Positions 1-64,000 of a stretch of DNA of 64,000 nt are shown here, piece after piece (the first letter of the stretch is position 1; each line of letters begins with the position of its first letter). The translations under genes and the position numbers were made by a program. Origin of the DNA: Polyangiaceae bacterium (GTDB lineage: Bacteria > Myxococcota_A > Polyangia > Polyangiales > Polyangiaceae); assembly GCA_965222375.1 (NCBI GenBank), contig CBDCTZ010000009.1:288001-352000 (forward strand). Direction: 5' to 3'. The notes under the pieces are model-generated. The model did not search any database and was not told the origin of the DNA. It saw only the letters and a list, made by a program, of their open reading frames with translations.

Positions 1-219
1 TCCGGCGGCTCTTGTGTTGCTTTACCGACGCCACCCGGGGGCGCTTGCGTGGGCGGTACTGACGCCGGAAGCGACGCTACGGTCCCTGACGCCGGAGCGG
101 ACGTGGCAAGCGACGCGAACTCGGACGCCGGAGATGCCGCTGCGGATGGCGGCGACGCGTCGACGGATGCGGCAGCGGACGCCGACGCGACCGTATCGGA
201 CGCTGCTACGGACTCATGA
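1..219 (+). CDS. 3' fragment of a Cys-containing, Asp/Ala/Gly-rich low-complexity protein (probably secreted or a lipoprotein); partial at the window edge
   Basis: Frame 1 reads open from base 1 as SGGSCVALPTPPGGACVGGTDAGSDATVPDAGADVASDANSDAGDAAADGG...TDS*. The TGA at 217-219 overlaps the next ATG (ATGA). DAG-type repeats are typical of myxobacterial surface proteins. Not in the ORF track. Confidence 0.65.
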   Translation, partial: SGGSCVALPTPPGGACVGGTDAGSDATVPDAGADVASDANSDAGDAAADGGDASTDAAADADATVSDAATDS

Positions 220-1193
220 CCGAGCCCAAGCGGCGGGACGCGACACGCGCCAGCCGCGTCGTGCCGGTCTTGCTGAGTGTGCTGGAACGCACCCTCGGTG
301 CCGTTTTGGTGCTGCTCGTCCTGGGCAGCCTGGTCTTTCTCGCACTCCGCCTGTTGCCGGGAGATCCCGCGGCGCTCATCTTAGGAGATCAAGCGCCTGA
401 AGCTGAACGCGCAGTGCTGCGCGCCCGACTGGGCCTCGACCGGCCCCTGCTGCATCAGTACGCCTCCTATCTGCGGGGTCTCGTCACGCTGGACTTGGGC
501 GACTCTCTGGCCCGCCCGGGCACCACGGCCTTCGGGGAGGTTGGACGCGCCTTGGGGCCCACGGCGGCCCTTTCCGGACTCGCGGTGGGCCTCGGCGCAG
601 TTGGGGGCATCGCCGCCGCCTTGCTCTCTGTTGGTCCCTGGCTGGGCGTGCGGCGCGAGTGGGCCCACCGCACCATCTTGGCTTTCGCCGCGACGCCCTT
701 GATCGCCTTCGCCCCACTCTTCACCTACCTGTTCGCGGTGGAGCGAGCCTGGGTGCCCCTGCCAGGCGATCCCGACGCTGGCTTCGCGGGGCTGCTGTTC
801 GCGTCGGGTTTGCTTTCGCTGCCCTTGGCAGCCCAGGTTGGGCGCATCGGTCGGGCAGCTCTGTTGGACCAAGCCCGCGCGAAGTTTCTAGATGTCGCTC
901 GCGCCAAGGGTGCAACATCGGTTCGAATCTGGTTGGTGCATGCACTGCCCGCGGCGTTTGCTCCTATCGCAGTCGTGATCGCCACGCAACTCGGTGCGCT
1001 TCTCGGTGGTGCGGTCGTGCTGGAGCGCCTATTCGAACGCCACGGCCTCGGCACCCTGATGCTCAACGCCTACGCCGCCCGGGATATCCCGGTGCTCGAG
1101 GCTAGCGTCGTCGCTGCAGGCTTGCTGTTCGTGGTGGCACAAGCCGCCGCAGCGTTGGCGAGTGCCGCCCTCGATCCGAGGACCGCCGCGTGA
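216..1193 (+). CDS. Peptide/nickel ABC transporter permease (DppB/OppB family)
   Basis: LLPGDPA, LGLDRPLLHQY...LDLGDSL, EAA-loop ARAKGAT...HAL, VVLERLF..GLG; multiple TM helices. Confidence 0.92.
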   Translation: MTEPKRRDATRASRVVPVLLSVLERTLGAVLVLLVLGSLVFLALRLLPGDPAALILGDQAPEAERAVLRARLGLDRPLLHQYASYLRGLVTLDLGDSLARPGTTAFGEVGRALGPTAALSGLAVGLGAVGGIAAALLSVGPWLGVRREWAHRTILAFAATPLIAFAPLFTYLFAVERAWVPLPGDPDAGFAGLLFASGLLSLPLAAQVGRIGRAALLDQARAKFLDVARAKGATSVRIWLVHALPAAFAPIAVVIATQLGALLGGAVVLERLFERHGLGTLMLNAYAARDIPVLEASVVAAGLLFVVAQAAAALASAALDPRTAA

Positions 1194-2002
1194 GCGAGCG
1201 TAATGGCAAGCTGTCCGCCGCGTTCCGCGTGATTCCGGCTCTGCTCGTGGCCCTGACGGCATTGTGCTTCGTGATCGTATCGGCCCGTTCACCAACTCGG
1301 CTCAGCCTCGAGCTGGCATGGGCCTCGCCGGATGCGGCACGTCCTTTCGGTTCAGGAGACGCTGGCGTGGACTTGATGGCGTTGGTGTTCCACGCCACTT
1401 TCCGCGCTCTCGGCCTCGCCGCTGTCGTCGCTGCGTTCGGCTTTGTGGTCGGGACGCCCCTGGGGACCGCCGCGGGCCTTGCTGGAGGCAAGGGGCAGCG
1501 TTGGCTGCTTCGAGCCTGCGACTTGACCCAGTCCTTCCCCACGTTCCTGCTCGCGCTAGCGGTCCTCAGTGCCGTGTCCGTGCCGTCCCGCCTGCATATC
1601 GGCGCGGTATTCTGCCTCACCGTGTGGGCGCCCTTCGCCCGCATTGCCAGCGTGCAAGCGCGCGTGCTGGCCCAATCCCAGTTCGTCGAAGCCGCGCTAG
1701 CGCTTGGGGTGTCGCACTTCGTCATCATCCTCAAGCACGTCATGCCCAACCTGCTTGGCCCGGTCTCGATTCAGCTAGGCACGGCCGCCGCCGGGATCGT
1801 GATCGGAGAAACCGCGCTCGGCTTCGTGGGACTAGGCCCCCCGGACGGCGTCAGTCTTGGATCCATCATGGAACAAGGCGCACTATCCATGTTGCGCGCA
1901 CCTCACGTTCTCACGGTCGGCGCCATTGCGGTCATGCTGGTGAGTGGCAGCCTCCAGCTCGCCAGTGAAGGCGTGCGCCGCCTCATGGGCGCCGCGTCCT
2001 GA
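1190..2002 (+). CDS. Peptide/nickel ABC transporter permease (DppC/OppC family)
   Basis: PFGSGDAGVD, FVEAALALG...KHVMPN, ETALGFVGLG; GTGA overlap with the upstream permease. Confidence 0.9.
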   Translation: MSERNGKLSAAFRVIPALLVALTALCFVIVSARSPTRLSLELAWASPDAARPFGSGDAGVDLMALVFHATFRALGLAAVVAAFGFVVGTPLGTAAGLAGGKGQRWLLRACDLTQSFPTFLLALAVLSAVSVPSRLHIGAVFCLTVWAPFARIASVQARVLAQSQFVEAALALGVSHFVIILKHVMPNLLGPVSIQLGTAAAGIVIGETALGFVGLGPPDGVSLGSIMEQGALSMLRAPHVLTVGAIAVMLVSGSLQLASEGVRRLMGAAS

Positions 2003-2048
2003 GCCGCCTGGCGCGCCGCTGTGTTTGGTCTCACGCCCTGACCGCAGC

Positions 2049-3521
2049 CTATTTGCCGGCGACGCGCTTCAGAGAACTGCTGGAGCCCCCCGGGGGCGGT
2101 TGGGTCGCCCGCGAGCTGCGGCCCGAGCGGACGAGCAAGCATGCATTGCGCACGGCACCTGCGAGCTCGGTGCGATCCCAAGGTTTGAGGATTCGAAAAT
2201 CAGCATGAGGCGTGTCCAAATCGACGCGTCCGGACACCACGATGCGACCCACCTGGGGATACTCCTCCGCAAGCAGCTCCATCAGCTCCGCGCCGCTCCC
2301 GTCGGAAAGGCTCAGATCCGTGACCACCGTCGACAGCGGCGATTCTAACTCCGCCGAGACGGCTGCCAGGGAGCCTACTCCGCTGACGTCGAAGCGTTCG
2401 CGCCGCAAATCCGCGACCAACGCCCTGCGCACTGCTGGATCGTCCTCGACCACCAGGATGCGATGTCGCTCGGGGCGAAAGGCGGGCAGCCACAAGAGGG
2501 CTCGCATGCCGCCTTCCCCCGTTTCCCGGGGGGTCAGGGTGACTTGGCCGGCGTGGTCCGCCACGATCTGTCGGGTGATGGCGAGGCCCAACCCCGTGCC
2601 CTGGCCCGGTGGCTTGGTGGTTGCGAAGGGTTCGAACATGCGCTCGAGGAGGTCATCTGGAACGCCGAGACCGTCGTCCTCCACAACGATGCTCACGCCA
2701 TCGTCACAACTCTCCACTCGAAGCCAGACGCGCTTGCCGCCCTCTGAAGCTGCGTCGACGGCATTGGACAGTAGGTTCAGCACCGCTTGAGAGACACGAG
2801 TCGCATCGTGGGGCACGGCTACGCTCGAAACGCTGCCAGGAAAAAGGGTGACATCTCGATCCCGAGCGCGAGGTCGCACCATGCGGAGCGCCACATCGAC
2901 GGCTTCACCAACGGAGTGGTCGCGCAGCTCCGGGCGTTCTCTGCGTGCGTAGCCGCAGATGTGTTGCACGAAGCCGCGAATGCGCGATGCAGCGAGCTGC
3001 ATGTCATCGCCGCACTCCGCCAGTTCCGGATCTCGGTGCCGGGACGCGGCCTCGGCGACGAGCTCTACCGCCGCGCAAATCACGCTCAAAGGGTTGTTGA
3101 TTTCGTGGGCCATGCTTGCGGACAGGCGACCGATGGCTACGAGGCGCTCGGAGTGCTCGAGTTGTCGCTGAAGCTTGACGCGGCGCTCTTCGGTGCGTGC
3201 GATCTCTCGCTCTCGACCGAGAAGGAGCGCTATTTCGCTGGCGTCGAAGGGCTTCGGGATGGTCGGAACCCCGGCGGGGGCCGAAGAGTCGGTCATCACG
3301 TGGACCCGGGTCCAGGGACGCTCCCGCAACACCTCGTCCTGCAACAACTCGTGATCGGTCACCTCCGTGTCCGTGACCAAGACCAACGGCGCTCCAGCGG
3401 AGACCCGGCTCCGCGCCGCGCCGACGGATGTCTCCCAGCTGACGGATTCGCCCGTGCGCTCCAATGCGAAACACAAGGCGCGTGCTGCCGCGTCGTCGGT
3501 GGTTACGACCAGAACACTCAC
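2049..3521 (-). CDS. Hybrid sensor histidine kinase (REC-like + HisKA + HATPase + REC), cytoplasmic
   Basis: H-box AHEINNPL, N-box NLLSNAVDA, G boxes DDGLG, FEPFATTK, GTGLGL; C-terminal receiver ILVVEDD...TDLSL...KPW; no TM segment evident. Confidence 0.92.
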   Translation of the reverse strand: MSVLVVTTDDAAARALCFALERTGESVSWETSVGAARSRVSAGAPLVLVTDTEVTDHELLQDEVLRERPWTRVHVMTDSSAPAGVPTIPKPFDASEIALLLGREREIARTEERRVKLQRQLEHSERLVAIGRLSASMAHEINNPLSVICAAVELVAEAASRHRDPELAECGDDMQLAASRIRGFVQHICGYARRERPELRDHSVGEAVDVALRMVRPRARDRDVTLFPGSVSSVAVPHDATRVSQAVLNLLSNAVDAASEGGKRVWLRVESCDDGVSIVVEDDGLGVPDDLLERMFEPFATTKPPGQGTGLGLAITRQIVADHAGQVTLTPRETGEGGMRALLWLPAFRPERHRILVVEDDPAVRRALVADLRRERFDVSGVGSLAAVSAELESPLSTVVTDLSLSDGSGAELMELLAEEYPQVGRIVVSGRVDLDTPHADFRILKPWDRTELAGAVRNACLLVRSGRSSRATQPPPGGSSSSLKRVAGK

Positions 3522-4144
3522 TCTTCGCCGATCTCGTCGAGCTGTGCGCGCATCCTGTTGGCCCAGGGCTTGCGGTCACCATTGGGGAACCAGGACTCGA
3601 CCCGTGAAATGACTGCGAGCACGCGCGTGCGTTGGGATCCGGTCAGCGGTTCGGATTGCTCGCGATGACGCTTCAGCAGGCTCGCGAGAGAGTGCTCGAT
3701 GGCGGTGGCTGTTGGGTCGGTGGGAAAAGACCCTGCGGCATTGCTGAGACCTTCGATGAACTCGAGCAAGTCGACGTTGGTGCGAGTCGTGCCATCTTCG
3801 AAGGTGTCGAGCCGGCCTGTCTGAGCGCGACTCGTTTGCGTGGACGCTTTGCGGGACTGCACGTCCGAGTCCAGAACCTCCAACAAGTCCGTGCCCACCT
3901 TGATCAAATCCCCAGGGTGGAGCCCCCGAGAGCCATTGACACGCTCGCCGTTCACAAACGTGCCATTTCGGCTGCCTAGGTCATTGATGACCAAGCCCTC
4001 ATTGTCCGCCTTCAACGCGCAATGCTGGCGGGAGGCGAGTTCGTTGCTCAGGACGATCGTGCAGTAGGCACTACGGCCGATGACCGTTTCTTCCCGGCGT
4101 ACCGGGAAGTGCGTCCCTTTGAAACGAATCCAGTGCGCAGCCAC
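3518..4144 (-). CDS. FHA domain protein
   Basis: IGRSAYC...ASRQH...DLGSRNGTFVNG. Start moved to GTG at 4144 (ORF track start 4306). Stop overlaps the kinase start. Confidence 0.88.
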   Translation of the reverse strand: MAAHWIRFKGTHFPVRREETVIGRSAYCTIVLSNELASRQHCALKADNEGLVINDLGSRNGTFVNGERVNGSRGLHPGDLIKVGTDLLEVLDSDVQSRKASTQTSRAQTGRLDTFEDGTTRTNVDLLEFIEGLSNAAGSFPTDPTATAIEHSLASLLKRHREQSEPLTGSQRTRVLAVISRVESWFPNGDRKPWANRMRAQLDEIGEE

Positions 4145-4274
4145 TTTCCCAATAAAGATGTTAACGGTACTGGCCGCGAAACGTGAAGTGCTGATTTTAC
4201 GCGGCTGCCCGACACCGTCGGACACGGCCTCACGTTTACCTACCCCCGAGAGCAATGTGTCAGTTTCATGACGC

Positions 4275-4919
4275 TCACGTCCACAGGGTGCGTAACGCGA
4301 CATCACCGTACGCTATTGCCACGTAGTACACGTAGAAGCGTGGAATTCGGAGCAAAGTCATTGGACCAAAAGCCCCGAACGGCACTCCGAAGATTCCAGC
4401 GAACCAGCAGGTGATGCTGAAAGGGATGGGGGTGATCGCCCCGAGGGCGACCGCCCATTTGCCATGGCGGGCCACCAGCGCTTTTGCGCGACGTCCCCTT
4501 CGGGAGAGCAACCGCGTCGCGAAAGCAGTGCTTCCCGCGTGTTTGCCGAAATAGAAGCCGGCGCAGCCCGCCGCTGCCGAACAACAACCCACCAGAAGAA
4601 TCACCCAGGGCCAACGCTCGTGCAGCTCGCTCTTGGCGATGACCACCAGTAGTGCATCGGGTGGGATGGGAGTAATCACCGAGTCGCTCAGAACCAAGAT
4701 CCCAATCAAGCCTGATAGGCCCAACGTGTCATGGACCCAGTGGGTGACCGCAAGCATCTGCGCCTCGTAGCGCAGGCTGCAGTACGCCACGATGCCGACC
4801 AAGAGTACCAGGGCGAGCACTCCCGTGAACAGACTCCGACGCACGTACGCCTGAAGCTCGGCATCAGAGTGCCTCTGATGCTCGGCCCCGTCCCGAGCAG
4901 GCGAGCTGTCCGAACTCAC
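4275..4919 (-). CDS. DedA/YqaA (VTT domain) membrane protein
   Basis: PIPPDALL, GAITPIPFS...AG motifs and hydrophobic helices. Start moved to GTG at 4919; the upstream part of the track ORF overlaps the HEAT gene. Confidence 0.8.
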   Translation of the reverse strand: MSSDSSPARDGAEHQRHSDAELQAYVRRSLFTGVLALVLLVGIVAYCSLRYEAQMLAVTHWVHDTLGLSGLIGILVLSDSVITPIPPDALLVVIAKSELHERWPWVILLVGCCSAAAGCAGFYFGKHAGSTAFATRLLSRRGRRAKALVARHGKWAVALGAITPIPFSITCWFAGIFGVPFGAFGPMTLLRIPRFYVYYVAIAYGDVALRTLWT

Positions 4920-5061
4920 GCGTGCAGACTGGTCTCTCGGCTCTCCCTCCGCAACTTGCCGGCTCCCACCGCCGGCTCCGCGCCGGATTCTCGCCCGCTG
5001 GCGCAAGGGCTGCGCGGGTTGTGGCTGAAGACCGGGCCAAACGCGATAGGCTGGCCATCCC

Positions 5062-6093
5062 GTGTTCAGCCCTCGACTACTCCCGCGCACCTTGGCCGCG
5101 TGCCTGCGTGACGTGAAGCACAAGAAGCTGGAAGTCCGACTGGCGGCGGTCCGGGATCTGGCGCGCCACGCCTCATCGGCAGACAGCAAGCCGGCGCGCA
5201 GCGCCCTATGCGATGCCCTAGCGAATGACTCCGCCGTGGCCGTTCGGGCGGAAGCTGCGGTTGGGCTGGCGGACGCGGGGGCCCGCGAGCATCTCGACGA
5301 ACTATGCGACGCCTTGGAGGACGAAGCATTGCGAGTTCGACAGATGGCCCTCGTCGCCGTCGGCGAGCTGTCGACCACCGAGGACAAGCGAGCTCTGTGC
5401 GCCGTGAAGGCCTTGCTGAGAGACGCCGCGCCGGAGCTTCGTTTTCAAGCCTTGATTGGCGCCCGCAAGCTACTGCCTGCGCCCGAGTTTCTGGCGGAGG
5501 TCGCAACGGCCCAAAAGGACGAAGACGACGAGGTGCGATACATCGCGCTGCGGCTGGCGGAAGAAGTCCACGCTGACGACGAGACGGTGCCGCGAGCGCT
5601 CCTGAACGCTGCACTCATCGGTGCTCGAGACGACAGCCCCCGAGTGCGCCTGATCGCGGCTCTGGTCTTGGTGCGAGCGGAGCACAGCTCTGGCACGGAA
5701 CTATTGGCGGACCTGCTCAACAGGATCCGACTGGATCTCTCCCTCGACGATGAAGCCGCTGCTATCGCGCTCGCCGGGCAGCATGGAATCGAGGCGGCGC
5801 TGCCTGGCCTGCAGCGGCGGGCCTTCGGCGGACTGCTCTCCTCCAGCCCGCTCCAGTGGCAAGCGCGGATCGCCTTGGCCCAGCTCGGCGACCCCCGGGC
5901 CCGCAAGACCATCTTGGGCGGGCTGTCGGCCTGGACCCGCGACGGCCGCACCCTCGCGGTGGTCGCCGCCGGAAAAGCAGGTCTGGCGGAGGCGCGGAAA
6001 AAAATCGAGGCTCTGGGGGCGTCGCCTCGAGGCGCGGATCCCGAAGCGGTGGCTCAAGCACTGCAATTGTTGAAGGAAGTCGACGAGCCCTGA
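5062..6093 (+). CDS. HEAT/PBS-lyase-like repeat protein
   Basis: Repeated helical units EVRLAAVRDL, AVRAEAAVGL, RVRQMALVAVG, ELRFQAL, EVRYIAL, RVRLIAALVL. Confidence 0.85.
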   Translation: MFSPRLLPRTLAACLRDVKHKKLEVRLAAVRDLARHASSADSKPARSALCDALANDSAVAVRAEAAVGLADAGAREHLDELCDALEDEALRVRQMALVAVGELSTTEDKRALCAVKALLRDAAPELRFQALIGARKLLPAPEFLAEVATAQKDEDDEVRYIALRLAEEVHADDETVPRALLNAALIGARDDSPRVRLIAALVLVRAEHSSGTELLADLLNRIRLDLSLDDEAAAIALAGQHGIEAALPGLQRRAFGGLLSSSPLQWQARIALAQLGDPRARKTILGGLSAWTRDGRTLAVVAAGKAGLAEARKKIEALGASPRGADPEAVAQALQLLKEVDEP

Positions 6094-6295
6094 GGGCAGA
6101 TCTCGAGACCTGCTCGCGGCTGGTTTCGGGCGGGGCAACGCCATCTGCTGCGTTGGCGCTCCTCGAAATACTGTGAGTATTCCTTCGTCGCGCCGCCTTG
6201 CATCTGGCATCGCCGCGCCTCAAAACCAGCTCCCTCGAGGGTCTGAGATCTGCCCTAAACACCCTGCCCGACTCGTGGTACTCGACCGCAGACTC

Positions 6296-7396
6296 ATGGA
6301 AAGCCCCGATTCGGATCTCGGTCTGTTCCAACTCGTCGACGAAGCGGGCGTGTTCGTCGGAAGCGGCGAGCTACCCGTCGGCGACGACGTCCTCATCGAC
6401 ATGTACCGCCAGATGCGCCGGCTGCGCATCCTGGAAGCCCGCATGGTCGGTCTGCAGCGGCAGGGACGCGTCGGTTTCTACGGCACCTGCACGGGCCAAG
6501 AGGCACCTCCGGTGGCGACGGCCCTCGCCACGGACCCCGGGGATTGGATTTTCCCCGCGCTGCGCGAGAGCGCGATCATGTTGGCTCGCGGGTTTCCTCT
6601 GAGCACGTACCTGGCACAGGTGTTTGGCAACAGCTTGGACGTCCTGCGCGGCCGTCAGATGCCGAGCCATATGAGCGCGCGAAGCGTCAACCAAGTCTCT
6701 TGGTCCAGCTGCATTGGCCCTCAGATCCCCCAGGCCGTGGGCGCGGCGTGGGCGGCACGTTTGGCTGGAGATTCCATGGTGAGCATCGGCTTCATGGGTG
6801 ACGGCGCAACCAGCCAGCCGGATTTCCATAACGCCATGAATTTCGCGGGCGTGTATCGCGTGCCGTGCGTCATGATCTGCCAGAACAACGGTTGGAGCAT
6901 CAGTGTGCCAACGTCTCGCCAGACCGCGTCGCAAACCATCGCGGTGAAGGGGCGCGCTTACGGGGTACCCGCGGTCCGTGTCGACGGCAATGACGTTGTG
7001 GCCTGCTACGACGTCATTCACTCGGCAGTCGAGCGAGCTCGCGCCGGACAAGGGGCTACCTTTATCGAGTGCGTGACCTATCGCATCGGCGCACACTCTA
7101 CGAGCGACGATCCGAGCCGGTATCGCAGCGAAGAGGAAGTTCAGGCCTGGGCCGCAAAAGACCCCGTAGAGCGTTTGCTGAAGCTGCTGCGCTCCCGCAA
7201 CGCACTATCGGAAAAGCAAGAGGCGGACATTGACGCGGAGCTCACGCAGCAAGTCTCAGAGGCGATCAAGACCGCGGAGGCCGGCGCACCGCCAGCACGG
7301 GAATCGTTGTTCGAGGACGTGTACCGGGACCGTCCGTGGCACCTGGACGAACAACTGGAAGAACTGAAGCGCTCTCCCAAGCCACCTGCGCACTGA
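6296..7396 (+). CDS. 2-oxoacid dehydrogenase E1 alpha subunit (PdhA/BkdA1 family, TPP-dependent)
   Basis: LQRQGR, GQEA, GRQMPSH, TPP motif GDGATS...CQNN, YRIGAHSTSDDP. Start taken at ATG 6296. Confidence 0.93.
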   Translation: MESPDSDLGLFQLVDEAGVFVGSGELPVGDDVLIDMYRQMRRLRILEARMVGLQRQGRVGFYGTCTGQEAPPVATALATDPGDWIFPALRESAIMLARGFPLSTYLAQVFGNSLDVLRGRQMPSHMSARSVNQVSWSSCIGPQIPQAVGAAWAARLAGDSMVSIGFMGDGATSQPDFHNAMNFAGVYRVPCVMICQNNGWSISVPTSRQTASQTIAVKGRAYGVPAVRVDGNDVVACYDVIHSAVERARAGQGATFIECVTYRIGAHSTSDDPSRYRSEEEVQAWAAKDPVERLLKLLRSRNALSEKQEADIDAELTQQVSEAIKTAEAGAPPARESLFEDVYRDRPWHLDEQLEELKRSPKPPAH

Positions 7397-7444
7397 CGCG
7401 CCGCTGCCCGGCGCCGGGGCGTTTCGTGATATAGCCGCCAAGCC

Positions 7445-8857
7445 ATGAGTGACACCAGCTTCGATGCGATTGTGCTGGGCGGTGGGCCCGGCGGATACGT
7501 GTGCGCCATTCGCCTCGCTCAGCTCGGTTTGAGCGTGGCCTGCGTGGAAGAAGAAGAGTACGGCGGCGTGTGTCTCAATTGGGGATGCATTCCTTCCAAG
7601 GCGTTGATCAGCACGGCGCATCTATTTCACAAGGCAGAGCGGGCATCGGTGCAGGGTCTGTCCTTTCCCTCCGCGAGCCTCGATACGCCGAAGATGCAGC
7701 GCTGGAAGGACGGCATCGTCGAGAAGCTCACCGGCGGCGTTCGCCAGCTACTCAAGGCCAATGGCGCCACGGTGGTCGAGGGGCGCGGCCGACTGACCGG
7801 CGCGCGCACGATTGAGGTCAGCACCAAGGGCGGCGGAACCAAGACCCTTACCGCGGGCAAGGGCATCGTGCTGGCAACCGGGAGCGCGACGATCCAGGTT
7901 CCCGGTCTCGAATTCGACGGAAAACAGGTTGTTGGCGCGCGGGAAGCGGTGAGCCTGCAAGAGGTGCCCAAGCGCTTGGTCGTCGTCGGCGGGGGAGTGA
8001 TCGGGCTGGAACTCGGCATGGTCTACCAGGCCTTCGGTGCGGAACTCTCGGTGGTGGAGCTCACCCCGTCTTTGCTACCCGGCGTGGACCCAGAGTGCGT
8101 CCGCGTGGTCGAGCGCACCCTCAAGAAGCGCGGTGCCAAGGTCCACAAGTCGACCAAAGCCACGGGCTACGAGCGCAACTCCGATGGCTCCTTGTCCGTG
8201 AAGCTCGATGGCTCCGGCGCACCAGCTCAGTTGGATTGCGACGTGCTCTTGGTGGCCGTGGGCATGAAGCCGCGCTCCCGCGGCATTGGGCTGGAAGAGC
8301 TCGGCGTGGCCATCGACGAGCGCGGCTTCGTCCCGACGGATGAGCGCTGTCAAACCAACGTGCCCGGGGTCTATGCGATCGGTGATGTGTCGGGTCCACC
8401 CATGCTGGCCCACAAGGCGAGCAAAGAGGGCGAGGTTTGCGCGGAAGTGTTGGCAGGAAAGGCTGCGGCCAAGGATTGGGCCACCATTCCGGGCATCATC
8501 TTCACAGATCCCGAGATCGCCACCGCGGGTCTCACCGAGGCTGAGGCCAAGGAGCAGGGCTACGACGTTCGAGTCGGCAAGTTCCCCTTTGCCGCCTTGG
8601 GTCGGGCCATGAGCATCGGTGAGACCGACGGCTTCGTGAAGATGGTGATAGATACGTCTACCAAGCGCATTCTCGGCATTCACATTGTCGGACCGGCCGC
8701 GAGCGATCTGATCAGCGAAGCGGTGTTGGCCCTGGAAATGGTGGCGACGGCGGAGGACCTATCGCTTTCTGTGCATCCTCATCCCACCCTTGGCGAGTCA
8801 TTGATGGAAGCGGCGGCCGCCTCCTTGGGCCACGCCATTCACGTGATCAACCGTTAG
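7445..8857 (+). CDS. lpdA: Dihydrolipoyl dehydrogenase (E3)
   Basis: GGGPGGY, redox-active [22 protein letters not shown]-terminal HPHPTLGE. Confidence 0.97.
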
Positions 8858-9333
8858 GTGCCCGGCGGGCTGTCGCGTAGCCGCTCCAAACTCCCAATCG
8901 CCTCTTCCACATGGCGTCGCGCATCCAGGGCGCTGGAGAAGGCGTGCAGGATCTTGGCGTCACGGTTGATCACGAAGGTGACTCGACCGTCGAAGAAACC
9001 CAGAGTCTTTTTCACGCCGAAGGATGCGCGCACCTTGCCATCGGTATCGCTGAGCAAGGTGTAGGGCAGGTCGTGCTTCCCGGCGAAGGACTCGTGGCTA
9101 CGGACGGAGTCTCGGCTGACTCCCACCACCTGCGCGCCGCGACTGAGGAACACCTCATGGCGATCCCGAAACGCGCACGCCTCGGCGATGCACACGGGTG
9201 TGTCGTCCTTGGGGTAGAAGAAGAGGACGACGGGACCTCGTTTCAGGGCCTCTACAAGCGTGAAGCTACTGCCGTCTTGCGCGGTGAGGGTGAAGTCCGG
9301 CGCGGAGTCACCGACGCCAAGTTGGGCTTCCAT
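8854..9333 (-). CDS. bcp: Peroxiredoxin, BCP/PrxQ family
   Basis: [19 protein letters not shown] (PxxxTxxC with resolving Cys), GVSRD, RVTFVI. Confidence 0.92.
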
Positions 9334-9499
9334 TGGGCCCGAGCATAGCGGAGGGGCGTCGGCCTGGGCGGGGGTCTGGCTGCCGCGCGCACGAGGGCGT
9401 CGAAAATTGCCCTGGAAAACTCAGGAAACGCCAGCTCGACCCTGGTTTTTGGGAGCATCGGCTAGCGGGCCTCTCGGCCCCCATGGCAGAGTCAGCGCC

Positions 9500-10234
9500 A
9501 TGGGGATTTTCGACCGTATGGGCAGAGTGATTTCGTCGAACTTCAACTCTTTGTTGGACAAGGCAGACGACCCCAAAAAGAGCATCGACCTGACGCTCAG
9601 AGAAATGCGCGAGCAGCTCAAAGCCGCGCGCCAAGAGGTCGTGCGCAGTGTCGCTGCGGAGAAACAACTACGCGGCAAGGTCGACGAACTCGACAAGGAG
9701 GTCGAGAAGTGGTCCAAGCGCGCCGAACTCGCCGTCAAGCATTCCGACGACGACCTGGCGCGGGAAGCACTGGTGCAGAAGAAGCGCCTCACCCAGGAAC
9801 GAGACCGGGCAGAGGCGCTTCGCGCCGAGCAACGCACCAACGCCTTGGAGATGAAGGCCGAACTAGAGCGAATGGAAGCCAAGCATCAGGAGCTGGATGC
9901 GAAGAAAGGCACCTTGGCCGCCAAAGCGCAACAGGCGAAAGCCGGCGGCGGCGTGGAGGGTCTGGGCGCACCTGTTGGTGGCAGTGCCTTCGGCGAGTTC
10001 CGACGCATGGAGGATCAGATCGAAGGCGTCGAGGCCGCAGTTCAGGCGCAACGCGAAGTCGAGGAGGCCTTGGGGCCGGGGGTGGGCCCGGGCGGTTTGA
10101 GTCGCGACGAAGTCGAAGCCAAGTTCCGCCAACTCGAGTACGGCGAGAAGTCGGCCGGCAGCGGCAGCGCAGCGAGCAGCGAGATTGATGACGAACTGTC
10201 GGCGCTGAAGAAAAAAGTCCGCGTCGATAGCTGA
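9500..10234 (+). CDS. pspA: PspA/IM30 (Vipp1/ESCRT-III-like) family protein
   Basis: MGIFDRMGRVISSNFNSLLDKADDPKK N-terminus, DDDLAREAL, long coiled coil, IDDELSALK C-terminus. Start ATG 9500. Confidence 0.92.
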   Translation: MGIFDRMGRVISSNFNSLLDKADDPKKSIDLTLREMREQLKAARQEVVRSVAAEKQLRGKVDELDKEVEKWSKRAELAVKHSDDDLAREALVQKKRLTQERDRAEALRAEQRTNALEMKAELERMEAKHQELDAKKGTLAAKAQQAKAGGGVEGLGAPVGGSAFGEFRRMEDQIEGVEAAVQAQREVEEALGPGVGPGGLSRDEVEAKFRQLEYGEKSAGSGSAASSEIDDELSALKKKVRVDS

Positions 10235-10244
10235 GTCCAGGAAC

Positions 10245-12446
10245 GTGACGAATCCCCCCGCAAACGGGGCGCCGGAGCGCCTGGTGCTGTGCCTCCGCAA
10301 GCATGGGCGCGATGGCGCTGACGACGAACTCGTCGACTTGCTTGGTCGCGCGGAGGCCCAGGGCGCTCGCGTCGTGGCTTGGCAGAGCGGCGTGGTGGCT
10401 TTCGACTTCGAGCCCGACGCCATCGAGGACGCCGTGGAACTCGTATTGACTCTTCCACCGCAGTTCTCCGCGGGCGTGGCCCAGGGCGCTCTCGCGGTTC
10501 TGGTCGAGGCAGGCTCCAAGGTCGCGCTGTCATCCGGTGAAGCATTGCGTAAGGCCAACCAGCTGGCGCGAGTGGCGCGTGCGGGCGAAGTGCTGCTCTC
10601 ACCCGCTTTGCCCCAAGCTCAAAGTGGCGAGGTCCTCACTCGAGGTTCCCGCTTGGGCCTTTTGGGTAAAGAGCGCGTTCGAGGGTTGCGCTTGGATCTC
10701 ACGCTACCGCTGAGGCCGGGTACTCAGCAGCGCGCGCCGGCGGCCCTCGCCTGGCTCGAGCGCGAGTTGCCCGAACTGCCAGTGCCCGGGCAGTGCATCG
10801 AGCTGTGTGGACCGCGGGGTGCAGGCGGCACGCGTGCCATCTTCGAACTCACGAAGCGCGCCGGAAAACGCCGCACCATGGAGCTCGTGCCTCGCCTAGG
10901 CGAGCCTTTGGGAGCGCTTCGGGTCGCGTGCGGCGTGCTCTACCAAGATGATCTTTCGCCGGAGCTCTCGGCCTCTCGCGAAAGTCTGTGCGCTGGGGAG
11001 GGGCTGGAGATCGATGTTTGCGCGGAGCTACTCGAAGCGGCGCTTGGCGACGAAGGTGTGGTGTTCGTCGACGATGCGGAGCGAGTCGATGGCGACAGTC
11101 TGGATGCTGTCATGGCGGCGTGCAATCGGGGCAAGCTAGGCGTGCTGCTGCGGCGCACGGCGCCCGGCTCCCGCGCAACCGAGTCGGTGAACCTCGGAGA
11201 TTTAGCAGACGACGCGGCGCAACAGCTGGTGCACGCCTTGGTGCCCGACTTGGCGTCCAAGGATGCGGTTCGCCTAGCTCGCCGGGGCAGCCAGAACGTA
11301 CTGAGCGTTCGTGAGTCGACGTTGGAGGCGGCGGAGAGCGGCCTGCTGGTCGAAAAGGATGGCGCGACGGTGCTCCGAGTCAGTGTCGCGGGTCGAAACC
11401 GGCCCTTCGCGGCGCAGCATTGGATCGAGCGGCGGCTGCGTTGGTTCTCGGAGGCGGACCAGCTCGTGTTGGGGGCACTGGCCGTGTGGGGTGGCGAAGC
11501 CACGATTCGCGACCTGGAGCAGCTGGTCGAGCGTGAAGAGCAAACGCAGGTGAGCGCCGCGGTTGCCGCACTGCGCCTGCGCGGGTGGCTTCGTGCTCAC
11601 ACCGAAATCGTCACCTTCGCTTTTTCATCCGTTCGGGACGTGGCGCTTGCGTCCCTGCCCGAAGCGCGTCGCGCCCGCTTGCACCGGCGCGCCTCCGCAT
11701 GGCTCGCGAAGCAGGACACGCCGCTGTGGTCCGTATCCGCTGGGGTTCATGCCCTGCTCGGTGGGGACGTGGACGGAGCCCTGCCTTTGCTGCGCCGGGG
11801 CGGATCGGCCGCACGCGCCGCGGGGCTGGTGCGCACCGCGGAAGCGTTGGACCGGTTCACCGAAACCGGCGAGCCCGACGTACTGGAATCTCGGGGTCTG
11901 CTCGGCGGCGCCATCGCCGACCGCGCGGGACTCCAGCGCGAGAGCGTGCCCCCGGTTTCCCTGACCCACCCGACCGGCGGCCCTGAGTTCCTCGCCGAGT
12001 CGCCCACGGCGACCCGCTTCGTTCAAGCGCTCCGTGATGGCGACCACACTGCCGCGCTGGAATTGGCGTCGGAGCTTCAGGCTGGTGGCGTGGAGCCCCA
12101 CATCGCGCTTCGGCTCGAGGGGATGGCCTGTTTGGCTCGAGACGACGTGGCCAAGGCGCTCAGCTGCCTGCGCCAGGCGAAGGACCTCGCGGAAGAGCTT
12201 TCCGCAGTCGACCGCAGTCGGGCTTCCTTGGCCCTGGCGGTTGGGCTCGCTCGGGGCGGTCGCTTTCGGGAAGCGCTCCTCGAAGGGCTGAACGGTTTGG
12301 CTCGGGCGCGGGAAGCCGAAGACCGCCAGGGGCAACACGTCACCGCTCGTTTCTTGGCTCAGCTTTCGGAGACTGCCGGCGATGCCGATGCCCAGCGCGG
12401 TTGGCGCGCCTTGGGCGAGAGGATCCCATCCCGGCCGCCACGCTGA
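10245..12446 (+). CDS. Degenerate class III cyclase-like + STAND/AAA-like + TPR-like protein
   Basis: Cyclase-fold remnants (FSAGVAQG, SGEALRKANQLARVARAGEVLLS), Walker A-like GPRGAGGT, Walker B VVFVDDAERVD, RRARLHRRA, helical repeats. Confidence 0.65.
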   Translation: MTNPPANGAPERLVLCLRKHGRDGADDELVDLLGRAEAQGARVVAWQSGVVAFDFEPDAIEDAVELVLTLPPQFSAGVAQGALAVLVEAGSKVALSSGEALRKANQLARVARAGEVLLSPALPQAQSGEVLTRGSRLGLLGKERVRGLRLDLTLPLRPGTQQRAPAALAWLERELPELPVPGQCIELCGPRGAGGTRAIFELTKRAGKRRTMELVPRLGEPLGALRVACGVLYQDDLSPELSASRESLCAGEGLEIDVCAELLEAALGDEGVVFVDDAERVDGDSLDAVMAACNRGKLGVLLRRTAPGSRATESVNLGDLADDAAQQLVHALVPDLASKDAVRLARRGSQNVLSVRESTLEAAESGLLVEKDGATVLRVSVAGRNRPFAAQHWIERRLRWFSEADQLVLGALAVWGGEATIRDLEQLVEREEQTQVSAAVAALRLRGWLRAHTEIVTFAFSSVRDVALASLPEARRARLHRRASAWLAKQDTPLWSVSAGVHALLGGDVDGALPLLRRGGSAARAAGLVRTAEALDRFTETGEPDVLESRGLLGGAIADRAGLQRESVPPVSLTHPTGGPEFLAESPTATRFVQALRDGDHTAALELASELQAGGVEPHIALRLEGMACLARDDVAKALSCLRQAKDLAEELSAVDRSRASLALAVGLARGGRFREALLEGLNGLARAREAEDRQGQHVTARFLAQLSETAGDADAQRGWRALGERIPSRPPR

Positions 12447-12452
12447 AAGACC

Positions 12453-13481
12453 TCACTCGCCGGCTTGTTCGCTTTCTGCCCAAGCCTCGCGCAGGATCTC
12501 CGCAACCGCCTCGTACAGGTCTTCGGGAATTTCCTCGCCGACCTCCAGCTCCGACAGTGCGCGCGCGACGGGTACGTCGCGGATTACTGGAACGGAATAG
12601 GCGCGAGCGGCATCCATCATGCGCCGGGCCAGCTCTCCACGCCCCTGCGCGAGGATCTTCGGCGCGCTCTCGTCCTCCTCCTCCAAGTAGTGGAGCGCCA
12701 CGGCCAAATGCGTGGGGTTGACCACCACAACGGTCGCGTCCTTCACGGCGTGCAGCGCCGCCCCCTCTGCCACTTCTTGGTGAGCCCGCTTGCGCGCCGC
12801 GCGTAGTTCGGGATCTCCTTCGCTCTCTTTGAATTCGCGTTTGACCTCGTCCTTGCTCATCCGGTGTCGTCGCTGCCAAGACCAGTGGACGATGAGCAAA
12901 TCGAAAGCTGCCAACCCCAGCCCGACCAGAGCCGCGATCCAAAGCAAACGCTTGGAGAGCACTCCGGCCACCACCACGGCCGACGCGCCGCTGCCGGTGG
13001 AAAACGATAGATCCGGCGTGTGATCGACCAGCAAGCGAACTGCCAAGTAGGCCACGACCAGCGCAGCCGCGAGGGAACGGGCCACCCCGATCAGCCGCTG
13101 GGAGCTGAAGATGTTCTTCATGCCCGAGACCGGATTGGCCCGGCTGAGATCCGGAGTGATCTTTTTGAACGCAACGACCCCGCCGCTCTGAACCAAGCCG
13201 ACGGCAAGCGCCGCGATGGACGCGGCGCCGATGAGGGGCAAGGTGAGGGTGGTCACATCCCGAGCTATTTCCACTGCCGATACACTCCGCATCGGCGACT
13301 CGATGCCGCGGACGATCAGTGCGCCGGCACGCGTGGCCGTCGCATGAAGCGCCGCTGGCGCGACGGCAACCGCAACCAAGAAGCCAAAGCCCTGGACCAA
13401 GGCCCCAGAAACCGGGCTGTCCCCATCCTCCCGCGCCTTGCGCAGTTTTTTCGGGGTGGGCTGTTCGGATTTCTCGCTCAT
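12453..13481 (-). CDS. Type III secretion export apparatus switch protein, SctU (EscU/YscU/HrcU)/FlhB family
   Basis: MSEKSEQPTPKKLRKAREDG, four TM helices, RMSKDEVKREFKESEGDP, autocleavage NPTH motif, EIPEDLYEAVAEIL. Confidence 0.93.
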   Translation of the reverse strand: MSEKSEQPTPKKLRKAREDGDSPVSGALVQGFGFLVAVAVAPAALHATATRAGALIVRGIESPMRSVSAVEIARDVTTLTLPLIGAASIAALAVGLVQSGGVVAFKKITPDLSRANPVSGMKNIFSSQRLIGVARSLAAALVVAYLAVRLLVDHTPDLSFSTGSGASAVVVAGVLSKRLLWIAALVGLGLAAFDLLIVHWSWQRRHRMSKDEVKREFKESEGDPELRAARKRAHQEVAEGAALHAVKDATVVVVNPTHLAVALHYLEEEDESAPKILAQGRGELARRMMDAARAYSVPVIRDVPVARALSELEVGEEIPEDLYEAVAEILREAWAESEQAGE

Positions 13482-13564
13482 GAATACGTCGCGCTGGCTG
13501 AGCCTGCGCTTTTCGACCCAGTTCGGTCAAGCGCACGCTCAGTTGCGTGACAAAGCCGAGAGGC

Positions 13565-14737
13565 CTACAGCCCGAGGCCGGGGATCGGAAATGGGAAGGG
13601 GCTGGCGTTGCCGCCCGACGACCGATAGTTCGCCGCCGTCTGTTGGATGACCGGCACACGCACGAAGGGCGGCGGGTGCGAGCGCTCAAAGCCGAACACG
13701 ATGTCAATGGGGGAGAAGCGATCAAGCCCGGAGAAGAACTGCATCGTCAGCAGGCCACCCTTTTCCGTCCAGTGGTAGCCAGAGCGCCGCTTGCCTGCGC
13801 CCAGGACGTTGTTCGTGCCGGCGATGTCTGCTGCCAGCTCGTTGGGCTGATTGAAAATCGGAATCACGCCCGAGAGGATGTGGCTGGCCTCAGCAGCGGT
13901 GACCGCGCCGGTCCCGGAAGCCGTGCAGGGCAGGTGGCCCAGGTAGTGGTGGCCGAGTTCGTGCCCCAGGACGAAGGCGATTTGCTCGTCCAGTAGCTCA
14001 TGTTGCCGCTTGACCTTGCGACCATCGGTCTGCTGCGCGGGCGTGATCAAGCCCGCGGGAGGTTTTACGATCGGATGCCCAGGCTTCTGATACTTCGCCA
14101 AGTGCCGGATGTAGGCGTCCGTCTTGTTGGTGCGGAAGACCTCGTCCGTGGCTTTGGTTTGCGCCAGATAGGCTTCGATTTCCAACAGTCCGTCGCTGAT
14201 GGCCATCACGCTCTTGCCGCTTTTGGTGCAAGCAGCGAAAGCGTTGACGCTCCCGACCTTGTTGTCGACGACGAGGGGGATGCCCTTGACCCGAGATTGA
14301 TTCTGCGAGCTCAGCGCGGCGGTGAGTTCTTGAATGATCGTCTGGGCTCGGCCTCGGAGGTAGGCGATGTTGACCAGATTGATCGGATCTGAACCCACCG
14401 GTGGCAGCGCGGCGGGTGGGGGCTGCGCCGGCGGCTGGCCCGTGGGCGCTTGACCGGGTGGCTGTCCCGGTGGCGGAGCTTGTCCGTAACCGGGCGGCGG
14501 GGCCTGTCCATAACCCGGCGGCGGCGCCTGGCCATAGCCGGGCGGTGGAGCCCCGTAGCCCGGCGGCGGTCCGCCTCCTGGGTGCCGCGGTCTGCGGGAG
14601 CTGGAGGATGTCTCACATCCGATGGCTGCGATGGTCGTCAGCGCCAGCGCCAAGCCTGCGTATCTCGTCCACATGCGTGTCGGGAGCATAGCGCGCCCCT
14701 CGCGCTTGGGTCCCCCGGTTTTGGTCTTTTTGTGCAT
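13565..14737 (-). CDS. M48-family zinc metallopeptidase, probable lipoprotein with a Pro/Gly/Tyr-rich linker
   Basis: Lipobox-like IAAIGC, VNAFA, LGHELGHH (HExxH), ELAAD, SHP. The true start may be at a later Met. Confidence 0.82.
   Translation of the reverse strand: MHKKTKTGGPKREGRAMLPTRMWTRYAGLALALTTIAAIGCETSSSSRRPRHPGGGPPPGYGAPPPGYGQAPPPGYGQAPPPGYGQAPPPGQPPGQAPTGQPPAQPPPAALPPVGSDPINLVNIAYLRGRAQTIIQELTAALSSQNQSRVKGIPLVVDNKVGSVNAFAACTKSGKSVMAISDGLLEIEAYLAQTKATDEVFRTNKTDAYIRHLAKYQKPGHPIVKPPAGLITPAQQTDGRKVKRQHELLDEQIAFVLGHELGHHYLGHLPCTASGTGAVTAAEASHILSGVIPIFNQPNELAADIAGTNNVLGAGKRRSGYHWTEKGGLLTMQFFSGLDRFSPIDIVFGFERSHPPPFVRVPVIQQTAANYRSSGGNASPFPFPIPGLGL
14467..14570 (-). repeat. Coding tandem repeat, about four copies of PPPGYG(Q)A (mostly 24-bp units)
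   Basis: Translation PPPGYGA-PPPGYGQA-PPPGYGQA-PPPGYGQA-PPPG; synonymous divergence between DNA units. Confidence 0.85.
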
Positions 14738-14800
14738 CGGCAGTGTGGGGAGATCGTCCCATACGCTGATACGCTTGGCTTTCCGCTCAGCTTCCCGAGC

Positions 14801-15742
14801 TCAATTCACGGCAAGGAATGTCAAGAATCCGCAGTAAGTGGCGGCGAGAATTCCGCCTTCCACGCGCGTGACTCTGCGCTCGCGTCGCATCACGAAGATG
14901 GAAAACGCCGTCAAGCCGAGCATCACCGTCAGGTCGAAAGCCCCCGCGGAAAGCGAGCCAGCAATCGGCGCAATCGAGCTGGTCACGCCAAGGATCAGCA
15001 GCACGTTGAAGATGTTCGAGCCGACGACGTTACCCACCGCAATCTCGGAGTGGCCGCGTAGAGCAGCGACCACGGAAGCTGCCAGCTCCGGCAACGAGGT
15101 TCCAATCGCAACGACCGTGAGTCCCACGGTTTTTTCACTCATTCCGAAGTGGGTTGCCAGCCCCACGGCGCCGCGTACGAACACGTTGCCGCCAACCAGC
15201 AGCACCCCGAGCCCGACGAGGGAAAGTCCAAACAACCCGGCCCGCCGCCCCAGCGAAACCGTTTCGGGCTCTTGCTGCTTGACCGCGCTGGTTCCAACTC
15301 GTGCCCAGCGAAAGGTCATGTAGCTGAAGGCCAATGCGGCCAAAACCAACAAGCCGCCCTCGACTCGGGAGATGGACCCGCCAATCAGGACGGCCGGTAC
15401 TGCGGCGGCGGTGAGCATCAAGACTGGAAGCTCGCGTCGAATCAGCCGCCCTTCGACCCTTGGCGGCGCGATCAGCGCCGTCACGCCCAAGATGAGCGCG
15501 ATGTTGGCAATGTTGGAGCCGATGACATTGCCGAGGGCGATATCCGGATTGCCGCCGCGAGCGGCGACAATGCTGACGGCGAGTTCCGGCGCACTCGTGC
15601 CGTAGCTGACGATGGTGAGGCCTACCACCAGGGGGCTGACGCCGAAGGCGCGGGCCAGCCCCGCCGCGCCACGCACGAGCCATTCGGCGCCAAAATAGAG
15701 CGCGACCACGCCAAGCGCCAGAAAGCCAAAGTCGACAGCCAC
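14801..15742 (-). CDS. Calcium/sodium antiporter (YrbG family)
   Basis: Two alpha-repeats GTSAPEL/GTSLPEL and GNVIGSNIAN/GNVVGSNIFN. Confidence 0.93.
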   Translation of the reverse strand: MAVDFGFLALGVVALYFGAEWLVRGAAGLARAFGVSPLVVGLTIVSYGTSAPELAVSIVAARGGNPDIALGNVIGSNIANIALILGVTALIAPPRVEGRLIRRELPVLMLTAAAVPAVLIGGSISRVEGGLLVLAALAFSYMTFRWARVGTSAVKQQEPETVSLGRRAGLFGLSLVGLGVLLVGGNVFVRGAVGLATHFGMSEKTVGLTVVAIGTSLPELAASVVAALRGHSEIAVGNVVGSNIFNVLLILGVTSSIAPIAGSLSAGAFDLTVMLGLTAFSIFVMRRERRVTRVEGGILAATYCGFLTFLAVN

Positions 15743-15844
15743 AGCCTTTCATATCCTGTATGGCGCGCGGGTGGGGAAGCCAAGTCCAGCGCGGTGTTTT
15801 GCCCCGGTGCTCTCCTCGCGCGGTTTCAGATACGCTCTGCCCCC

Positions 15845-17119
15845 GTGCCGAAGTTGAAGCTCCACTGGCAGATCCTGGTCGCCCTCGTCCTTGCGGTCGT
15901 TTCGGGGCTGCTCCTGCCCGCAGATTTGAGTTTGTTCGGCGCTAGCCTGGTGGCGATCTGTGACTTCTTCGGCACGCTGTTCTTGCGCGCTCTCAAGATG
16001 CTGGTCGTGCCCCTGATCGTGTCGTCGATCATTGCGGCCGTGGCCGGGATGGGCGGCGGCGCGAAGCTGGGGCGCATGGGCCTCAAGACCGTGGGCTACT
16101 ACGCGCTGACTTCGCTACTGGCCATCATTGCTGGGCTGATGCTCGTCGCAGCTATCGAGCCTGGCATCGTCGATGGGCAGCCGGCGAAAGATCGTATTGG
16201 TCTCTCCGCGGACACAGCCGAAGTTTCGAAGAAGGTCGCGGGTCGTTCTCAGAAGGATGTGGTCGGCGTGTTCCTGCGCCTGGTACCTGAGAACGTTTTC
16301 AAGGATGCCGCGGAGGGCCAGATGCTCGGTCTGATCTTCTTCGCGCTCCTATTCGGCTTCATGCTCACCAAGATCCCGGAGCGACATGGCAGCGTGCTGA
16401 TGTCTTTCTGGAACGCGGTCTATGAAGTCATGCTGCTGATGACGGACTGGGTGATGCGATTCGCGCCCGCCGGCGTGTTCTTCTTGGTGGCCAAGGTCGT
16501 GCTCACGACCGGCTTTGGCGCACTGCGCCCGCTGTTGACCTTTGCCCTGGTGGTGCTGGCTGCTCTCGCGGTTCACACATTCATTTCACTGCCGCTGCTG
16601 CTGCGCGTGCTTGGCCGCGTGAACCCCATCGCCCACATGAAGGCCGTCGCTCCCGCCATGCTGATGGCGTTTTCAACGGCGTCGTCGTCGGCGACCCTGC
16701 CTCTGACCTTGGATTGCGTGGAGCGTCGAGCCGGCGTGTCGAAGCGGGTGTCCTCCTTTACGCTGCCTCTGGGAGCGACCGTGAACATGGACGGCACGGC
16801 GCTCTACGAATGCGTCGCCGCGATGTTCATCGCCCAGGCCTACGGCCTGACTCTGAGCTTCGGGCAGATGCTCACCATCGTCGTCGTAGCGCTGCTGACC
16901 TCGATCGGCGTCGCGGGGATCCCGGCGGCGAGCCTGGTTGCCATCACGCTCATCCTCACGACCATCGGTTTGCCTCTCGAGGCCGTGGGCTTGATCTTGG
17001 CAGTGGACCGCATTCTCGACATGTGCCGCACTGCTGTGAACGTACTCGGCGATACCACCGCGGCAGTCGTGATCGGGCGGAGTGAGGGTGAGACAGACAT
17101 CCTCGCGACGAGTGGGTGA
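15845..17119 (+). CDS. Dicarboxylate/amino acid:cation symporter (DAACS, GltP-like)
   Basis: LKMLVVPL, AFSTASSSATLP, LPLGATVNMDGT, DRILDMCRTAVNVLGD. Start taken at GTG 15845. Confidence 0.94.
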   Translation: MPKLKLHWQILVALVLAVVSGLLLPADLSLFGASLVAICDFFGTLFLRALKMLVVPLIVSSIIAAVAGMGGGAKLGRMGLKTVGYYALTSLLAIIAGLMLVAAIEPGIVDGQPAKDRIGLSADTAEVSKKVAGRSQKDVVGVFLRLVPENVFKDAAEGQMLGLIFFALLFGFMLTKIPERHGSVLMSFWNAVYEVMLLMTDWVMRFAPAGVFFLVAKVVLTTGFGALRPLLTFALVVLAALAVHTFISLPLLLRVLGRVNPIAHMKAVAPAMLMAFSTASSSATLPLTLDCVERRAGVSKRVSSFTLPLGATVNMDGTALYECVAAMFIAQAYGLTLSFGQMLTIVVVALLTSIGVAGIPAASLVAITLILTTIGLPLEAVGLILAVDRILDMCRTAVNVLGDTTAAVVIGRSEGETDILATSG

Positions 17120-17123
17120 GCAA

Positions 17124-18284
17124 GTGTCACTGGCGCGCTGGTCCCAGGCTGTATTCCGTCGCAGGCGAGAGCAATTCGTCGCTGGTCATCGGCTCACTCT
17201 GCTGCGCGATGGCAGCGAAACGTTTCCCGCGATGCTCTCTGCCATCGCGAAGGCCAAGCGCCAAGTGCTCTTGGAAATGTACTGGTTCGGATCGGATCGC
17301 ATTGGGCGACGCTTTGCAGCGGCCCTCAGCGGCGCGCGTCGCCGAGGGGTGGAAGTCCTCGTGATCTACGACGCGATTGGCTCGCTGGAGACGGATCGAG
17401 ACCAATTCGAGCGGCTGATGGACGTCGGCGTTCGCGTTCACGAATTCAATCCGGTCATGCCCTGGCGCACGCGGTTTCGCGTAGACGCCCTGTCTCAACG
17501 TGACCATCGCAAGATCCTCGTCGTCGATGCTGAAGTCGGTTTCACCGGCGGTATCAACCTGGCGGACCCCTGGCTCCCGGTCTCCGAAGGAGGTAGCGGG
17601 TTCCGGGACGACATGGTGCGGGTGCAAGGTCCTGCGGTTCGAGGCCTGATAGACTGTTTTCGACGCACGTGGACCGCTGTGAGCGAGCGGCCCTTGGCAG
17701 AAATTGCCCCGCATGCCCCTCAGAAGAGCCTGGGCAACCAACGCGTACGCGTGTTGGGCGAGGCCTACCATCGCAATCGTCGCGAAATCGTGAGGGCGTA
17801 CGTGCGCCACATGCACCGCGCGAAGCGAAGCGTGTGGCTGGCGAATAGCTACTTCGTACCGGATCGGGTTATTCAGCGAGCTCTTATCCGCGCCTCGCGA
17901 AGGGGGGTGGATGTGCGCGTGCTCGTGCCCGGGTTGAGCGACGTGCCAATCGTGCGAATGGCCAGCCGGGCGATGTACCCCAAGCTGATGAGGGCGGGGG
18001 TGCGCATATTCGAGCTTCAACAGAACGTCCTTCACTCCAAGACGGCTGTGGTCGACGGTAGCTGGAGCACGATTGGCACTTTCAACATGGACTACCGTTC
18101 CCTCAAGTCCAACCTGGAAGTCAATCTGGCCGTGGACGACCATCGCTTTGGCGCGATCATGGAGCAGTCGTTTCTCGCGGACCTGGAAGACAGTACCGAA
18201 ATGACCATGGAGGAGTTCGAGCGTCGGTCCTTCTCGGAAAAGGCATTGGAAAACTTCGCCTACCGACTGCGAAAACTATGGTGA
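17124..18284 (+). CDS. clsB: Cardiolipin synthase B-like phospholipase D
   Basis: Two HKD motifs (HRKILVVD, HSKTAVVD), GGIN, YFVP; no N-terminal TM. Start uncertain (17082-17124). Confidence 0.88.
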   Translation: MSLARWSQAVFRRRREQFVAGHRLTLLRDGSETFPAMLSAIAKAKRQVLLEMYWFGSDRIGRRFAAALSGARRRGVEVLVIYDAIGSLETDRDQFERLMDVGVRVHEFNPVMPWRTRFRVDALSQRDHRKILVVDAEVGFTGGINLADPWLPVSEGGSGFRDDMVRVQGPAVRGLIDCFRRTWTAVSERPLAEIAPHAPQKSLGNQRVRVLGEAYHRNRREIVRAYVRHMHRAKRSVWLANSYFVPDRVIQRALIRASRRGVDVRVLVPGLSDVPIVRMASRAMYPKLMRAGVRIFELQQNVLHSKTAVVDGSWSTIGTFNMDYRSLKSNLEVNLAVDDHRFGAIMEQSFLADLEDSTEMTMEEFERRSFSEKALENFAYRLRKLW

Positions 18285-18342
18285 TCGATTCCCTATCCCT
18301 GCCCCTTGCTGATCGGGGCCCAAGACATGGGGCTCTCGTGCC

Positions 18343-19485
18343 ATGATCGAGTTGCGCACCCACACGGCTATCGATGAGATCGGTCTCGAAGTGTGGAATG
18401 GCTTGCTGGGCGCTGATGACGCACCTTTCTTGCGCTACGAGTTCCTCCACGCCCTGGAGGAAACGGGCGCGGTTCGACCGGAACGCGGCTGGGCGCCCAT
18501 GCACTTGGGCTTCTACTCCGAAGATTGCCTGGTAGGCGGCGCCCCGGCCTACGTGAAAGGCAACAGCCAAGGCGAGTTTGTTTTCGATCACGGCATTGCG
18601 GAGTTCTCCGAACACCGCCTTGGCGTTCCCTACTACCCGAAGCTCATTGTTGCCGCGCCATTCACGCCAGCAACGGGGGAGCGGTTGCTGTGCGCCGATG
18701 AGGCGCGGCGGCCCGAGTTGACCCAGGCGCTTGCCGTCGGGGTGGCCAAGCTCGTCGAAAGCTTTGAACTCTCCGGCGCTCACGTTCTGTTCTCGCCTCG
18801 ACAAGAGGCGCAGGCCCTGGCGGAGGCTGGGTTGCAGCAGCGGACGGGCGTGCAGTACCACTGGCAGAATCATGGCTACGCCTGTTTCGACGACTACCTG
18901 GGCCGCTTCACGGCCAAGCGTCGCCATCAACTCAAGCGAGAGCGCCGAGCCCTCGCGGTTCAAGGGACGCTGCTCGAAACGCGAACCGGGCGGGACTTGG
19001 ACGCGCCGCTGATCGATCACGTTTTCGAGTGCTATCGAAGCACCGTCGAACGCTACTATTGGGGGCGCCAATACCTCAGCCGAGACTTCTTTCACGCAGT
19101 CACCGCCGCCATGCCGGACCATGTGCTCGCGGTCATCGCGCGCGACGAGGGCTCCAAGAAACCCGTCGCCGCCGCCTTCAATCTACTCGGCGCCCGGGCG
19201 CTCTTCGGCCGATATTGGGGCGCCTTGGACGAGCGGGACTGCCTTCACTTCAACGTTTGCTACTACCAGGGCATCGAAGAGGCCATTACGCGGGGCCTCG
19301 AGCGCTTCGAGCCTGGGGCCGGAGGCGAACACAAACGAGCGCGCGGCTTCGAGCCCGTGCGCACCTACAGCACGCATCTCTTCTCAGATGGACGCCTCGA
19401 GGCGGTCGCGCTGGACTTCTTCAAGCGCGAGGCGGAGGCCATCGGCGAGAGCTTGGAGGGTCACGCGCCTGTCGTGCGCCGCTAG
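18343..19485 (+). CDS. GNAT/FemAB-like protein (DUF482 family)
   Basis: PFLRYEFLHALE, SQGEFVFD, YYPKL...PFTPATG, GRYWG, LHFNVCYYQGIE, GAGGEHK. Confidence 0.9.
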   Translation: MIELRTHTAIDEIGLEVWNGLLGADDAPFLRYEFLHALEETGAVRPERGWAPMHLGFYSEDCLVGGAPAYVKGNSQGEFVFDHGIAEFSEHRLGVPYYPKLIVAAPFTPATGERLLCADEARRPELTQALAVGVAKLVESFELSGAHVLFSPRQEAQALAEAGLQQRTGVQYHWQNHGYACFDDYLGRFTAKRRHQLKRERRALAVQGTLLETRTGRDLDAPLIDHVFECYRSTVERYYWGRQYLSRDFFHAVTAAMPDHVLAVIARDEGSKKPVAAAFNLLGARALFGRYWGALDERDCLHFNVCYYQGIEEAITRGLERFEPGAGGEHKRARGFEPVRTYSTHLFSDGRLEAVALDFFKREAEAIGESLEGHAPVVRR

Positions 19486-19489
19486 CAGT

Positions 19490-20188
19490 TCAGGGAGTAG
19501 AAAGCGGAGAAGCCCAAATCAAATGCCAGGCGAGTTGAATTGCGATGGTCGTCTCGGAGTCGGCGCCGGGTTCCGAGCCCAGGCGCCGCTCCACGCGCAT
19601 CCGGATCCAGGGACCTGCGGCCGAACGAAACAGCGGAACGCCCAAGCTGCCGGATAGCTCCAGGCCGCGCTTGCTGGCATCGACTTGGCGAGCCTTGGCA
19701 AAGTAGGCCCCGAGTCCGAAGGACAAGGAATCCAGGCTGAGGTCGACCCACGCGGGGCCACGTTGCATGTCGAGGGCGAGGCGCGGCAGAAACAGGGGGC
19801 GCAGATCGACGCCGACGCCGAAGCTGCGATCATGCAGGCGGTCTTCGCCGCCCACTCCCTCCCGTAGACTCACGTACACGCCGGCAGTCCAGAAGTAGTG
19901 CAGGCTGAGATCCGCGGCCGCGTAGCTCACTTGATCAAACAGCGCCACGCCCGCGTGCAGCGCGAACGTCATGTCGCCATCGAACCGTCCATAGACGCCG
20001 TCACTCAGGGGGCCTTCGTCGCGGCGCTCGAGCTGCGCGCCCAGCTTGGATGTCGTGCGAGAACCCGGAGACCAGCCGGGCTCGCCTGACTCGCCTTGCT
20101 GCGTGGCCTCGTCGGATGCCGGCTGAGCGGCTGCCCCCCGTGGCGCGCACAGGATGCTCAAGCCGAGGACCGCCGCGGCGAGTTTCAT
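19490..20188 (-). CDS. Hypothetical secreted protein, possible small outer-membrane beta-barrel
   Basis: Signal peptide MKLAAAVLGLSILCAPRGAAAQ; alternating aromatic beta-strand pattern; ATGA-coupled to the HD gene. Confidence 0.6.
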   Translation of the reverse strand: MKLAAAVLGLSILCAPRGAAAQPASDEATQQGESGEPGWSPGSRTTSKLGAQLERRDEGPLSDGVYGRFDGDMTFALHAGVALFDQVSYAAADLSLHYFWTAGVYVSLREGVGGEDRLHDRSFGVGVDLRPLFLPRLALDMQRGPAWVDLSLDSLSFGLGAYFAKARQVDASKRGLELSGSLGVPLFRSAAGPWIRMRVERRLGSEPGADSETTIAIQLAWHLIWASPLSTP

Positions 20189-21483
20189 GCGACGTCTTTC
20201 AGGGCTCGCTCAATCTCATCACGCAGCTCTGGCGCAAATATCAAGCGCACCCGCTCCACGCGCTGTGCCTGCAGGCGGCCGAGCAGATAGGACACATCCG
20301 CCGGTTTCTTCTCGACGCCACCCGGAAAGATCACGCTGAGGGATGCGCCTTGATCGTCGAAGGGCAAATCCGAGGCGCAATCGAGGCCGACGTAGGTTTC
20401 GGGATCGAGCCCGGCCCCGTTGGCGATCTCTCTGGCCCGGGAGAGCACTTCGTAGCGGGTCTCGGGTTTCTGCGAGTCCCCGTACAGCTCGTAGGTCTTG
20501 AACAGCTTGCGGGCGACCAATCGCGACGACAGATCGGCCAGCACGGAATCCTTTGTCCGCCGAAAACCCGATAGGGCCGTCCACAGCACCGTGTCGTCCA
20601 GGGCCAGGTAATCGCCCAGGCCGGTGTCGGCGGTCGTGGCCAGGGAGAGCACCGCGGGAGGAACTCCGGGTACGCGACTGCCATCCAGTGCTAGCTCCCG
20701 CACACGCCCCAAGATGCGTGCGAGCATCCACTCACTCGCGCGGCTTGCCTTGTGGAAATACACCTGCTGAAACATGAACAGGCGCGCCAGGATGAAAGAC
20801 TCGATGGCGGGCAGCCCCTTGGCTCCGTCAACTGCCAACGGCGGCGCCTGCCCTTCGGCTTTGGGCACGCCCAATCGAAAGCTGCGCAAGAGCCAGTCCA
20901 GATCAAAACTGCCGTAGCCCACGCCGGTGAAGTAAGCATCTCGCAGCAGGTAGTCGCAGCGATCCACGTCGAAGGTGCCGCTGACCGCGCGGGCCAAGAA
21001 GGTCAGCTCATGATGCCCGTGCACCAGCTCTGCCACGCGTTGGGGTAACGAGGAGTCGTAGCGCGCGAGCACACGATGCACCTCTGTGGACTCGTCGAGA
21101 AGCACTCGGCTCGTCCAGGCTTCGTGGCGAGGGCACTCGGGAAGCGCCTCTTCGAACAGATGCGAAAATGGTCCATGTCCCACGTCGTGCAGTAGGGAAG
21201 CGGCGAGCGCGTCCCGGGCCCGCTCCGTGGTCAGACGCTGCCAGAAGGGGAGGTCTTGATGCAGTTCGCGCATGCGCGCGATGAAACGGGTCATCACGAA
21301 GGCGGCGCCAACGGCGTGGGAGAAGCGCGTGTGGTCCGCGCCCGGGTAGGCCAGGCTCGTCAATCCGAGTTGGCGAATGTGCCTAAGGCGCTGCACCTCC
21401 CGCGCCTCGAGCAACTCCACCAAGATGGATTGTTCGTCCGTCTCGAAGGAGACCAGGCCGTGCACGGGGTCGCGAAGAATCAC
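20185..21483 (-). CDS. HD-superfamily phosphohydrolase (SAMHD1/YdhJ-like putative dNTP triphosphohydrolase)
   Basis: RDPVHG, RLRHIRQLG, HTRFSH, LLHDVGHGPFSH, DVDRCDYLLRD, VYFHK. Confidence 0.9.
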   Translation of the reverse strand: MILRDPVHGLVSFETDEQSILVELLEAREVQRLRHIRQLGLTSLAYPGADHTRFSHAVGAAFVMTRFIARMRELHQDLPFWQRLTTERARDALAASLLHDVGHGPFSHLFEEALPECPRHEAWTSRVLLDESTEVHRVLARYDSSLPQRVAELVHGHHELTFLARAVSGTFDVDRCDYLLRDAYFTGVGYGSFDLDWLLRSFRLGVPKAEGQAPPLAVDGAKGLPAIESFILARLFMFQQVYFHKASRASEWMLARILGRVRELALDGSRVPGVPPAVLSLATTADTGLGDYLALDDTVLWTALSGFRRTKDSVLADLSSRLVARKLFKTYELYGDSQKPETRYEVLSRAREIANGAGLDPETYVGLDCASDLPFDDQGASLSVIFPGGVEKKPADVSYLLGRLQAQRVERVRLIFAPELRDEIERALKDVA

Positions 21484-21683
21484 CGCCAGGGGGACTTACC
21501 GCCCCCGGCTCTCGGACTAAAGCTCCGTGAGCGACCCCTGTAGGAAAAAGTAGGACAATCGCTGCGAGGCGGCAAAACCAGGCCCGCGGGCTGGGCTCGG
21601 CAGGTGCCACTGGACAGATGACAAAAAGGGCTGTTTCCTGAAAACGTACGGCCACTGTGCGTGCTGGGGGATTCCGACACACC

Positions 21684-23867
21684 ATGAGCAGCAAGAAACA
21701 AAAGAAGCGAAAGAGCCCCAAGCTCAAGGCAATCCCTCTTGGCGACGTTCTGCGCGCCCTTCCGCCTCGCGAGCTAACCAAGCTCATTCAGCGCGTCGGG
21801 ATCCAGGTCGACAAGCAGAAACGAATCGACGTACCGGCGCAGGTTGCCCGTGCGTTAGTGAATCTCCCAGAAGCCCGGGACCCCTCACGCTTGCCGGGAC
21901 CTGCCGCTGAGCTTTTCTATCGAATCGCGGAAGCCAAGGGCGTGCTGGTGGTGGACAGTCTCCCGCCGGCGGTCGCACCCCTCGTAGGCAGCGGGATCGT
22001 ATTCGCACGTGGCAGCGACGATGGTCGCGTGGAACTCATCCTGCCGATCGCGTACATGGTGCAGGTTCGGAGTTGGGAAGGGGAGGATCCGCGCGGCATG
22101 CGCGCCCTCGTGGCTCAAGCGAACCCGGAAGTGGCCGCGGCCATCGGAGCCCACTACTTGGGTCGCCCCGCAACGCCTCCCTACTCCCTCGCTTTCGAGG
22201 CCGCGTGGCAAGTTCTGAATGACCCTGACCGCCTGCGCGCGGAAATCGACGAGCTAGCACCCCTGGAGCGCAAGCTGCTGCGTGCCATCGAGAAGGTCGG
22301 CGGCGAAGTCGAGACCGAAGAACTCCTGGATTTGGAACGCGAACCCATGCGCCTGCGCGGAGCCACGGGCGCGACCCCCACGCGACGGGGTGTCGGTTTC
22401 GCGCTGGAGCGCCGCGGTTTCCTGATCCCGGTGCATCCGAATCGACACATCGTGCCTGCGGAAGTTGCACGCATCGTTGGCGCCCAGCGCCGGGCCGAGC
22501 GCGAAGCCCAGCGTCGCGAGATCCGCAGCTTCGTGCTGGAAGAAGATCACGCGCCTCGGCGCGCCACCTTCGCGGCCGACCCCATGCCGCTGACGCTGGC
22601 CATGGCGCTAGCCGCCCGAGAGTCCTCCGTCGATGTGAAGCCAGGGATCGGCACGCCGCGATCCTTGATCGGAAAGCTCTCCACGCGCTTCGGGGCCGAC
22701 GCCGACGCCGTGGCCCTGCTTGCGGCACTGTCGCGCGCCGTCGGGCTCTGGGATGCGTCTGCGGTCAACACGGCGTCGCCCCCAGGCAATGCGGAGGCGG
22801 GAGCCCTGACTCGACTTCTCTTCGATGCCTGGCGCCGAGGCGGGGCATGGGATGACGCTCGCCCGGATGGGGAAGTGCTGCGGGTGGCCACCGAGGTGCG
22901 CGAGGCTAGTGCCGTCGGAGTGCTGCGCGAAATGGTGCTGGACGCGCTTCGCGAACTCTCCGATGGGCGTTGGGCTCCCTGGGAAGCCGTGGCTGCCTAT
23001 GTTCGGGCGGATAGCCGTACTCCGGGAGTTGGGCGACTGCTGAAACGCTGGGGGCAGCGCGCCGGTGTCGAACCCGCAGAGCCCGCGGACATCGCGCGGC
23101 GCATCTCGTTGGAAACCCTGCACCACCTGGGCATCGTGGACTTGGGCGAGCCCGAGGAAGACGGCGAGACCACGGGACCCACCTTGCGCATCACTCCACG
23201 AGGGCGCGCGCTGCTGAGTAGCGAGAGCAAACCACCGGCCGCCGTTCCAAGCACCTACGTGGACGGGCAGGTGCTGAGGGTTGGTTCGACAGCCGCCGTG
23301 GGCAACGTGCTATCGCTGGCGCCCTTCGTCGAGATTGGCGGGATCTCCGCGGGGCTCGACCTGGGCATTACCCCTCAGGCCGTCAGCCTCGCGCTGGCGG
23401 CCGGTATCGAACCGGAGTTCATCCGCGCTCGTTTGGAAGCCGTGGCGGAATTGCCAGATCCCATTTCCCGGATGCTGGCCCAAGCCGCTGCGGTCCTTGG
23501 CCGTGCCGAGTTCGTGCCGACCCAGGGCTTCCTGTGGGTGGAAGATGTCGAGCTGCGGGAGATGCTTCGAACGCGGCGCCAAACGGCGGATCTCTTCGTC
23601 GAGCCGTCGCCACCATCCGGCCTGCTGATCAACCCGGGCGTGGATGTCGAAAAGCTCGCTCGCCGCTGCCGATCCCTGGGCGTGGAGGTCGTGGTCGACG
23701 GCGAAGTGTACCGGACGCAGAGCATGACTCCGCCACCTCGTGGCAGCGGCATGCGGCGAGTCGGCAGCTCTTCTTCGACTCGCGCAGCGTCCAAGTCCTC
23801 GGGCTCCAGGCGCAAGCGCTCTTCCGTCAAGATGCCAGCCCTCAAGCGCGGCGGCGGCAGTTCCTGA
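21684..23867 (+). CDS. Helicase-associated domain protein (XPB N-terminal/Helicase_C_3-like), no helicase motor
   Basis: C-terminal ITPQAVSLALAAGIEPEFIRARLEA...LPDPISRML pattern; winged-helix-like segments; no Walker or DExH motifs. Start ATG 21684. Confidence 0.6.
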   Translation: MSSKKQKKRKSPKLKAIPLGDVLRALPPRELTKLIQRVGIQVDKQKRIDVPAQVARALVNLPEARDPSRLPGPAAELFYRIAEAKGVLVVDSLPPAVAPLVGSGIVFARGSDDGRVELILPIAYMVQVRSWEGEDPRGMRALVAQANPEVAAAIGAHYLGRPATPPYSLAFEAAWQVLNDPDRLRAEIDELAPLERKLLRAIEKVGGEVETEELLDLEREPMRLRGATGATPTRRGVGFALERRGFLIPVHPNRHIVPAEVARIVGAQRRAEREAQRREIRSFVLEEDHAPRRATFAADPMPLTLAMALAARESSVDVKPGIGTPRSLIGKLSTRFGADADAVALLAALSRAVGLWDASAVNTASPPGNAEAGALTRLLFDAWRRGGAWDDARPDGEVLRVATEVREASAVGVLREMVLDALRELSDGRWAPWEAVAAYVRADSRTPGVGRLLKRWGQRAGVEPAEPADIARRISLETLHHLGIVDLGEPEEDGETTGPTLRITPRGRALLSSESKPPAAVPSTYVDGQVLRVGSTAAVGNVLSLAPFVEIGGISAGLDLGITPQAVSLALAAGIEPEFIRARLEAVAELPDPISRMLAQAAAVLGRAEFVPTQGFLWVEDVELREMLRTRRQTADLFVEPSPPSGLLINPGVDVEKLARRCRSLGVEVVVDGEVYRTQSMTPPPRGSGMRRVGSSSSTRAASKSSGSRRKRSSVKMPALKRGGGSS

Positions 23868-24049
23868 GCGTCGGGAGAAGGCCAGGTGGCGCGGCGGTGC
23901 GGCCGAGCGCGGGGGTAGCGATCCGGGCTGACGCCAAGGTCGCGACCCGATACCCAACAAAACCGGGTGCCGAGCGCGAAAAAGGGCGGCCGCCCGCGCC
24001 GGGCGCGCGTAACTGCCCTGCGGCCCGGAGCTGTGGCATCCTGGGGCGG

Positions 24050-25450
24050 ATGCCCGAAAGGCGCGCAAAAGTCGTATGCACCGTGGGGCCCGCGGTTGCC
24101 GCTCCCGAGCGGATCGTCGAGCTGGTTCAGGCGGGCATGGACGTTGCGCGGCTGAACTTCTCCCACGGCACGCCGGAGAGCCACGCGCAGATGGCGCAAT
24201 GGGTCCGACGCGCCAGCGCGGAGACGGGGCGCACCGTGTCCGTCTTGGCGGATCTATGCGGCCCCAAGATCCGCACCGGCCTCGGCGGTCCCACGTCGGT
24301 GGAAGCTGGCGAGATGTTGACGCTTTTCAGCGGGAGCGAGTCCACGGAGACGGAGCTCGCGGTGGGCTACGACCACCTGGCGGAAGACCTGGCCGCGGGG
24401 GATCGGGTGTTGCTGGGGGACGGACACGTCGAACTCAGTGTTCAGCGAGTGGAGGGCGATCGGGTCGTCTGCAACGTCGAGCACGGCGGGTCGTTGCGTG
24501 CTCGCATGGGCGTCAATTTGCCCGCGGCTCGACTGCGGCTCGGTGCCATCACCGAGAAAGACAAGACGGATCTCGGCCATGCCTTGGAGATCGGCGTGGA
24601 CTATCTGGCGCTGTCCTTCGTGCGCTCCGAGGACGACGTGAAGGAGCTGCGCAAGCTGGCGCAAGGCTTGGGGCGGCCGACGCCGATCGTCAGCAAGATC
24701 GAGACTCCCTCGGCGGTTCAGCGCATCGAGGCCATCGTCGAAGAGAGCGACGCCGTGATGGTGGCGCGAGGTGACTTGGGAGTGGAGCTGCCACCGGAGA
24801 CAGTGCCCATCGTACAGCGGGAAATCGTCGGCGCCTGTCGCCTGCTGCGCAAGCCCGCGATCATCGCCACCGAGATGCTGCAATCCATGACCGATGCACC
24901 GCGCCCGACTCGCGCGGAGGCGAGCGACGTGGCTGGTGCCATCTATGGCGGCGTGGATGCGGTGATGCTTTCCGCGGAAACCGCCACCGGGAAGCACCCC
25001 GTGCGTTCCTGTCAGATGATGGACCGCATCATTCGCCGGGCCGAGGCTAGTCGTTTCTACGATCCGAAGGCCTCGCCACCGGGTGAGTCGACGCCCGAGG
25101 CCATCGCAAACTCGGCATGCCGGATCGCCGACGAGATCGGCGCTCGCTTGATCGTGGCCTTGACCGAAAGCGGCGCGACGGCGCGCTTGGTCTCCAAGGC
25201 TCGGCCGAGTGTGCCGGTCATCGCACTGTCGCCAGATGCCAAGACTTTGCGCCGACTGGCCATGCTCTGGGGAGTCGTGCCCAAGACCCTCGAGGTTGCG
25301 TCGGACTTGGAAGTCTTGATTCGAAACGTGAAGCGATTGCTCCGGGACGACAACCGGATTGACCGGGGCGAGCGTTTCGTCTTGGTCTGCGGCGCACCCG
25401 TGGGTGGTCGCGGATCCACGAACACCGTTCGCGTGGAGATGCTTGCGTGA
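24050..25450 (+). CDS. pyk: Pyruvate kinase
   Basis: KVVCTVGP, ARLNFSHG, DLCGPKIR, KIE, MVARGDLGVE, ATEMLQSM, PTRAEASDV. Start ATG 24050. Confidence 0.96.
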   Translation: MPERRAKVVCTVGPAVAAPERIVELVQAGMDVARLNFSHGTPESHAQMAQWVRRASAETGRTVSVLADLCGPKIRTGLGGPTSVEAGEMLTLFSGSESTETELAVGYDHLAEDLAAGDRVLLGDGHVELSVQRVEGDRVVCNVEHGGSLRARMGVNLPAARLRLGAITEKDKTDLGHALEIGVDYLALSFVRSEDDVKELRKLAQGLGRPTPIVSKIETPSAVQRIEAIVEESDAVMVARGDLGVELPPETVPIVQREIVGACRLLRKPAIIATEMLQSMTDAPRPTRAEASDVAGAIYGGVDAVMLSAETATGKHPVRSCQMMDRIIRRAEASRFYDPKASPPGESTPEAIANSACRIADEIGARLIVALTESGATARLVSKARPSVPVIALSPDAKTLRRLAMLWGVVPKTLEVASDLEVLIRNVKRLLRDDNRIDRGERFVLVCGAPVGGRGSTNTVRVEMLA

Positions 25451-25460
25451 GGGCCTCGTC

Positions 25461-27284
25461 GTGATTGCTCCCGCGCCCACGGTGCCGAGCCTCGACAAAT
25501 ACGAGGTCATGGAGGAAATCGGCCACGGCGGTATGGCCACGGTGTACCGAGCGCGTGATCGTCGACTAGGGCGGGACGTTGCCGTCAAGGTGATCCACAA
25601 GCATCTGCGGGAGAACGTCGAGGTGGCGGCGCGCTTCGTGAGCGAAGCCCGGGCGGTCGCCAAGCTCAAGCACCAGAACATCGTCGAGGTCTATGACGTC
25701 TCCGACGAAGAGGATCCAGAGCGCTATCTGGTCGTCGAACTCGTCGAAGGCACCACCCTGCGGCAGCTGCTGGCGGATCGGAAGTTCATTCCGGCGGAAA
25801 TCGCCGCGGCGATCGCCCTGGAAATCGGCGCAGCCTTGGAGCACGCCCACGAGCACGGCGTGATTCACCGCGACATCAAGCCCGAGAACGTGCTTGTCAA
25901 CATGCGTCCGCCGACCAGCAACCGGGAAGGCACCGGCAAGGGCGAGAATGCGGCGCGGATCAAGATCGCAGACTTCGGTATCGCTAAGCTGCTCGACGCT
26001 CAGGGTGTGACCAGCACCGGTCAGGTACTGGGCTCGCCAGCGCATATGGCGCCGGAGCAGATCGAGGGCGGCGACGTGACCGCGCGGTCCGACGTGTTCG
26101 GCCTGGGTGTGCTGCTATACGAGTGCATGGTGGGTCGCTTGCCTTTCGACGGCAAGAACCCAGCGCAGGTGCTGCGCAAGGTGCTCGACGGGATCTTCAG
26201 TCCCGCCGAGCGCGCCCGGCCCAGCGTGGGCGTGTTTTTGAGCCGCGCGGTCCAAAAGGCACTGGCCCGCGAGCAGGACGACCGCTTCGAGAGCGTGACG
26301 GATTTCTGCGACCTGCTTCGGACGGAGCTCGACCGAGTGGGTTTTTCCGAGCCCCGCAAGGAGCTGGCGGCGTTCCTCGAAAACCCCGCCGTCTACGAAA
26401 GCGAATACGAGCGCCGCCTGGTGCCAAGGCTCGTTGCTCTGGGCAAGAAGGCGCGCAAGTCACGAGATGTGCCGGCGGCCGCGGCTTGGTTCAATCGGGC
26501 GCTGGCGTTTCGCCCCAACGACAAAGAGCTCCTCGAGCAAGTCGCGGGCATGGAGAAGCGGGAGCGGCTGCGGCGCATCGCGATCCGGGGCGGAGCCATT
26601 GCGCTGGCCAGTGCTGGCCTCGGGCTCGTGGCGTTCGGCGTGGTCCGGGCGACGCGGGTGCCGAAGCTGATGGCGACTCCGGAAGCGCCCGCGGAGGCAC
26701 CGTCGCGGGAGTTTACAGCGCGGCCGCCATTGCCGAGCGGGGTGCCAATCAAGGGCGAGCCGGCGCCCACGGCGCCTTCGGAGTTGAAGGGCAAGGTGCC
26801 GAAGCTGCCGGTCAGTGTTGCGTCGGCGACCGGGGAGACACGAGATGTCAAGATCCTGTTGCAGGGAGCGAAAGGGGGCACGGTGCGAATAGATGGTGTG
26901 GAAGTCCCCTGGGTGAATAAGACACACAAGTTGCCGCTGGGACGCCACACCTTCGAGTTCGTTCCACCGGACGAGACGTGCTGCAAGAAGAAGCCTCCAC
27001 TCGCACTTGACATACGCGAAGGCGAGAGGCCGCGTGTGATCACAGGGTACATTGCGTACAAGGATGCCTTCGTCCGCGTGATTGGAATCCGAGGTGTCGC
27101 CGCGGAATGCCCATCTTGGGGCACGGGTCGGATCCCCGCAAACACGACAAAGCCAGTTCGCATTCCCGGACCGGAGGCCACTATCAGGGCAATGTGCAGC
27201 ATCTATGGGCCTGAGGAAGGAATGCCGAAGAGCGAGCAGGTTGAGCTGCGGCCCAACACGACCTGGACTCTCAGCTGGCCCTGA
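25461..27284 (+). CDS. Membrane Ser/Thr protein kinase with TPR-like linker, TM and PEGA-like C-terminal domain
   Basis: GHGGMA, VAVK, HRDIKPEN, DFG, APE; TM IALASAGLGLVAFGVV; VRIDG...LPLGRHTFEF. Start GTG 25461. Confidence 0.9.
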   Translation: MIAPAPTVPSLDKYEVMEEIGHGGMATVYRARDRRLGRDVAVKVIHKHLRENVEVAARFVSEARAVAKLKHQNIVEVYDVSDEEDPERYLVVELVEGTTLRQLLADRKFIPAEIAAAIALEIGAALEHAHEHGVIHRDIKPENVLVNMRPPTSNREGTGKGENAARIKIADFGIAKLLDAQGVTSTGQVLGSPAHMAPEQIEGGDVTARSDVFGLGVLLYECMVGRLPFDGKNPAQVLRKVLDGIFSPAERARPSVGVFLSRAVQKALAREQDDRFESVTDFCDLLRTELDRVGFSEPRKELAAFLENPAVYESEYERRLVPRLVALGKKARKSRDVPAAAAWFNRALAFRPNDKELLEQVAGMEKRERLRRIAIRGGAIALASAGLGLVAFGVVRATRVPKLMATPEAPAEAPSREFTARPPLPSGVPIKGEPAPTAPSELKGKVPKLPVSVASATGETRDVKILLQGAKGGTVRIDGVEVPWVNKTHKLPLGRHTFEFVPPDETCCKKKPPLALDIREGERPRVITGYIAYKDAFVRVIGIRGVAAECPSWGTGRIPANTTKPVRIPGPEATIRAMCSIYGPEEGMPKSEQVELRPNTTWTLSWP

Positions 27285-27408
27285 CGCCCGTCCCTTGGGG
27301 GGCCAACTGAGCACTTGCAGGAGGTTTCTGCGACGAAGCGCGGGTTACGGTTGACGTGAGCGCGGTCGGCAGACGAACCTCGGGCTCCGGAACCTCCGGA
27401 ATCCCTGG

Positions 27409-28389
27409 ATGCGAACGGCGCTCTCCTCTGTGCGGGCCATGTCGGCCGCCGCAATTACGGCACTAACGGTGCCGGTGCTCGCGCAGCCCGACCGACCCGG
27501 ACCGGCCCGCGTGCAGCTTTCCGATGAAGCACAACTGGCTCGGGTCTCATCTCTGTATGACTCGGGCAAGTACGTGGAGTGCGTCGGTGTGCTCGACGTG
27601 TTGCTGTCGGCGAAGGATCCGAAGCTGGAAGAAATCGATGTGATCGAACGGGCCAGGGTCTATTACGCAGCTTGCCTGCTGGCGTCGGGGCGTGGCCGGG
27701 ATGCGGACTCGCAGTTGCGCATGGCTATCCGCGAGAACCCACAGATGCGTCCGCCAGATCGCTTGATGTTCCCCCAAGAGGTCGTCGACCGCTTCATCAC
27801 CGTGCGTGACGGCATGCTCGACGAAATCAAAAAGGCGGAAGAGGAGCGCTTTCGCAAAGCGCGGGCAGCAGCGGAAGCGGCGGCGAAGCGCCGGGCCAAA
27901 GAGAAAGAGCGCGTCAAGAAGCTCGAGGAATTCGCGGCCCGGGAAACGGAAGTGACGAAAAACCGGCGCTGGCTCGCGGCGGTGCCCTTCGGGGTCGGTC
28001 AGTTCCAGAATGACGATACGGCGCTGGGCTACTTGTTTCTAGGCACGGAGCTGGCGCTGGCGGGCACGGCGCTGGGGGCGCTGATCGTGGAGCTGAACCT
28101 AAACGCTCGTATCGATGACAGCGATCCGCCCAATCGCGAAGAGCTCAATGCGAACCTGGTCTCGGCGCACAACGTTCTGATCTTCTCGAGCTGGGGTTTC
28201 TTGGCCGTGGCCCTGGGTGGGATCGCCGAGGCGCAGCTGTCCTTCGAGCCCGAATTTCGGAAGAGCAAGAAACGCCGACTGCCCCGGGAGCTGCAGAGCC
28301 CGAGTTCGCGGAGCAAAGATGCCTTCGTGCGCCCCACGATCGTCCCGTTTCGAAACGGCGCCGGCCTGGGCGCCGTCGGTCGGTTCTGA
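27409..28389 (+). CDS. Hypothetical secreted TPR-like protein with a C-terminal hydrophobic region ending G-R-F
   Basis: Signal-like N-terminus, helical repeat, coiled coil, AVPFGVGQFQN, C-terminal GAGLGAVGRF. Confidence 0.65.
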   Translation: MRTALSSVRAMSAAAITALTVPVLAQPDRPGPARVQLSDEAQLARVSSLYDSGKYVECVGVLDVLLSAKDPKLEEIDVIERARVYYAACLLASGRGRDADSQLRMAIRENPQMRPPDRLMFPQEVVDRFITVRDGMLDEIKKAEEERFRKARAAAEAAAKRRAKEKERVKKLEEFAARETEVTKNRRWLAAVPFGVGQFQNDDTALGYLFLGTELALAGTALGALIVELNLNARIDDSDPPNREELNANLVSAHNVLIFSSWGFLAVALGGIAEAQLSFEPEFRKSKKRRLPRELQSPSSRSKDAFVRPTIVPFRNGAGLGAVGRF

Positions 28390-28432
28390 TCGCACCCGCT
28401 TTCGCGCCCCGCGCTGTTCACCACGCGGGCGA

Positions 28433-29299
28433 CTAGAGCGCGGAAACTTGAACGTGGCTGCGATCCGCGGCGCGGGCTGCGGCGTCGGCCCCGGTGGGGC
28501 TTTCCGCGCGCTGCACGTCGCCCTGTCGGACGCCGAGCAGCCACAGCATCAGCTGTGGCGGTGGCAGACCCAGATCCGGCGATGCACTGAAGACTCGAGC
28601 CAGCTCCCGGCCGTAGCCCCGGGAGAGCTTCAATACGGACAGGCCGTCGAAGGCGCCCGCCTTGGGCCGACTCGCCAGTGGAAGCGCCAGCAGGCTCGCG
28701 AAGAGTAGGCGGTAGATCAGGAAAAGCCGCCAGCGCTGCCACTTGGATTTGTCGGCCAGGACGCGGCGGAGGAAGTGCACGTTCAGAGGAACGTGGAAGG
28801 CCTCGTCTCGGGTCAAGATGGTCAGCATGCGCCGCGCCTGCTCGTCTTCCACGTTGCGCAGCGCCATGCGGTAGGTCGTGGAGCCGATCGTCTCGAACAT
28901 CAAGTTCGTGAGCACGATGGTTTCCATGCGCCGCGCCCGGGCGTACACGCTGTACAGGGTTTTGGTGACGCGACCCATGGGGCGCACCTCGCCGCCCAGA
29001 CGCTTCAAGAAGTCCAGCAGCAACTCTCGGTGCCAGCCTTCCTCGTCGCCGTAGAGCTGCAGCACTTCAGCAAGCTCGGGGTCTTCGGCCCGGGTGCTTC
29101 TGGCCAGGGCGTGGGCCTGGGATTGGCCCGACTCTTCCGCCCGCAGCGCCGCGTTGAAGAAGCGCACCGCGGCGTCTTGGACCAGCGCCGAGTCGAAGCG
29201 GATTGGTGCGGTGCCGAGGCCCGCCTCGGTCCGCGTGCGACGGCGCTTCAGAGTCTGGAGCCACCAAGAAGTGGGACGGTCGTTGACGGGGTGTGCCAC
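28433..29299 (-). CDS. Ferritin-like carboxylate-bridged diiron protein
   Basis: LRAEES...DEEGWH...FETIG...DEAFH gives the E...ExxH...E...ExxH ligand pattern. Start taken at GTG 29299. Confidence 0.75.
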   Translation of the reverse strand: MAHPVNDRPTSWWLQTLKRRRTRTEAGLGTAPIRFDSALVQDAAVRFFNAALRAEESGQSQAHALARSTRAEDPELAEVLQLYGDEEGWHRELLLDFLKRLGGEVRPMGRVTKTLYSVYARARRMETIVLTNLMFETIGSTTYRMALRNVEDEQARRMLTILTRDEAFHVPLNVHFLRRVLADKSKWQRWRLFLIYRLLFASLLALPLASRPKAGAFDGLSVLKLSRGYGRELARVFSASPDLGLPPPQLMLWLLGVRQGDVQRAESPTGADAAARAADRSHVQVSAL

Positions 29300-29327
29300 T
29301 GAATGCCTCGGGTCAGGTGTCCGATTA

Positions 29328-30068
29328 TCAACCCTGGCGCTGCAGCGCAACGACGAAGAAACCACCGAAGAATCTCAAAGGGGAATCACATAGCGCTCGC
29401 TCGGCGGTGCGAAGCACGGTCCGTGCTACGGGCAGCCGCATCAGACGGGCGGCTGGGGTCGCGACGCGGATCCCCCGGGAGCCGACGATGTCGAGGCCTT
29501 CAGGCACGTGCCGGCGAATGCCCAGCGGCGTGTCGAAGCGGGTGTAGACCTTGTCTTCGTGGGTGCCTTCGGCAACCCGCCCTGCGGGCGCCAAACGTTT
29601 GGCCAGGCCGCGCCAGCTGTAGGGGTTGTAGAATTCGGCCACGACCGTGCCGCCGGGTCGGGTGACCCGGGCCATTTCCGACAGGGCGCGCCGAATGTCT
29701 GGGATGTGAGCCAGCACTTTGAAAGAGCACGTTACATCGAAGCTCTCGCTTTGGAACGGAAGCTCCGTGGCGGAGCCCTCTACGACCTCGAGGCCGCGGG
29801 CACGGGCCTTTTCCAGCATGCCCGGGGAGAGATCCACACCCTGGGCGCGACGGGCAAAGCGCTCGATGCGGGTCAGCACCAGACCCGTGCCACAGCCCAC
29901 TTCCAGCACTTCACCACCTCGGCCAAAGCGCTCGACGTAGCCGGCTTCGAGCTCGTCCAACAGTTCGTGATAGCCACCGGGATCGTTGTCGCCGCGGTGG
30001 GATTCATACCCATCGCTGAAGGCGTCGTAATACGCGCGGTTGGCGTCGTGGCTGCCTGAGGCGTCCAT
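29328..30068 (-). CDS. Class I SAM-dependent methyltransferase
   Basis: VLEVGCGTG, GVDLSPGML, LPFQSESFD, EMARVTRPGG. Confidence 0.92.
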   Translation of the reverse strand: MDASGSHDANRAYYDAFSDGYESHRGDNDPGGYHELLDELEAGYVERFGRGGEVLEVGCGTGLVLTRIERFARRAQGVDLSPGMLEKARARGLEVVEGSATELPFQSESFDVTCSFKVLAHIPDIRRALSEMARVTRPGGTVVAEFYNPYSWRGLAKRLAPAGRVAEGTHEDKVYTRFDTPLGIRRHVPEGLDIVGSRGIRVATPAARLMRLPVARTVLRTAERALCDSPLRFFGGFFVVALQRQG

Positions 30069-30203
30069 TTGGAGCCAAGGTGTAGCAGAATCGGGCCTCG
30101 CGCAAGCCCGGGCGCAAATTCCGCGCGGAGCCCCTTCGCCCGCGCTTTGAGGGACTTGGCCGGGTTGTCGGATGGCAGAGCGGCTGTGAGGGAAGTTGCT
30201 AGG

Positions 30204-31523
30204 CTACTTGCGAGCGATTCGGGCGTTCATGCGCTCGTAGGCGAGTTCTGTCGGCGTGATCTTGCGCTCTCGAGCTGCGGCCAAGAGCTCGGTCGTTTTT
30301 GCACCGCAGATTTGGGACAGGGAGGCATGTACTCGCTCGACGCTGGCCAGATCTGCGTAGGTGCGTTCCTCGTGGCCGGCGATGACCCCACCGACCGTGA
30401 TGGTCCAGTCGGGCTGTGTCAAAATGTCCCGTTTGGCCAGTGCTCTAGCCAATTCAATTTCGCCATCGATGCTATCGGCATCCAGAGTGTTGTTCGCCGC
30501 GCCGTAGATCAACTTGCAGCTCAGCTCCGGGATCTGCGCGTTGCCGATGACGCCGCCCAGGGCGCATGGCGCGAGCAGGTCGCAGGGCGTGGCAAGCAGT
30601 CCTTCCGGCTTCAGCAGCTCGAGGTTCGGGATGGCGGACTGCGCCATCTCGACCCGTCGCGGCTCGGGATCGAAGGCCGCAACCTGCATGCCTGCCAGTG
30701 CGAGCCGCTCCGCCAGCGCCAGCCCCACACTGCCGAGTCCCTGGACCACAGCCTTCTTGCCGTCCAACTTGGAGCTGTGCCACAGGAACGCTGCCGCCGC
30801 GCGGATGGCGATGAAGATCCCCTCGGCGGTCGGCGCACCGGTGGGGCCGAGCGGCGTCGAGGTGCCACACAGGATGTTCGGAGTGAAGCGCTGACTCAAG
30901 GCGTCGATCAGATCTCCGGATAGGCCTACGTCGGGCCCGGTCATCAGGTGGCCGCGGTCGATGCAGAAGCCCAAGAACCCCAGCCGTGCTTCGTCGCTGC
31001 CGGCAATGGGATCCGCGAACAGTGTCGTCTTGCTACCGCCATAGGGCAGTTCCGCGTGAGCGCATTTGTAGCTCATGGCCCGGGACAGGTTGAGACCTGC
31101 GGCCAGTGCGTGTCGTTCGTTCGCATTGCGGGGGTAGCGGCGGATGCCGCCTGCGCGCAAGGCGTGCTGCGGTCGGCGCAAGCCCAGCGTGCTCGAGTGA
31201 ATGTAATGTGCGACTCGGACCTGCAATTCCGGATGAACACAGAGCCACACCATTTCGTGATGACCGCGGCGCATCCCGTCGAGCAATGCGTCCATCGCCG
31301 CCCCGGCGCCTTGCTGGGTCAACAGTTCGCGGGTCTCCGTGTCGCCCAAAGCTCGAGCATCGCGACACGCGACCTGGTCCAGTGCATAGCGGCGTCCATA
31401 GCCGCGAAAGTCCCAGCTTGCATCGAAGTCCCGACTTGCGTTGAGAGAGAAGCCACCGCTGTCGTCCGTGAGGACGCGAAGGGTGGTCAGGTTGCCATCG
31501 ACCAATGCGTCAAAGAGCCCCAT
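30204..31523 (-). CDS. Glu/Leu/Phe/Val dehydrogenase family protein (leucine dehydrogenase-like) with N-terminal extension
   Basis: AGGIR, AMSYK, GGSK, GPDVG, QGLGSVG, PCALGG, GAANN. Start ATG 31523. Confidence 0.88.
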   Translation of the reverse strand: MGLFDALVDGNLTTLRVLTDDSGGFSLNASRDFDASWDFRGYGRRYALDQVACRDARALGDTETRELLTQQGAGAAMDALLDGMRRGHHEMVWLCVHPELQVRVAHYIHSSTLGLRRPQHALRAGGIRRYPRNANERHALAAGLNLSRAMSYKCAHAELPYGGSKTTLFADPIAGSDEARLGFLGFCIDRGHLMTGPDVGLSGDLIDALSQRFTPNILCGTSTPLGPTGAPTAEGIFIAIRAAAAFLWHSSKLDGKKAVVQGLGSVGLALAERLALAGMQVAAFDPEPRRVEMAQSAIPNLELLKPEGLLATPCDLLAPCALGGVIGNAQIPELSCKLIYGAANNTLDADSIDGEIELARALAKRDILTQPDWTITVGGVIAGHEERTYADLASVERVHASLSQICGAKTTELLAAARERKITPTELAYERMNARIARK

Positions 31524-31909
31524 GCGCCTGAGGGTACTCCTATTGTCGCAGTCCCGCGCGGCCGCGACCCACCGAGGTGCCGAGCGCATGCGCCTTGTTT
31601 GCAGCGGGTTGGTTCTGCCGCATCCCGTGTGGCGTGTCTTGGGGACCGCGAGATTGACGGTCGTCACGTGCCTGGCTCTTGCCGCGGCCCAGCGAGCACC
31701 CCCACCCAGGACCACTGTTTATGGATCTGCCTCTGGTCACGTTTTGTCGACTGGGAGCCACATGCTGGCAGAACTCGCCCACGGCTCCAGACGGAGTCTA
31801 TTTGTAAATGTCGGAATTTGTTGGAGAAATCGGGAAGCGACTCAGCAATCAGGTAGGCTCCGTCTTGGCCGGAGCACATCTTCGGCCATCGCACGTAGAA
31901 GGTGAGGCG

Positions 31910-33082
31910 ATGGAGCGAATCGGTGAGTACCTCGTCCGCGGGCTGGTCGGTGAGGGCGGGATGGGCAAGGTCTACGAGGCCGAGGAGCGCCTGAGCAAGC
32001 GTCGCGTCGCGCTGAAGGTGTTGCGCCCAGAGTTTTCCCGTTCGGAGGAGGGGCGCCAGATGTTCCTGAACGAGATGACGATTCTGGCGCACCTGGACCA
32101 CGCGAACATCGTGCGCTGCCTGGCCTGCACCGAAAGCGACGACCAGCTCGTGATGGCCCTCGAGTTCCTGGAGGGGCGAACCTTGCGTCAGGTGCTTGCC
32201 GACAACGGCGCCTTGAGCTGGGAAGACGCGGTCGGGATCGCCGTGCAGATCGCTTCGGCCTTGGCTGCTGCTCACCGCCAGCAGCCGCCGATTGTGCACC
32301 GGGATCTGAAGCCCGAAAACGTGATGGTCCTCGACGACGGCACGGTCAAGGTCATGGACTTCGGAATCGCCAAGGTGCTGCAGGCACTCAGCGGAACCAC
32401 GACCCATAGCGTGGGAACCCTGCAGTACATGAGCCCGGAGCAGATCGACGCGACGGGCATCGACAATCGAAGCGACCTCTACTGTCTTGGGCTGGTGATG
32501 TACGAGATGCTTTCCGGCAAGCCGCCGTTCGAAAGTGCCTCACCCCGAGAGTTGCTCAACGCGCAGTGCACGGAAAAGCCACCGGACCTACCAGAAGACG
32601 TGCGATCCGGATTGCCTCGGGGCGTCGAGCGGCTGGTATTCGAATTGTTGGAGAAATCCCCGGACGACCGGCCCGCCTCCGCGCGAGACGTGCTGCACGA
32701 CCTCGACCCATTTGCCCCATCCCTGACCCGCGCCCCGCGCTCCCGGGCCTCGGGGCACACCGAGCGCATGCCGGCGCAGCCCAAGCCGAGCGAACGCGAG
32801 CCCCAGGCCGCTGCCGATGACGAACAACCGGCAGCGCCGCCCGCCGCCAAGCCCTCGACATCCCAGCCGTCCAAGAAACCAACCCCTCGCGCTGATACGC
32901 TGGCACTGGTCGAAACCGCGACGGCGCCTCGGGACGTCAGCCGCAACACGGGCTTGATCGTGATCCTCGCGCTGTCCGTGCTTGCCGGCGTGGTGACCTA
33001 CTTTGTGCGAGCCAGTGGAGCCGACGAGACGCCTCGGGAGGCGCCGTCGGCCTCCGCCGTGAGCGGCGAAGAATTCAGGTGA
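31910..33082 (+). CDS. Membrane-anchored Ser/Thr protein kinase (intact catalytic motifs, minimal ectodomain)
   Basis: GEGGMG, VALK, HRDLKPEN, DFG, GTLQYMSPE, SDLY; C-terminal TM GLIVILALSVLAGVVTYFV. GGTGAGG RBS before ATG 31910. Confidence 0.93.
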   Translation: MERIGEYLVRGLVGEGGMGKVYEAEERLSKRRVALKVLRPEFSRSEEGRQMFLNEMTILAHLDHANIVRCLACTESDDQLVMALEFLEGRTLRQVLADNGALSWEDAVGIAVQIASALAAAHRQQPPIVHRDLKPENVMVLDDGTVKVMDFGIAKVLQALSGTTTHSVGTLQYMSPEQIDATGIDNRSDLYCLGLVMYEMLSGKPPFESASPRELLNAQCTEKPPDLPEDVRSGLPRGVERLVFELLEKSPDDRPASARDVLHDLDPFAPSLTRAPRSRASGHTERMPAQPKPSEREPQAAADDEQPAAPPAAKPSTSQPSKKPTPRADTLALVETATAPRDVSRNTGLIVILALSVLAGVVTYFVRASGADETPREAPSASAVSGEEFR

Positions 33083-36069
33083 GCGAACCGCCCGATATTC
33101 CGGGGCTCACGCCAGCTGAGGCCCTACCGGATTTCGGGCGTGCACGGCGCTTTCGCCTTCCCGAAGACGAAGAGCTGTGGCTGCTGCACGAGGCCGATCG
33201 CGCTGTGCAGCAGCGGTTGCTCGAATTGGGCGCTGTAGGGCTTGGGCGCTTCTCGCGGGGTGGGGAGACAGTAGATGAACTGTGGTTGGTGCGGGGTTCG
33301 GCCACGCCCACCTTGGCTGGCTTTCTCGAAACCTCCAAACAGGTGCCCGTCGCCGATGCTCTCGAGATCCTGAGCAGCCTGTTGCGCGTGCTGGTCTTCG
33401 CCGAAGACGAGGCGCTGTTCCCGGGGCCCCTGGTGCTGGCTCAGATCCCACTTCACGAACGCCGAGTGGAGGTCTCGGCGGATGAACTCGTCGCGAGCCT
33501 CCTCGGCCACGCGGAGGCGTCGCCCGCTGCGGCTTCCAGTCGCGCGTCGCCGCGTTGGACGCCTCCGGAGCAGTCCGAGGGCGCGCCTTGGAACAACGCT
33601 GCCAACCGCTACGTGATCGGGCTTTTGATGTACCGCCTCCTGTCCGGGGAGCATCCCTTCGGCGGTCGCGGACTCAGGTTGGCGCTGGAGGCTCGGGCCG
33701 ATCGACCACCGCCGCCCTTCACGCCCGAGGTTGCGGAGCAGCTTTCCCCAGGGCTGCAGTCGTTGTGCCTGCGCTGCCTCGAGCCGGATCCATCCCGACG
33801 CCCACGCTCCGCCCAGGAAATCCTCGACACCCTCGAAGACATTCTGAGCAGCTCCCAGAACCAAACGCCACCTCCCGCTACGTCGCAAAGCAGGCCGGGC
33901 GGCGAATCACCCGAGCCGACCTCACGGCAGGAGCCCCGAGCCCCGGCCTCGGCGCCGCCGCGAGCGGCTGTTGCGCCGGGGCAAGTCCAGGCGAGTCGAC
34001 GTTGGGGCGGCTGGTGGATGCTGCTGGGCCTGTGCACCGCCTTGGCTGCTTGGTGGGGGCTGTCGCGTGGGCGATCCACCGAGCCTCCGCCAGTTCGCGC
34101 TCGCGCCCCGTTGAGCGCTAGCGGTTTGATTTCTGCGGACTGCGCGAGCTGCCATCCACGTCAAGCTGGGGAGTGGCGTCGCTCCGTCATGGCGCACTCC
34201 GTGAAGAGCCCGTTGTTCTTGTCGCTCGAGATGTTGATCCAGGAGCAAGCCGGCAAAGACTTCGATTGTCCCAACGGCGCTGGGATCTTGCGAAAGGCCG
34301 ACGCACGCACCGCATGTCGGGATCGAAACAGTGGTCAATTGGTCACGGGCGCCGGCGGAGAACACTGGTGCGTCAATTGCCACGCCCCGGCGGACAATTT
34401 GGCTACCACCGTGCCCGCCTGGAATGGCCGAGAGCGCACCGACAATCCGACGCTCCGAGAAGCGCTCTCGGAGCGGGCCTTGGAAGGGATCTCGTGTGCG
34501 TTTTGCCACCAAGTGCATCCGCCCACGGCGGGCCGCGTCCCGGCGACGGAGCTGGGCAATCCGTTTTGGGTTTCCCCGGTCACAGGTCGACGCTTCTCGG
34601 CTCGCCCTGAAGACGCCACGGGTCGAGTCGGGATTTCCAACAGCGGCTACGCGCTCGATCTGCAAGCGCTGTTTGCTGGCGACAAGGTGCCCGGCGGCGC
34701 CCATGCGCGCCCGGATCCAGCCACCCGTGAGTATTTGCGCTCCAGCGACTTCTGCGGTGCCTGTCACGATGTGAGGCTCTTCGGCACCGACGTGATCGGC
34801 GTGAAAGAACGGGGTGAGCACTTCAAGCGCTTGAGAAACGCCTACAGTGAATGGTCGGCCTGGGCGGCGACGGAAGAGCGCGCCGGGCGAACCCCCGCCA
34901 GTTGCCAGGACTGTCACATGACGCAGTACCCGGGGGTCTGCACGGAAGAGGCGGGGGACCAAACCGCGGTGGCGTCGGGGCTGAGAGACTCCTGCCCGCC
35001 GGGAACCCACTTCCAGTCTCGGCCCCCCGGCAGCTACCCCAAGGGGCTTGCGGCAACCGGAGCCGTGAAGCCGCGCCGGCTGAGCCTGCACTACTTTAGT
35101 GGCGTGGACACGCCGCTGGATCCGGGCTTCGACCCGCGTTTGGCCGAGGGCGACTGGACGGACGTGTTTTCCATCCCCCAGTCCCTGAGTCGTCGCGCCA
35201 AGATGCTGCTGGCGGCATCCGTGGAGCTTTCGCTGGGCACGCCTCGTCTCCGCGGCAGGCGTCTCGAGCTGCCGGTCAGCATCGAGAACACCGGCGCTGG
35301 GCATCGCGTACCCGCAGGATTCAGTCAGGAGCGTGAGCTCTGGGTTCATCTGACGGTTCGCGACGAGCAGGGGCGCGCCTTGTACGAAGTCGGTCGCGTC
35401 GACCGCTCGGACCAAGACTTGCGCGACAAGGTGTTCCTGCGCGTCAACACCGACGACCGATTCACGGATGGCCAAGGTCGCCCCCAGGGGCTCTTCGGCG
35501 CGGACGTGGCAGATGGCCCGGATGTTCCGCGCTGGCAGCCCAATCCACAGCTGGGTGGGACCCAGTTCCGAGGGCTCGGCCTGATCAACTTCCAGAACGG
35601 CTTCTTACGATGCGTCGTGTGTATCGGGCGGGTGGATTTCGATGGCAGTTGTAGGGCGCTGCCCGGCCAGGATCGCGCGCGGGCAGACCGTTTTGCCGAT
35701 GGCAGCTACGACATCGACACGGGGGAGTGCCGGAGCAATCTATCCGGCGAAAACGCGCTCTTCGAAACCTACTTCCCGGTGGGTGCCCTCGACGCGTCTC
35801 GAGGCGTGTTCAAAGCGGCTGACGCCATCATCGATCGGCGCTCACTAGCTCCAAACCAGCCGGTCACCTACACCTACGATCTGTCCTTGTCCGGCAGGCC
35901 CCACAGCGTCGAAGCGCGACTCTTGTTCCGGGCGTTTCCCCCGTTTCTGATCCGCGCATTCATCGAATACGAAGCCAAGAAGCGCCCCGGGCGCTCCCTG
36001 ATTGGCCAGGCCGCCATGGACCGCCTGGAGATCGTCGAGCTCGCCAAGACGCGGGTGGTGCTTCCGTGA
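33079..36069 (+). CDS. Pseudokinase-TM-pentaheme cytochrome c fusion with a C-terminal Ig-like domain
   Basis: Kinase C-lobe remnants (SPRWTPPEQ, YVIGLLMYRLLSGEHPF, CLEPDPSRRP); TM WWMLLGLCTALAAWWGL; five CxxCH at 34141, 34369, 34495, 34753, 34903; NTGAGHRVPAG. Confidence 0.85.
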   Translation: MSEPPDIPGLTPAEALPDFGRARRFRLPEDEELWLLHEADRAVQQRLLELGAVGLGRFSRGGETVDELWLVRGSATPTLAGFLETSKQVPVADALEILSSLLRVLVFAEDEALFPGPLVLAQIPLHERRVEVSADELVASLLGHAEASPAAASSRASPRWTPPEQSEGAPWNNAANRYVIGLLMYRLLSGEHPFGGRGLRLALEARADRPPPPFTPEVAEQLSPGLQSLCLRCLEPDPSRRPRSAQEILDTLEDILSSSQNQTPPPATSQSRPGGESPEPTSRQEPRAPASAPPRAAVAPGQVQASRRWGGWWMLLGLCTALAAWWGLSRGRSTEPPPVRARAPLSASGLISADCASCHPRQAGEWRRSVMAHSVKSPLFLSLEMLIQEQAGKDFDCPNGAGILRKADARTACRDRNSGQLVTGAGGEHWCVNCHAPADNLATTVPAWNGRERTDNPTLREALSERALEGISCAFCHQVHPPTAGRVPATELGNPFWVSPVTGRRFSARPEDATGRVGISNSGYALDLQALFAGDKVPGGAHARPDPATREYLRSSDFCGACHDVRLFGTDVIGVKERGEHFKRLRNAYSEWSAWAATEERAGRTPASCQDCHMTQYPGVCTEEAGDQTAVASGLRDSCPPGTHFQSRPPGSYPKGLAATGAVKPRRLSLHYFSGVDTPLDPGFDPRLAEGDWTDVFSIPQSLSRRAKMLLAASVELSLGTPRLRGRRLELPVSIENTGAGHRVPAGFSQERELWVHLTVRDEQGRALYEVGRVDRSDQDLRDKVFLRVNTDDRFTDGQGRPQGLFGADVADGPDVPRWQPNPQLGGTQFRGLGLINFQNGFLRCVVCIGRVDFDGSCRALPGQDRARADRFADGSYDIDTGECRSNLSGENALFETYFPVGALDASRGVFKAADAIIDRRSLAPNQPVTYTYDLSLSGRPHSVEARLLFRAFPPFLIRAFIEYEAKKRPGRSLIGQAAMDRLEIVELAKTRVVLP

Positions 36070-38348
36070 GCGAGGCTGCTCTCGCCAAAGCATTTCGGTC
36101 GCCGTTCTTTCGCGGGCTGGATGATCGCGGGCGTCAAGACCTGTCGCTGTCCAGTCGAGTCATCGAAATGAAAGCGGGCGAGGCCTTCTATCAAGAGGGC
36201 CAAGCCGCGGATAACTTGTTCGTCGTCGTCTCCGGGGAAGTGGCCCTCGAAGCCGTGCGTCGGGGGGACGACAACCTGAGCACCCTGCGCCTGGCGCGCC
36301 GAGGTGATCTGTTCGGCGAAGAAGCAACGGTGGTGGGCGCTACGCGCCTGTCCAGCGCTCGGGCCAAGAGTGTTGCCTGCGCGGTCGAAGTGCCCTTCGC
36401 CGTCGTTTCGCGAGTCCGGGTGCGCAGCGGCGTTGCCGAGGACGTTTTGTCTCGGGAGCAGCGCGCCCTTCGCCGCGCGCTATCGAGGGATGCCCTGCTC
36501 GCGTCGGCGTTGGGGAGGGACTTGCCCGAAAGCGATCTCTCGCTGCTGCTCGACGCGGCGCAGTGGCGCCAGGTCGCCCGTGGCGACTTCGTGTTTCAGG
36601 CGGGGCAAGCGCCCGACCGGGCGAGCGTTCTGGTCGCGGGCCTGGTTCAGCTCCAGACCGAGGAAGGCGGTCGAACCAGGGTCAGCGCCTACCTGAGCCG
36701 CGGCGACATCTTGGGTGACGACGCGGTGCTCGGTGGTCGGTCTCACGAACTAACTGCCGTGGCCCTGGGGGATCTGCATCTGTTGTCGGTGCCGCGAGCA
36801 GCCCTGCGCAGCGCCGTGGACCGCAACTCAGAGCTGCTGCGTGGCTTGCGCCGAGTCGCAGAAAGCCGAGGCGAGGCGCAGCGAGGACTGGTGGAAGGGC
36901 GAAACGAAAACGCCACCGGCCATGTGCTCGGCGACTTGTATCGAATGCACATTGCACGCTCGCTCTTGGTGATCGACCAAGACAGCTGCGTGCGCTGTGG
37001 CCAGTGCTCCCACGCCTGTGGAGATGTCTATGGCGCCACGCGGCTGGTACGCCGGGGCGACAAGATCGTGACGTCCCTGAAGATGGCGGAAGCGCCGAGC
37101 AGTCTCTTGGTGCCCAACAGCTGCCAGCATTGCGAAAATCCATCTTGCATGATCGACTGCCCGACCGGAGCCATCGGGCGTGACCCCCGCGGCGAGGTCT
37201 TCATTCGAGAGGCGCTCTGCACCGGGTGCGGAGCCTGCGCCAAAGCTTGCCCTTGGGAGAACATCCGCATGGCGCCGCGCCCGGGCGGTGGCGAGGCGAC
37301 GGATTCCGCGGTGGGCACCAGCGCTCTGGTTGCCACCAAATGCGATCTATGTCGTGAGCGCGATGGGCCGGCCTGCGTGGCCGCTTGCCCGACCGGAAGT
37401 ATTCTGCGCGTCGATCCATCCCGAGACTTTACGGAGGTGCTTGCCCTGTTTCCCGGCCGCGCACCGGCGCCCACCCAGGACACCGCGTTGCCCGGGGCGC
37501 GGCGCTCGCTTCGCTTCGTGCCCCTCTTCGCCGGCTTGGCCTTGATGGGCATGGGAGGGGGCTTGCATGCCGGAGGATACCTACGCGCTGGCAGCGGGCT
37601 GGGACTGGTTTTTGGGTGGGTGTCGTTGCTTGTTTTGCTCTCCCTGTTTGCGTACGGGTTTCAAAAGCGCGGCTACCGTCGCATTGCACGAACCCGACAC
37701 AAGGGGGCCCGCGCCGAAGCTCTGGACTTGACCCAGGTGCCGACCCGACGTGCCTTCGACTGGCACACGTGGTTGGGCTTTTCCGCCCTGGGCGCCGTTG
37801 CGCTTCACGCGGGCCTGAAGCTGTCGGGCTCAGCGCATACCTTCGTGGGGACCATCTTTTGGTGCTCCAGCGCGTTGGGCGTGCTCGGTTTGGTGGCCTA
37901 CCGGGCGTTGCCCCGGGCGCTGACCCGCATCGAACGTCGCGGGCTGCTGCCGGAAGACTTTCGTCGCGAGCGTCAGCGTTTGCTCGACCGCCTCTACCAC
38001 GCGACTAGCGGCAAGAGCGAAGCCGTCAAACTGCTCGTGAGCCGCGTGCTCATGCCCTACGCTCGCGCGCCCTGGGGGGGCCTGGTGTTGGTCGCATCGC
38101 GCCGGTCCCTGCGAGAAGAACAGCAGCGGCTCAAGGGAAAGCTCGAGGGCATTCTGGGGGACAAGGCGGTGGCCCTCGAGCGCGATCTGGACGAACTGAT
38201 CAAGACCGTCGTGGAGATCCGCGCGCTGCCCGCGCGGCGAGTTCTGACCGCGCTGCTCCGGGGCGTCGTTCCCGCTCACGGGCTGACCCTGGGTCTGCTC
38301 GCCGTCTTCCTCGTGATCCACCTGATTGCCGTGTCGGGGTTGTTTTGA
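36066..38348 (+). CDS. Tandem cNMP-binding domains + DmsB/NrfC-type 4x[4Fe-4S] domain + membrane domain with putative di-heme b ligands
   Basis: FGEEATVVGATRLSS (phosphate-binding cassette); 16 Cys in CVRCGQCSHAC, CQHCENPSCMIDC, CTGCGACAKAC, CDLC...CVAAC; two H-X13-H helices. Confidence 0.88.
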   Translation: MSEAALAKAFRSPFFRGLDDRGRQDLSLSSRVIEMKAGEAFYQEGQAADNLFVVVSGEVALEAVRRGDDNLSTLRLARRGDLFGEEATVVGATRLSSARAKSVACAVEVPFAVVSRVRVRSGVAEDVLSREQRALRRALSRDALLASALGRDLPESDLSLLLDAAQWRQVARGDFVFQAGQAPDRASVLVAGLVQLQTEEGGRTRVSAYLSRGDILGDDAVLGGRSHELTAVALGDLHLLSVPRAALRSAVDRNSELLRGLRRVAESRGEAQRGLVEGRNENATGHVLGDLYRMHIARSLLVIDQDSCVRCGQCSHACGDVYGATRLVRRGDKIVTSLKMAEAPSSLLVPNSCQHCENPSCMIDCPTGAIGRDPRGEVFIREALCTGCGACAKACPWENIRMAPRPGGGEATDSAVGTSALVATKCDLCRERDGPACVAACPTGSILRVDPSRDFTEVLALFPGRAPAPTQDTALPGARRSLRFVPLFAGLALMGMGGGLHAGGYLRAGSGLGLVFGWVSLLVLLSLFAYGFQKRGYRRIARTRHKGARAEALDLTQVPTRRAFDWHTWLGFSALGAVALHAGLKLSGSAHTFVGTIFWCSSALGVLGLVAYRALPRALTRIERRGLLPEDFRRERQRLLDRLYHATSGKSEAVKLLVSRVLMPYARAPWGGLVLVASRRSLREEQQRLKGKLEGILGDKAVALERDLDELIKTVVEIRALPARRVLTALLRGVVPAHGLTLGLLAVFLVIHLIAVSGLF

Positions 38349-40375
38349 CCGAGCCTGCCTCGACCCCCAGGCCAACGCCGGCGTCGACTGCGGCGGACGA
38401 GCCGAGCGACGTGCGGCGCCTGAGCGGGCTGTATGCGGGTGCCATCGTGGCCGCGGTTGTGACCGTGCTGTCCGTGTTCATCAGCGAGGGGAGGGCGGCC
38501 CTCACGTCTCCCGGAGCCCTGTCGGCGCCCCACGTCCGCGCGGAGGTGGGGTGCGCGGACTGTCACTCCGCCTCGAAACCCGCCGCGGCTTGCGGCGAGT
38601 GTCACGGCCCACATCCCTCGACCCGCGCTGGCCATCAGGAGATGCGGCGCCAGGGCAAGATGTCCTGCATCACCTGTCATGACAGCCATCGCTCCGACCA
38701 AGGCGTAGCACTGCTCAAGAGCGGGATAGCCGAGCGTTACGGCAACGGTTGGGCGGTGCGGTCCAGCGAAGCAACGGGTTTTAGAGCCACCAAGCCGGTG
38801 TTCGTCGCCACCGTCGCTGCAAGCAAGTGTGGCGGCTGCCATCGCCTTTCGGATCCACGCGACGCGATCTTCACCTGCCTCGATTCCGCCACGCCCGGGC
38901 CAGCTGCGTCGCGGCCAACGCTGTGTTTCGACGAGCACCAAACCGCGGCCAATGCCCGGAAGAAAAAGGTCGCTCGAGACGGCGCATGGGAGGCTGCGCG
39001 CGTCGTGCTCAGCAATACGCCTGCCGCGCCGGCGTCGGGTCGCTTGGGCTGGCTGCTCTTGGGCCTCGGGGCGGGCGGCCTGGTCTGGACAGGACGCCAG
39101 CTCCAGTTGCGCTATCGCAAGCGGAGCGTAGGCGGGCGCCCCACCGGAGGCATGGTTCCCGCGCAAGTGGTGCGGCTGCCGCAGATCAACGCCGCCACCT
39201 GTCTGGGTTGCAACGCCTGCGTCGACGCGTGCCCCTACAACGTGATCGAAATGCGTTCCTACATCGCCGAGGTCGCGCGCCCGGACGATTGCTGCGGCCT
39301 GACCTTGTGTGAGCAGAAATGTCCCAACGGCTCTCTGGTCGTGCGCGAAGGCGAGCCCATCGTCGATCGCCCCCGGGTGGATGAGGAGCTTCAGAGCGCG
39401 GAAGTGCCGGGACTGTTCTTGGCCGGGGATCTCACCGGGCTGCCACTGATCAAGAACGCCATCAATCAGGGCGCGTATGCCGTGCGGGCGATTGCGAAAC
39501 AGCTTCCGAAGCGCAAGCGAGGCCGCTCGGAGTTGGACGCAGACGTCATCGTCGTCGGGGCGGGGCCCGCGGGGCTTTCGGCGGCACTCGAGGCCAAGAG
39601 TCAGGGCTTGAGCGTGGTCGTCGTCGAGCAAGGCAGCGTAGCATCGAGCATTCAAAGCTTTCCCCGGGGCAAGCTCGTTTTCGACCAGCCCTTGGACGTG
39701 CCCCTGGTGGGTGAACTCTGGTTGGAGGAATCCACCAAAGAAGAGTTGCTCTCCCAGTGGCTGCGCATCGTGCGTCGGCACAACCTGGACATCCGCGAAG
39801 GCACGCGGGTGATTCAGATCGCACCCTTTGAAGACGCGTCCGGGTTTCGAGTCCAAACCCGCACCGAAGATGGCAGCGAGAAAGAACTGCGCGGTCAGCG
39901 CGTCGTGCTCGCGATCGGGCGCCGGGGCACTCCCCGTCGCTTGGACGCACCCATCGAGGATGCTGCGCTTTCGCAGGTGTTCTACGGGATCTCGGACGCG
40001 TCGAGTTTCGCTGGCTCGAAGGTGTTGGTGGTCGGGTTGGGGGATTCCGCCTTGGAGGCGGCCGTTGCGCTCTGTCATCAACCCGATACCCATGTGACCG
40101 TCGTCCACCGAGGGCAGGATTTTCGTCGGGGCACCCCACGCAACATCGCGGCGCTCAAGACTGCAGCAGAGCGCGGCAAAGTGGACTTGAGGTTCGAAAC
40201 CGTGGTGACGAAGGTTTCCAAAGACCGCGTCACCCTGAGTACTCGTGGCGTGGAGAGCTCACTTTCGGTGGACGCGACCGTCGTCTTGATCGGTGCCCTG
40301 GCGCCCTGGCCCTTTCTAGAGCGGATCGGCATTCGTCGCCCCACCGAAGGGCGCAACTCGAACGGCGCAACGTAG
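38345..40375 (+). CDS. Tetraheme cytochrome c-TM-ferredoxin-TrxR-like FAD/NAD(P)H oxidoreductase fusion
   Basis: N-terminal TM; SPGALSAPH; CxxCH at 38552, 38591, 38666, 38828; second TM; CLGCNACVDACP; GLFLAGD; VVGAGPAG; VVGLGDSA; VHR. TTG start overlaps the previous stop. Confidence 0.87.
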   Translation: MTEPASTPRPTPASTAADEPSDVRRLSGLYAGAIVAAVVTVLSVFISEGRAALTSPGALSAPHVRAEVGCADCHSASKPAAACGECHGPHPSTRAGHQEMRRQGKMSCITCHDSHRSDQGVALLKSGIAERYGNGWAVRSSEATGFRATKPVFVATVAASKCGGCHRLSDPRDAIFTCLDSATPGPAASRPTLCFDEHQTAANARKKKVARDGAWEAARVVLSNTPAAPASGRLGWLLLGLGAGGLVWTGRQLQLRYRKRSVGGRPTGGMVPAQVVRLPQINAATCLGCNACVDACPYNVIEMRSYIAEVARPDDCCGLTLCEQKCPNGSLVVREGEPIVDRPRVDEELQSAEVPGLFLAGDLTGLPLIKNAINQGAYAVRAIAKQLPKRKRGRSELDADVIVVGAGPAGLSAALEAKSQGLSVVVVEQGSVASSIQSFPRGKLVFDQPLDVPLVGELWLEESTKEELLSQWLRIVRRHNLDIREGTRVIQIAPFEDASGFRVQTRTEDGSEKELRGQRVVLAIGRRGTPRRLDAPIEDAALSQVFYGISDASSFAGSKVLVVGLGDSALEAAVALCHQPDTHVTVVHRGQDFRRGTPRNIAALKTAAERGKVDLRFETVVTKVSKDRVTLSTRGVESSLSVDATVVLIGALAPWPFLERIGIRRPTEGRNSNGAT

Positions 40376-40617
40376 CTCCTGCAGTTCGAGTCGCTCTCCA
40401 CATTCGTGGTGCGTGCAGGGGCGGAGGTCACGAATCGCCCCGTCATCGCCACTAGATCTCGGAGGCACGCAGCAAAGCGCGGCCACCGAATCGCGTAAGT
40501 GTATGAAAATAAAGGACTAGGTCGCTCAGATCCGCGCGCGCCGTCATGCGTAGAAGTGAGCTGGGTGTAAGGCGGGCGGCGAACGCCCCGTTTTCGGTCG
40601 AAAGGGACAAACGCAGC

Positions 40618-42096
40618 ATGAAGGTCAAAACAGTTGGGCTCCTTTCCCTATGCGGCATGCTGCTTTCGAGCGTGACGGTTTGGTCCCTGACCAAAGATCG
40701 CGCGCTCGCGGAGCCCGAGCTGGGCTCGGCGCCCCTCGAGATCACTGCGCCGACGCCCCAGAGCGTCGGTGCGACCTTCACCGCCGGGCGCACCATCATG
40801 CTCGAAGGCCGGTTGGGCCACGACACGCTGCAGTCCGAAAAGGTCGGGGAGACCTTGTTGCTGCTCACCGCCACCGCGGACAAAGGCGCGGCGACCAAGG
40901 CGGCGTCGCCTCTGAACCTCTCGATCGTGATCGATCGCTCCGGCTCCATGAAGGGCCGCCGCCTCGCCAACGCTCTGGATGCCGCACGCGGCATGGTGGG
41001 ACGGTTGCGAGACGGGGATGCGGTCAGCGTGGTGACCTACAACACCACCACGGAGGCCATCGTCCCTTCGACGACCATCGACTCCTTCTCTCGAAGTCGC
41101 GTGTTGAGGTCCCTGTCCAATATTCGGGCCAGCGGAGATACATGTATCTCCTGCGGCATCGACGCGGGCATGGAGCAACTGCGGCGCCGCGGCGGCATGG
41201 TGGATCGCGTGCTGCTGCTCAGCGACGGTGAGGCCACCGCCGGCGTGCGCAACGTAGAAGGCTTCCGCCGCATCGGCTCTCGGGTGCGCAACATGGGCGC
41301 CAGCATCTCCGCCATTGGTGTGGACGTGGAATACAACGAGCGCGTCATGAGCGCCTTGGCTCTCGAGTCGAACGGGCGTCACCACTTCGTCGAAAACGCA
41401 GCGAAGTTGCCGGAGGTCTTCGACGCGGAGCTCAAGACTCTGGTGAACACCGTCGCAAAGGACACGGAAGTGGCCGTGCAGCTGGCGCCCGGGGTGACTG
41501 TGGCCCGGGTATTCGACCGAACCTTCCGCCAGGAGGGTGATCGTTTGATCGTGCCCTTCGGGACTTTCTCGGCGGGGGAAGAGAAGACCTTGTTGGTCAA
41601 GCTCGCCGTGGCGAAAGGTGCCGCTGGCAAGCGTCCCATCGCGGATGTGAAAATGACCTACGCTGATTTCGCTCAGGGCGGCAAAGGCACTTGCGTCGGC
41701 AAACTCGCCCTTGCTCTGACCGACGACCCCAGCCTGCTCGGCGGCCTCGATCCGGTCGTGCAAACCCGTCTGGTTCGCAGCGAGACAGCCCATGCCCTCA
41801 AGGAAGCGAACCGACTGTTCACTTCGGGCCGTACCGCGGAGGCGCGCAACAAGCTGCGCAACTCCCTCGATCAGGTCAATCGACAAAGAGAAGCCGCCCT
41901 TGCCCGCGCACCGAAGCCAAAGCGCGCTCGGCTGAAGGCAGATTTCGCGGATCAATCCGTGGCCCTTGGTGAAGCTTCGGAAGGATTCGCAGAAGCGCCC
42001 GCAGCGCAACCTGGCGCTGGTGCGCCTGCCGCAGCTCCCAGTCCGGCCGCACAGGTTCGGCGCAACGCATCGACCGCTGACGACTTCGCTTTCTAG
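40618..42096 (+). CDS. Secreted or membrane-anchored VWA domain protein (YfbK-like)
   Basis: N-terminal hydrophobic segment; MIDAS IDRSGSM, GDT, LLSDG. Start ATG 40618. Confidence 0.88.
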   Translation: MKVKTVGLLSLCGMLLSSVTVWSLTKDRALAEPELGSAPLEITAPTPQSVGATFTAGRTIMLEGRLGHDTLQSEKVGETLLLLTATADKGAATKAASPLNLSIVIDRSGSMKGRRLANALDAARGMVGRLRDGDAVSVVTYNTTTEAIVPSTTIDSFSRSRVLRSLSNIRASGDTCISCGIDAGMEQLRRRGGMVDRVLLLSDGEATAGVRNVEGFRRIGSRVRNMGASISAIGVDVEYNERVMSALALESNGRHHFVENAAKLPEVFDAELKTLVNTVAKDTEVAVQLAPGVTVARVFDRTFRQEGDRLIVPFGTFSAGEEKTLLVKLAVAKGAAGKRPIADVKMTYADFAQGGKGTCVGKLALALTDDPSLLGGLDPVVQTRLVRSETAHALKEANRLFTSGRTAEARNKLRNSLDQVNRQREAALARAPKPKRARLKADFADQSVALGEASEGFAEAPAAQPGAGAPAAAPSPAAQVRRNASTADDFAF

Positions 42097-42260
42097 CTTG
42101 GACTAACGCGGCATGCTGCCGCTTGCGAACGCGCCTGGCGCGTGAGACCGTTCAAAATCACCGACCCTGAGGGAGCTACCCCCTTCCGCCCAAGCCTGGG
42201 CGCGACGGCGGGCGCATGCCGAGCTGTTCGGTACCTAGGAAATCGAAACCGGAGCAAGTC

Positions 42261-45200
42261 GTGAACGAAGCCAAGAAGACGCTCGATCTCAAGAAGCTCG
42301 TGACGCGGGGGGTGCTGGCGCTCATGGCACTCGGCGTGGTTGTTGCCGTGATTGCCTACGTTGCAACCCGGAAACCACCGCCGGTCAAAGCATTGGCCAT
42401 CCAAGCGCGCCTGGAACTCGCTGCGGGTGAAGTCAGCGTGGACATGGGGGAGGGCCCTGCCCGTGCCGTGAGCGGCACGCCGCTCATGGACAATGCGCGG
42501 ATTGCCACCGCCGACGGAGCCCGCGCACTCGTACGGCTGCCAGATGGTTCGGCGTTGTTTATCCGAGCCGGGAGTGCCCTGAGCTTGGGCGCGGATTCCG
42601 TGAGCTTGGACAAAGGCGAGTACTTCGTGGATGCGCCCCCGACGGAACGAAAGCCAACGAGTCACGCCGTTGGGGAAGCGGTGGTCACCGCAGCGGAGGC
42701 CGGTTTCGATGTGCGTCGGGATGGCGACAGCGTAGTCGTCTACGTTGCGCGAGGCACGGCGACGGTCACGGGCAGGGGCGGACGCGCAGAAGTGAAGGCG
42801 GGTGAGCAAGCCACGATCAAGGGCGCCGACAAACCCGCTGTGTCGCCAGTGGCGTTCTGGGACGACTGGACCGGCGGCATGGCGGACTTTGGCTCGGGTG
42901 CGCTGCTTGCCGGTACCGGTGCCGGCTCGATCTATGGAGTCGACGTCGGGGCTTCGCCGGGTTCTCCGGCGCGCCGCCTGGAGATCAGCAAACAGTCGGT
43001 TCGCGCCGTGTTGCGGGAAGGGCTCTCGGAAACGGAAGTCGACCAGACCTTTTTCAACCCCGGCGAGCGCGCCGTCGAGGGTTGGTACTGGTTTTCCGTG
43101 CCCGAGGGCGCCAGCGTCACTGGCTTTGCTCTGGAAACCAACGGAATCCTGGTCGAGGGGGAGTTCAACGAACGTCGGGAGGCTGCGGCGCAGTACACCA
43201 CCGCGAAGTCGAGCGGTCACGCCCCGGCAATTCTGGAGTGGATCGATAGTCGAACCTATCGAGCGCGGATCTATCCGGTGCCTGCCGGTGGCAATCGTCG
43301 CGTCGTTCTGCGCTACATCGAAATGCGTCCGCCGGTGGGGTCGAAGCTGTCCTACGAATACCCCATGGGCGCCGGCAAGCCCGTGCGCATCGGCGAGTTT
43401 TCGCTGTCCGTGGACTTGGGGGACGCGGGCACCAAGATGAAGATTGCCACCCTCGCGGACGCGCGGGTGGAAAACGGCGGACGCCGAGTCACCATGCGCC
43501 GCTCTGGGTATACGCCCCGAGCCGACTTCCAGCTCGAGGCGGACCTGCCGAAGAAGCGCCCGCCCATGACCGTGGCGCGGTTTTCGGCTGGGGGCGAGAG
43601 CGCCGACTACGTGCTGGCTCGATATGTTCCTGACGTCGATTGGAAGAGCGCCAAGCAGCAGCGCGGTGACGTGGTGGTCGTAGTCGATACCTCTGCGGCG
43701 GGCGATGAGGCCGCGCATCAATTGAAGACGGCCGCAGCAGAGTCGATCCTTCGTGCCCTATCCGGCGAAGATCGTTTCGCACTGGTTGCCTTGGATGTGC
43801 GGCCCACCGTGCTCTATCCCAAAGATGGCCTCGCCAAGGCTGGCGACAAGGAGATAGCGAAGGCGCTGGAATCTTTGGCAGATCACGCCGTCGGGGGCGC
43901 CACGGATCTCGCCGCTCTCTTCGATGTGGCCCTCGGCCGTTTGCACGGCGCGGAGCAGCCCGCGGTGGTCTACGTCGGGGATGGCATCGCGACCAGCGGC
44001 GAAATGAGCGGGGAGCAGCTGGTAGAGCGCCTGCGCCGAGCCATTGGTACCTCCCGGGCCCGCTTGTTCACGGTCGGGGTTGGCACTGATGCCCACTATT
44101 CGCTTCTGGGCGAGTTGGCCCGTGCGGGCGGCGGCACGAGTTTGCGCGTCGACGAAGCCGAGCAGACGACGGCCCGCGCCCTGGAACTGGCCGCTGCGGT
44201 CAAGACCCCCACGATCACGGATCTCGAGATCGATCTCGGGGCTGGCTTGGACGAGCCGTTCTCCTCGGCCGCGGGCAAGGTCAGTCGCGGTTCCGAAGTG
44301 GTGGTGCTCGCCCGCACCCACCACGACATTCCCCGCATGGTCAAGGTGCGGGGGCGCCTCGGTGGCGAGAAGTTCGAAAAGGAGTACGAGGTCAAACGCG
44401 ACAGCAGCATCTTGAGCAGCTTTGTACCGAGGCTGTGGGCGGCTGAGTACGTGAAGCGCTTGCTGGGTTCCGCATCAGGACCCGAGGCCGAGCGCGGACG
44501 CATCGTGTCCCTAGGCGTGGACTACGGGTTGATGACGCCCTTCACGAGCATCTTGGCGCTCGAGAGCGAGTCCGCGTACATGCGCATGGGGATCCCGCGC
44601 AAGCGCACCAAACTGCGCGGCGTGCGCCTCGGCGCGCTCACCAAGGACGCAGAGATGCGTTTGGCCTCCCGGCACGCGGGGATCCCCGCTGCCAGCTTGC
44701 CGTTGGGTTGCAGCACGCTCGAGCGCATGGCCGGGGATTCAGAGCCAGCTCCTGCGGAGAATGTCAAGGGCAAGGCCTACGGGGTACAGGCAGCTCCGGC
44801 GAGCCCTGCGCCGGTGACTGCTTCGCCAGGCTTTGCGGGTAAGGACGACGAGTCTCGAGAGGAGGCCATGCCCGCCACTCAGGAGCCTCAAGCCGCGGCG
44901 GCTCCAGCGGAGGATTCCGTCGCCGAAGCCGAAGCGGATCAAGCTCCGATGAAGGCTCAGGTGGCCAAGAAGCCAGCGACGGGCCGCACCTATGCGAGAC
45001 CCAAGTATAGGCCGCGACCCAAGCCTTCTCTGGGCCCTGGGGCCTCGGGCGGCAAGGGGACCTTCGATGCGCCCAAGCGTCTCAACCGGCCCGCAGAGAA
45101 GAAAGAAGGCAAGCGCGGAGGGTTGGATCTTGCGAAACTCTCGGAGGGATTCAAACACTCGGGTCAGGTGGCTGTGCTGCGCACCTGCAGCGACACCTCT

Positions 45201-46481
45201 GCTCGCCCCTTGGCTCAGCGCGTACTGCTCTGGCAGAAGCGCGTGAAGGCCGCCAAGGGCGCGGGCGAGCTGATCCGGCGCTATGACGCGGCACGGTCTG
45301 CCTGCGAGCTGAACGACTGGCGAGCGGAGCGGACCTTCCTGGAGCTGTTGCAGCGTCGCGTAGATAACGAGGGCTCCGCCACTGTCCTGCTGAGTCACTT
45401 CGCAGGTCGCCCGGACGTGCAAAAGCATCTCGCGAAACTGATCCTTCGCCGCGCCGTCGATGCGCGCTTGGTCGCGGCGGTGGAGCGAACGCTCTTTGGC
45501 AGCGCGGTGGATTGGGCTGCCGTGGATCGAGACTTGTCGGCAATCGAAGACGTTGACAAGCGGATCGAGAAGCTGCGAGAAGCCATGGCCAAGGCTCCGG
45601 AAGATCCCAACGGCGGCATGCGACTGGTGAAGCTGCTGGTCGAAGCCAATCGCAAAGACGAAGCCGTCGCCTTGGGGCGCCGGCTTCGTGACCAGGGGCT
45701 GCTGACCCCGGGGATCGCTCGGGGGCTCGGAGACGTTCTTGCGCGGTCCGGGCATGCCCAAGAAGCCGTGCGCACCTACTCTGAGATCGTGGAGTTCGAT
45801 CCCGAAGGCGTAGCGTCCCGCCGGCTACTGGGCGACATATATCTCGGTCACGAGTGGTACGAACCTGCCTATCGGCAGTATCGCACCATCACCGAACTCG
45901 ATGACAAGGACCCCTTGGGTTGGCTCCGACTGGCCGCCGCCGCTGCAGGCACTGGGCGCATCGACGAAGCGTTGCGCCTGGAGCGTAAGGTGGCCAGCGC
46001 CCAAGGCACGCCGGGTCCCAACGACCCCCGGCGCTGGGCCCGGCTTTGGAGCGCTTCGCGAATTGCACGACTGATGGCGCAGCCACCCAAGCCCGCCAAG
46101 GGGCAGCCCCCGGTGGACGCTGCACGGCGTAAAGCCAGCCTGAAACGCAAGCTGAAAGAACTCGGCCTGTTCAGTGGCCCGGGCCGCTTGGTCGTGCTCA
46201 CCTGGGAGGAGCTATCTCATCAGTTCGCGCTCAGTGCGACGGTCGAGGACAGCGCGCAGGGCCTTGGGGAATCGACGGATGCGGCCAAGGCCGGGCTCTA
46301 CGCCACGATGCTCACTCTCGCGGACGCCCAACGCGCGAGCTTCCGCGCAAACTTGCGCACGGAACCCGTGGACCACGATGTGTCGGTGATCCGCCACGAG
46401 ATCACTTGGAACGCCAAGGACTTCCAGGTCAAGGTGAAGAAGCTCAACTTGCCTGCGAAGACAAGGACCCTCGCGCTCTAG
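42261..46481 (+). CDS. Large membrane-anchored FecR-like + VIT + VWA + TPR protein
   Basis: N-terminal TM; FecR-like RLPDGS...VYVARGTATV; VIT TEVDQTFFNPG...EGWYWFSVPEGASVTGFAL; VWA VVDTS...GGATDL...YVGDG; C-terminal TPR-like helices. GGAG before GTG 42261. Confidence 0.85.
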   Translation: MNEAKKTLDLKKLVTRGVLALMALGVVVAVIAYVATRKPPPVKALAIQARLELAAGEVSVDMGEGPARAVSGTPLMDNARIATADGARALVRLPDGSALFIRAGSALSLGADSVSLDKGEYFVDAPPTERKPTSHAVGEAVVTAAEAGFDVRRDGDSVVVYVARGTATVTGRGGRAEVKAGEQATIKGADKPAVSPVAFWDDWTGGMADFGSGALLAGTGAGSIYGVDVGASPGSPARRLEISKQSVRAVLREGLSETEVDQTFFNPGERAVEGWYWFSVPEGASVTGFALETNGILVEGEFNERREAAAQYTTAKSSGHAPAILEWIDSRTYRARIYPVPAGGNRRVVLRYIEMRPPVGSKLSYEYPMGAGKPVRIGEFSLSVDLGDAGTKMKIATLADARVENGGRRVTMRRSGYTPRADFQLEADLPKKRPPMTVARFSAGGESADYVLARYVPDVDWKSAKQQRGDVVVVVDTSAAGDEAAHQLKTAAAESILRALSGEDRFALVALDVRPTVLYPKDGLAKAGDKEIAKALESLADHAVGGATDLAALFDVALGRLHGAEQPAVVYVGDGIATSGEMSGEQLVERLRRAIGTSRARLFTVGVGTDAHYSLLGELARAGGGTSLRVDEAEQTTARALELAAAVKTPTITDLEIDLGAGLDEPFSSAAGKVSRGSEVVVLARTHHDIPRMVKVRGRLGGEKFEKEYEVKRDSSILSSFVPRLWAAEYVKRLLGSASGPEAERGRIVSLGVDYGLMTPFTSILALESESAYMRMGIPRKRTKLRGVRLGALTKDAEMRLASRHAGIPAASLPLGCSTLERMAGDSEPAPAENVKGKAYGVQAAPASPAPVTASPGFAGKDDESREEAMPATQEPQAAAAPAEDSVAEAEADQAPMKAQVAKKPATGRTYARPKYRPRPKPSLGPGASGGKGTFDAPKRLNRPAEKKEGKRGGLDLAKLSEGFKHSGQVAVLRTCSDTSARPLAQRVLLWQKRVKAAKGAGELIRRYDAARSACELNDWRAERTFLELLQRRVDNEGSATVLLSHFAGRPDVQKHLAKLILRRAVDARLVAAVERTLFGSAVDWAAVDRDLSAIEDVDKRIEKLREAMAKAPEDPNGGMRLVKLLVEANRKDEAVALGRRLRDQGLLTPGIARGLGDVLARSGHAQEAVRTYSEIVEFDPEGVASRRLLGDIYLGHEWYEPAYRQYRTITELDDKDPLGWLRLAAAAAGTGRIDEALRLERKVASAQGTPGPNDPRRWARLWSASRIARLMAQPPKPAKGQPPVDAARRKASLKRKLKELGLFSGPGRLVVLTWEELSHQFALSATVEDSAQGLGESTDAAKAGLYATMLTLADAQRASFRANLRTEPVDHDVSVIRHEITWNAKDFQVKVKKLNLPAKTRTLAL

Positions 46482-46497
46482 GCCAAGGGGGGTTGCA

Positions 46498-47160
46498 TCA
46501 GTTGGGCTGACAGGTGGAATAGCCCGGTGGCAGCTTGCTGTCGGGCTTGCAGCTATGGTTGTCGGGGCACTTGTCTCCGGGGTGGCAGACCTCGGCGGCG
46601 CTGAAAGTGATGCCGCTGCAGGTGTCGCGGCAAACGACCCGGTCATAGCTCGGGCCGACGATGCTGCGAATCGCGCAGCACTTCTTGCTGCCCTCGCAGT
46701 CCTCGGCGCCATCACAGGCGATCTTCAGCGTGTTGCAGCCAAACCCGCTGCAAGAGCAGGGATTACTCAGCTTATCGTTGGAGCAATACAAACCCTTGCT
46801 GGAGGAAAAACAGCACTGGGCGCCGCCCGAGAAGCTGCACAGCTGCGAGCCGCAAGGCCCAATGCCGACCTGATTCGGTCCACCGCCCGTGCCCGCGTCG
46901 GAGGGCGAGCCGCCGCTCCCTCCCGCGGCTCCACCACCGCTACCGGCCGCGCCACCCGTGATCTGCCCACCGGCGCCGCCGCTAGCGCCCCCTGCTGCGC
47001 CCCCGACGCCGCTGCCTGCTGAGCCCGCTGCACCAGTGTTGCCCGCCCTGCCACCGCTTGCCGGCGTGCCACCTGTCGAGCCGGTACCGAACAGCCCGTC
47101 CTCCGCGGAGCCACCACAGGCGGCGAGGGCCAGTCCGAAAAGCAATAGCTGAGCGCGCAT
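46498..47160 (-). CDS. Gly-rich/Cys-rich lipoprotein
   Basis: Lipobox LAACGG, Gly/Ala/Ser linker, Cys-rich C-domain (CDGAEDC...CC). Start ATG 47160. Confidence 0.8.
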   Translation of the reverse strand: MRAQLLLFGLALAACGGSAEDGLFGTGSTGGTPASGGRAGNTGAAGSAGSGVGGAAGGASGGAGGQITGGAAGSGGGAAGGSGGSPSDAGTGGGPNQVGIGPCGSQLCSFSGGAQCCFSSSKGLYCSNDKLSNPCSCSGFGCNTLKIACDGAEDCEGSKKCCAIRSIVGPSYDRVVCRDTCSGITFSAAEVCHPGDKCPDNHSCKPDSKLPPGYSTCQPN

Positions 47161-47275
47161 CCGACCACTCAATGGTGCTGCTATTGCAGCAGCCGTGCAA
47201 GCGTAGAGGGCGTTCGGCTGACTCGATGTCGGCTCGATGTTAGCTTGCGCCGGTGGTCCTAGGAGCAGCTAGTGC

Positions 47276-47782
47276 ATGAAACCAGGTGATCATCCCGAGT
47301 TCTTCCGCTTTCCGGCACCAGCGGGTCGCTCTCGGGAAAGCAGCATCGTGCTCGACGCCCTGGGTCGCTTCTGGCACGAGGGCGAGAAGATCGAGCACCG
47401 TGGGATGGCGCGCGCCTTCGCTTCCTGGATCCGTCTGCACCCTGACGACGGACGTTTCATCCTTAGCAACGGCTACGACTGGACCTACATCACGGTCGAA
47501 GATGTGCCCTATTTCGTGGACGCGGTTTCACATCGACCCAACGGCGAGGTGATGCTCCAGCTCTCGGACGGAAGCGAGGAAGCCATGGATCCCGCTTCTC
47601 TCAGTGTGGGCGCTGACAACGCGGCTTATGCTCGGGTCAAGGCGGGAACCTACGAAGCGCGATTCCGCCAGGAGGCCCAGAACGCCCTGATGCCGCTACT
47701 GGAGCCTGGCCCGGACGGCGCTCCGGTCATCCAGCTTGGAGGCAAGCAGTTCCCAATCAGGGATCGCGCTGCGACCGCCTAG
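47276..47782 (+). CDS. DUF1285-like protein
   Basis: IVLDALGRFWHEGEKI, ITVEDVPYFV, YARVK...EARF. Confidence 0.7.
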   Translation: MKPGDHPEFFRFPAPAGRSRESSIVLDALGRFWHEGEKIEHRGMARAFASWIRLHPDDGRFILSNGYDWTYITVEDVPYFVDAVSHRPNGEVMLQLSDGSEEAMDPASLSVGADNAAYARVKAGTYEARFRQEAQNALMPLLEPGPDGAPVIQLGGKQFPIRDRAATA

Positions 47783-47886
47783 GAGCCGCCCCAAGCGGCG
47801 CCCTTGGCCGAGATCCCCGGGAGTCTTGCTGGCGCCATCGGCGCCGCTCGTGTTTTGTCACTCAGGCGTGATACAAGGCCGCCTCG

Positions 47887-49098
47887 ATGAAGGTGCTGGT
47901 TGCGGATAGGTTGGCGGAGGCCAGCCTCAACGAGATGAGGACCCTGGGCGTGAACGTCGAGTACCGCCCGGACCTCGAAGCAGAAGCGTTGCCCGCAGCG
48001 CTCGCTGACGTGAACGTGTTGATCGTTCGAGGCACGCCTGTCGACGCAAAAGCGATGAGAGCGGGCAAGGCCCTCAACTTGATCATCCGCGCTGGCGCCG
48101 GCACCGGTACCATCGACGTCAAGACCGCGAGTGAGCGCGGCGTCTATGTCGCCAACTGCCCGGGTAAGAACGCGCTAGCTGTTGCCGAGTTGACGATGAC
48201 GTTGATCGGTTGCCTCGATCGGCGAGTGCCGGATGCCGTGACGAGCTTGCGCAGTGGCAAGTGGGAAAAAGAAGAGTTTGCCCAGGCTCAAGGACTACAA
48301 GGCCGAACCCTGGGCGTCGCCGGATTCGGCCACGTCGGCAAGGCGGTGGCGCGCATGGGTCTCGCCTACGACATGCGCGTCGCAGCTTGGAGTCGCTCCC
48401 TGACTCCGCATCGTGCGGCCGAGCACAATGTCGTGTGCGTGGGCAGCCTTCTGGATTTGGCTCGCAGAAGTGATGTGTTTTCCGTTCACTTGGAACTCAC
48501 CGAGCGGACCAAGGGCATGATCTCTAGAAAGATCATCGAAGCGCTTCCCGACGGTGCGTTCTTCGTCAACACGGCGAGGTCCGAGTTGGTGGACTGGGAA
48601 GCCCTCGAAGAGTTGGCGCCCAAGAAGAAGCTGCGAATCGGATTGGACGTGCTGCCCAAAGAGCCTGGCACCCGAATCGGTGTGTATGCCAACTCTCTCT
48701 TGGACAATGCGTTCGTCTACGCGACTCCGCACATCGGTGCCTCGACGGACGAAGGTCAGATCGCCATCGCGAACGAAACCGTCCGCATCCTGCGCGGTTT
48801 CATCGTGAAGGGAGACGTGCCGAACGTCATCAACATCAGCATGGCCACCAGTGCCCGCTACCAGCTGGTGGTGCGGCACCTCGATCGCGTCGGAGCTCTC
48901 GCCAACGTCCTGAATGTGCTGAAGCGCCACGGGATCAACCTGCAAGAGTTGGAAAACACCGTGTTCGAGGGCGGTCGGGCCGGGTGTGCGAAGATTCGCA
49001 CTGATACCCGGCCCAGCGAGGCGTGCCTCACCGAAATCATGGCGTTTTCCGACGAGATCCTGCACGTCGACCTGGTGACCCTGCCCAACCTGGCCTGA
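47887..49098 (+). CDS. D-3-phosphoglycerate dehydrogenase-like D-2-hydroxyacid dehydrogenase with ACT domain (SerA-like)
   Basis: RAGAGTGTID, NALAVAE, GFGHVG, VNTARS, TPHIGAST; C-terminal HLDRVGALA ACT domain. Confidence 0.85.
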   Translation: MKVLVADRLAEASLNEMRTLGVNVEYRPDLEAEALPAALADVNVLIVRGTPVDAKAMRAGKALNLIIRAGAGTGTIDVKTASERGVYVANCPGKNALAVAELTMTLIGCLDRRVPDAVTSLRSGKWEKEEFAQAQGLQGRTLGVAGFGHVGKAVARMGLAYDMRVAAWSRSLTPHRAAEHNVVCVGSLLDLARRSDVFSVHLELTERTKGMISRKIIEALPDGAFFVNTARSELVDWEALEELAPKKKLRIGLDVLPKEPGTRIGVYANSLLDNAFVYATPHIGASTDEGQIAIANETVRILRGFIVKGDVPNVINISMATSARYQLVVRHLDRVGALANVLNVLKRHGINLQELENTVFEGGRAGCAKIRTDTRPSEACLTEIMAFSDEILHVDLVTLPNLA

Positions 49099-49220
49099 GG
49101 GGGCGCGTTGGGAGCGAAAGATCCGCCCCAAACCCCACCCGAGCCAAGGTCATAAATATCTGAATTTATTACAGAAATTGCAACAACAGCTGCCGGCTGC
49201 ACACACTCTCGTACCTAGCC

Positions 49221-49249
49221 TTGCGAAGGCCAGATCCTTTGGCTAAGCT
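49221..49249 (+). promoter_or_regulatory. Putative sigma70 promoter of the rimP-nusA-infB operon
   Basis: TTGCGA (49221-49226), 17-bp spacer, TAAGCT (49244-49249), then a GC-rich discriminator CCGCGCC; AT-rich tract upstream. Confidence 0.6.
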
Positions 49250-49277
49250 CCGCGCCGACAACTTGGGTGGATCCCTT

Positions 49278-49309
49278 ACGGACCCCCGCTTACGGGTCCG
49301 TTTTTTTTT
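49278..49309 (+). terminator. Intrinsic terminator in the rimP leader (probable attenuator)
   Basis: Perfect 8-bp stem ACGGACCC/GGGTCCGT, 8-nt loop, then a T run to 49309; about 75 nt before the rimP ATG. Confidence 0.85.
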
Positions 49310-49384
49310 GCCTTCGGGCTTCCGTCCAAGCTGTAGCGCGCCCTAGGTGCGCTCGTCCCTCCGGGTAGGAGCGACACGGCACTC

Positions 49385-49960
49385 ATGCACGTTGCACACG
49401 AAAAACTCAAAGGCTTGGATCGAGATCGCGTCGCCGCGATCGTGGGTCCGGTACTGCGTGCGCACCACGTCGAGGGTGTCGAACTGATCTGGCGTACGGA
49501 TCAAGGTGGCTGGGTGCTCGAACTTACCGTTGAGCGTCCGGATTGTCGCGTCCCCGGCGAGGGGATCTCGATCGACCTATGCACGGACATCAGCAGAGAT
49601 CTCTCCGCTGCCTTCGATGCGGAGGACGTGATTCCGGCTCGCTATCGGCTGGAAGTTGGATCTCCGGGCCTCGATCGCGCGCTTTATTCCGCTCGGGACT
49701 ACGAGCGTTTCGCTGGGCAGCTGGCGAAGCTCAAATTGCGACAGCCCCTCGGCAGTTACGGGCGAGTGGTCCGGGGCACGCTGCACGGATTGGACGAAGG
49801 CGGGAACGTCCAACTGGAAACGGACACCGGGCTTTTAAGCGTTTCGCTGGAAGCCATTGAGAGCGGGCGGCTGGAATTTACGTTCAGCAAAGGCATGCCC
49901 AAAACGCACAAACCGAAGGGCGGTAAAGCCCGGAGGAAAACAGCCGGCCGGGGCAAGTGA
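49385..49960 (+). CDS. rimP: Ribosome maturation factor RimP
   Basis: ISIDLCTDISRDLS, YRLEVGSPGLDR; AGGAG RBS; first gene of the nusA operon. Confidence 0.93.
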   Translation: MHVAHEKLKGLDRDRVAAIVGPVLRAHHVEGVELIWRTDQGGWVLELTVERPDCRVPGEGISIDLCTDISRDLSAAFDAEDVIPARYRLEVGSPGLDRALYSARDYERFAGQLAKLKLRQPLGSYGRVVRGTLHGLDEGGNVQLETDTGLLSVSLEAIESGRLEFTFSKGMPKTHKPKGGKARRKTAGRGK

Positions 49961-49986
49961 GTCCGGCCGTTACACGGAGCTAGAGC

Positions 49987-51666
<1,680 letters not shown>

Positions 51667-51669
51667 TCG

Positions 51670-52305
51670 ATGTTGGCCCGAGAATTCGAAAACCAGACAG
51701 CCCGCTCGCCGGAGCGGACGTGCGTCGGATGCCGAGAAGTGGCTGATCCGTCCGCGATGCTGCGTCTGGTGCTCGGGCCCGATGGCAGCGTGGTTCCGGA
51801 TTTGGCCCGCGGTGCATTTGGCCGTGGCGCCTGGGTGCACCCCCGCAGGGAATGCCTGGCGGGGGCCGCTAAACGTGGGCTTTCCAAGGCGTTTCGGACC
51901 GGCCTGCGCACCACCGAGGAGGAGTTGCATGCGAGCCTGATGGCGCAAGCCGAGCGGCGCGCCGGGTCCCTTCTGCTGTCGGCGAAGGGAGCGGGCAAGC
52001 TCTGTGTCGGAAAGACCGATGTGGACGAGGCGCTGGAGCAAGGGCGTGCACTGCTACTGGTGGTTGCGAGCGACGCGCGTGCCGCGACGGATTCGCGACT
52101 GGTTCAGAAGGCCATCGCTGACGGAAGCGCTCGGGTCTTCCTGAACAAAGAGGGTTTGGGGAAGTTGTTGGGAAAGAGTGAAGTCGGAGTCTTGGCGGTA
52201 GTCGACCAAGGGCTCAGTCGCGCTCTTTCCGAGACGTTGGAAGTAATGATGATTCCGAAGCCCGGGGCGCAGCAGGAGGCGCCCCGCGTCAAGGAGGACG
52301 GATGA
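51670..52305 (+). CDS. YlxR (DUF448)-L7Ae-like fusion RNA-binding protein
   Basis: PERTCVGCR, GRGAWV...C in the N-half; GKLCVG...LLVVASDA...LGKLLGK in the C-half; located between nusA and infB. Confidence 0.85.
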   Translation: MLAREFENQTARSPERTCVGCREVADPSAMLRLVLGPDGSVVPDLARGAFGRGAWVHPRRECLAGAAKRGLSKAFRTGLRTTEEELHASLMAQAERRAGSLLLSAKGAGKLCVGKTDVDEALEQGRALLLVVASDARAATDSRLVQKAIADGSARVFLNKEGLGKLLGKSEVGVLAVVDQGLSRALSETLEVMMIPKPGAQQEAPRVKEDG

Positions 52306-54902
52306 GTAAAGTGCGTGTGTACGAGGTCGCCCGAGATTTGGGCATGGAGAACAAGGCGTTGGTCGCGTTGTTCCAGTCCGTTGGCGTGACCGAGGTGCGC
52401 AACCACATGAGCGCAGTGGCACCGGAGCAGGTGGAGCGCGTCAAGCGTCACCTGGAGAAGCAGACTGCGCAGAAGGTGGTGGAAGAACGCATTCGACCCA
52501 CGGTGGTCAAGCGTCGCGCAGTCAAGAAGCCGAAACCCGCGCCTGCCCCGGAGGCAGCGGCATCGGCGCCACCACTGGCGGAGGCGCGTCCTGCTGCGCC
52601 CGCGCGCGTCGTGGCGCCGAAACCCGCCGCAGCGGAACCACCGCCGCCACCGCCGCCTGCTCCGGAACCTGCTCCGGCAAAAGCTGCGGCTCCCGCCGTG
52701 GTGCCGAAGGCGCCCGCCAAGACGGAGGCTCCAGCACCGGCGCCGAAAGAGCCGGAGAAGCCCGCTGCGCACGCTGCACCGGCTCCGGTTCCGCCGCCTG
52801 CGGCCGAGCCTGCGGCCAAACAGCCTGAAGCTGCTGCCGCTGCGCCTGCCGAAGCCGAGCCGGACGCACCGGCACCGCGTCCTTCCAGCCCACCCAAGAC
52901 TGGCGTGGAGGTTTGGGAGGGGCGTCCGGGCGTACCCATGCCCCAGGCGCCTCGAGGTGCACCGACACCGCGACGTGTGCAGTACGACGCCAAGGCGGGC
53001 GGCAATTTAGGAGGGCGTGGCCGAGGCCCGATGATGGGGGGTCGCATGGGCGGCCGTGGCATGCGCCATCGAGGCTTGGGATCCCTGGGCCGGGCCAAAG
53101 GCTCGGGTCAGCCGGTTACCCAAGAGCGTTCTGCCCACAAGAAGGTGGTCAAGATCGAGGAAACCATCGCGTTGCAGACCTTGGCGCAGCGCATGAGCCT
53201 CAAGGCCACGGATGTGTTGATGAAACTGATCCGCCTCGGCATGACCGGGGTCAACATCAACAGCACTTTGGATGCCGAGACCTCCAAGATCGTTGCGAAC
53301 GAGTTTGGCTGGGAGGTCGAGGACGTTGCCGTCAGTGAAGAGGACGCGCTGCTTTCCGCCCAAGGAATCGAGACGGAGGAAGAGAAGGGAAGCGAGTCCC
53401 GGCCTTCAGTCGTCACGGTGATGGGGCATGTTGACCACGGCAAGACGAGCTTGCTCGATCGGGTCCGCAAGGCCAACGTCGTCGCCGGCGAAGCGGGCGG
53501 TATCACTCAGCACATCGGCGCCTACTCCGTCGACACCAAGAACGGCAAATTGACCTTCCTGGATACCCCCGGCCACGAGGCCTTCACGGCCATGCGGGCC
53601 CGCGGAGCACAGACCACGGACGTTGTCATTCTCGTCGTGGCCGCCGACGACGGCGTGATGCCTCAGACCATTGAGGCCATCAATCACTCGAAGGCAGCCA
53701 AGGTCCCAATCGTGGTTGCCATCAACAAGTGCGACAAACCCGAAGCTCAGCCCGAGCGGGTTCGGCGCGAGCTCTCCGAGCATCAGCTGGTGCCGGAAGA
53801 GTGGGGCGGCGACACGCTTTTCTGCGAGGTGAGCGCCATGTCCGGGGAGGGCGTCGACGCCCTGCTCGAGCAGGTGGCATTGCAGGCGGAGGTTCTCGAG
53901 CTTCGGGCCAGTCCCGAAAAGCCCGCGGTGGGCGTGGTGGTCGAGGCCGAGCTCGACCGGGGCAAGGGACCCGTTGCGACCATCCTCGTACAAGATGGCA
54001 CGCTGCGCCGCGGCGACGTCATTCTTGCCGGCAGTGCCTACGGCAAGGTCCGTGCGATGCACGATGACCGGGGCCGAAATGTGGGCAGTGCTGGGCCGTC
54101 GATGCCCGTCAGTGTAATTGGTCTTTCAGAGGTGCCGGCTGCAGGCGAGCCCATGCACGCGGTTACAGATCTGAAGAAGGCACAAGAGATTGCCGGCCAG
54201 CGCAAGAACAAGGAGCGCCGGAGTGTGCTTCCGAGCAAGTCCAAGATCAGTTTGGAAGAGCTCGCCCGCGCCATGAGCGAAAACGAGCAGCTCGAGCTCA
54301 AGGCGATCGTCAAAGCGGATGTGCAGGGCTCCTTGGAGGCGCTTTCCGAGGCCCTTACCAAGCTGAGCACCGAAAAGGTGAAGGTCAGCGTGGTAAGTGG
54401 CGGGGTCGGTGCCATCACTGAAGGTGACGTCAACCTCGCTGTTGCGGCGAAGGGCATCATCATCGGCTTCAACGTGCGCCCGGCGGGTAAGGCCACGTCC
54501 CTCGCACAAAAGGAGGGCGTGGAGATTCGACAGTACTCGGTGATCTACAACGTCGTGGATGACGTGAAAGCCGCCATGGAAGGCCTGCTGGCTCCCCAGC
54601 TAGTCGAAAAAGAGCTGGGCAAAGCTCAGGTGCGGCAGACGTTCCGCATCTCCAAGGCTGGAACCATTGCCGGCTGTCTGGTGATTAGCGGGGTTGCGCG
54701 ACGCGGCGCAACGGCCCGCCTCGTGCGGGACAGCACCGTGGTCTGGACCGGCAAGGTCAGTGGCCTGAAGCGCTTCAAAGAAGATGCCCGCGAGGTCAAA
54801 GATGGCCTCGAGTGCGGCATTGGGCTCGAGGGCTACAACGACATCAAAGATGGCGACTTGATCGAGTTCTTCGAGATCGAGGAAGTGAAGCAAACCTTGT
54901 GA
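52302..54902 (+). CDS. infB: Translation initiation factor IF-2
   Basis: [12 protein letters not shown]-domain, [29 protein letters not shown]. Confidence 0.98.
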
Positions 54903-54951
54903 GAGCCGACGTGCTGCTCGCCGCAGAGCGTCGTCAAACCGACAACCAGCA

Positions 54952-55395
54952 ATGTTCGTGGGCGTATTGCGCGTAGTGCTTCAGATCCCGGGGGCACGAT
55001 CCCTCAAGGATCGCCGCCAGGTCGTGAAGAGTTTCAAGGACCGCGTCCGCGCGAGGCACTCGGTGTCGATCGCCGAGGTGGGCGACGTGGAGCTGATGCA
55101 AGTGGCGACTTTGGGTGCTTGCGTGGTCAGTCGAGAAAGCCACCGCTGCCGAGAGGCACTGGAAAAGGTCCGCAGCACCGCTGCGGGGCTGGGTGACGCG
55201 GTTGTCGCCGACGCGGCAAGCGAGGTGCTGGGTTTTGGCGACGGCGGCGGACAATTGCGTGGCGGTATCGAGCAGGCGCTCCAGAGCAACATCGGAGAGT
55301 TCACAGCCGGCGCGGAAGACCTGAGCCCGGAGACCTTCGAGAAACCCTCGGAGGGTCGGACAGGTCGTCGCGGCTCGCGAGGTAGGCGGCGATGA
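54952..55395 (+). CDS. DUF503 (YlxP) family protein
   Basis: MFVGVLRV...SLKDRRQVVKS...VSIAEVG; located between infB and rbfA. Confidence 0.88.
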   Translation: MFVGVLRVVLQIPGARSLKDRRQVVKSFKDRVRARHSVSIAEVGDVELMQVATLGACVVSRESHRCREALEKVRSTAAGLGDAVVADAASEVLGFGDGGGQLRGGIEQALQSNIGEFTAGAEDLSPETFEKPSEGRTGRRGSRGRRR

Positions 55396-55760
55396 GTGAA
55401 GGTCGTCGCGCAAGCCGAGTCGCGGACCTGGTTCGCAGTCACTTGGTGGAGCTGCTCAACCGAGAAATCGACGACCCGAGCCTGGCGTCCATCGTGGTCA
55501 CGGAAGTGCAGGTCCCCGACGATTTGGCAACGGCCTGGATCCAAGTTCGCCTCATGGTCGGTGACGAGGATGAGCGCGTCCGCAAGAGCGCCATGCGGGC
55601 GCTGCGCCGGTCAGCGTCGCGGCTTCGCAAACGCATTGCGCCCCGATTGGGCCTGAAGCGCGTGCCCGAACTACGCTTCAACTATGACGACGGCCACGAC
55701 AAGAAGCGCCGCGTCGAGGAACTGCTCCAGGAAATCGAATCCGAGCGCAAGGCTCCCTAA
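55392..55760 (+). CDS. rbfA: Ribosome-binding factor A
   Basis: RASRVAD, VTEVQVPDDL, KRVPELRFNYD. Confidence 0.93.
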   Translation: MSEGRRASRVADLVRSHLVELLNREIDDPSLASIVVTEVQVPDDLATAWIQVRLMVGDEDERVRKSAMRALRRSASRLRKRIAPRLGLKRVPELRFNYDDGHDKKRRVEELLQEIESERKAP

Positions 55761-55875
55761 CCCCACCACCCTAGGGCCCACGGCGAGCGTGCGGCTCTGC
55801 GCCGCGCCGCTGGTCGCACGCTGTCAACGTTCGGGTTGCCGACCTGCACCGTGCCCGCCGGTTGTCCGCCGTGAG

Positions 55876-56811
55876 CTAGTTTCCGCAGGACGTCTTGTAG
55901 TGGATGCGTGCGCGCACTTCGTCCACGCGCACGATGATGCCGGCGGCGCAGCGCGATGCGCTGAAGCACTCGGGCCTGACCCAAACCTCGAAGTCCGCGG
56001 CATTGACAAAGGCATGGCTCAAGTTGGGCACGCTCCAGGTCTGGGTAGCGCTGCCATATACGGTCGCCTTGTCGTTGAGTTCCCACTCGGCGAATCCGAG
56101 GTTCGTTCCGACCTTCTGCTCGGCCTTGGCGAGGGTGATTGTTTCATCTCGTGCCGAGTCCCACATGGACGCACCGCGCTCGACGGACACTTCGACGCCG
56201 AGGATGGTGGCGTTCGTGGGGACGAGAAAACCGAAGTTGCCCGCCTGGAGCACCGGCGCCACGCCCATCTGTTTGAAGTTGAAGGTTGCATATTTGTTGT
56301 CGCTGGAACTGGCGGCGCTTGGCTCGACCCACCCGCCGGTTCCCAGTGAAGCTGTCGTGACGGTCTTCGCCTTTTCCCAGCCGCTGTTCGTTGTGACGGG
56401 AGTGCAGATTCCGGTGCCGCCCGTCCCGGTTCCACCCGTGCCGGTGCCTCCAGTGGCGCTGCCACCCGTCCCAGCCCCTGCGGCGCCACCAACACTCCCG
56501 GTTCCGTGTCCGCCCGTGCCCGTGCCGCCGGTTCCAGCTCCCGCGCTACCACTGCTGCCACCACTTGCCCCGCCGGCCGCCGCGCCGCCGCTGCCGATGG
56601 CGCCTCCGCTCGCCCCACCGGCGGCGGCGCCGCCGATGCCCGTACCCGCGCTGCCGGCAGAGCCACCCGCTTGGCCTGCGTTGCCAGCGGCACCGCCGCC
56701 ACCGGCGTTGAATTCACTCAAGTCTTTGGATGAGCAGGCCAAGGCCATGCACGTGCCCAGTCCCAAGCAGAATCCAACCACTGGGCGCAACCTCGCCATG
56801 CTGCACAGCAT
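55876..56811 (-). CDS. Gly/Thr-rich lipoprotein with a C-terminal beta-sandwich-like domain
   Basis: Lipobox ALACSS, long GGTGTGG linker, NFGFLVPTNATILGVEV, YGSATQTW. Confidence 0.75.
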   Translation of the reverse strand: MLCSMARLRPVVGFCLGLGTCMALACSSKDLSEFNAGGGGAAGNAGQAGGSAGSAGTGIGGAAAGGASGGAIGSGGAAAGGASGGSSGSAGAGTGGTGTGGHGTGSVGGAAGAGTGGSATGGTGTGGTGTGGTGICTPVTTNSGWEKAKTVTTASLGTGGWVEPSAASSSDNKYATFNFKQMGVAPVLQAGNFGFLVPTNATILGVEVSVERGASMWDSARDETITLAKAEQKVGTNLGFAEWELNDKATVYGSATQTWSVPNLSHAFVNAADFEVWVRPECFSASRCAAGIIVRVDEVRARIHYKTSCGN

Positions 56812-56907
56812 AGTATGTTGTGCTCGAAAGCGGCTGAGCGCCGCTGAGCTCCCGGAGTTGGGGCGGCTCGACGGTGTCGGTCGGCCGCCCCGCTGAGGTG
56901 GGGAGGC

Positions 56908-59388
56908 CTACTTCTTGCGGATCATCAGCTGGACGCGGCGATTGCGCGCCCGATTGCCAGCTGAAACGTTGGGAACCAGCGGTTTCTCTTGGCCGTAGCC
57001 CTTAGCGCTCAAGCGGTTGGAATCGACTCCCAACTTGATCAAAGCCTCACGCACAGCGTTGGCGCGCTGCTGGCTCAAGCGTTGATTGTACACCGGGGAC
57101 CCGGTGTTGTCGGTGTGGCCTTGGATTTCGAGGGACTTGATGTCCTTGCGCTTACGCATGACATCCGCAATCTCCTCGATCAAGCTCTGGGAGTCGGGCT
57201 CGATGTTGGCGGAGTCGTGGGCGAAATGCACCTTCTTACGCAGCTTCAGCTCGCGGGCCGCAACGACGACGTTGGCCTTCTTGGGTCGCTTGTTGAGGGA
57301 GATACTGGCTTTGACTTCCTCCCGGGGCTTGATTTCCAGCTCCGTCACGCTGGGAAGGTAGCCCTCGGCATCCACGGTGATCCGTGCGGCGCCCGGCGGG
57401 ACGTTTTCGAAGCGGAACGCGCCAGAGGCGTCTGCCGCGAGTTCCAGTTCGCGACCGAGCTTGTCGGTGATCTTGACTTTTGCCGTGCTGACCGGCTTAC
57501 CGTTGGCGGCGTCCATCAGCGAGCCCTGGACGTTGCCGACCTTGGGCAGCGCCTCGAGCTCACACTGCACGGTCACGATGGTCGGACCGGTGCCGCCAGC
57601 GGGCCCCGCTCCGCCTGGAGGCGTGTAGGGACCGGGCGCAGCGGGTTGCGTGTACGGGCCGGCAGGCTGACCCGGTTGTCCGTAGGGACCAGGAGGTGCT
57701 CCGTAGGGACCGGGCGGTGCTCCGGCTGGGGCGCCGTAGGGCGACCCGCCCGCTGCCGGGATGTTCGCAGTGCACTGACCCTCGCGGTAGCCGTCGGCCG
57801 TCACTTTGAAAGTGTAGGTGCCCGGATCGAGATTGATGCTGCGGAACGAGCCGGCGTCATCGGCGACCATGCCGGTGATGTTACGACCCTCGAAGCGGAT
57901 GATTGCGCCGCCGACAGGAGTGTTGGCGCCCTTCTCGATGACCGTGCCTTGCACGTATCGCTCAGGCTTGCCCGCATCGACGATGCGCTCGACCTCGACC
58001 TCCTTGGTGATCGGCTCCGGAGGCACCGTATCGAAGGCGAAGCCCGCACCGATGTAGAGGTTCCAGGGCTTCTCCGGAGCAACCTCTTCGATGAAGCTGC
58101 TGGTCGCGCCGGTGCCGATGTCGAAGGCGAGCATGAGGGACAGGCCCTCGAGGCCAGGGTTGGCACGTGCGCCGATGGTCAGGCGCGACGGGGAAGTCGA
58201 AAAACCCGAGTCGTTACCGAGGCAGCCGTCGCCCGGGAAGACTCGGCTCTCGTTGCAGACGTAGTCGCGGGTATTGATCGGCACGTCGATGTTCCACTCC
58301 GCGAAGGGGCGGATGTACTCGAAAGTGCCTTCGACACCGAGGCCTGCCTGGAAGAAGTCCACGCGGTTGATGCCAAGTCCGAATCGTTCGATGCGGGTGA
58401 TGGGGTTATCGCCACGGCGGGTCTCCACGTCTTCGACCAAGGCGCCGGATTTGTCCAACTTGTAGCCGAGGTTCACGTGAGCGCGGAATGGAACGCGGTC
58501 GGCCTCGTTCACCCGGTTGTCCAAGTCGACCGTGGCCAGGCCGCGAATGGCGAAGCTGGTTCCGCTACCGTCCAGACCGACGCCGCCGGTGCCATTGAGC
58601 AACCAGAGCTGGGCTTCGGCGCCCGCGGTGAAGATCTGATCCGGCTGGTGGGGCATGAAACCCTTGAGGCCAATGCTGGTATCGCCCAAGACCTGGAGCA
58701 GCTGAGGGCGGCCCTGATCGTTGTCCGTGGCAGATGCGTGGAATGCCACGTAGGTCTCCAGGAACGGCAGTACGGTGGCGTTGATGCCCACGTGCGCACC
58801 GATGCGGGTCACGTCGTCTTCGGCCTGGGCTGTTTCGCCGGGAGGCGCCGGGCAATCCTCGCCGTCGCAGAGGAACCCCGAGCCCGTGAAGTATTCGCTG
58901 ATGAGCGAGATCCGGAACGTGCCCGGCGCGCCGGAGCCTGCCTCCGCCAAGTGCACCAAGCCGGTGGACCCACTGAGGTTGTTTTGGAGCTTGAGTGACA
59001 TGCGACGCCAAGCACGGTCCATCTCAGGGTCGCTCATTCCGTCGCCGTCGCCTTGAGCGCTTGCACTGCCATCGGCTCCTCCACCAAGGGAAAAGCCTGC
59101 GTTGGCATCAAAGCCGCCGCCGGCGCCCTGTTGCCCAGCCGGTTGCATGCCAGGCCCGGCGGGCTGCATCCCAGGCTGTCCGGGTTGCCCGGGCTGCGGT
59201 GGTGCACCGGGTTGCGCGCCCGGTTGCGCGGGTGTACCGGGCTGCCCAACGGGGGCGCCAGGTGCAGCACCAGGCTGCGCCGCAGGGTCCCCGGCGGGTG
59301 GCGGCGGCAGCGGCTGTTGAGCCAGTGCCGTGGCAGTTGCGAATAAGGTACCGAGCAAGGAGAGTGAAGCGAGACCGGAGCTTTTCAT
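56908..59388 (-). CDS. OmpA-family outer membrane protein (Gln/Pro-rich N-terminus, beta-barrel-like region, two carboxypeptidase-regulatory-like domains, OmpA_C)
   Basis: Signal peptide; PGTYTFKVTADGY and PGAARITVDAEGY; OmpA_C EIQGHTD...NQRLSQQRANAV...GYG...NRRV. Confidence 0.88.
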   Translation of the reverse strand: MKSSGLASLSLLGTLFATATALAQQPLPPPPAGDPAAQPGAAPGAPVGQPGTPAQPGAQPGAPPQPGQPGQPGMQPAGPGMQPAGQQGAGGGFDANAGFSLGGGADGSASAQGDGDGMSDPEMDRAWRRMSLKLQNNLSGSTGLVHLAEAGSGAPGTFRISLISEYFTGSGFLCDGEDCPAPPGETAQAEDDVTRIGAHVGINATVLPFLETYVAFHASATDNDQGRPQLLQVLGDTSIGLKGFMPHQPDQIFTAGAEAQLWLLNGTGGVGLDGSGTSFAIRGLATVDLDNRVNEADRVPFRAHVNLGYKLDKSGALVEDVETRRGDNPITRIERFGLGINRVDFFQAGLGVEGTFEYIRPFAEWNIDVPINTRDYVCNESRVFPGDGCLGNDSGFSTSPSRLTIGARANPGLEGLSLMLAFDIGTGATSSFIEEVAPEKPWNLYIGAGFAFDTVPPEPITKEVEVERIVDAGKPERYVQGTVIEKGANTPVGGAIIRFEGRNITGMVADDAGSFRSINLDPGTYTFKVTADGYREGQCTANIPAAGGSPYGAPAGAPPGPYGAPPGPYGQPGQPAGPYTQPAAPGPYTPPGGAGPAGGTGPTIVTVQCELEALPKVGNVQGSLMDAANGKPVSTAKVKITDKLGRELELAADASGAFRFENVPPGAARITVDAEGYLPSVTELEIKPREEVKASISLNKRPKKANVVVAARELKLRKKVHFAHDSANIEPDSQSLIEEIADVMRKRKDIKSLEIQGHTDNTGSPVYNQRLSQQRANAVREALIKLGVDSNRLSAKGYGQEKPLVPNVSAGNRARNRRVQLMIRKK

Positions 59389-59583
59389 GTTCCCTCTTTA
59401 GACGTCGCAGCCAGATCCCCCGACCGACAGCGGGCGAGGCGACGCGCGGGTTTTAACACCCTTTCGCAGGTCGCCGAAGTCCGACAGCGAGCTCCGTCAG
59501 ATCCGCTCGGCCACTCGCGCGACGTCAATGAAAATACCTCAATAGTTTCAGTGGTTTATTGTCAACGACGGGTGCCCGGCGTT

Positions 59584-60576
59584 ATGCTGCGGCTCGTGGC
59601 TGAGGTGCTGATTGACGTCAACAAGTTGAGCAAGACCTTCCGAATTGGGCTCTCGCGCAAGCGCGTGGACGCGGTTCGCGAGGTCAGCTTCGACGTCCGC
59701 GCTGGGGACATTTTTGGTTTCTTGGGGCCAAACGGCGCCGGCAAGACCACCACGATCAAGATGCTGACGGGACTGATCGCGCCGAGCGGGGGCAGCGCCA
59801 AGTTGTTCGACCACGCGATTCCCTCACCCCAGGCGATGGCACGCATCGGGTTCCTGCCCGAGAACCCGTACGTCTACCCCTTTCTGACTCCGACGGAGTT
59901 CGTCGAGATGTGCGGGCGACTCTCAGGCGTCAGTGGCAAGGCAGTTCGCGACCGAACGCGAAGCGTGCTTTCCCTCGTGGGGATCCTGTACGCCGCGGAT
60001 CGGCCCGTGCGTAGGTTGAGCAAGGGCATGCTGCAGCGCACCGGATTGGCGGCCGCGTTGGTGGCAGATCCGGAACTGCTCATCTTGGATGAACCCATGA
60101 GTGGCCTCGACCCCGTCGGCCGAAAGGAAGTTCGGGACCTGATCTTGGACGAGCGCAAGAACGGGCGCACCATCTTCTTTTCGACGCATATCCTCGGAGA
60201 CGTCGAAATGCTCTGCGATCGCGTAACGATCCTTCGTCAGGGGGTCGTGGTCGTGAGCGGGCACCTGGGCGACCTGCTCAAACACGATGTCAAACGAACC
60301 GATGTCACGTTGGAACACGTGGAGCCGGAGTTCGAAGCCGACTGCAAAGCGCAGGGTTTCGGCCTCCGTCGGGCGGGAAAGCACGTGATCGTGGAAATCG
60401 AGGGCAAGGCGGAGGTTGGGCACTTGCTCGCGGGTGCGGTGAAACACGGCGCGGAAGTGGTCGAAGTCACGCCTCGCCACGAAACTCTCGAGGACCTTTT
60501 CGTTCGGGAGGCCATCGAGGCGCCGAAGCCAGAGGCGCCCGCCGCCGAAGACAAGGACGCCGAGCGCGCAACGTGA
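59584..60576 (+). CDS. ABC transporter ATP-binding protein (ABC-2/PilH-like)
   Basis: GPNGAGKTT, LSKGMLQR, LILDEPMSGLDP, STH. Start uncertain (59551-59596). Confidence 0.92.
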   Translation: MLRLVAEVLIDVNKLSKTFRIGLSRKRVDAVREVSFDVRAGDIFGFLGPNGAGKTTTIKMLTGLIAPSGGSAKLFDHAIPSPQAMARIGFLPENPYVYPFLTPTEFVEMCGRLSGVSGKAVRDRTRSVLSLVGILYAADRPVRRLSKGMLQRTGLAAALVADPELLILDEPMSGLDPVGRKEVRDLILDERKNGRTIFFSTHILGDVEMLCDRVTILRQGVVVVSGHLGDLLKHDVKRTDVTLEHVEPEFEADCKAQGFGLRRAGKHVIVEIEGKAEVGHLLAGAVKHGAEVVEVTPRHETLEDLFVREAIEAPKPEAPAAEDKDAERAT

Positions 60577-60597
60577 TTGCACGTGGCTATGGCCCAA

Positions 60598-60697
60598 GTT
60601 GACCCGCGCGGGAGGCAGGCACCCACTTCGCCCCTGGGCTCACCCCTTCGGGTGTCGCCCCTTCGGGCATCGCGAAGTGCGTCACAAGCGCGTCGAC
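60598..60697. repeat. Multi-hairpin palindromic intergenic element between convergent genes
   Basis: CACTTCGC (60624-60631) pairs with GCGAAGTG (60672-60679) and encloses CACCC-CTTC-GGGTG and GCCC-CTTC-GGGC hairpins. Confidence 0.6.
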
Positions 60698-60741
60698 CCC
60701 AAAACAACACCACGTCCACCATGAACGCGGCCGCCTAGGAC

Positions 60742-62325
60742 TCACTTGGCTCTGCGACGACGCACGACGGCCATCACCATTTCGAGATCCGCTTTGCCTA
60801 GTTCCCTACTCGCGAGCAGCACCGCCACGTAGACCAGCGCAACCGCGGCGGAGAGCACGAGGGTCATCAGCTTTCCGGCATCTGGGAACTGCCGCCCAAC
60901 CAGAACGGCTACGGCCAGCGCGACGCCGACGCGTAGCAGGGAGACGGGCGAGACCAGAGCGCCCGCGGTCTTTCGTACCAAGAGCGCGGCGATCAGGGTC
61001 GCTAGCACCAGGCCCGCAGTGGTCGCCATGGCCGTGTTGAGCAGCATCTCGGATCCGAAGGCTCCGCCCCGTACTCGGAGGAAACAAAGGACGACGACGA
61101 GGGCGAAGGCGACACCGGTGATGGTCGCGCTGGCGCGCTCACGCTCCAGGCTGTTGAGCACGGTGACCAAGATCCCGAAAATCGCGAAGGCGCCGAAACC
61201 AAGGGTCAAGATCTGCATCGACTGGGTGCCGAGCTCCGCGGCTTCTGCCGGGAAGATGAGTCGAATCAGCGGTCCCGACAGGCCACTGGTGACACTGACC
61301 ATGAGCCCTGCGAGCACCAAGGCCAAGCGAAGCCCGGTGCGCACGTAGCGGGCGACGGCCTCCTTGTCCGCATCGTGGTGGGCCTTGGCCAGCAGGGGAA
61401 AGAGAATGAACGTGACGCTGATCAGCATCTGATAGGGCAGGAAGCAGAACAGCTGGGTTGCGCGGTAGGCGCCCACCAAGGGATCCGCGGCCTCCAACGG
61501 CATGCCAGCGGCAGCCGCGCTCTCCGAGGCGAAGGTGCGGAGCAGGGTCAGATCTGCCTGCAGTAACAAGTTGAGCAGCACCTGTCCCAAGAGCAGTGGG
61601 CCGATGAACACCAGATGTGACGAAATGCTGGTGCCGCCCTTGCCCGCGCGGCCGAGGCCGACCCACAGCACCGCCGCGAGGAAGACGGCCCCCGCCGCGA
61701 ATACGAAGCCCGACGCCGAGCCTTCGACGCCTCGGCCCGCTGACGCCAGGGCGTAGCCACCGCCGATCAAACCGACGGTGCGCAGGGTGGCGGCCAAGAT
61801 GTCCAGGGAAGCTTGGCGCAGGAATAACTTCTGTCCGTTCAACACGCCGATGAGGGGTGAGTACACGGAGTAAAACAGCATCACGCCGGCGAGGATTCGC
61901 AGCGCCGGTATGATGTGCGGCGCGCCGGTTGCCTGACCGATCGGGGCCGAGAGCAAGAAGAAGCCCAGGCCCACCACCAATGCCACCAGCCCGTGCACAC
62001 CCATCAAGCGACGCACCACTGCAGGGCGCTCGTCGTCGCTGCTCGCAGATATTGCGCGACTCATCCCCTGGATGCTGCTGGTGACGACGGGATTGTAGGC
62101 AATGCTCGCGATGCTCAATGCGCTGGACAGCGCGCCGTAGCCGGCGAGCCCCAACACGCGGGGTAGAGCGATCTGCTGAATCAACCCCAGCAGGATGAAG
62201 TAGATCTTCGCAAACGTAATCGCGAGCCCGCCTCGGCCGGCTTTGCGCGCAACGTCTGCGTCGCCCGCGCCGCTTGCGCTCGCGTCTGCGGGCTCTACGT
62301 TACGGGAGTCGGCTTCGGCACTCAC
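60742..62325 (-). CDS. MOP-superfamily flippase (MurJ/SpoVB/Wzx-like)
   Basis: About 14 TM helices; LPRVLGLAGYG, VGAYRATQ, ILFPLLAKA. Confidence 0.82.
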   Translation of the reverse strand: MSAEADSRNVEPADASASGAGDADVARKAGRGGLAITFAKIYFILLGLIQQIALPRVLGLAGYGALSSALSIASIAYNPVVTSSIQGMSRAISASSDDERPAVVRRLMGVHGLVALVVGLGFFLLSAPIGQATGAPHIIPALRILAGVMLFYSVYSPLIGVLNGQKLFLRQASLDILAATLRTVGLIGGGYALASAGRGVEGSASGFVFAAGAVFLAAVLWVGLGRAGKGGTSISSHLVFIGPLLLGQVLLNLLLQADLTLLRTFASESAAAAGMPLEAADPLVGAYRATQLFCFLPYQMLISVTFILFPLLAKAHHDADKEAVARYVRTGLRLALVLAGLMVSVTSGLSGPLIRLIFPAEAAELGTQSMQILTLGFGAFAIFGILVTVLNSLERERASATITGVAFALVVVLCFLRVRGGAFGSEMLLNTAMATTAGLVLATLIAALLVRKTAGALVSPVSLLRVGVALAVAVLVGRQFPDAGKLMTLVLSAAVALVYVAVLLASRELGKADLEMVMAVVRRRRAK

Positions 62326-62416
62326 GACGGCGCGCTATCGCACCTCTTGAGACGCGGCGTCAACCGCACCCGCCAGCCACGCAGCGCATTTCAGGATTTC
62401 AACCACGAGGTAAGCC

Positions 62417-62815
62417 ATGAAAGAAGGACGCTACGGATACGAGACCAAGGTGGCAAAGGGCTTCGACGAAGCGGTCGCCTGGGTCACCGAGGAACTACAA
62501 AAGGAGGGCTTCGGGGTGCTGACGACCATCGACGTGAAGGCCACCTTGAAGAAGAAGCTCGACGCCGACTTCCGGCCCTACACCATTCTCGGGGCCTGCA
62601 ATCCGAAACTGGCGCACCAGGCGCTGAGCAAGGACGCCCAGATGGGCCTGATGCTGCCCTGCAACGTCGTCGTGCAAGAAGCCGAGGGCGGAGGAGTCGA
62701 AGTCAGCGTGATCAACCCCAACGCCATGTTCGGGGTCATGGGCGATGACAGCCTCAAAGACGTGGCCAAAGAGGCCGACGAGCGGTTGCGGCGGGTCGTA
62801 AACGCTCTGTCCTGA
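62417..62815 (+). CDS. DUF302 domain protein
   Basis: EGFGVLTTIDVKATLKKKL, YTILGACNP, GLMLPCNVVV; GAGG RBS. Confidence 0.92.
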   Translation: MKEGRYGYETKVAKGFDEAVAWVTEELQKEGFGVLTTIDVKATLKKKLDADFRPYTILGACNPKLAHQALSKDAQMGLMLPCNVVVQEAEGGGVEVSVINPNAMFGVMGDDSLKDVAKEADERLRRVVNALS

Positions 62816-62951
62816 CGATTGTCCCTAAAGGGTTTCGTGGATCGGCCGATCTAGATCCACGTGTCGGCGGGCCTCACGTCTGGGGAGCCGAGCAGAAAGG
62901 AAGCCGCCAGCTGTGGCTTTCGAAGTGCTCGTGTGTCCCTGGAGGTGCAAA

Positions 62952-63734
62952 ATGCTGCCGTCTCGTTGTTTGGTTCCGATGTTCTTGCTCGCCTTCGGCG
63001 CCGGTTGTGCTGCGGCCCCACCTCAGGCCCACAGCCTCGCTTCCAAGCCGGCGTCATCCGCGAAGGCGGCCCCGGCTTCGAGCGTTGTTGCCAAGGCCGT
63101 CGAGCAAAGAGCGGTCGCTGAATCCGAAGCCTCGGCGGATGCGCCTGAGCCTTCACAGAAGATCGCTCTGGATCTGCCGAGACAATGCGCCGCAGGGCCG
63201 GCCCGCTGCGTTCCGCCGGCCAAGTTCGTGCGCGCGCTCTGCCAGCGCACGGCGCCCGAGGTCGCCTTGGCCATGTTCAAGAAGGGCACGCCGTGGACGC
63301 GCGCCTACATGCGCCTAGATCGCGAGTTGTGGTTTGCCGGCAAGAAGCTCTCCAGCCCAGTGCTGGCGCCGCGAGGCGAGGAGTTGCTCATCCTGCGGGA
63401 GCATGGTGGCTCCGGGGTGGTGGTTGGCGGCGGTAGCTACGATGCGCTGCGCTGGAACGGCACCTGCGTCTCCGTGGTGGCTGACGAGGTGACGCTTCAG
63501 TCCCCAAGCGCCGTCGAAGTGGCAACGATCAAGTGGAAGTATTTGCCCGACGCCACCCAGGACTCACTGCTGGAAAACACCGTGATCATGAGCTCGTACC
63601 GGGCGCGGATGAAGAAGTGTCGAGCCAGCGGTGGCGACGCCTGCGATCGTGCAGAACGTGATCTGAGCCAGCACATCGCCGCTCACGTGCGCGACGGTGG
63701 CCCCGTCGCGGAGCCGAGCTTGCTCGACTGGTAG
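62952..63734 (+). CDS. Hypothetical lipoprotein
   Basis: GGAGG RBS at 62941, ATG 62952, lipobox-like FGAGC, several Cys pairs. Confidence 0.65.
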   Translation: MLPSRCLVPMFLLAFGAGCAAAPPQAHSLASKPASSAKAAPASSVVAKAVEQRAVAESEASADAPEPSQKIALDLPRQCAAGPARCVPPAKFVRALCQRTAPEVALAMFKKGTPWTRAYMRLDRELWFAGKKLSSPVLAPRGEELLILREHGGSGVVVGGGSYDALRWNGTCVSVVADEVTLQSPSAVEVATIKWKYLPDATQDSLLENTVIMSSYRARMKKCRASGGDACDRAERDLSQHIAAHVRDGGPVAEPSLLDW

Positions 63735-63783
63735 ATCGCGGCGTCGAACTCAAGCTCGCGGGCCGGTTGCCGTTTGTTCGAGC

Positions 63784-64000
63784 ATGAGCTCCGCGCCCAT
63801 TGGTGAGAGGTTGTTTGAGGCTGGGCTGATCGCGAAGGCCGATCTGTTGGCGGCGTTGGCGCTTCAACGTCAGCTCCGCCGTCGAAAACTCGGCGCAGTC
63901 CTGGTGGAGTGCGGTCTTGTCAGTGAGGAGGCAGTCGAAGAGGCTGCGCAGCGGAAGGGCGGATCATCCTTGGGCGACTGGCTGGTGGAACAGGGGCAGC
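63784..64000 (+). CDS. 5' fragment of an MshEN/GSPII_N repeat protein (c-di-GMP-binding motif type); partial at the window edge
   Basis: Translates as MSSAPIGERLFEAGLIAKADLLAALALQRQLRRRKLGAVLVECGLVSEEAVEEAAQRKGGSSLGDWLVEQGQ, matching tandem (R/K)LGxxLxxxGLI/V...Q. Not in the ORF track. Confidence 0.75.
   Translation, partial: MSSAPIGERLFEAGLIAKADLLAALALQRQLRRRKLGAVLVECGLVSEEAVEEAAQRKGGSSLGDWLVEQGQ

Follow-up and report, generated by a model that had tools for sequence, protein, structure and literature searches.

A conserved four-gene locus of Polyangia that resembles a fused ptd gene set and carries a Ser/Thr kinase and a cytochrome-linked pseudokinase

Background

In the NOX, FRE and MsrQ-Fre systems, electrons pass from NAD(P)H to a flavin, then through two stacked b haems to an acceptor outside the membrane, and eukaryotic NOX is also switched by phosphorylation. 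In mycobacteria, the PknB-MviN-FhaA system combines an active Ser/Thr kinase with a membrane protein whose cytoplasmic domain is a pseudokinase and with an FHA partner. A further gene set, ptdABCDEFG, was named, with function unknown, in a 2023/24 preprint (Elbon, Stewart & Glass, bioRxiv 10.1101/2023.11.21.568154). In the description given there, PtdA is a pentahaem protein that has a beta-sandwich and is homologous to c552 of T. tepidum; PtdB is a porin, PtdC an FAD/NAD(P) oxidoreductase, PtdD a periplasmic tetrahaem protein, PtdE a cNMP-binding FeS protein, PtdF a ferric-reductase-like TM protein and PtdG a decahaem protein. MccSep, of the PHC family, is presented as a polysulfide reductase whose catalytic selenocysteine (U325) follows the GHxxPxG motif and in which Cys239 ligates a haem (MccSep preprint).

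Results

The window analysed here is the whole stretch of 64,000 nucleotides from a Polyangiaceae bacterium (GCA_965222375.1, CBDCTZ010000009.1:288001-352000), and positions are counted from its first letter; the source genome is large, soil-type and myxobacterial. The first-pass annotation, made from the sequence alone, had described four plus-strand genes joined by 4-nt stop/start overlaps, and this was borne out by the ORF calls and by the junction letters read from the sequence (GTGA at 33079, GTGA at 36066 and TTGA at 38345). The predicted genes are as follows.

31808 (or 31910)..33082, + strand: gene 1 (P0001), Hanks-type Ser/Thr kinase
33079..36069, + strand: gene 2, pseudokinase, TM anchor and periplasmic pentahaem domain
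36066..38348, + strand: gene 3, tandem cNMP-binding-type domains, four-[4Fe-4S] domain and 5-TM domain
38345..40375, + strand: gene 4, tetrahaem loop, ferredoxin and FAD/NAD(P)H reductase

Domain search and motif scan recovered all of the parts that the annotation had listed, namely an intact kinase, a pseudokinase, nine CxxCH sites and two cNMP-type domains, and likewise 16 FeS cysteines, a second ferredoxin, two H-X13-H helices and an FAD/NAD(P)H reductase.

Co-occurrence of the genes in other genomes, for which the annotation had proposed a neighbourhood search, was found in all of the relatives retrieved (four genes in 7/7) and in 48 of the 56 related loci with both flanks, which held the complete four-gene set; these co-occurrence counts were drawn from related genomes and are non-independent samples. 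The 4-nt overlap was present at 18/21 junctions across seven orthologous loci, a count that is favoured by the script, which took as start the first start codon near the upstream stop; such an arrangement goes well beyond what chance would give. In a sample of the phylum, all four genes were found in 9/15 other genomes with a gene-3 match, and one more was cut at a contig end. In a neighbourhood survey of 80 species-level loci, from which the count of 48/56 is also taken, gene 2 lay directly upstream of gene 3 in 57/60 loci, the kinase was at most 5.5 kb away in 54/60, and gene 4 lay downstream in 67/69. It is hardly credible that the four genes are merely neighbours, or unrelated proteins that have common domains in common: their own genome does abound in such domains (at least 152 Pkinase and at least 81 FHA matches), but across dozens of species the gene order is conserved, the genes overlap, orthologues are 40-77% identical and fusions occur, all of which speaks against such a reading. 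Because Myxococcota are rich in kinases and FHA domains, loose adjacency by itself means little, and the case for signalling is drawn from fusions and orthologous conservation, not from adjacency. Judged by these comparisons of genomes, the four-gene cluster is a real conserved unit of Polyangia.

Gene 4 is divided as follows.

38345..39094, + strand: N-terminal part with cytoplasmic tail, TM1, tetrahaem loop and TM2
39179..39349, + strand: predicted cytoplasmic 2x[4Fe-4S]-type ferredoxin, aa 279-335 (Fer4_7/Fer4 matches, Fer4 at aa 279-330)
39362..40375, + strand: FAD/NAD(P)H reductase region, core aa 398-668 (Pyr_redox_3, E 1.7e-36)

The predicted periplasmic tetrahaem loop (aa 50-230), between TM1 (aa ~27-47) and TM2 (aa ~233-250), contains four CxxCH and four further invariant His residues and gave weak Pfam matches to cytochrome c3/c7/Paired_CXXCH. 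In the cytoplasmic tail S21-D22 is invariant, and SD is also found in the ~30%-identical FHA-bearing homologues. All eight Cys residues of the ferredoxin are invariant, the second Cys motif being non-canonical (CCx4Cx3CP). The reductase belongs to the TrxR/YpdA/FNR-like type; it matched TIGR04018 below the cut-off (E 1.9e-40) and, in the PDB, 7a7b at 7.7e-25 and the FNR 3ab1 at 3.5e-15. The segment with the 'GD' FAD motif (aa 340-395; weak PDB matches only) stands ahead of the reductase; since this segment is normally C-terminal, its N-terminal position indicates a circular permutation.

Gene 3 comprises three regions.

36066..36845, + strand: tandem cNMP-binding-type domains, aa ~10-260 (Pfam cNMP_binding, E 4.6e-28, two stretches)
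36963..37415, + strand: four-[4Fe-4S] ferredoxin-like domain, aa 300-450 (Fer4 region, HycB/NrfC/FdnH-like, predicted cytoplasmic)
37518..38348, + strand: five-helix membrane domain, aa ~485-760 (putative dihaem b, PtdF-like)

The best PDB match of the cNMP region was to the tandem domains of PKA RI-alpha. Among 50 homologues, the phosphate-binding cassette of domain 1 retains Gly in 50/50, Glu in 48/50 and Arg in 50/50, and that of domain 2 retains Gly in 50/50 and Arg in 46/50, with Asp replacing Glu in 50/50; the present gene 3 has Asp and His in domain 2 at the positions of the Glu and Arg of PKA. In the FeS domain the 16 Cys residues at 308-441 were all invariant in 50 sequences, and Foldseek matched the domain to 7z0s_B at 1.4e-5, the AF2 model of this part being poor (pLDDT 35-58).

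The membrane domain, which includes a cytoplasmic helical insert, was modelled with pLDDT >90 and carries two H-X13-H pairs, H567/H581 on TM3 and H738/H752 on TM5, the four His residues being invariant in 50/50 sequences. Its Pfam matches were weak (E 1.2-1.3) and all to dihaem-b families (Ferric_reduct, E 1.2); the type-2 form of the domain matched DUF4405 at E 0.013, and a stand-alone homologue matched Ni_hydr_CYTB at E 1.8e-6 (28.3 bits against a cut-off of 30.1). The best fold match was a designed dihaem bundle with Z 7.9, which is below the noise level of helical bundles, followed by hydrogenase-1 cytochrome b and FdnI (Z 6.5-7.0) and NOX5 (6.4). Since no Pfam threshold was reached and the fold match lies below noise, haem b binding is argued from the four invariant His residues and the remote similarity, and the domain is designated here as a putative dihaem b domain. 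Elsewhere in Myxococcota a TM domain of the gene-3 type is fused directly to a gene-2-like pentahaem domain (hhalign E 6.7e-17; BLASTP 3e-20), a fusion that fits direct b-to-c transfer.

The dihaem b domain might instead exchange electrons with the quinone pool, as in NarI, FdnI and the Hya/Hyb cytochromes b, in which case the module would act as an oxidoreductase of the NAD(P)H:quinone or quinol:cytochrome c kind and not as a direct wire from FeS to haem c. We regard this as improbable. The FeS domain is of the FdnH/NrfC/HycB type, a partner of quinone-reactive cytochromes b, and both the Ni_hydr_CYTB match of the stand-alone homologue and the fold scores to hydrogenase-1 cytochrome b and FdnI point the same way; however, none of these similarities reaches its threshold, two TM helices would hold the c-haem loop of gene 4 beside the b domain, and the direct b-to-pentahaem fusion fits transfer straight from b to c haems.

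Gene 2 has the following parts.

33079..33858, + strand: predicted cytoplasmic pseudokinase domain, aa ~1-260 (C-lobe homology)
34003..34065, + strand: predicted single TM anchor, aa ~309-329 (hydrophobic, Trp-rich translation)
34111..36069, + strand: predicted periplasmic pentahaem domain, PHC-family and PtdA-like, aa 345-996 (motifs, profile match)

The Pkinase match of gene 2 was sub-threshold and covered the C-lobe (aa 150-249; 25.6 bits against a cut-off of 31.7); PDB kinases matched aa 76-259 at E 9e-10, and the identity to gene 1 was 34% over 94 residues (BLASTP E 2e-14). By eye, the alignment has FPG at the HRD position and ADE at the DFG position, and neither a G-loop nor VAIK was seen at the N-terminus. 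On this alignment, the N-terminal domain is a pseudokinase, with the kinase C-lobe retained and the catalytic motifs lost. The TM anchor is hydrophobic in all eight orthologues and was missed by a crude hydropathy scan.

The pentahaem domain contains five CxxCH, five further invariant His residues, a GAGHRVPAGF motif and eight invariant extra Cys residues. Its profile matched T. tepidum c552 (5ze8_A) at E 8.2e-13, the beta-sandwich block included, and MccSep (9wt8) at E 0.004, and 931 library relatives were found at E<=1e-3. In the HMMER alignment, AGHSIPDG of 9wt8 is paired with GAGHRVPAG of gene 2, which is followed by Phe748; the catalytic selenocysteine of the MccSep type was thus not found at this position. 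The annotation had stated that no molybdopterin or hydrogenase catalytic subunit was present: no molybdopterin or NrfA-type domain was indeed found, but to say that the cluster has no catalytic subunit would be unsafe, as the pentahaem domain belongs to the family that includes the polysulfide reductase MccSep.

Gene 1 would encode 424 aa if started at 31808, where the ATG is likewise open; conservation among eight orthologues starts at Met35 (31910).

aa 44-297 of gene 1, + strand: kinase domain (Pfam Pkinase, E 2.4e-56, 191.5 bits)

The G-loop, K70, E89, HRD, N171, DFG and SPE are invariant in eight orthologues, and the gene has the highest Pkinase score of the genome among the at least 152 matches listed. 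With all catalytic motifs present, gene 1 is, by this measure, an active Hanks-type Ser/Thr kinase. A juxtamembrane motif, RADTxALVE, is conserved, and the C-terminus is predicted to have one TM helix (aa ~382-400) followed by a 25-aa tail.

Other Myxococcota join the same parts by independent fusions, which agrees with the earlier proposal that these parts belong together. In locus L043 the reductase is fused to a cNMP-FeS module and adjoins a decahaem protein and a stand-alone TM protein of 282 aa, to which the TM part of gene 3 was aligned by hhalign (Prob 94.3, E 1.1e-7). Fusions with an FHA domain extend to a gene-4 homologue (L029, L031), to a type-2 reductase, to a reductase-cNMP-FeS fusion, to a decahaem protein and to a TM-pentahaem protein (P0377). 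The link to Ser/Thr signalling, by an active kinase and a cytochrome-fused pseudokinase here and by FHA fusions in other Myxococcota, is the new element.

Discussion

We lean somewhat towards the reading that the four genes are a translationally coupled operon for an inner-membrane complex, which would connect cytoplasmic NAD(P)H, as electron source, with c-type haems in the periplasm, as a fused Ptd-type conduit ending at the inner membrane. FAD on the C-terminal reductase of gene 4 would take electrons from NAD(P)H and pass them to the two FeS clusters of gene 4 and then to the four of gene 3; the membrane would be crossed via two b haems in the 5-TM domain (His567/His738 inner, His581/His752 outer), and electrons would go on to the periplasmic loop of gene 4, with its four bis-His c haems, and finally to the PHC-type domain of gene 2, whose five c haems would be the terminal donor or catalytic site. 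This path (NAD(P)H, FAD, six FeS, two haem b, four plus five haem c) is supported by predicted topology, invariant ligands and domain fusions. In the orthologue alignments the 16 + 8 FeS cysteines, nine CxxCH and four TM His residues are all invariant; exactly 5 + 4 further invariant His residues occur in the haem-c domains, so that bis-His ligation would be possible for all nine haems. Loops rich in K/R follow TM2 and TM4 of gene 3, no export signals were seen on the FeS and FAD domains, and the CxxCH segments sit past TM anchors. The transmembrane path that the annotation had drawn is consistent with the predicted topology, with the FAD, FeS and cNMP-type domains cytoplasmic, two His pairs in the membrane and nine c-haem sites periplasmic. 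The analysis thus establishes the gene unit, its domains, the conservation of the ligands, the logic of the topology and the fusions, whereas we infer cofactor loading, complex formation, the direction of flow, the acceptor and all of the regulation.

Flow in the opposite direction, from low-potential periplasmic or extracellular donors via c haems, b haems and FeS to NAD(P)+ or a cytoplasmic ferredoxin pool, has very little likelihood. It would work against the membrane potential, as is established in bioenergetics, and NAD(P)+ reduction would demand a very low-potential donor; moreover, the named relatives are labelled Sorangium, Polyangium and Minicystis, myxobacteria that are aerobic heterotrophs. 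For such a direction it may be said that each cofactor step is reversible in principle, and that c552, the family member with a solved structure, has been called low-potential (PMC11976967).

Under the preferred outward flow, two signalling layers are proposed. One would be formed by the tandem cNMP-type domains, which are PKA-R-like and stand where electrons enter the FeS chain; the other would be Ser/Thr phosphorylation, the terminal cytochrome being the outer half of a transmembrane pseudokinase that probably pairs with the membrane-anchored kinase of gene 1, either as a switch for the wire or as a report of its redox state. Both cyclic-nucleotide gating and control or read-out by the kinase pair are plausible, given the conserved Arg residues of the phosphate cassettes and the recurrent fusions to FHA or to pseudokinase domains.

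The same layout could be taken as a redox-sensing receptor kinase, in which the pentahaem ectodomain of gene 2 would sense periplasmic redox state or ligand and allosterically activate gene 1, genes 3 and 4 would do no more than poise or reset the sensor with electrons from NAD(P)H, and the output would be phosphorylation and not bulk flow; we consider this unlikely. A pseudokinase-TM-ectodomain protein beside an active membrane-anchored kinase has the layout of a receptor, the nine c haems may all be six-coordinate bis-His, so that no open catalytic site is evident, and Phe stands at the position of the MccSep catalytic selenocysteine. Furthermore, neither a porin nor a decahaem protein was found among the four genes or the flanking ORFs, and the queries used detected nothing in the own genome that could act as a downstream acceptor, be it a porin, a decahaem or another protein; single queries there gave a match of the decahaem query via its FHA part only and left the porin-like neighbour of L029 unmatched. 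However, more distant lineages (L029-L031) conserve the core of genes 3 and 4 but lack the kinase pair, the cofactors are those of the ptd operons, which, as described in the preprint, have porins and decahaems, and a chain of 17 cofactors from NAD(P)H to the periplasm would be costly as a mere reset line. The receptor-kinase and electron-wire readings are mutually compatible.

A wider proposal, which we think quite unlikely to hold in full, is that Polyangia have made a Ptd-type wire into a eukaryote-like signalling device: the terminal pentahaem cytochrome would serve a receptor pseudokinase as its ectodomain, this pseudokinase would drive a Hanks kinase by allostery, the cNMP domains would gate electron entry, and other Myxococcota would recruit the wire to phospho-threonine via FHA. 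If true, no multihaem-cytochrome receptor kinase would have preceded it, and it would parallel, in bacteria, the phosphorylation-switched NADPH-oxidase burst; its use could lie in exporting reducing power under regulation, e.g. for reactive oxygen or metal reduction in predation or polymer decay.

Comparison with known systems

The annotation's remark that no system of such composition was known is overstated, since the cofactor gene set already bears the name ptdABCDEFG, though the set is still uncharacterised. Matched part by part to that description, the cluster looks like a fused form of the ptd set. PtdA corresponds to the gene 2 ectodomain (five CxxCH; profile match to 5ze8_A), PtdC and PtdD, likened by composition alone, correspond to gene 4, fused with an extra ferredoxin, and PtdE and PtdF correspond to gene 3, also fused, the TM part of which is homologous to the stand-alone TM protein of L043; homology to the Ptd proteins themselves is thus supported indirectly; five parts of the described set are thus placed here in three polypeptides, plus the extra ferredoxin domain. 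In contrast to the ptd set as described there, the operon has neither porin (PtdB) nor decahaem (PtdG), but it has gained a pseudokinase and an active Ser/Thr kinase; the words 'kinase', 'FHA' and 'Polyangi' do not appear in the preprint text (10.1101/2023.11.21.568154). The hosts described in it are marine Proteobacteria, Nitrospirales and Planctomycetes, whereas the present host is a bacterium of soil type within Polyangia.

With the PHC family (T. tepidum c552, PDB 5ZE8; Geobacter ExtKL/MccSep, PDB 9WT8; cable-bacteria sPHC/lPHC, PMC11976967), as far as these sources describe it, gene 2 shares five CxxCH and, within the beta-sandwich part, the GHxxPxG motif; the alignment spans three blocks of 5ZE8. 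The gene 2 domain differs from these relatives in its length (~650 aa) with large insertions, in its eight extra invariant Cys residues and in the TM helix that tethers the pentahaem to a cytoplasmic pseudokinase.

As in NarHI, FdnHI and hydrogenase-1 HyaC, gene 3 has a four-cluster ferredoxin-like domain next to a membrane bundle, two helices of which each carry a pair of His residues 14 residues apart; unlike them, it has the FeS and b domains in a single chain, the FeS domain is predicted to be cytoplasmic with cNMP-type domains ahead of it, and there is no molybdopterin or NiFe catalytic subunit. The mismatch with standard Dms/Nrf/Fdh operons that the annotation had pointed out was confirmed, in that no molybdopterin subunit or CxxCK-haem NrfA was found in the four proteins or the flanking ORFs; the sole likeness to Mo/W-bisPGD enzymes (Dms/Nar/Fdh/Psr) and Nrf is the FeS-subunit-like domain.

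The electron logic proposed here is that of NOX, FRE and MsrQ-Fre. In comparison with NOX/FRE, the flavoprotein is a Pyr_redox_3 protein of the TrxR/YpdA/FNR-like type on a separate chain, six FeS clusters would be intercalated and nine c haems would follow. Membership in the NOX/FRE ferric reductases was considered and rejected: the TM domain is not Pfam Ferric_reduct, and the flavoprotein is of another type on another chain. Finally, the context of kinase, membrane pseudokinase and FHA is like that of PknB-MviN-FhaA, whereas here a multihaem cytochrome makes up the extracytoplasmic part, and redox proteins take the place of the partners.

Gene organization of the cluster

The four genes, all on the plus strand, are listed with their neighbours below.

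Features of the cluster and its surroundings (positions in the window)
25359-27284, +, second Ser/Thr kinase gene, upstream of the cluster
28433-29365, -, rubrerythrin/ferritin-like gene, upstream of the cluster
29328-30068, -, class-I methyltransferase gene, upstream of the cluster
30204-31715, -, Glu/Leu/Trp-dehydrogenase-like gene with a long N-terminal extension (503 aa), upstream of the cluster
31808-33082, +, gene 1 (P0001), open reading frame; alternative start at 31910 (Met35)
33079-36069, +, gene 2 (P0002), open reading frame, 996 aa
36066-38348, +, gene 3 (P0003), open reading frame, 760 aa
38345-40375, +, gene 4 (P0004), open reading frame, 676 aa
40546-42096, +, VWA-domain gene, 171 bp after gene 4
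42216-46481, +, FecR-VIT-VWA-TPR gene (1421 aa), beyond the VWA gene

The junction letters are GTGA (genes 1/2), GTGA (genes 2/3) and TTGA (genes 3/4). Gene 1 encodes a canonical Hanks kinase (Pfam Pkinase, E = 2.4e-56) whose catalytic motifs were all invariant among eight orthologues, with one C-terminal transmembrane (TM) helix and a conserved juxtamembrane motif; conservation begins at Met35 (position 31910), the start chosen in the first-pass annotation, and the frame is likewise open from the ATG at 31808. Gene 2 retains the C-lobe of a kinase only (the Pkinase score of 25.6 bits falls short of the 31.7 cut-off): residues 76-259 were matched by PDB kinases in a PDB sequence search, the identity to gene 1 was 34% over 94 aa, and FPG and ADE, as read by eye from the alignment, occupy the HRD and DFG positions, respectively. 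This pseudokinase is followed by a hydrophobic anchor and then five CxxCH motifs. Gene 3 carries two cNMP_binding stretches in its N-terminal half, followed by a HycB/NrfC/FdnH-type FeS domain with 16 Cys for four clusters; its membrane domain, at the C-terminus, has the H-X13-H motif twice, at 567 and 738. Gene 4 starts with a short tail and then has two TM helices that enclose four CxxCH motifs, followed by a ferredoxin of the 2x[4Fe-4S] type and, last, an FAD-NAD(P)H reductase (Pyr_redox_3/YpdA/FNR-like). Thus, each cofactor and domain that the first-pass annotation had listed was recovered when the open reading frames, junctions, Pfam and PDB matches and motif counts were checked.

Two features of gene 4 were found in addition. 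Its FAD-binding segment 'GLFLAGD' (aa 340-395, window 39362-39529) precedes the GxGxxG start of the Rossmann fold, and the match to YpdA ends at residue 266 of 328; a segment of this type normally closes the fold of TrxR/YpdA-like flavoproteins. The reductase looks like a circular permutation, which would bring the ferredoxin beside the flavin. Just ahead of the first TM helix (aa ~18-27, window 38396-38425) lies a cytoplasmic motif, (T/P/S)-S-D-(V/L), of which Ser-Asp is invariant and is kept in ~30%-identical, FHA-bearing homologues at two loci from other genomes (L029:4138-7098:- and L031:3270-6938:-); it could be a candidate docking or phosphorylation site.

An Rfam scan of window positions 24000-47000 (E<=0.1) gave 0 matches, and a promoter and terminator scan gave counts no higher than shuffle level. 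The methyltransferase and rubrerythrin-like genes recur 5' of the cluster at three related loci (L020, L025 and L026). A VWA gene lies directly 3' of gene 4 at four others (L022, L024, L032 and L033) and a few kb off in L020 and L026; this gene may belong to the operon as its fifth member, or the synteny may simply be conserved.

Conservation of the four-gene unit

Gene 3 is present in one copy in the 10.5-Mb genome. A match to it was found in 13 of 41 relatives (own genome counted among the 41), in 12 of 24 same-family relatives, and in none of 16 genomes that each represent another family of the order. Seven of the 12 matching relatives were examined at the locus level (the remaining five stand outside the count), and all seven have all four genes in identical order, with 4-nt overlaps at 18 of 21 junctions, a count biased toward overlaps by the choice of starts by script near the upstream stop. 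A gene-3 match occurred in 16 genomes (own genome counted) out of 301 sampled evenly across the phylum; the 15 others comprise nine with four genes, one on a contig beginning inside gene 2, three with genes 3 and 4 only, and two with a different arrangement.

A scan with one genome per species gave 171 relatives, and synteny was counted at the best 80 of these 171 loci, which carry names of the Polyangia type (Minicystis rosea, Polyangium spp., Sorangium sp., Enhygromyxa salina, Plesiocystis pacifica, Paraliomyxa, Byssovorax, Labilithrix, Kofleriaceae and Nannocystaceae). Among these best 80, gene 2 is directly 5' of gene 3 in 57 of 60 loci with sufficient upstream DNA, a kinase lies within 5.5 kb upstream in 54 of the 60 (same strand in 48), gene 4 is downstream in 67 of 69 loci with sufficient downstream DNA (adjacent in 63), and all four genes are present in 48 of 56 loci with both flanks, so that the co-occurrence on which the first-pass annotation depended holds in other genomes. 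Most of the exceptions reflect rearrangement; M. rosea, for instance, has its gene-2 orthologue ~12 kb off. Note that the loci were picked via gene 3 and the genomes are kin, and the counts therefore measure conservation, not independent events.

Kinase adjacency alone is weak evidence, because the own genome holds at least 152 Pkinase and at least 81 FHA matches. The cluster-adjacent kinase of the related loci is the orthologue of gene 1 (53-77% identity), and chance adjacency was ruled out by this orthologous conservation in 54 of 60 loci. As a separate observation, the tblastn identities and query ranges of all four genes were the same at a locus from a MAG labelled 'Candidatus Eisenbacteria' (L082) and at one from a Polyangiaceae MAG of the same series (L083), with positions shifted by a constant 1082 bases; instead of a second phylum, the pair may represent a duplicate that arose in binning.

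Fusions and related architectures

Some genomes with the four-gene type also carry a second type of locus, represented by L027 (4208-10841, +) and its mirror image L028, with three overlapping genes. A further arrangement was found at L034 and L043 (two genomes of another family).

Genes of the related architectures
Second type (L027/L028), gene a: Pyr_redox_2 reductase with three FHA domains
Second type (L027/L028), gene b: ferredoxin-cNMP-cNMP-ferredoxin protein without TM helices
Second type (L027/L028), gene c: 779 aa, N-terminal 5-TM domain with two H-X13-H, C-terminal pentahaem
L034/L043, gene a: FHA, reductase, two cNMP domains and four-cluster FeS in one protein
L034/L043, gene b: stand-alone TM protein of 282-314 aa with two H-X13-H motifs
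L034/L043, gene c: FHA, TM helix and decahaem in one protein

The pentahaem of the second type is homologous to the gene-2 ectodomain (BLASTP 3e-20), and its TM domain to the membrane domain of gene 3 (hhalign Prob 98.8, E = 6.7e-17, 213 columns); TM-pentahaem fusions were found also under Anaerolineae and Thermodesulfobacteriota labels. The stand-alone TM protein of the L034/L043 type matched gene 3 with an hhalign E of 1.1e-7, and its Ni_hydr_CYTB score (28.3 bits) was just below the cut-off. In two of the three distant loci with genes 3 and 4 only (L029 and L031), the gene-4 homologue has one to four N-terminal FHA domains and is adjoined by extra multihaem genes; L029 also encodes a 539-aa protein ending in RFTARF, like an outer-membrane barrel. 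Thus, at least four gene architectures combine parts of the reductase, FeS, cNMP-type, b-type TM and multihaem-c kinds, and the fusions tell which of these parts are partners: the b domain is joined to FeS and, in the sister type, to the pentahaem, and the tetrahaem is joined to ferredoxin and reductase.

Two neighbours of these loci were also recorded: an M2 (angiotensin-converting-enzyme-like) peptidase gene adjoins the second-type locus in L028, and a secreted 810-aa protein with a C-terminal HbpS-like domain (haem-degrading/haem-sensing type) is encoded 3' of the FHA-decahaem gene (L034:11889-14321, +).

Cofactor ligands and membrane topology

In the eight-way alignments, the 16 FeS cysteines of gene 3, the eight of gene 4, the nine CxxCH motifs and His567/581/738/752 are invariant; the gene-3 FeS cysteines and the four TM histidines are invariant also across 50 sequences. 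Besides the proximal histidines, the haem-c domain of gene 2 has exactly five further invariant histidines (H373, H542, H581, H671 and H742, for five haems) and that of gene 4 exactly four (H63, H97, H115 and H198, for four haems), and therefore all nine c haems can be bis-His electron-transfer haems.

The membrane domain of gene 3 was modelled by AF2 with pLDDT >90 as five TM helices with a cytoplasmic helical insert; the FeS part was modelled poorly. The loops after TM2 and TM4 are K/R-rich, and the N-terminal FeS and cNMP-type domains have no export signals; TM3 and TM5 should thus run from inside to outside, so that His567/His738 would hold the inner haem and His581/His752 the outer haem. 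A fold search with the TM domain gave a designed dihaem bundle (Z = 7.9), hydrogenase-1 cytochrome b (HyaC-type, 7.0), b6f (6.7), FdnI (6.5) and NOX5 (6.4), all below the noise bar for helical bundles; Pfam gave Ferric_reduct and Ni_hydr_CYTB at E ~1 (below significance). These weak matches, none significant, are all dihaem cytochromes b. The best ESM Atlas score was 0.82, 'ferric reductase like', taken as a lead only. The matches listed in the PDB sequence search with gene 3 fall in the cNMP and FeS parts and none in the TM part, the same search with the stand-alone TM homologue gave nothing relevant, and a word-based search for free-standing proteins related to the TM domain gave a single fragment.

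Proposed electron path and its regulation

The best-supported reading, which we hold with moderate confidence, is an NAD(P)H-fed wire from FAD through FeS and haem b to haem c. Electrons of NAD(P)H would pass to FAD and then to the two FeS clusters of gene 4, from these to the four FeS clusters of gene 3, on to its two haems b, then to the four haems c of gene 4, and finally to the five haems c of gene 2. The first-pass annotation had proposed such a wire; the conserved four-gene unit and the invariant ligands support that part, and the composition turned out to be named already as the ptd set (see below). A quinone-coupled reading of the module appears improbable. As to direction, outward flow would be favoured by the redox span and the membrane potential, an argument of established bioenergetics, and inward flow is very improbable. 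Since the cluster has no outer-membrane parts, the acceptor should be periplasmic or diffusible.

The cassette Arg is kept in cNMP domain 1 in 50 of 50 family members and in domain 2 in 46 of 50; domain 2 of gene 3 in the window has His at this position, and Asp replaces Glu in domain 2 of the whole family. An active kinase gene accompanies a pseudokinase fused to the terminal cytochrome (gene 2), and other lineages have FHA domains joined to further components of the system. From the kept Arg, the kinase/pseudokinase pair at the terminal cytochrome and the FHA fusions elsewhere, we infer that the wire is regulated, the kinase pair either switching it or reporting its redox state. The latter, a receptor-kinase reading, draws on the same fusion and seems rather unlikely; the fusion of a multihaem cytochrome with a pseudokinase would represent a bacterial receptor of a new kind. 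The recurrent physical fusion to Ser/Thr phospho-signalling (kinase, pseudokinase and FHA) and cNMP-type domains points to tightly switched electron export by the wire, not constitutive respiration. Cultured carriers exist (the above-mentioned Minicystis rosea, Polyangium spp., Enhygromyxa salina, Plesiocystis pacifica and Sorangium sp.), and the idea is testable.

Comparison with known systems

A standard Dms/Nrf/Fdh operon was ruled out, as the first-pass annotation had argued, because neither the four proteins nor the flanking reading frames include the catalytic subunit of such an enzyme. A NOX-family member was ruled out by the TM and flavin families, which differ.

The profile of the gene-2 ectodomain matched cytochrome c552 of T. 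tepidum (5ze8_A) with E = 8.2e-13, an alignment that extends over the haem part, the beta-sandwich block with GHxxPxG, and the C-terminus. This match places gene 2 in the pentahaem cytochrome (PHC) family with ExtKL (a member according to the text available of PMC11976967). For another member, MccSep, a preprint on this protein describes a polysulfide reductase that has a catalytic selenocysteine; the gene-2 residue aligned with it is Phe.

A different preprint, by Elbon, Stewart & Glass (bioRxiv 10.1101/2023.11.21.568154), names an operon, ptdABCDEFG, whose function 'remains completely unknown'. Three of its products are multihaem proteins: PtdA, a pentahaem protein that has a beta-sandwich and is a homologue of T. 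tepidum c552, the periplasmic tetrahaem PtdD and the decahaem PtdG. PtdC is an FAD/NAD(P) oxidoreductase, PtdE an FeS protein that binds cNMP, PtdF a TM protein resembling ferric reductases, and PtdB a porin. The best reading of the predicted proteins is that gene 2 is a pseudokinase plus a PtdA-like part, gene 3 a PtdE-like plus a PtdF-like part, and gene 4 a PtdD-like part, a ferredoxin and a PtdC-like part, a Ptd-type membership that rests on the common homology to c552, the intermediate architectures at L034/L043 and domain composition, with the Ptd proteins known by description.

The Ptd-type gene set is widespread. In contrast to ptdABCDEFG, which carries the porin PtdB and the decahaem PtdG, the window cluster is without both, and two queries of its own genome found no PtdB- or PtdG-type protein. 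The inner-membrane core can therefore be studied alone in the myxobacterial form, which lacks the outer-membrane parts. The available text of the ptd preprint makes no mention of 'kinase', 'FHA' or 'Polyangi'; a literature search with ptd terms found no paper besides this one, and one for the kinase-coupled composition found nothing. The earlier statement that no characterised system has such a composition must thus be narrowed: the cofactor set has already been named ptdABCDEFG, but ptd is uncharacterised in the text available, and kinase coupling is absent from the literature found. As judged from its predicted proteins, the window cluster is a fused, kinase/FHA-coupled form of this known, uncharacterised Ptd kind, of which the fusion and the kinase/FHA coupling are the new part.

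Follow-up and report, generated by a model that had tools for sequence, protein, structure and literature searches.

A signal-linked transmembrane electron wire subunit predicted within a conserved four-gene operon of Polyangia

What is the role of a single bacterial protein in which two cyclic-nucleotide-binding (cNMP) domains are joined to a four-cluster ferredoxin and to a membrane module with paired histidines? Such a gene lies in the 64,000-nucleotide stretch of Polyangiaceae DNA analysed here (the window), and a first-pass annotation had read its product as a second-messenger-gated electron conduit of the NOX/ferric-reductase kind, analogous to NOX5. From motifs, alignments and gene partners, we think it probable that the 760-residue protein forms the core of a regulated wire, the part that crosses the membrane; the wire would run from NADPH through FAD, six [4Fe-4S] clusters and two b haems to periplasmic c haems, gated by cyclic nucleotide and tied to a kinase and a pseudokinase. 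What the sequences show directly are the cofactor motifs and the constant gene partners (Table 1); haem binding, gating, and the direction and acceptor of the wire we infer.

Table 1. Features of the operon and of the 760-residue protein, in coordinates of the window
Feature	Position	Strand	Details
Ser/Thr protein kinase with C-terminal TM helix (operon gene 1)	31910..33082	+	Pkinase E 2.4e-56
Pseudokinase - TM - periplasmic pentahaem cytochrome c - C-terminal Ig-like part (operon gene 2)	33079..36069	+	5 CxxCH; PtdA-like architecture
Putative signal-linked transmembrane electron wire subunit	36066..38348	+	760 aa; GTG start overlaps upstream stop
Its layout: cNMP x2 - 4x[4Fe-4S] - 5-TM di-haem b module	36066..38348	+	PtdE+PtdF-type fusion; haem predicted
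cNMP-binding domain 1	36105..36425	+	predicted phosphate-binding cassette G84 (36315), E85, R94 (36345) intact
cNMP-binding domain 2	36513..36830	+	G217-D218...H227 (family: Arg); eroding site; Pfam PF00027 residues 168-254
Four-cluster ferredoxin, NrfC/DmsB/HydN-like, 16 Cys	36957..37421	+	PF13247 E 5.9e-11
5-TM PCC3/PCC4-type inner-membrane domain	37518..38333	+	invariant residues; profile alignment; model pLDDT 93
Cytoplasmic helical insertion of ~105 residues, TM4-TM5	37929..38249	+	
TM - periplasmic tetrahaem c - TM - 2x[4Fe-4S] - TrxR-fold FAD/NAD(P)H oxidoreductase (operon gene 4)	38345..40375	+	4 CxxCH; Pyr_redox_3 E 1.7e-36
VWA-domain protein, frequent but inconstant neighbour	40546..42096	+	VWA E 5.8e-17; 46/80 loci

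Pfam recognized two cNMP_binding stretches (E 4.6e-28) and Fer4_11 in the protein, and found no FAD/NADPH (dehydrogenase) domain within the chain. The four-cluster ferredoxin proposed earlier was borne out: besides the Fer4_11/PF13247 match, all 16 cysteines are invariant (120 of 120 top homologs and 61 of 61 representatives), and the NCBIfam models NrfC, HydN and DmsB match this part, all below cut-off. The GE...R cassette of the first cNMP domain, described as canonical, is likewise kept, with G84, E85 and R94 present in 113, 107 and 113 of 113 homologs and in 61, 51 and 57 of 61 representatives. The second domain had been called degenerate, which is true only in part. Residue 227 is His in the query and in 10/113 homologs, but the family is mostly GD...R (G217, D218 and R227 in 113, 111 and 103 of 113); R227 drops to 34/61 in distant representatives, and by these alignments the site is eroding. 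In a Foldseek search with the full-length model, the top matches were the tandem CNB domains of PKA-R/PKG, and nothing else was returned. The genome contains 14 class III cyclase matches, none of them on the gene's own contig.

The codons at 37764, 37806, 38277 and 38319 encode H567, H581, H738 and H752, confirming the exact H-X13-H spacing of both pairs that the first-pass annotation had pointed out. When residues 480-760 were shuffled, two such pairs arose in 1.2% of 20,000 shuffles, so the spacing alone is modest evidence. The strong evidence for the motif is conservation. In the alignment that had been suggested as a check, all four His are invariant in 120/120 top homologs and are kept in 60, 60, 61 and 61 of 61 full-length 50%-cluster representatives. 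Among the 120 top homologs, G517, K534, R535, G605 and P616 of the membrane domain are invariant alongside them, and the remaining His of the region (H501, H545, H591 and H645) are not conserved.

Of the five presumed membrane helices, hydropathy above 1.5 picks out only three (506-533, 592-615 and 729-760). Those at 485-502 and 559-582 lie below this value and rest on the AlphaFold model and homology; the model places helices at 485-502, 511-535, 559-582 and 590-621, with the fifth at the C-terminal end of 705-756, and three of these exceed 1.5. Foldseek with the TM-domain model gave no matches at E<=0.001, and a PDB sequence search with the TM profile gave nothing significant (2 matches, E 0.12). 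The best fold match was 7ah0, a de novo four-helix bundle with two haems (Z 8.1, rmsd 2.7, 103 aligned), a weak match in the chance range for helical bundles, and VIA fold matches were mostly coiled coils. The helical insertion is also present in distant relatives, where the His pairs lie ~150-180 residues apart.

The membrane domain matched a distant set of inner-membrane proteins (IMPs) with an hhalign Prob of 99.15% (E 3.6e-19, 253 columns); this set comprises 17 proteins bearing PCC3/PCC4 IMP motifs, several beside 21-haem cytochromes, and does not include the published IMP sequences. As described in the portions of the PCC3/PCC4 paper compared here (PMC5566968), those IMPs have 5 TM helices, H-X13-H on TM3 and TM5, a Gly motif on TM4 and two predicted b haems. 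The Polyangia proteins share both pairs on TM3/TM5 at the frequencies given above, but have for the most part lost the Trp in WX3HX13H and the Ser in SGXXG. The query has neither; both Trp motifs occur in 12/113 Polyangia homologs (G605 in 113/113, G608 in 69/113) and in 18/20 distant homologs, all 20 of which have [ST]GxxG. According to the same portions, PCC4 includes cytochromes with 4, 5 and 10 haems, and upstream of its IMP lies a PF13247 gene, the two being annotated as a single gene in one genome; the Polyangia system differs in being without a porin, and cNMP and kinase parts go unmentioned there (PMC5566968).

By gene content, the 760-residue protein is a PtdE-PtdF-type fusion (ptdABCDEFG). 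In the part of the ptd report available (10.1101/2023.11.21.568154), PtdE combines a cNMP domain with 4Fe-4S clusters and precedes PtdF, a “ferric reductase-like” TM protein, in an operon of unassigned function that also encodes a pentahaem whose C-terminal part is a beta-sandwich, an FAD/NAD(P) oxidoreductase and additional multihaems. PCC4/ptdABCDEFG and the Polyangia operon have in common a pentahaem, an FAD/NAD(P) oxidoreductase, a cNMP-FeS protein and an IMP in one cluster. Set against that published description, rather than against the Ptd sequences, E and F here form a single chain that has two CNBs and four clusters, the pentahaem bears a pseudokinase and a TM helix and lies downstream of an active-type kinase, flavoprotein and tetrahaem are fused together, and the operon has no porin or decahaem. 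A nonahaem cluster of Ferrigenium straubiae, transcribed in all conditions tested, also combines a membrane-anchored multihaem bearing a phospho-signalling domain with a 5-TM protein and a [4Fe-4S] protein; it differs in its separate genes and in having FHA in place of kinase/pseudokinase, and in the available text its authors assign no redox role to the 5-TM protein (10.64898/2026.01.22.701106). We found no description of a kinase-coupled, porin-less myxobacterial form in the open-access literature.

The first-pass annotation had overlooked the setting of the gene, an operon of kinase, pseudokinase-pentahaem, cNMP-FeS-TM gene and tetrahaem-flavoprotein that is conserved across Polyangia (the loci are related and not independent samples). 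The longest ORF for the kinase starts at 31808, but homology begins at the ATG at 31910; its catalytic motifs are intact in 52-56 of 56 homologs, and it is found in 55/60 loci with enough flank (49 on the same strand, 6 divergent). VAIK- and HRD-type motifs occur in 0/68 homologs of gene 2, which adjoins the cNMP-FeS-TM gene in 59/60 loci, and the gene 4 flavoprotein is present in 68-69 of 69. Since the Minicystis rosea locus has neither pentahaem nor kinase nearby (L046 in our numbering), and the kinase is lacking in 5/60 Polyangia loci, these two are not strictly needed in cis. As to a porin, no conserved extra family was found in 80 loci with up to 8 kb of flank, and 6 putative porins from distant loci had no match in the 80 loci or in the genome; within the window, the operon encodes only 5- and 4-haem proteins and no decahaem cytochrome. 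This compact porin-less form occurs in cultured strains of Polyangium, Enhygromyxa, Plesiocystis and Paraliomyxa. No Rfam match or promoter-like site was found, and terminator-like sites were at chance level. A defence role was set aside, PADLOC giving only generic kinase matches.

Gene 2 aligns with other pentahaem proteins at an hhalign Prob of 100% (E 7e-44), and PDB sequence searches with the pentahaem returned nothing significant. The MccSep/ExtKL and pentahaem/Ig-like (PHC) family is described, in the portions available, as having five CxxCH and an Ig-like C-terminal part, with four bis-His haems in MccSep (PMC13510729, PMC11976967). Gene 2 shares the five CxxCH and the Ig-like part and has four conserved distal His candidates (H373, H542, H671 and H742, in 65, 68, 68 and 68 of 68 homologs); it scores 17.6 bits against the NF040886 cut-off of 250, and assignment to MccSep/ExtKL was rejected. 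It further differs from MccSep, as described there, in its open frame without an internal stop and in an invariant Phe748 after a GHxxPxG motif (68/68). This Phe is at what we take to be the position of Sec in MccSep. The flavin part of gene 4 has no CxxC and is YpdA/FNR-like; it was not accepted as YpdA/Bdr (138.7 bits against the TIGR04018 cut-off of 339.9). Its tetrahaem profile matches the N-terminal haems of FHA-decahaem proteins, not the c554-type tetrahaems of loci L238/L241.

Similar partnerships recur farther afield. In 20 distant loci chosen from 45 matches, a multihaem cytochrome is nearby in 19 and a homologous ferredoxin-flavoprotein is present in 17, and in 6 (L133-L137, L140) the latter is fused to the membrane domain; in L141, which is without it, the IMP has an FNR-type FAD/NAD/2Fe-2S gene next to it. 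L233 encodes a direct fusion of the membrane domain and a homologous pentahaem (E 1.6e-31), which places the C-terminus of the membrane domain in the periplasm and links the IMP to the pentahaem. Relatives L123, L166, L232 and L236-L241 carry flavoprotein, cNMP2 and FeS domains in one chain, and these domains presumably therefore work together. The nearest sister IMPs (L138, L242; tree support 95/88) have FHA domains on the cytochrome-flavoprotein partner, so phospho-signalling parts recur as well. The IMP tree splits cleanly into cNMP-linked and unlinked sides (26 versus 16 rows, support 100/99), partly by construction, as many rows were found via the cNMP-FeS query, and with long branches. 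No relative was found in viral contigs, and a search for shorter or split forms gave 12 proteins, mostly short-contig pieces.

In the proposed wire, the TrxR-fold flavoprotein of gene 4 would pass NAD(P)H electrons to its own 2[4Fe-4S] domain and thence to the four cytoplasmic clusters of the 760-residue protein. Two bis-His b haems, presumably ligated by H567/H738 on the inner, cytoplasmic side and by H581/H752 on the outer, periplasmic side, would carry them across the inner membrane to the membrane-anchored tetrahaem of gene 4 and the pentahaem of gene 2. The pentahaem, whose five haems are matched by just four distal His candidates, would probably be where catalysis takes place, on some periplasmic substrate; because no porin was found, the acceptor is probably periplasmic and not extracellular. 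Either cAMP or cGMP, mainly at CNB1, may open or close the flavin-to-FeS step, and the kinase and the pseudokinase tail of the pentahaem may exert phosphorylation control or report the state of the wire. T284, which is invariant and lies in the linker from CNB2 to the ferredoxin, is a speculative candidate for a kinase target.

How much of NOX survives in this picture? Family identity finds no support. As a ferric-reductase domain (FRD; NOX/FRE/MsrQ), the membrane domain gave hhalign Prob values of 2-7% (not significant), PF01794 has 0 matches in the genome at E<=0.01, and no Pfam model matches the TM part of the query. No FRD or NOX entry is among the best 50 matches listed per TM-model fold search, which excludes nothing, as the long insertion dominates the matches. 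In NOX2, as given in the available portions of PMC3591440, the haem-ligating His are 101/115 and a second pair, 209/222 (X12); our TM3 pair fits, but the TM5 pair is X13, and the signatures His119 and Thr178-Gly179 are absent from the family consensus (the residue four after H581 is Lys, consensus Arg, and there is no TG at the start of TM4). Measured against the FRD superfamily in the same source, the four His on TM3/TM5 and the helix order are similar, but there is a ~105-aa insertion, no TM6, and a TrxR-fold flavoprotein plus six Fe-S clusters in place of an FNR-fold domain. With the insertion removed, TM2-TM5 align colinearly with FRD (116 columns, E 0.012), making a loose FRD-like topology plausible, and by analogy the domain likely works as an FRD does, taking electrons from NAD(P)H across the membrane by way of two b haems. 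A cNMP-gated enzyme that works directly at the outer haem, as a NOX5-like generator of superoxide or as a ferric reductase, would also fit the helix direction and His placement, the weak Ferric_reduct matches in 10/69 family members (best E 0.0028), an Atlas cluster bearing the name “Ferric reductase like” (0.87, short of the reliable range) and the distant pentahaem relatives in imelysin-FTR1 iron-uptake clusters. We nevertheless consider it highly improbable: beyond the profile and signature results, the chain has no FAD/NADPH domain, and at its outer face it has c-type cytochromes as partners or fused domains, which it would feed. What finds support in the original conduit is a cNMP-linked, putative di-haem-b module with invariant His, fed by a four-cluster ferredoxin, with neighbours supplying the flavin/NAD(P)H input and periplasmic multihaem outputs; the NOX5 analogy is not supported.

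Alternatively, the di-haem domain may trade electrons with the quinone pool, which would then be joined to the cytoplasmic FeS/flavin arm and, separately, to the periplasmic cytochromes. Quinone exchange was proposed for the PCC3/4 IMPs by He et al. 2017 (PMC5566968, in the portions compared), and weak Ni_hydr_CYTB matches in 13/69 members, a fold match to hydrogenase cytochrome b (Z 7.0, rmsd 4.9, 129 aligned) and the resemblance of the FeS domain to NrfC/DmsB, partners of quinone-active subunits, point the same way. We regard it as unlikely, given profile matches of ~1% to b561 and 2-3% to cytochrome b, and given that an NAD(P)H flavoprotein, constantly paired with the domain or fused to it (in the 17 distant loci above), gives a donor without quinone; the quinone and NAD(P)H readings are not mutually exclusive. 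Unlikely, too, is a redox receptor, in which the pentahaem senses or turns over a substrate and the TM pseudokinase and kinase read out its redox state, the wire only resetting it or carrying electrons inward to NAD(P)+. The pseudokinase-TM-ectodomain beside an active-type TM kinase does make a receptor-like layout, and the FHA domains of the sister systems suit it, but ~17 conserved redox centres would be much to invest in sensing, and a kinase is absent from the stretch examined in many relatives and from the few Polyangia loci noted above.

Returning to the regulated wire, a bolder version, doubtful though possible, would make it a signalling hub: cAMP/cGMP would directly switch NADPH flow to a new pentahaem enzyme, the pseudokinase tail and kinase would report on or control it, and every IMP of the PCC3/PCC4/Ptd family would be a NOX-like conduit coupled to NAD(P)H, with TrxR-fold input, and not a quinone-exchange subunit. 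PCC3/PCC4/Ptd clusters are candidate iron- and nitrogen-cycle conduits. Here, the donor, membrane and acceptor parts lie in three polypeptides, and the NAD(P)H-versus-quinone question is therefore directly testable. Bacterial electron-transfer chains are usually controlled through gene expression; if our reading is true, a cyclic nucleotide and a kinase/pseudokinase pair that directly gate a transmembrane wire by allostery would bring in a new principle of control.

The 760-residue product of ORF 36066-38348 (GTG start; host genome, 10.6 Mb) is a real and conserved cNMP-ferredoxin-membrane protein whose closest homologs are labeled Polyangiaceae or Myxococcales. Pfam recognized a four-cluster ferredoxin and two cNMP-binding stretches (CNB1 and CNB2), and residues 480 to 760 had no Pfam match. 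The four His codons picked out by the first-pass annotation were recovered at the same positions; H567, H581, H738, and H752 form two H-X13-H pairs, an arrangement that arises by shuffling in 1.2% of trials. A homolog search returned 1,648 proteins among 8,000 scored candidates, and in the best 120 of these the four His and 16 Cys are all invariant and the remaining His of the membrane region are variable. The conservation also holds in 61 full-length 50%-cluster representatives (drawn from 145 new ones in a profile search): H567 and H581 each persist in 60, and H738, H752, and the 16 Cys in all 61. CNB1 retains G84, E85, and R94 in the homolog alignments, so its cassette is canonical, as proposed. 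The description of CNB2 as degenerate fits the query, which has His at 227, and the distant members, in which the site decays, but G217-D218 is present and R227 is usual (103/113 homologs).

The gene is third in a series of four, each overlapping the next by 4 bp.

Coordinates of the operon, its surroundings, and related loci
Feature	Location	Strand	Content
Gene 1	window 31910..33082	+	Intact TM Ser/Thr kinase
Gene 2	window 33079..36069	+	Pseudokinase, TM helix, pentahaem
Gene 3	window 36066-38348	+	cNMP x2, 4x[4Fe-4S], predicted 5-TM di-haem b module
Gene 4	window 38345..40375	+	TM-flanked tetrahaem, two-cluster ferredoxin, TrxR-fold flavoprotein
Genes divergent from operon	window 28433-31715	-	Glu/Leu/Phe/Val dehydrogenase-like (recurs in only 4/80 loci), methyltransferase, ferritin-like
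Genes 3' of operon	window 40546-46481		VWA gene, then FecR-VIT-VWA-TPR gene (7/80 loci)
Export switch gene	window 12456-13481	-	SctU/FlhB family, 283 bits, below cut-off
Separate multihaem cluster	G000:C14:816861-824694		ORFs with 12, 12, 27, and 4 CxxCH
L138 (G141:C25)	6600-12469		cNMP2-4x[4Fe-4S]-IMP fusion, then FHA-repeat-hexahaem-TM-ferredoxin-flavoprotein
L233 (G238:C311)	5922-10276		cNMP-FeS gene, then IMP fused straight to homologous pentahaem
L164, L165 (Shinella, Nitratiruptor plasmids)	L164:6143-11614, L165:6329-11279		Distant pentahaem relatives within imelysin - small membrane protein - pentahaem - FTR1 clusters

A genome scan confirmed 164 relatives, and the 80 loci kept are almost all labeled Polyangiaceae, Nannocystaceae, Kofleriaceae, Labilithrix, or unclassified myxobacteria or deltaproteobacteria, with one Ca. 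Eisenbacteria. Where there was enough flank, the pentahaem adjoins gene 3 in 59/60 loci, the kinase occurs in 55/60 (divergent in 6), the tetrahaem in 69/69, and the flavoprotein in 68/69. A VWA gene lies near the operon in 46/80 loci; no further gene family recurs around it in the 80 (up to 8 kb of flank), and searches with six putative porins of the distant loci matched nothing there or in the genome. With a single-protein query, the distribution is patchy (17/36 genomes of the family), and other families of the same order gave 0/24 genomes. In Minicystis rosea (L046), genes 3 and 4 are present and the 8 kb upstream holds neither kinase nor pentahaem. VAIK- and HRD-type motifs occur in none of 68 gene 2 homologs, and the gene 4 flavoprotein has both nucleotide motifs without CxxC. 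The gene 2 pentahaem is a member of the broad group of pentahaem + Ig-like proteins (Prob 100%, E 7e-44), across which four conserved His beyond its CxxCH motifs align; identity with MccSep was rejected on sequence tests. Among the 24 window ORFs scanned, no type III secretion gene was recognized besides the export switch gene.

The first-pass annotation had likened the membrane domain to NOX and ferric reductases, an identity that the sequence comparisons do not support. A profile built on 69 members matched 1,661 sequence clusters at E<=0.001 and at least 42/251 genomes of the phylum; we sampled 20 of the 45 places listed in the phylum search. Two WX3HX13H motifs are present in 18/20 of these distant proteins and [ST]GxxG in 20/20, which are the motifs given by He et al. 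for the 5-TM inner membrane protein (IMP) of PCC3/PCC4 clusters, predicted there to bind two b haems (PMC5566968). A 21-haem cytochrome, 21 being the PCC3 median, lies directly 3' of the IMP in 5 of the 20. In profile comparisons, the Polyangia domain matched 17 motif-bearing IMPs (Prob 99.15%, E 3.6e-19), against 7% or less for 19 sequences of the superfamily of NOX, ferric reductases, and MsrQ (FRD), about 1% for 12 cytochrome b561 sequences, and 2-3% for 18 cytochrome b sequences. NOX2 has His at 101/115 and 209/222 plus a His119 and Thr178-Gly179 signature (PMC3591440); its second spacing and this signature misfit here. For these reasons we assign the domain, by sequence, as a diverged PCC/Ptd-type IMP, one that has lost the motif Trp and Ser.

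Confident AlphaFold models (pLDDT, 88 full length and 93 for the TM part) place helices at 485-502, 511-535, 559-582, and 590-621; a helical insertion of about 105 residues comes next, and the final helix is long. In fold, the TM model comes closest to a two-haem bundle made by design (Z 8.1, rmsd 2.7, 103 aligned), a level of similarity that helical bundles can reach by chance. By the positive-inside rule, basic loops face the cytoplasm. Since stretches rich in basic residues follow TM2 and TM4, these loops are presumably cytoplasmic, and TM3 and TM5 would therefore run inside to outside; H567 and H738 would pair as the inner His and H581 and H752 as the outer.

We consider it fairly probable that the operon encodes a wire from NAD(P)H to a periplasmic acceptor, with its cytoplasmic step under CNB gating and kinase/pseudokinase control. 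The cofactor inventory and partner genes are evident at the sequence level; contacts, direction, gating, and substrate we infer. Electrons would pass on the cytoplasmic side from NAD(P)H through FAD and 2[4Fe-4S] to 4[4Fe-4S], then to the inner and outer haem b, and thence via tetrahaem and pentahaem to the acceptor. CNB1, perhaps with CNB2, would gate the cytoplasmic step, and the kinase/pseudokinase pair would be a second control or read-out. Class III cyclase matches number 14 in the genome, all of them on other contigs. Quinone exchange by the di-haem module seems to us rather unlikely, and a redox receptor or inward flow is unlikely. The domain may work in an FRD-like way. A NOX-like oxidase is highly improbable. 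Elsewhere in the genome, the separate multihaem cluster is possibly an extracellular conduit.

Parts of the proposed wire are recombined in other arrangements at distant loci, where a homologous ferredoxin-flavoprotein adjoins the IMP in 17/20 and a multihaem cytochrome is near it in 19/20. Flavoprotein-cNMP2-FeS + IMP + decahaem occurs at L123, L166 (Sphingobium), L232, and metagenome loci, with the phospho-signaling domain FHA in the L123 and L232 versions. Six loci (L133-L137 and L140) carry IMP, ferredoxin, and TrxR-fold flavoprotein as one chain, in either order, in what looks like a one-chain NOX analogue; these fusions adjoin 30-36-haem cytochromes. L233 would be a minimal version of the wire, in two genes. 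L242 has the L138-type arrangement in split form, and a tree of 43 rows places the IMPs of Polyangia together with those of these two FHA-bearing systems (support 95/88). With FHA readers there and kinase plus pseudokinase in Polyangia, phospho-signaling parts thus recur. On the opposite strand, L138 has a 16-haem cytochrome and a putative porin. In the L164/L165 iron-uptake clusters, the small membrane protein is DUF4405 in L164.

One FeS-IMP gene is already recorded for PCC4 (PMC5566968). As described, the ptdABCDEFG operon (bioRxiv 10.1101/2023.11.21.568154) shares with PCC4 a porin and cytochromes of 5, 4, and 10 haems, and by the same description our protein corresponds to a PtdE+PtdF-type fusion. 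The Ferrigenium nonahaem cluster (bioRxiv 10.64898/2026.01.22.701106) was considered as a further known system. Searches of open-access literature found no paper on a porin-less, kinase/pseudokinase-coupled form in Polyangia, and published supplements may show the cNMP domains. PCC/Ptd-type clusters are already named in the literature; the novelty lies in this porin-less, kinase/pseudokinase-coupled form in Polyangia.

Follow-up and report, generated by a model that had tools for sequence, protein, structure and literature searches.

The window, a stretch of 64,000 nucleotides from a Polyangiaceae bacterium, contains a conserved five-gene operon; all features described here lie on the + strand. 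In 5' to 3' order it encodes an intact Ser/Thr kinase (31808..33082, recognised by domain search, conserved loci and the motifs VALK, HRDLKPEN and DFG) with a C-terminal transmembrane segment, a pseudokinase-TM-pentahaem cytochrome with a PtdA- or cytochrome c552-like C-terminal beta-sandwich (33079..36069), a fused PtdE+PtdF-like protein with two cNMP-binding domains, FeS clusters and a membrane domain (36066..38348; both by domain search, alignments and profiles), a 676-aa redox protein (38345..40375), and an exported vWA protein (40618..42096; ORF, domain search, DRSGS motif and conserved loci). The longest ORF of the last gene begins at 40546, and homologs favour the ATG at 40618. The fourth gene begins with TTG and overlaps the upstream TGA.

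By ORF analysis, domain search, motifs and a structural model, the 676-aa protein comprises, from N- to C-terminus, TM1, four CxxCH motifs, TM2, a two-cluster ferredoxin, and a YpdA/FNR-like flavoprotein that is circularly permuted and lacks CxxC. The motifs quoted in an earlier sequence-only reading were all located in it (CCGLTLCEQKCP at 316, SAEVPGLFLAGD at 351, NAINQG at 371, VVGAGPAG at 403, GLGDSA at 564 and VHR at 587). They are not chance occurrences, because 6132 homologs were found at E<=1e-20 (8000 candidates scored) and the quoted Cys and His residues are invariant in those homologs that cover them. The gene is genuine and conserved. Homolog and locus counts, here and below, include kin genomes and are not independent.

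TM1 (residues 28-48, 38426..38488, KD 2.32) is predicted to be an N-in anchor from its hydrophobicity, its helix in the model and its charge bias. TM2 with the basic stretch after it (residues 234-261, 39044..39127) is a helix in the predicted structure and is weakly hydrophobic (KD 1.11, versus a median of 1.65 in 142 full-length homologs). Lys and Arg are richer after TM2 than before it in 136/142 of these homologs, and richer before TM1 than after it in 120/142, a bias that supports the predicted placement of haems and flavin on opposite sides of the membrane, as had been proposed, with the tetrahaem domain outside and the flavin domain inside.

The putative periplasmic tetrahaem domain between the two helices (38531..38938; CxxCH at 70, 83, 108 and 162) is defined by alignments and a model of pLDDT 92, and weakly matches the small tetrahaem cytochrome STC (1m1p; Foldseek E 0.31; Z 3.0, rmsd 3.6, 78 aligned); fold searches and an Atlas search gave no clear family. 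Additional invariant His residues lie at 63, 97, 115 and 198, and H90 is present in only 84/105 sequences. Cys178 and Cys194 are also invariant, in a segment (C178, then C194-FDE-H198) that had been singled out as a possible fifth haem site. Across 100 aligned sequences the invariant His outside CxxCH number exactly four, H198 among them, a count that fits four haems; a fifth haem is thus less likely, and the segment more likely supplies a disulfide and the fourth distal His. PG-x-L-xxx-H, the motif at the N-terminus of the tetrahaem domain, precedes haem 1 in 89/103 multihaem genes directly 3' of the membrane gene, versus 15/133 other multihaem genes at the same loci, in a form that was relaxed post hoc and that only 88/144 fused tetrahaem proteins match.

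Cluster I of the ferredoxin (39179..39337; domain search, alignments) is canonical. Cluster II is atypical, as had been noticed, with Leu319 in place of the second Cys and an extra invariant Cys at 317, and may be either [3Fe-4S] or [4Fe-4S]. Next comes the segment that normally ends TrxR-fold enzymes, a GD strand and helix (residues 341-390, 39365..39514), recognised by profile tests against normal-order relatives. Pfam, NCBIfam and structure matches are restricted to residues ~396-669, equivalent to YpdA 1-273. A profile restricted to what follows the core in 12 relatives of normal order matches residues 352-381, ahead of the core (E 5.9e-7), and places the 676-aa ORF first when the genome's 52,965 six-frame ORFs are ranked. 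The permuted order was found in 145/149 representative proteins, the moved segment giving no match in the remaining 4. The proposed circular permutation relative to the TrxR/YpdA/FNR order is confirmed at the sequence level. A second C-terminal segment follows the core in 0/149 representatives, which argues against a tandem-duplication remnant. Alone, the moved segment gave only weak matches in the PDB (best relevant E 0.034; 8/10 matches flavoenzymes). The linker between the moved helix and the FAD motif is variable (17-41 residues between motifs, n=339). In a tree of 83 core domains, built by a quick method and read as unrooted, myxobacterial fusions and normal-order proteins form separate clades (SH-aLRT 100 each).

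The FAD/NADPH core (39533..40339, equivalent to YpdA 1-273; sequence and structure searches) has none of the redox-active CxxC of thioredoxin reductase, nor do any of 353 module sequences, in agreement with the earlier reading; the score for thioredoxin reductase (TIGR01292) is 69.8 versus a cut-off of 343.45. GLGDSA and HRGQDFR (HRGxxxR), with R589 conserved in 120/120 sequences, indicate at motif level the NADP(H)-type site it had suggested. The closest structures are YpdA/Bdr and the TrxR-type ferredoxin-NADP+ reductases (FNRs). YpdA/Bdr, a bacillithiol disulfide reductase (PDB 7A76, 7A7B; TIGR04018), is the nearest solved fold and the best match in sequence (E 3.5e-25) and structure (Z 20.8, rmsd 5.6, 265 aligned), and likewise combines an NADPH-type motif with the absence of CxxC. 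These likenesses could suggest a low-molecular-weight disulfide reductase tethered to the membrane by chance, an extremely improbable reading: unlike YpdA/Bdr, the protein is permuted, fused to a ferredoxin and a cytochrome, and below family level (138.7 bits versus a cut-off of 339.9 for TIGR04018); the Cys of GGGPCG is replaced by Ala and the Tyr pair of ATGYY by Arg-Arg, residues which we take to bear the function of YpdA/Bdr; no BshA scores above cut-off in this 98%-complete genome; and such a role would not explain why FeS, haem-b and cytochrome partners always accompany the enzyme.

With the TrxR-type FNRs (PDB 3AB1, 5YGQ, 3LZW, 6GAS) the core shares the fold, the lack of CxxC and an NADPH site of the GxGxxA and HRRxxxR-like type, and by analogy it likely shares their chemistry, from NADPH to a one-electron carrier. 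TrxR-type FNRs have an FAD-stacking residue on the C-terminal helix (PMC10294844), whereas here the chain ends at YpdA-equivalent 273, the ferredoxin is tethered, and the linker into the FAD domain takes the place of that helix. Lacking the stacking helix, the protein falls outside the TrxR-type FNR family. The FNR-like role, the other part of the earlier proposal, gains support from the reductase slot of ptd/PCC conduits: beside ptd-like loci the reductase is an unrelated FAD_binding_6/NAD_binding_1/Fer2 protein in 9/12, and the slot therefore appears to call for NAD(P)H-to-FeS transfer.

The partner encoded immediately upstream has 16 invariant Cys (four 4Fe-4S, Fer4_11) and a membrane domain with the pairs H567-x13-H581 and H738-x13-H752, all four His being invariant in 17/17 sequences; profile search found no solved relative of this domain. 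According to He et al. 2017 (PMC5566968), HX13H pairs of ferric-reductase domains bind b haems. Among loci of other lineages that encode the stand-alone reductase, 60/73 have, within 10 kb of it, a homolog recognised by the myxobacterial membrane-domain profile. Reductase and membrane domain occur in one chain in 8/269 proteins. In 12 loci a normal-order reductase is fused to cNMP2-FeS4 (with no cNMP match in one of them), and 3 of these 12 fusions also include the membrane domain, in a single chain of 1118-1135 aa. Because of such single-chain fusions, a partnership of the 676-aa protein with the two-HX13H membrane protein is supported, consistent with the suggestion that it relies on a neighbouring (predicted) haem-b protein.

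The five-gene cluster looks like a short transmembrane electron wire joined to protein-kinase signalling, in which the 676-aa protein would be both the NADPH entry point and the first periplasmic cytochrome. We consider the route NADPH to FAD to FeS to haem b to periplasmic haems, with its direction, cofactors and end acceptor, moderately probable. NADPH would reduce the FAD of the permuted TrxR-fold domain, a step for which fold and motifs are in place; the FAD, having no CxxC beside it, would deliver electrons one by one to the two-cluster ferredoxin tethered to its domain; and these would reach the two b haems of the partner, either directly or via its four FeS clusters, a step that draws on the fusions for the partnership and on the four invariant His for b-haem binding. 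Electrons would then exit onto four c haems with bis-His ligation, which TM1 and TM2 keep at the membrane in the predicted topology. As the cluster has no porin, the end acceptor, the weakest step, is probably the operon's own pentahaem cytochrome in the periplasm; the tetrahaem fusion and this pentahaem type co-occur, adjacent, in the same 11/301 genomes of the phylum. The cNMP domains are possible gates for this flow, with the kinase and pseudokinase as possible reporters or controllers of it. The direction of flow is not readable from sequence, and a quinone-active membrane domain, as proposed by He et al. 2017, would split a direct wire.

Such a split is the basis of a quinone loop, with electron exchange between the membrane domain and menaquinone, the flavin serving an NADPH:quinone branch and the haems a quinol-linked periplasmic branch. 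Both halves are tethered to the membrane, and a quinone-active cytochrome b was proposed for the membrane family in He et al. 2017 (PMC5566968), but the four His invariant in 17/17 would let electrons cross the membrane over two haems with no need of quinone, single chains repeatedly combine reductase, FeS and membrane domains, and no quinone-site motif was identified, none having been specifically modelled; we regard the loop as rather unlikely. The same wiring could also run in the opposite direction, the pentahaem oxidising a periplasmic donor and electrons being driven inward to reduce NADP+. TrxR-type FNRs are reversible. The first PCC3 clusters came from Fe(II) oxidisers, in which electrons would move inward, and related PCC3/PCC4 clusters of Fe(II) oxidisers have been modelled with inward flow. 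Transfer from c haems to NADP+ would, however, normally be uphill, and no gene of the operon is an obvious candidate for energy coupling. NOX/FRE ferric-reductase-type dihaem domains, moreover, carry electrons outward from NAD(P)H. Their family link to this membrane domain comes from He et al. 2017 (PMC5566968), and inward flow is judged unlikely.

A more tentative extension of the outward wire, possible with clearly less confidence than the wire itself, is a redox-wired receptor kinase, in which the cNMP-gated NADPH wire only sets or resets the redox state of the pseudokinase's pentahaem ectodomain, and the pseudokinase then controls the adjacent Ser/Thr kinase. That the redox cofactors of a conformational signalling receptor only sense state, electron flow being incidental, is very unlikely: the conserved kinase, pseudokinase, cNMP and vWA partners fit it, as do FHA domains on the reductase-cytochrome chain of other relatives (4/36 proteins scanned), yet not one of the ligands for FAD, NADPH, FeS and haem varies, and the same modules occur in large conduits without a kinase in the mapped cluster.

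The outward NADPH wire would supply a candidate cytoplasmic end for the PCC3/PCC4/ptd conduits. Reductases of three interchangeable kinds (TrxR fold in permuted order, TrxR fold in normal order, and flavohaemoglobin type) adjoin the same membrane protein, which suggests that such wires extend to NAD(P)H and do not serve quinone alone. With two redox genes and one acceptor, the myxobacterial version is the smallest and should therefore be the easiest to reconstitute; cultured carriers among the homologs include Minicystis rosea, Polyangium spumosum and Paraliomyxa miuraensis. The enzyme also represents a natural and widespread circular permutation of the TrxR fold, and the operon may physically couple electron flow to Ser/Thr kinase signalling. 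If the receptor-kinase reading were true, myxobacteria would have turned a conduit of respiratory type into the circuit that feeds and resets eukaryote-like signalling, powered by a circularly permuted flavoenzyme. Searches of open-access literature gave no description of the permuted enzyme or of the kinase-linked operon, and ptd or PCC4 supplements may already show some of the architectures.

The neighbouring pentahaem protein resembles cytochrome c552 of Thermochromatium tepidum (5ZE8) and MccSep/ExtKL (PMC13510729) in its five collinear haem motifs and C-terminal beta-sandwich (5ZE8 E 4.9, a weak match; NF040886 E 0.0027). Unlike these, it is fused to a pseudokinase (at one locus, L037, the pentahaem is encoded without it), and in an invariant PAGFSQER loop Phe stands at the place of the MccSep Sec, the equivalence of the loop (PAGFS in 13/13) to the MccSep position being indirect, via 5ZE8. 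It falls outside the MccSep/ExtKL polysulfide reductases (16.4 versus 250 bits; no Sec/Cys of the DG(U)P loop).

Judged by homology, the myxobacterial system is a fused, porin-less relative of the ptd/PCC4 and PCC3 conduits, of which ptd and PCC4 are treated as one system from their gene content; the conduit models for ptd (Elbon et al., bioRxiv 10.1101/2023.11.21.568154) and PCC3/PCC4 (He et al. 2017, PMC5566968) are themselves hypotheses. ptdABCDEFG/PCC4 shares the beta-sandwich pentahaem (PtdA), the cNMP-FeS protein (PtdE, pfam13247), the ferric-reductase-like membrane protein (PtdF, two HX13H), a reductase, and, following the membrane gene, a cytochrome anchored in the membrane. In ptd-like loci the FeS part matches at E about 1e-25 to 1e-32 and the membrane part at E 5e-20 to 6e-8; the pentahaem profile matches 2 loci (E 9e-17, 2e-5) and leaves a shorter 385-aa type in 4 loci unmatched, and the tetrahaem profile matches ptd decahaems weakly (E 3e-6 to 8e-3) and PtdD-like proteins not at all. 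Unlike ptd/PCC4, the contiguous operon, in the window and 12 full loci, has no room for a porin (PtdB; a crude screen was also negative), the decahaem PtdG or the tetrahaem PtdD; it has four haems instead of ten, genes fused pairwise, additional kinase, pseudokinase and vWA genes, and a permuted TrxR-fold reductase in place of the flavohaemoglobin-like PtdC, whose FAD_binding_6/NAD_binding_1/Fer2 relatives do not match the core profile. PCC3 porin-cytochrome clusters (He et al. 2017, PMC5566968) have a homologous HX13H membrane protein and differ in their porin and two very large (18-60-haem) cytochromes. The stand-alone form of the reductase adjoins PCC3-like clusters, with a cytochrome of at least 5 haems in 61/73 loci; it finds no mention in the sections covered of He et al. 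2017, and the unnamed 'other redox protein' of 796-805 aa in Table S6 of that paper matches the normal-order relatives in size and may be one of them.

The open reading frame at 38345-40375 (+ strand) encodes 676 amino acids, begins at a TTG codon that overlaps the stop of the upstream gene, and contains all of the motifs quoted in an earlier sequence-only reading of this DNA. Its predicted model has a mean pLDDT of 86.4. Residues 275-676 found 6132 homologs at E<=1e-20 (8000 candidates scored), the best of which are from myxobacteria where the source names an organism, and 113 of 301 genomes from the phylum carry some form of the reductase. Conservation extends to the whole fusion: all four CxxCH motifs, the ferredoxin cysteines and the FAD/NADPH motifs are invariant where covered by the 120 best matches. 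The protein is real and appears to be a variant of a known, so far hypothetical, kind of conduit; a description of the permuted enzyme or of the kinase-linked operon was not found in the open-access literature, and supplements of related papers may bear on this point.

Family and structure matches to the flavoprotein are confined to residues ~396-669, equivalent to YpdA residues 1-273 (Z 20.8, rmsd 5.6, 265 aligned), which leaves the chain without the 50 residues that normally form its end. Positions 120-161 of a 38-sequence profile align weakly to Sulfolobus TrxR residues 270-315, directly after the end of the core at 266. The decisive evidence is a profile made solely from the post-core segment of normal-order relatives (12 loci, in which the core is followed by the C-terminal segment and then by cNMP and FeS domains): it matches query residues 352-381 (E 5.9e-7) and ranks the query first among 52,965 ORFs of the genome, which bears out the permuted TrxR-like order proposed earlier. 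The permuted order occurs in 145 of 149 representatives (50% identity), and none of the 149 has a second copy of the moved segment after the core. In a quick tree without a reliable root, the myxobacterial fusions and the normal-order proteins each form a well-supported clade.

Permuted reductases also occur in other contexts. Related chains of ~975 aa (P0234, P0263, P0268) combine a cNMP-like N-terminus, ferredoxin, permuted reductase and HX13H membrane domain; the enzyme apparently interrupts a four-cluster ferredoxin after its third Cys motif and ahead of the fourth (position taken from two of the three sequences), an insertion that the adjacent new termini of the permuted enzyme would allow. 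In a second architecture (loci L131-L138, L149, L150, L171, L177-L180), the moved segment and core are N-terminal, several TM helices come next, and a 4Fe-4S domain (weakly Fer4_5) ends the chain, mostly at loci without multihaem genes nearby. Other chains join the permuted reductase to 20-34 CxxCH motifs (P0178, P0195, P0204, P0261, P0266), or the ferredoxin-reductase module to long C-terminal regions without haems (L120-L125, L130; P0188, P0201, P0212, P0214, P0220, P0222, P0230), for which the members scanned gave no Pfam match at E 1e-11.

A CxxC motif precedes the nucleotide motif in 0 of 353 sequences, in keeping with the earlier claim that the CxxC active site is missing. Tyr/His-Arg follows the nucleotide motif in 331 of the 353, in agreement with the 2'-phosphate motif that PMC8564101 describes in TrxR/FNR; NADPH is therefore the likely substrate, as the suggested NADP(H) preference implied. 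The query is neither a TrxR nor a YpdA, nor is it an FNR in the strict sense. The second FeS motif is indeed atypical: of 184 myxobacterial-group sequences, which have an extra Cys one residue past the first, 183 carry Leu, Val, Ala or Phe at the second Cys position of cluster II, and among 116 others this position is His in 79, Cys in 13 and Asp in 5, the groups being defined partly by that same motif. Cluster II would be compatible with either [3Fe-4S] or Cys317-ligated [4Fe-4S].

Across 100 sequences, exactly four His outside CxxCH (63, 97, 115, 198) are invariant in the haem domain, as are Cys178 and Cys194. These residues are most simply explained by four haems with bis-His ligation plus a single disulfide, rather than by a fifth haem. 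The fold is predicted confidently (pLDDT 92), its sole match being a weak one to the Shewanella small tetrahaem cytochrome. In 142 full-length fusions, median hydropathy is 2.27 for TM1 and 1.65 for TM2, which reaches 1.2 in 134 of them and just 1.11 in the query. Basic residues are in excess C-terminal to TM2 in 136 and N-terminal to TM1 in 120 of the 142, which predicts haems outside and flavin inside, on opposite faces of the membrane as previously proposed. Maturation of c-type cytochromes requires haems outside.

The query is the fourth of five genes, after an intact Ser/Thr kinase, a chain of kinase-like domain (without HRD), TM and pentahaem cytochrome, and a cNMP2-FeS4-membrane protein (36066-38348, + strand), and before an exported vWA protein. 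Among 17 other loci with the same fusion (5 cut by a contig edge), 12 are long enough to show genes 1-4, and all of these have them complete and in the same order; the vWA gene is next in 15 of the 17, not being found at L113 and L114; the pentahaem of L037 lacks the kinase-like domain. Of 301 phylum genomes, the same 11 encode a tetrahaem fusion and, adjacent to it, a pentahaem of this type. His567, 581, 738 and 752 of the membrane domain, forming two HX13H pairs, are present in 17/17, and no further member of this membrane family was found in the genome. The first cNMP domain retains the GE...R pattern and the second is degenerate. Past the vWA gene, a FecR-VIT-vWA-TPR protein (42216-46481) is conserved in this position only at L111 and L112, the loci closest to this one; upstream, ferritin-like, methyltransferase-like and Glu/Leu/Phe/Val dehydrogenase-like genes (28433-31715, - strand) are linked to the operon only at L111 or L112. 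Elsewhere the genome encodes a distant pentahaem-domain paralog with five CxxCH (G000:C16:422355-424055) and a cluster of 12-, 12-, 27-, 3- and 4-haem ORFs (G000:C14:816861-824694), possibly a separate conduit, with no HX13H-family membrane protein beside it.

Among the best 80 of at least 592 matches, the stand-alone reductase is widespread, with representatives in Pseudomonadota, Bacteroidota, Acidobacteriota and other groups. Built solely on myxobacterial membrane domains, a profile finds a homolog in 60 of 73 stand-alone-reductase loci (63 after one iteration); 61 of the 73 have a cytochrome with at least five haems, and, as labelled by reading sequences, 49 have a conserved Sel1/ankyrin-like protein and 28 have ccm-like genes. 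The Sel1/ankyrin-like gene (L038-L110), which comes directly after that of the reductase, encodes ~660 aa that read as Sel1 plus ankyrin repeats with a signal peptide. In 8 of 269 proteins the reductase is fused to the membrane domain, and three normal-order loci encode a single chain of reductase, cNMP2, FeS4 and membrane domain. This co-location and these fusions independently support the dependence on the neighbouring haem-b protein that had been inferred from sequence.

Fold, ligands, linkage and fusions are observed features; the most probable function is a direct wire, in which NADPH electrons would pass to bound FAD and the tethered ferredoxin, optionally via the four FeS clusters of the upstream gene product to two b haems, then to the four c haems of the query and to the pentahaem as presumed acceptor, possibly gated by cNMP. 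A quinone loop in place of the direct wire is unlikely, and inward electron flow slightly more so. A purely conformational sensor is improbable, and a role as a disulfide reductase is highly improbable. The link to signalling is strengthened by FHA domains, present in 4 of the 36 relatives scanned. They are N-terminal on reductase-cytochrome fusions (P0179, P0187, P0205, P0218); a similar 986-aa fusion (L127:6138-9098) adjoins cNMP-FeS-membrane and 4-, 12- and 5-haem genes.

The porin-cytochrome clusters PCC3 and PCC4, together with the HX13H membrane proteins that belong to them, were defined by He et al. 2017 (PMC5566968), PCC3 being described as untested (PMC10734462; bioRxiv 10.1101/2025.02.27.639646), and the ptd operon was named by Elbon et al. 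(bioRxiv 10.1101/2023.11.21.568154). In a PCC3-like cluster, 91 CxxCH motifs fall in one open frame that spans at least 2396 aa (L175:1-7190, - strand), versus a maximum of 85 reported by He et al. (PMC5566968). The Sec of MccSep, described in PMC13510729, has no counterpart in the neighbouring pentahaem of the window. In 12 ptd-like loci compared on FeS, membrane, pentahaem, reductase and haem-protein genes, both the FeS and the membrane proteins show homology to the product of the gene upstream of the query, and two pentahaems match the window's pentahaem. In 9 of the 12 the reductase is of flavohaemoglobin type and has no relation to the query. The haem domain of the query gave no match to PtdD-like proteins. 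An N-terminal motif of that haem domain, recognized post hoc, is common to 89 of 103 cytochromes after the membrane gene versus 15 of 133 controls, and to 88 of 144 of the domain's own homologs. Without a porin or decahaem, and with another reductase fold, the window operon falls outside ptd/PCC4, yet it would probably work like a condensed ptd/PCC4 conduit.
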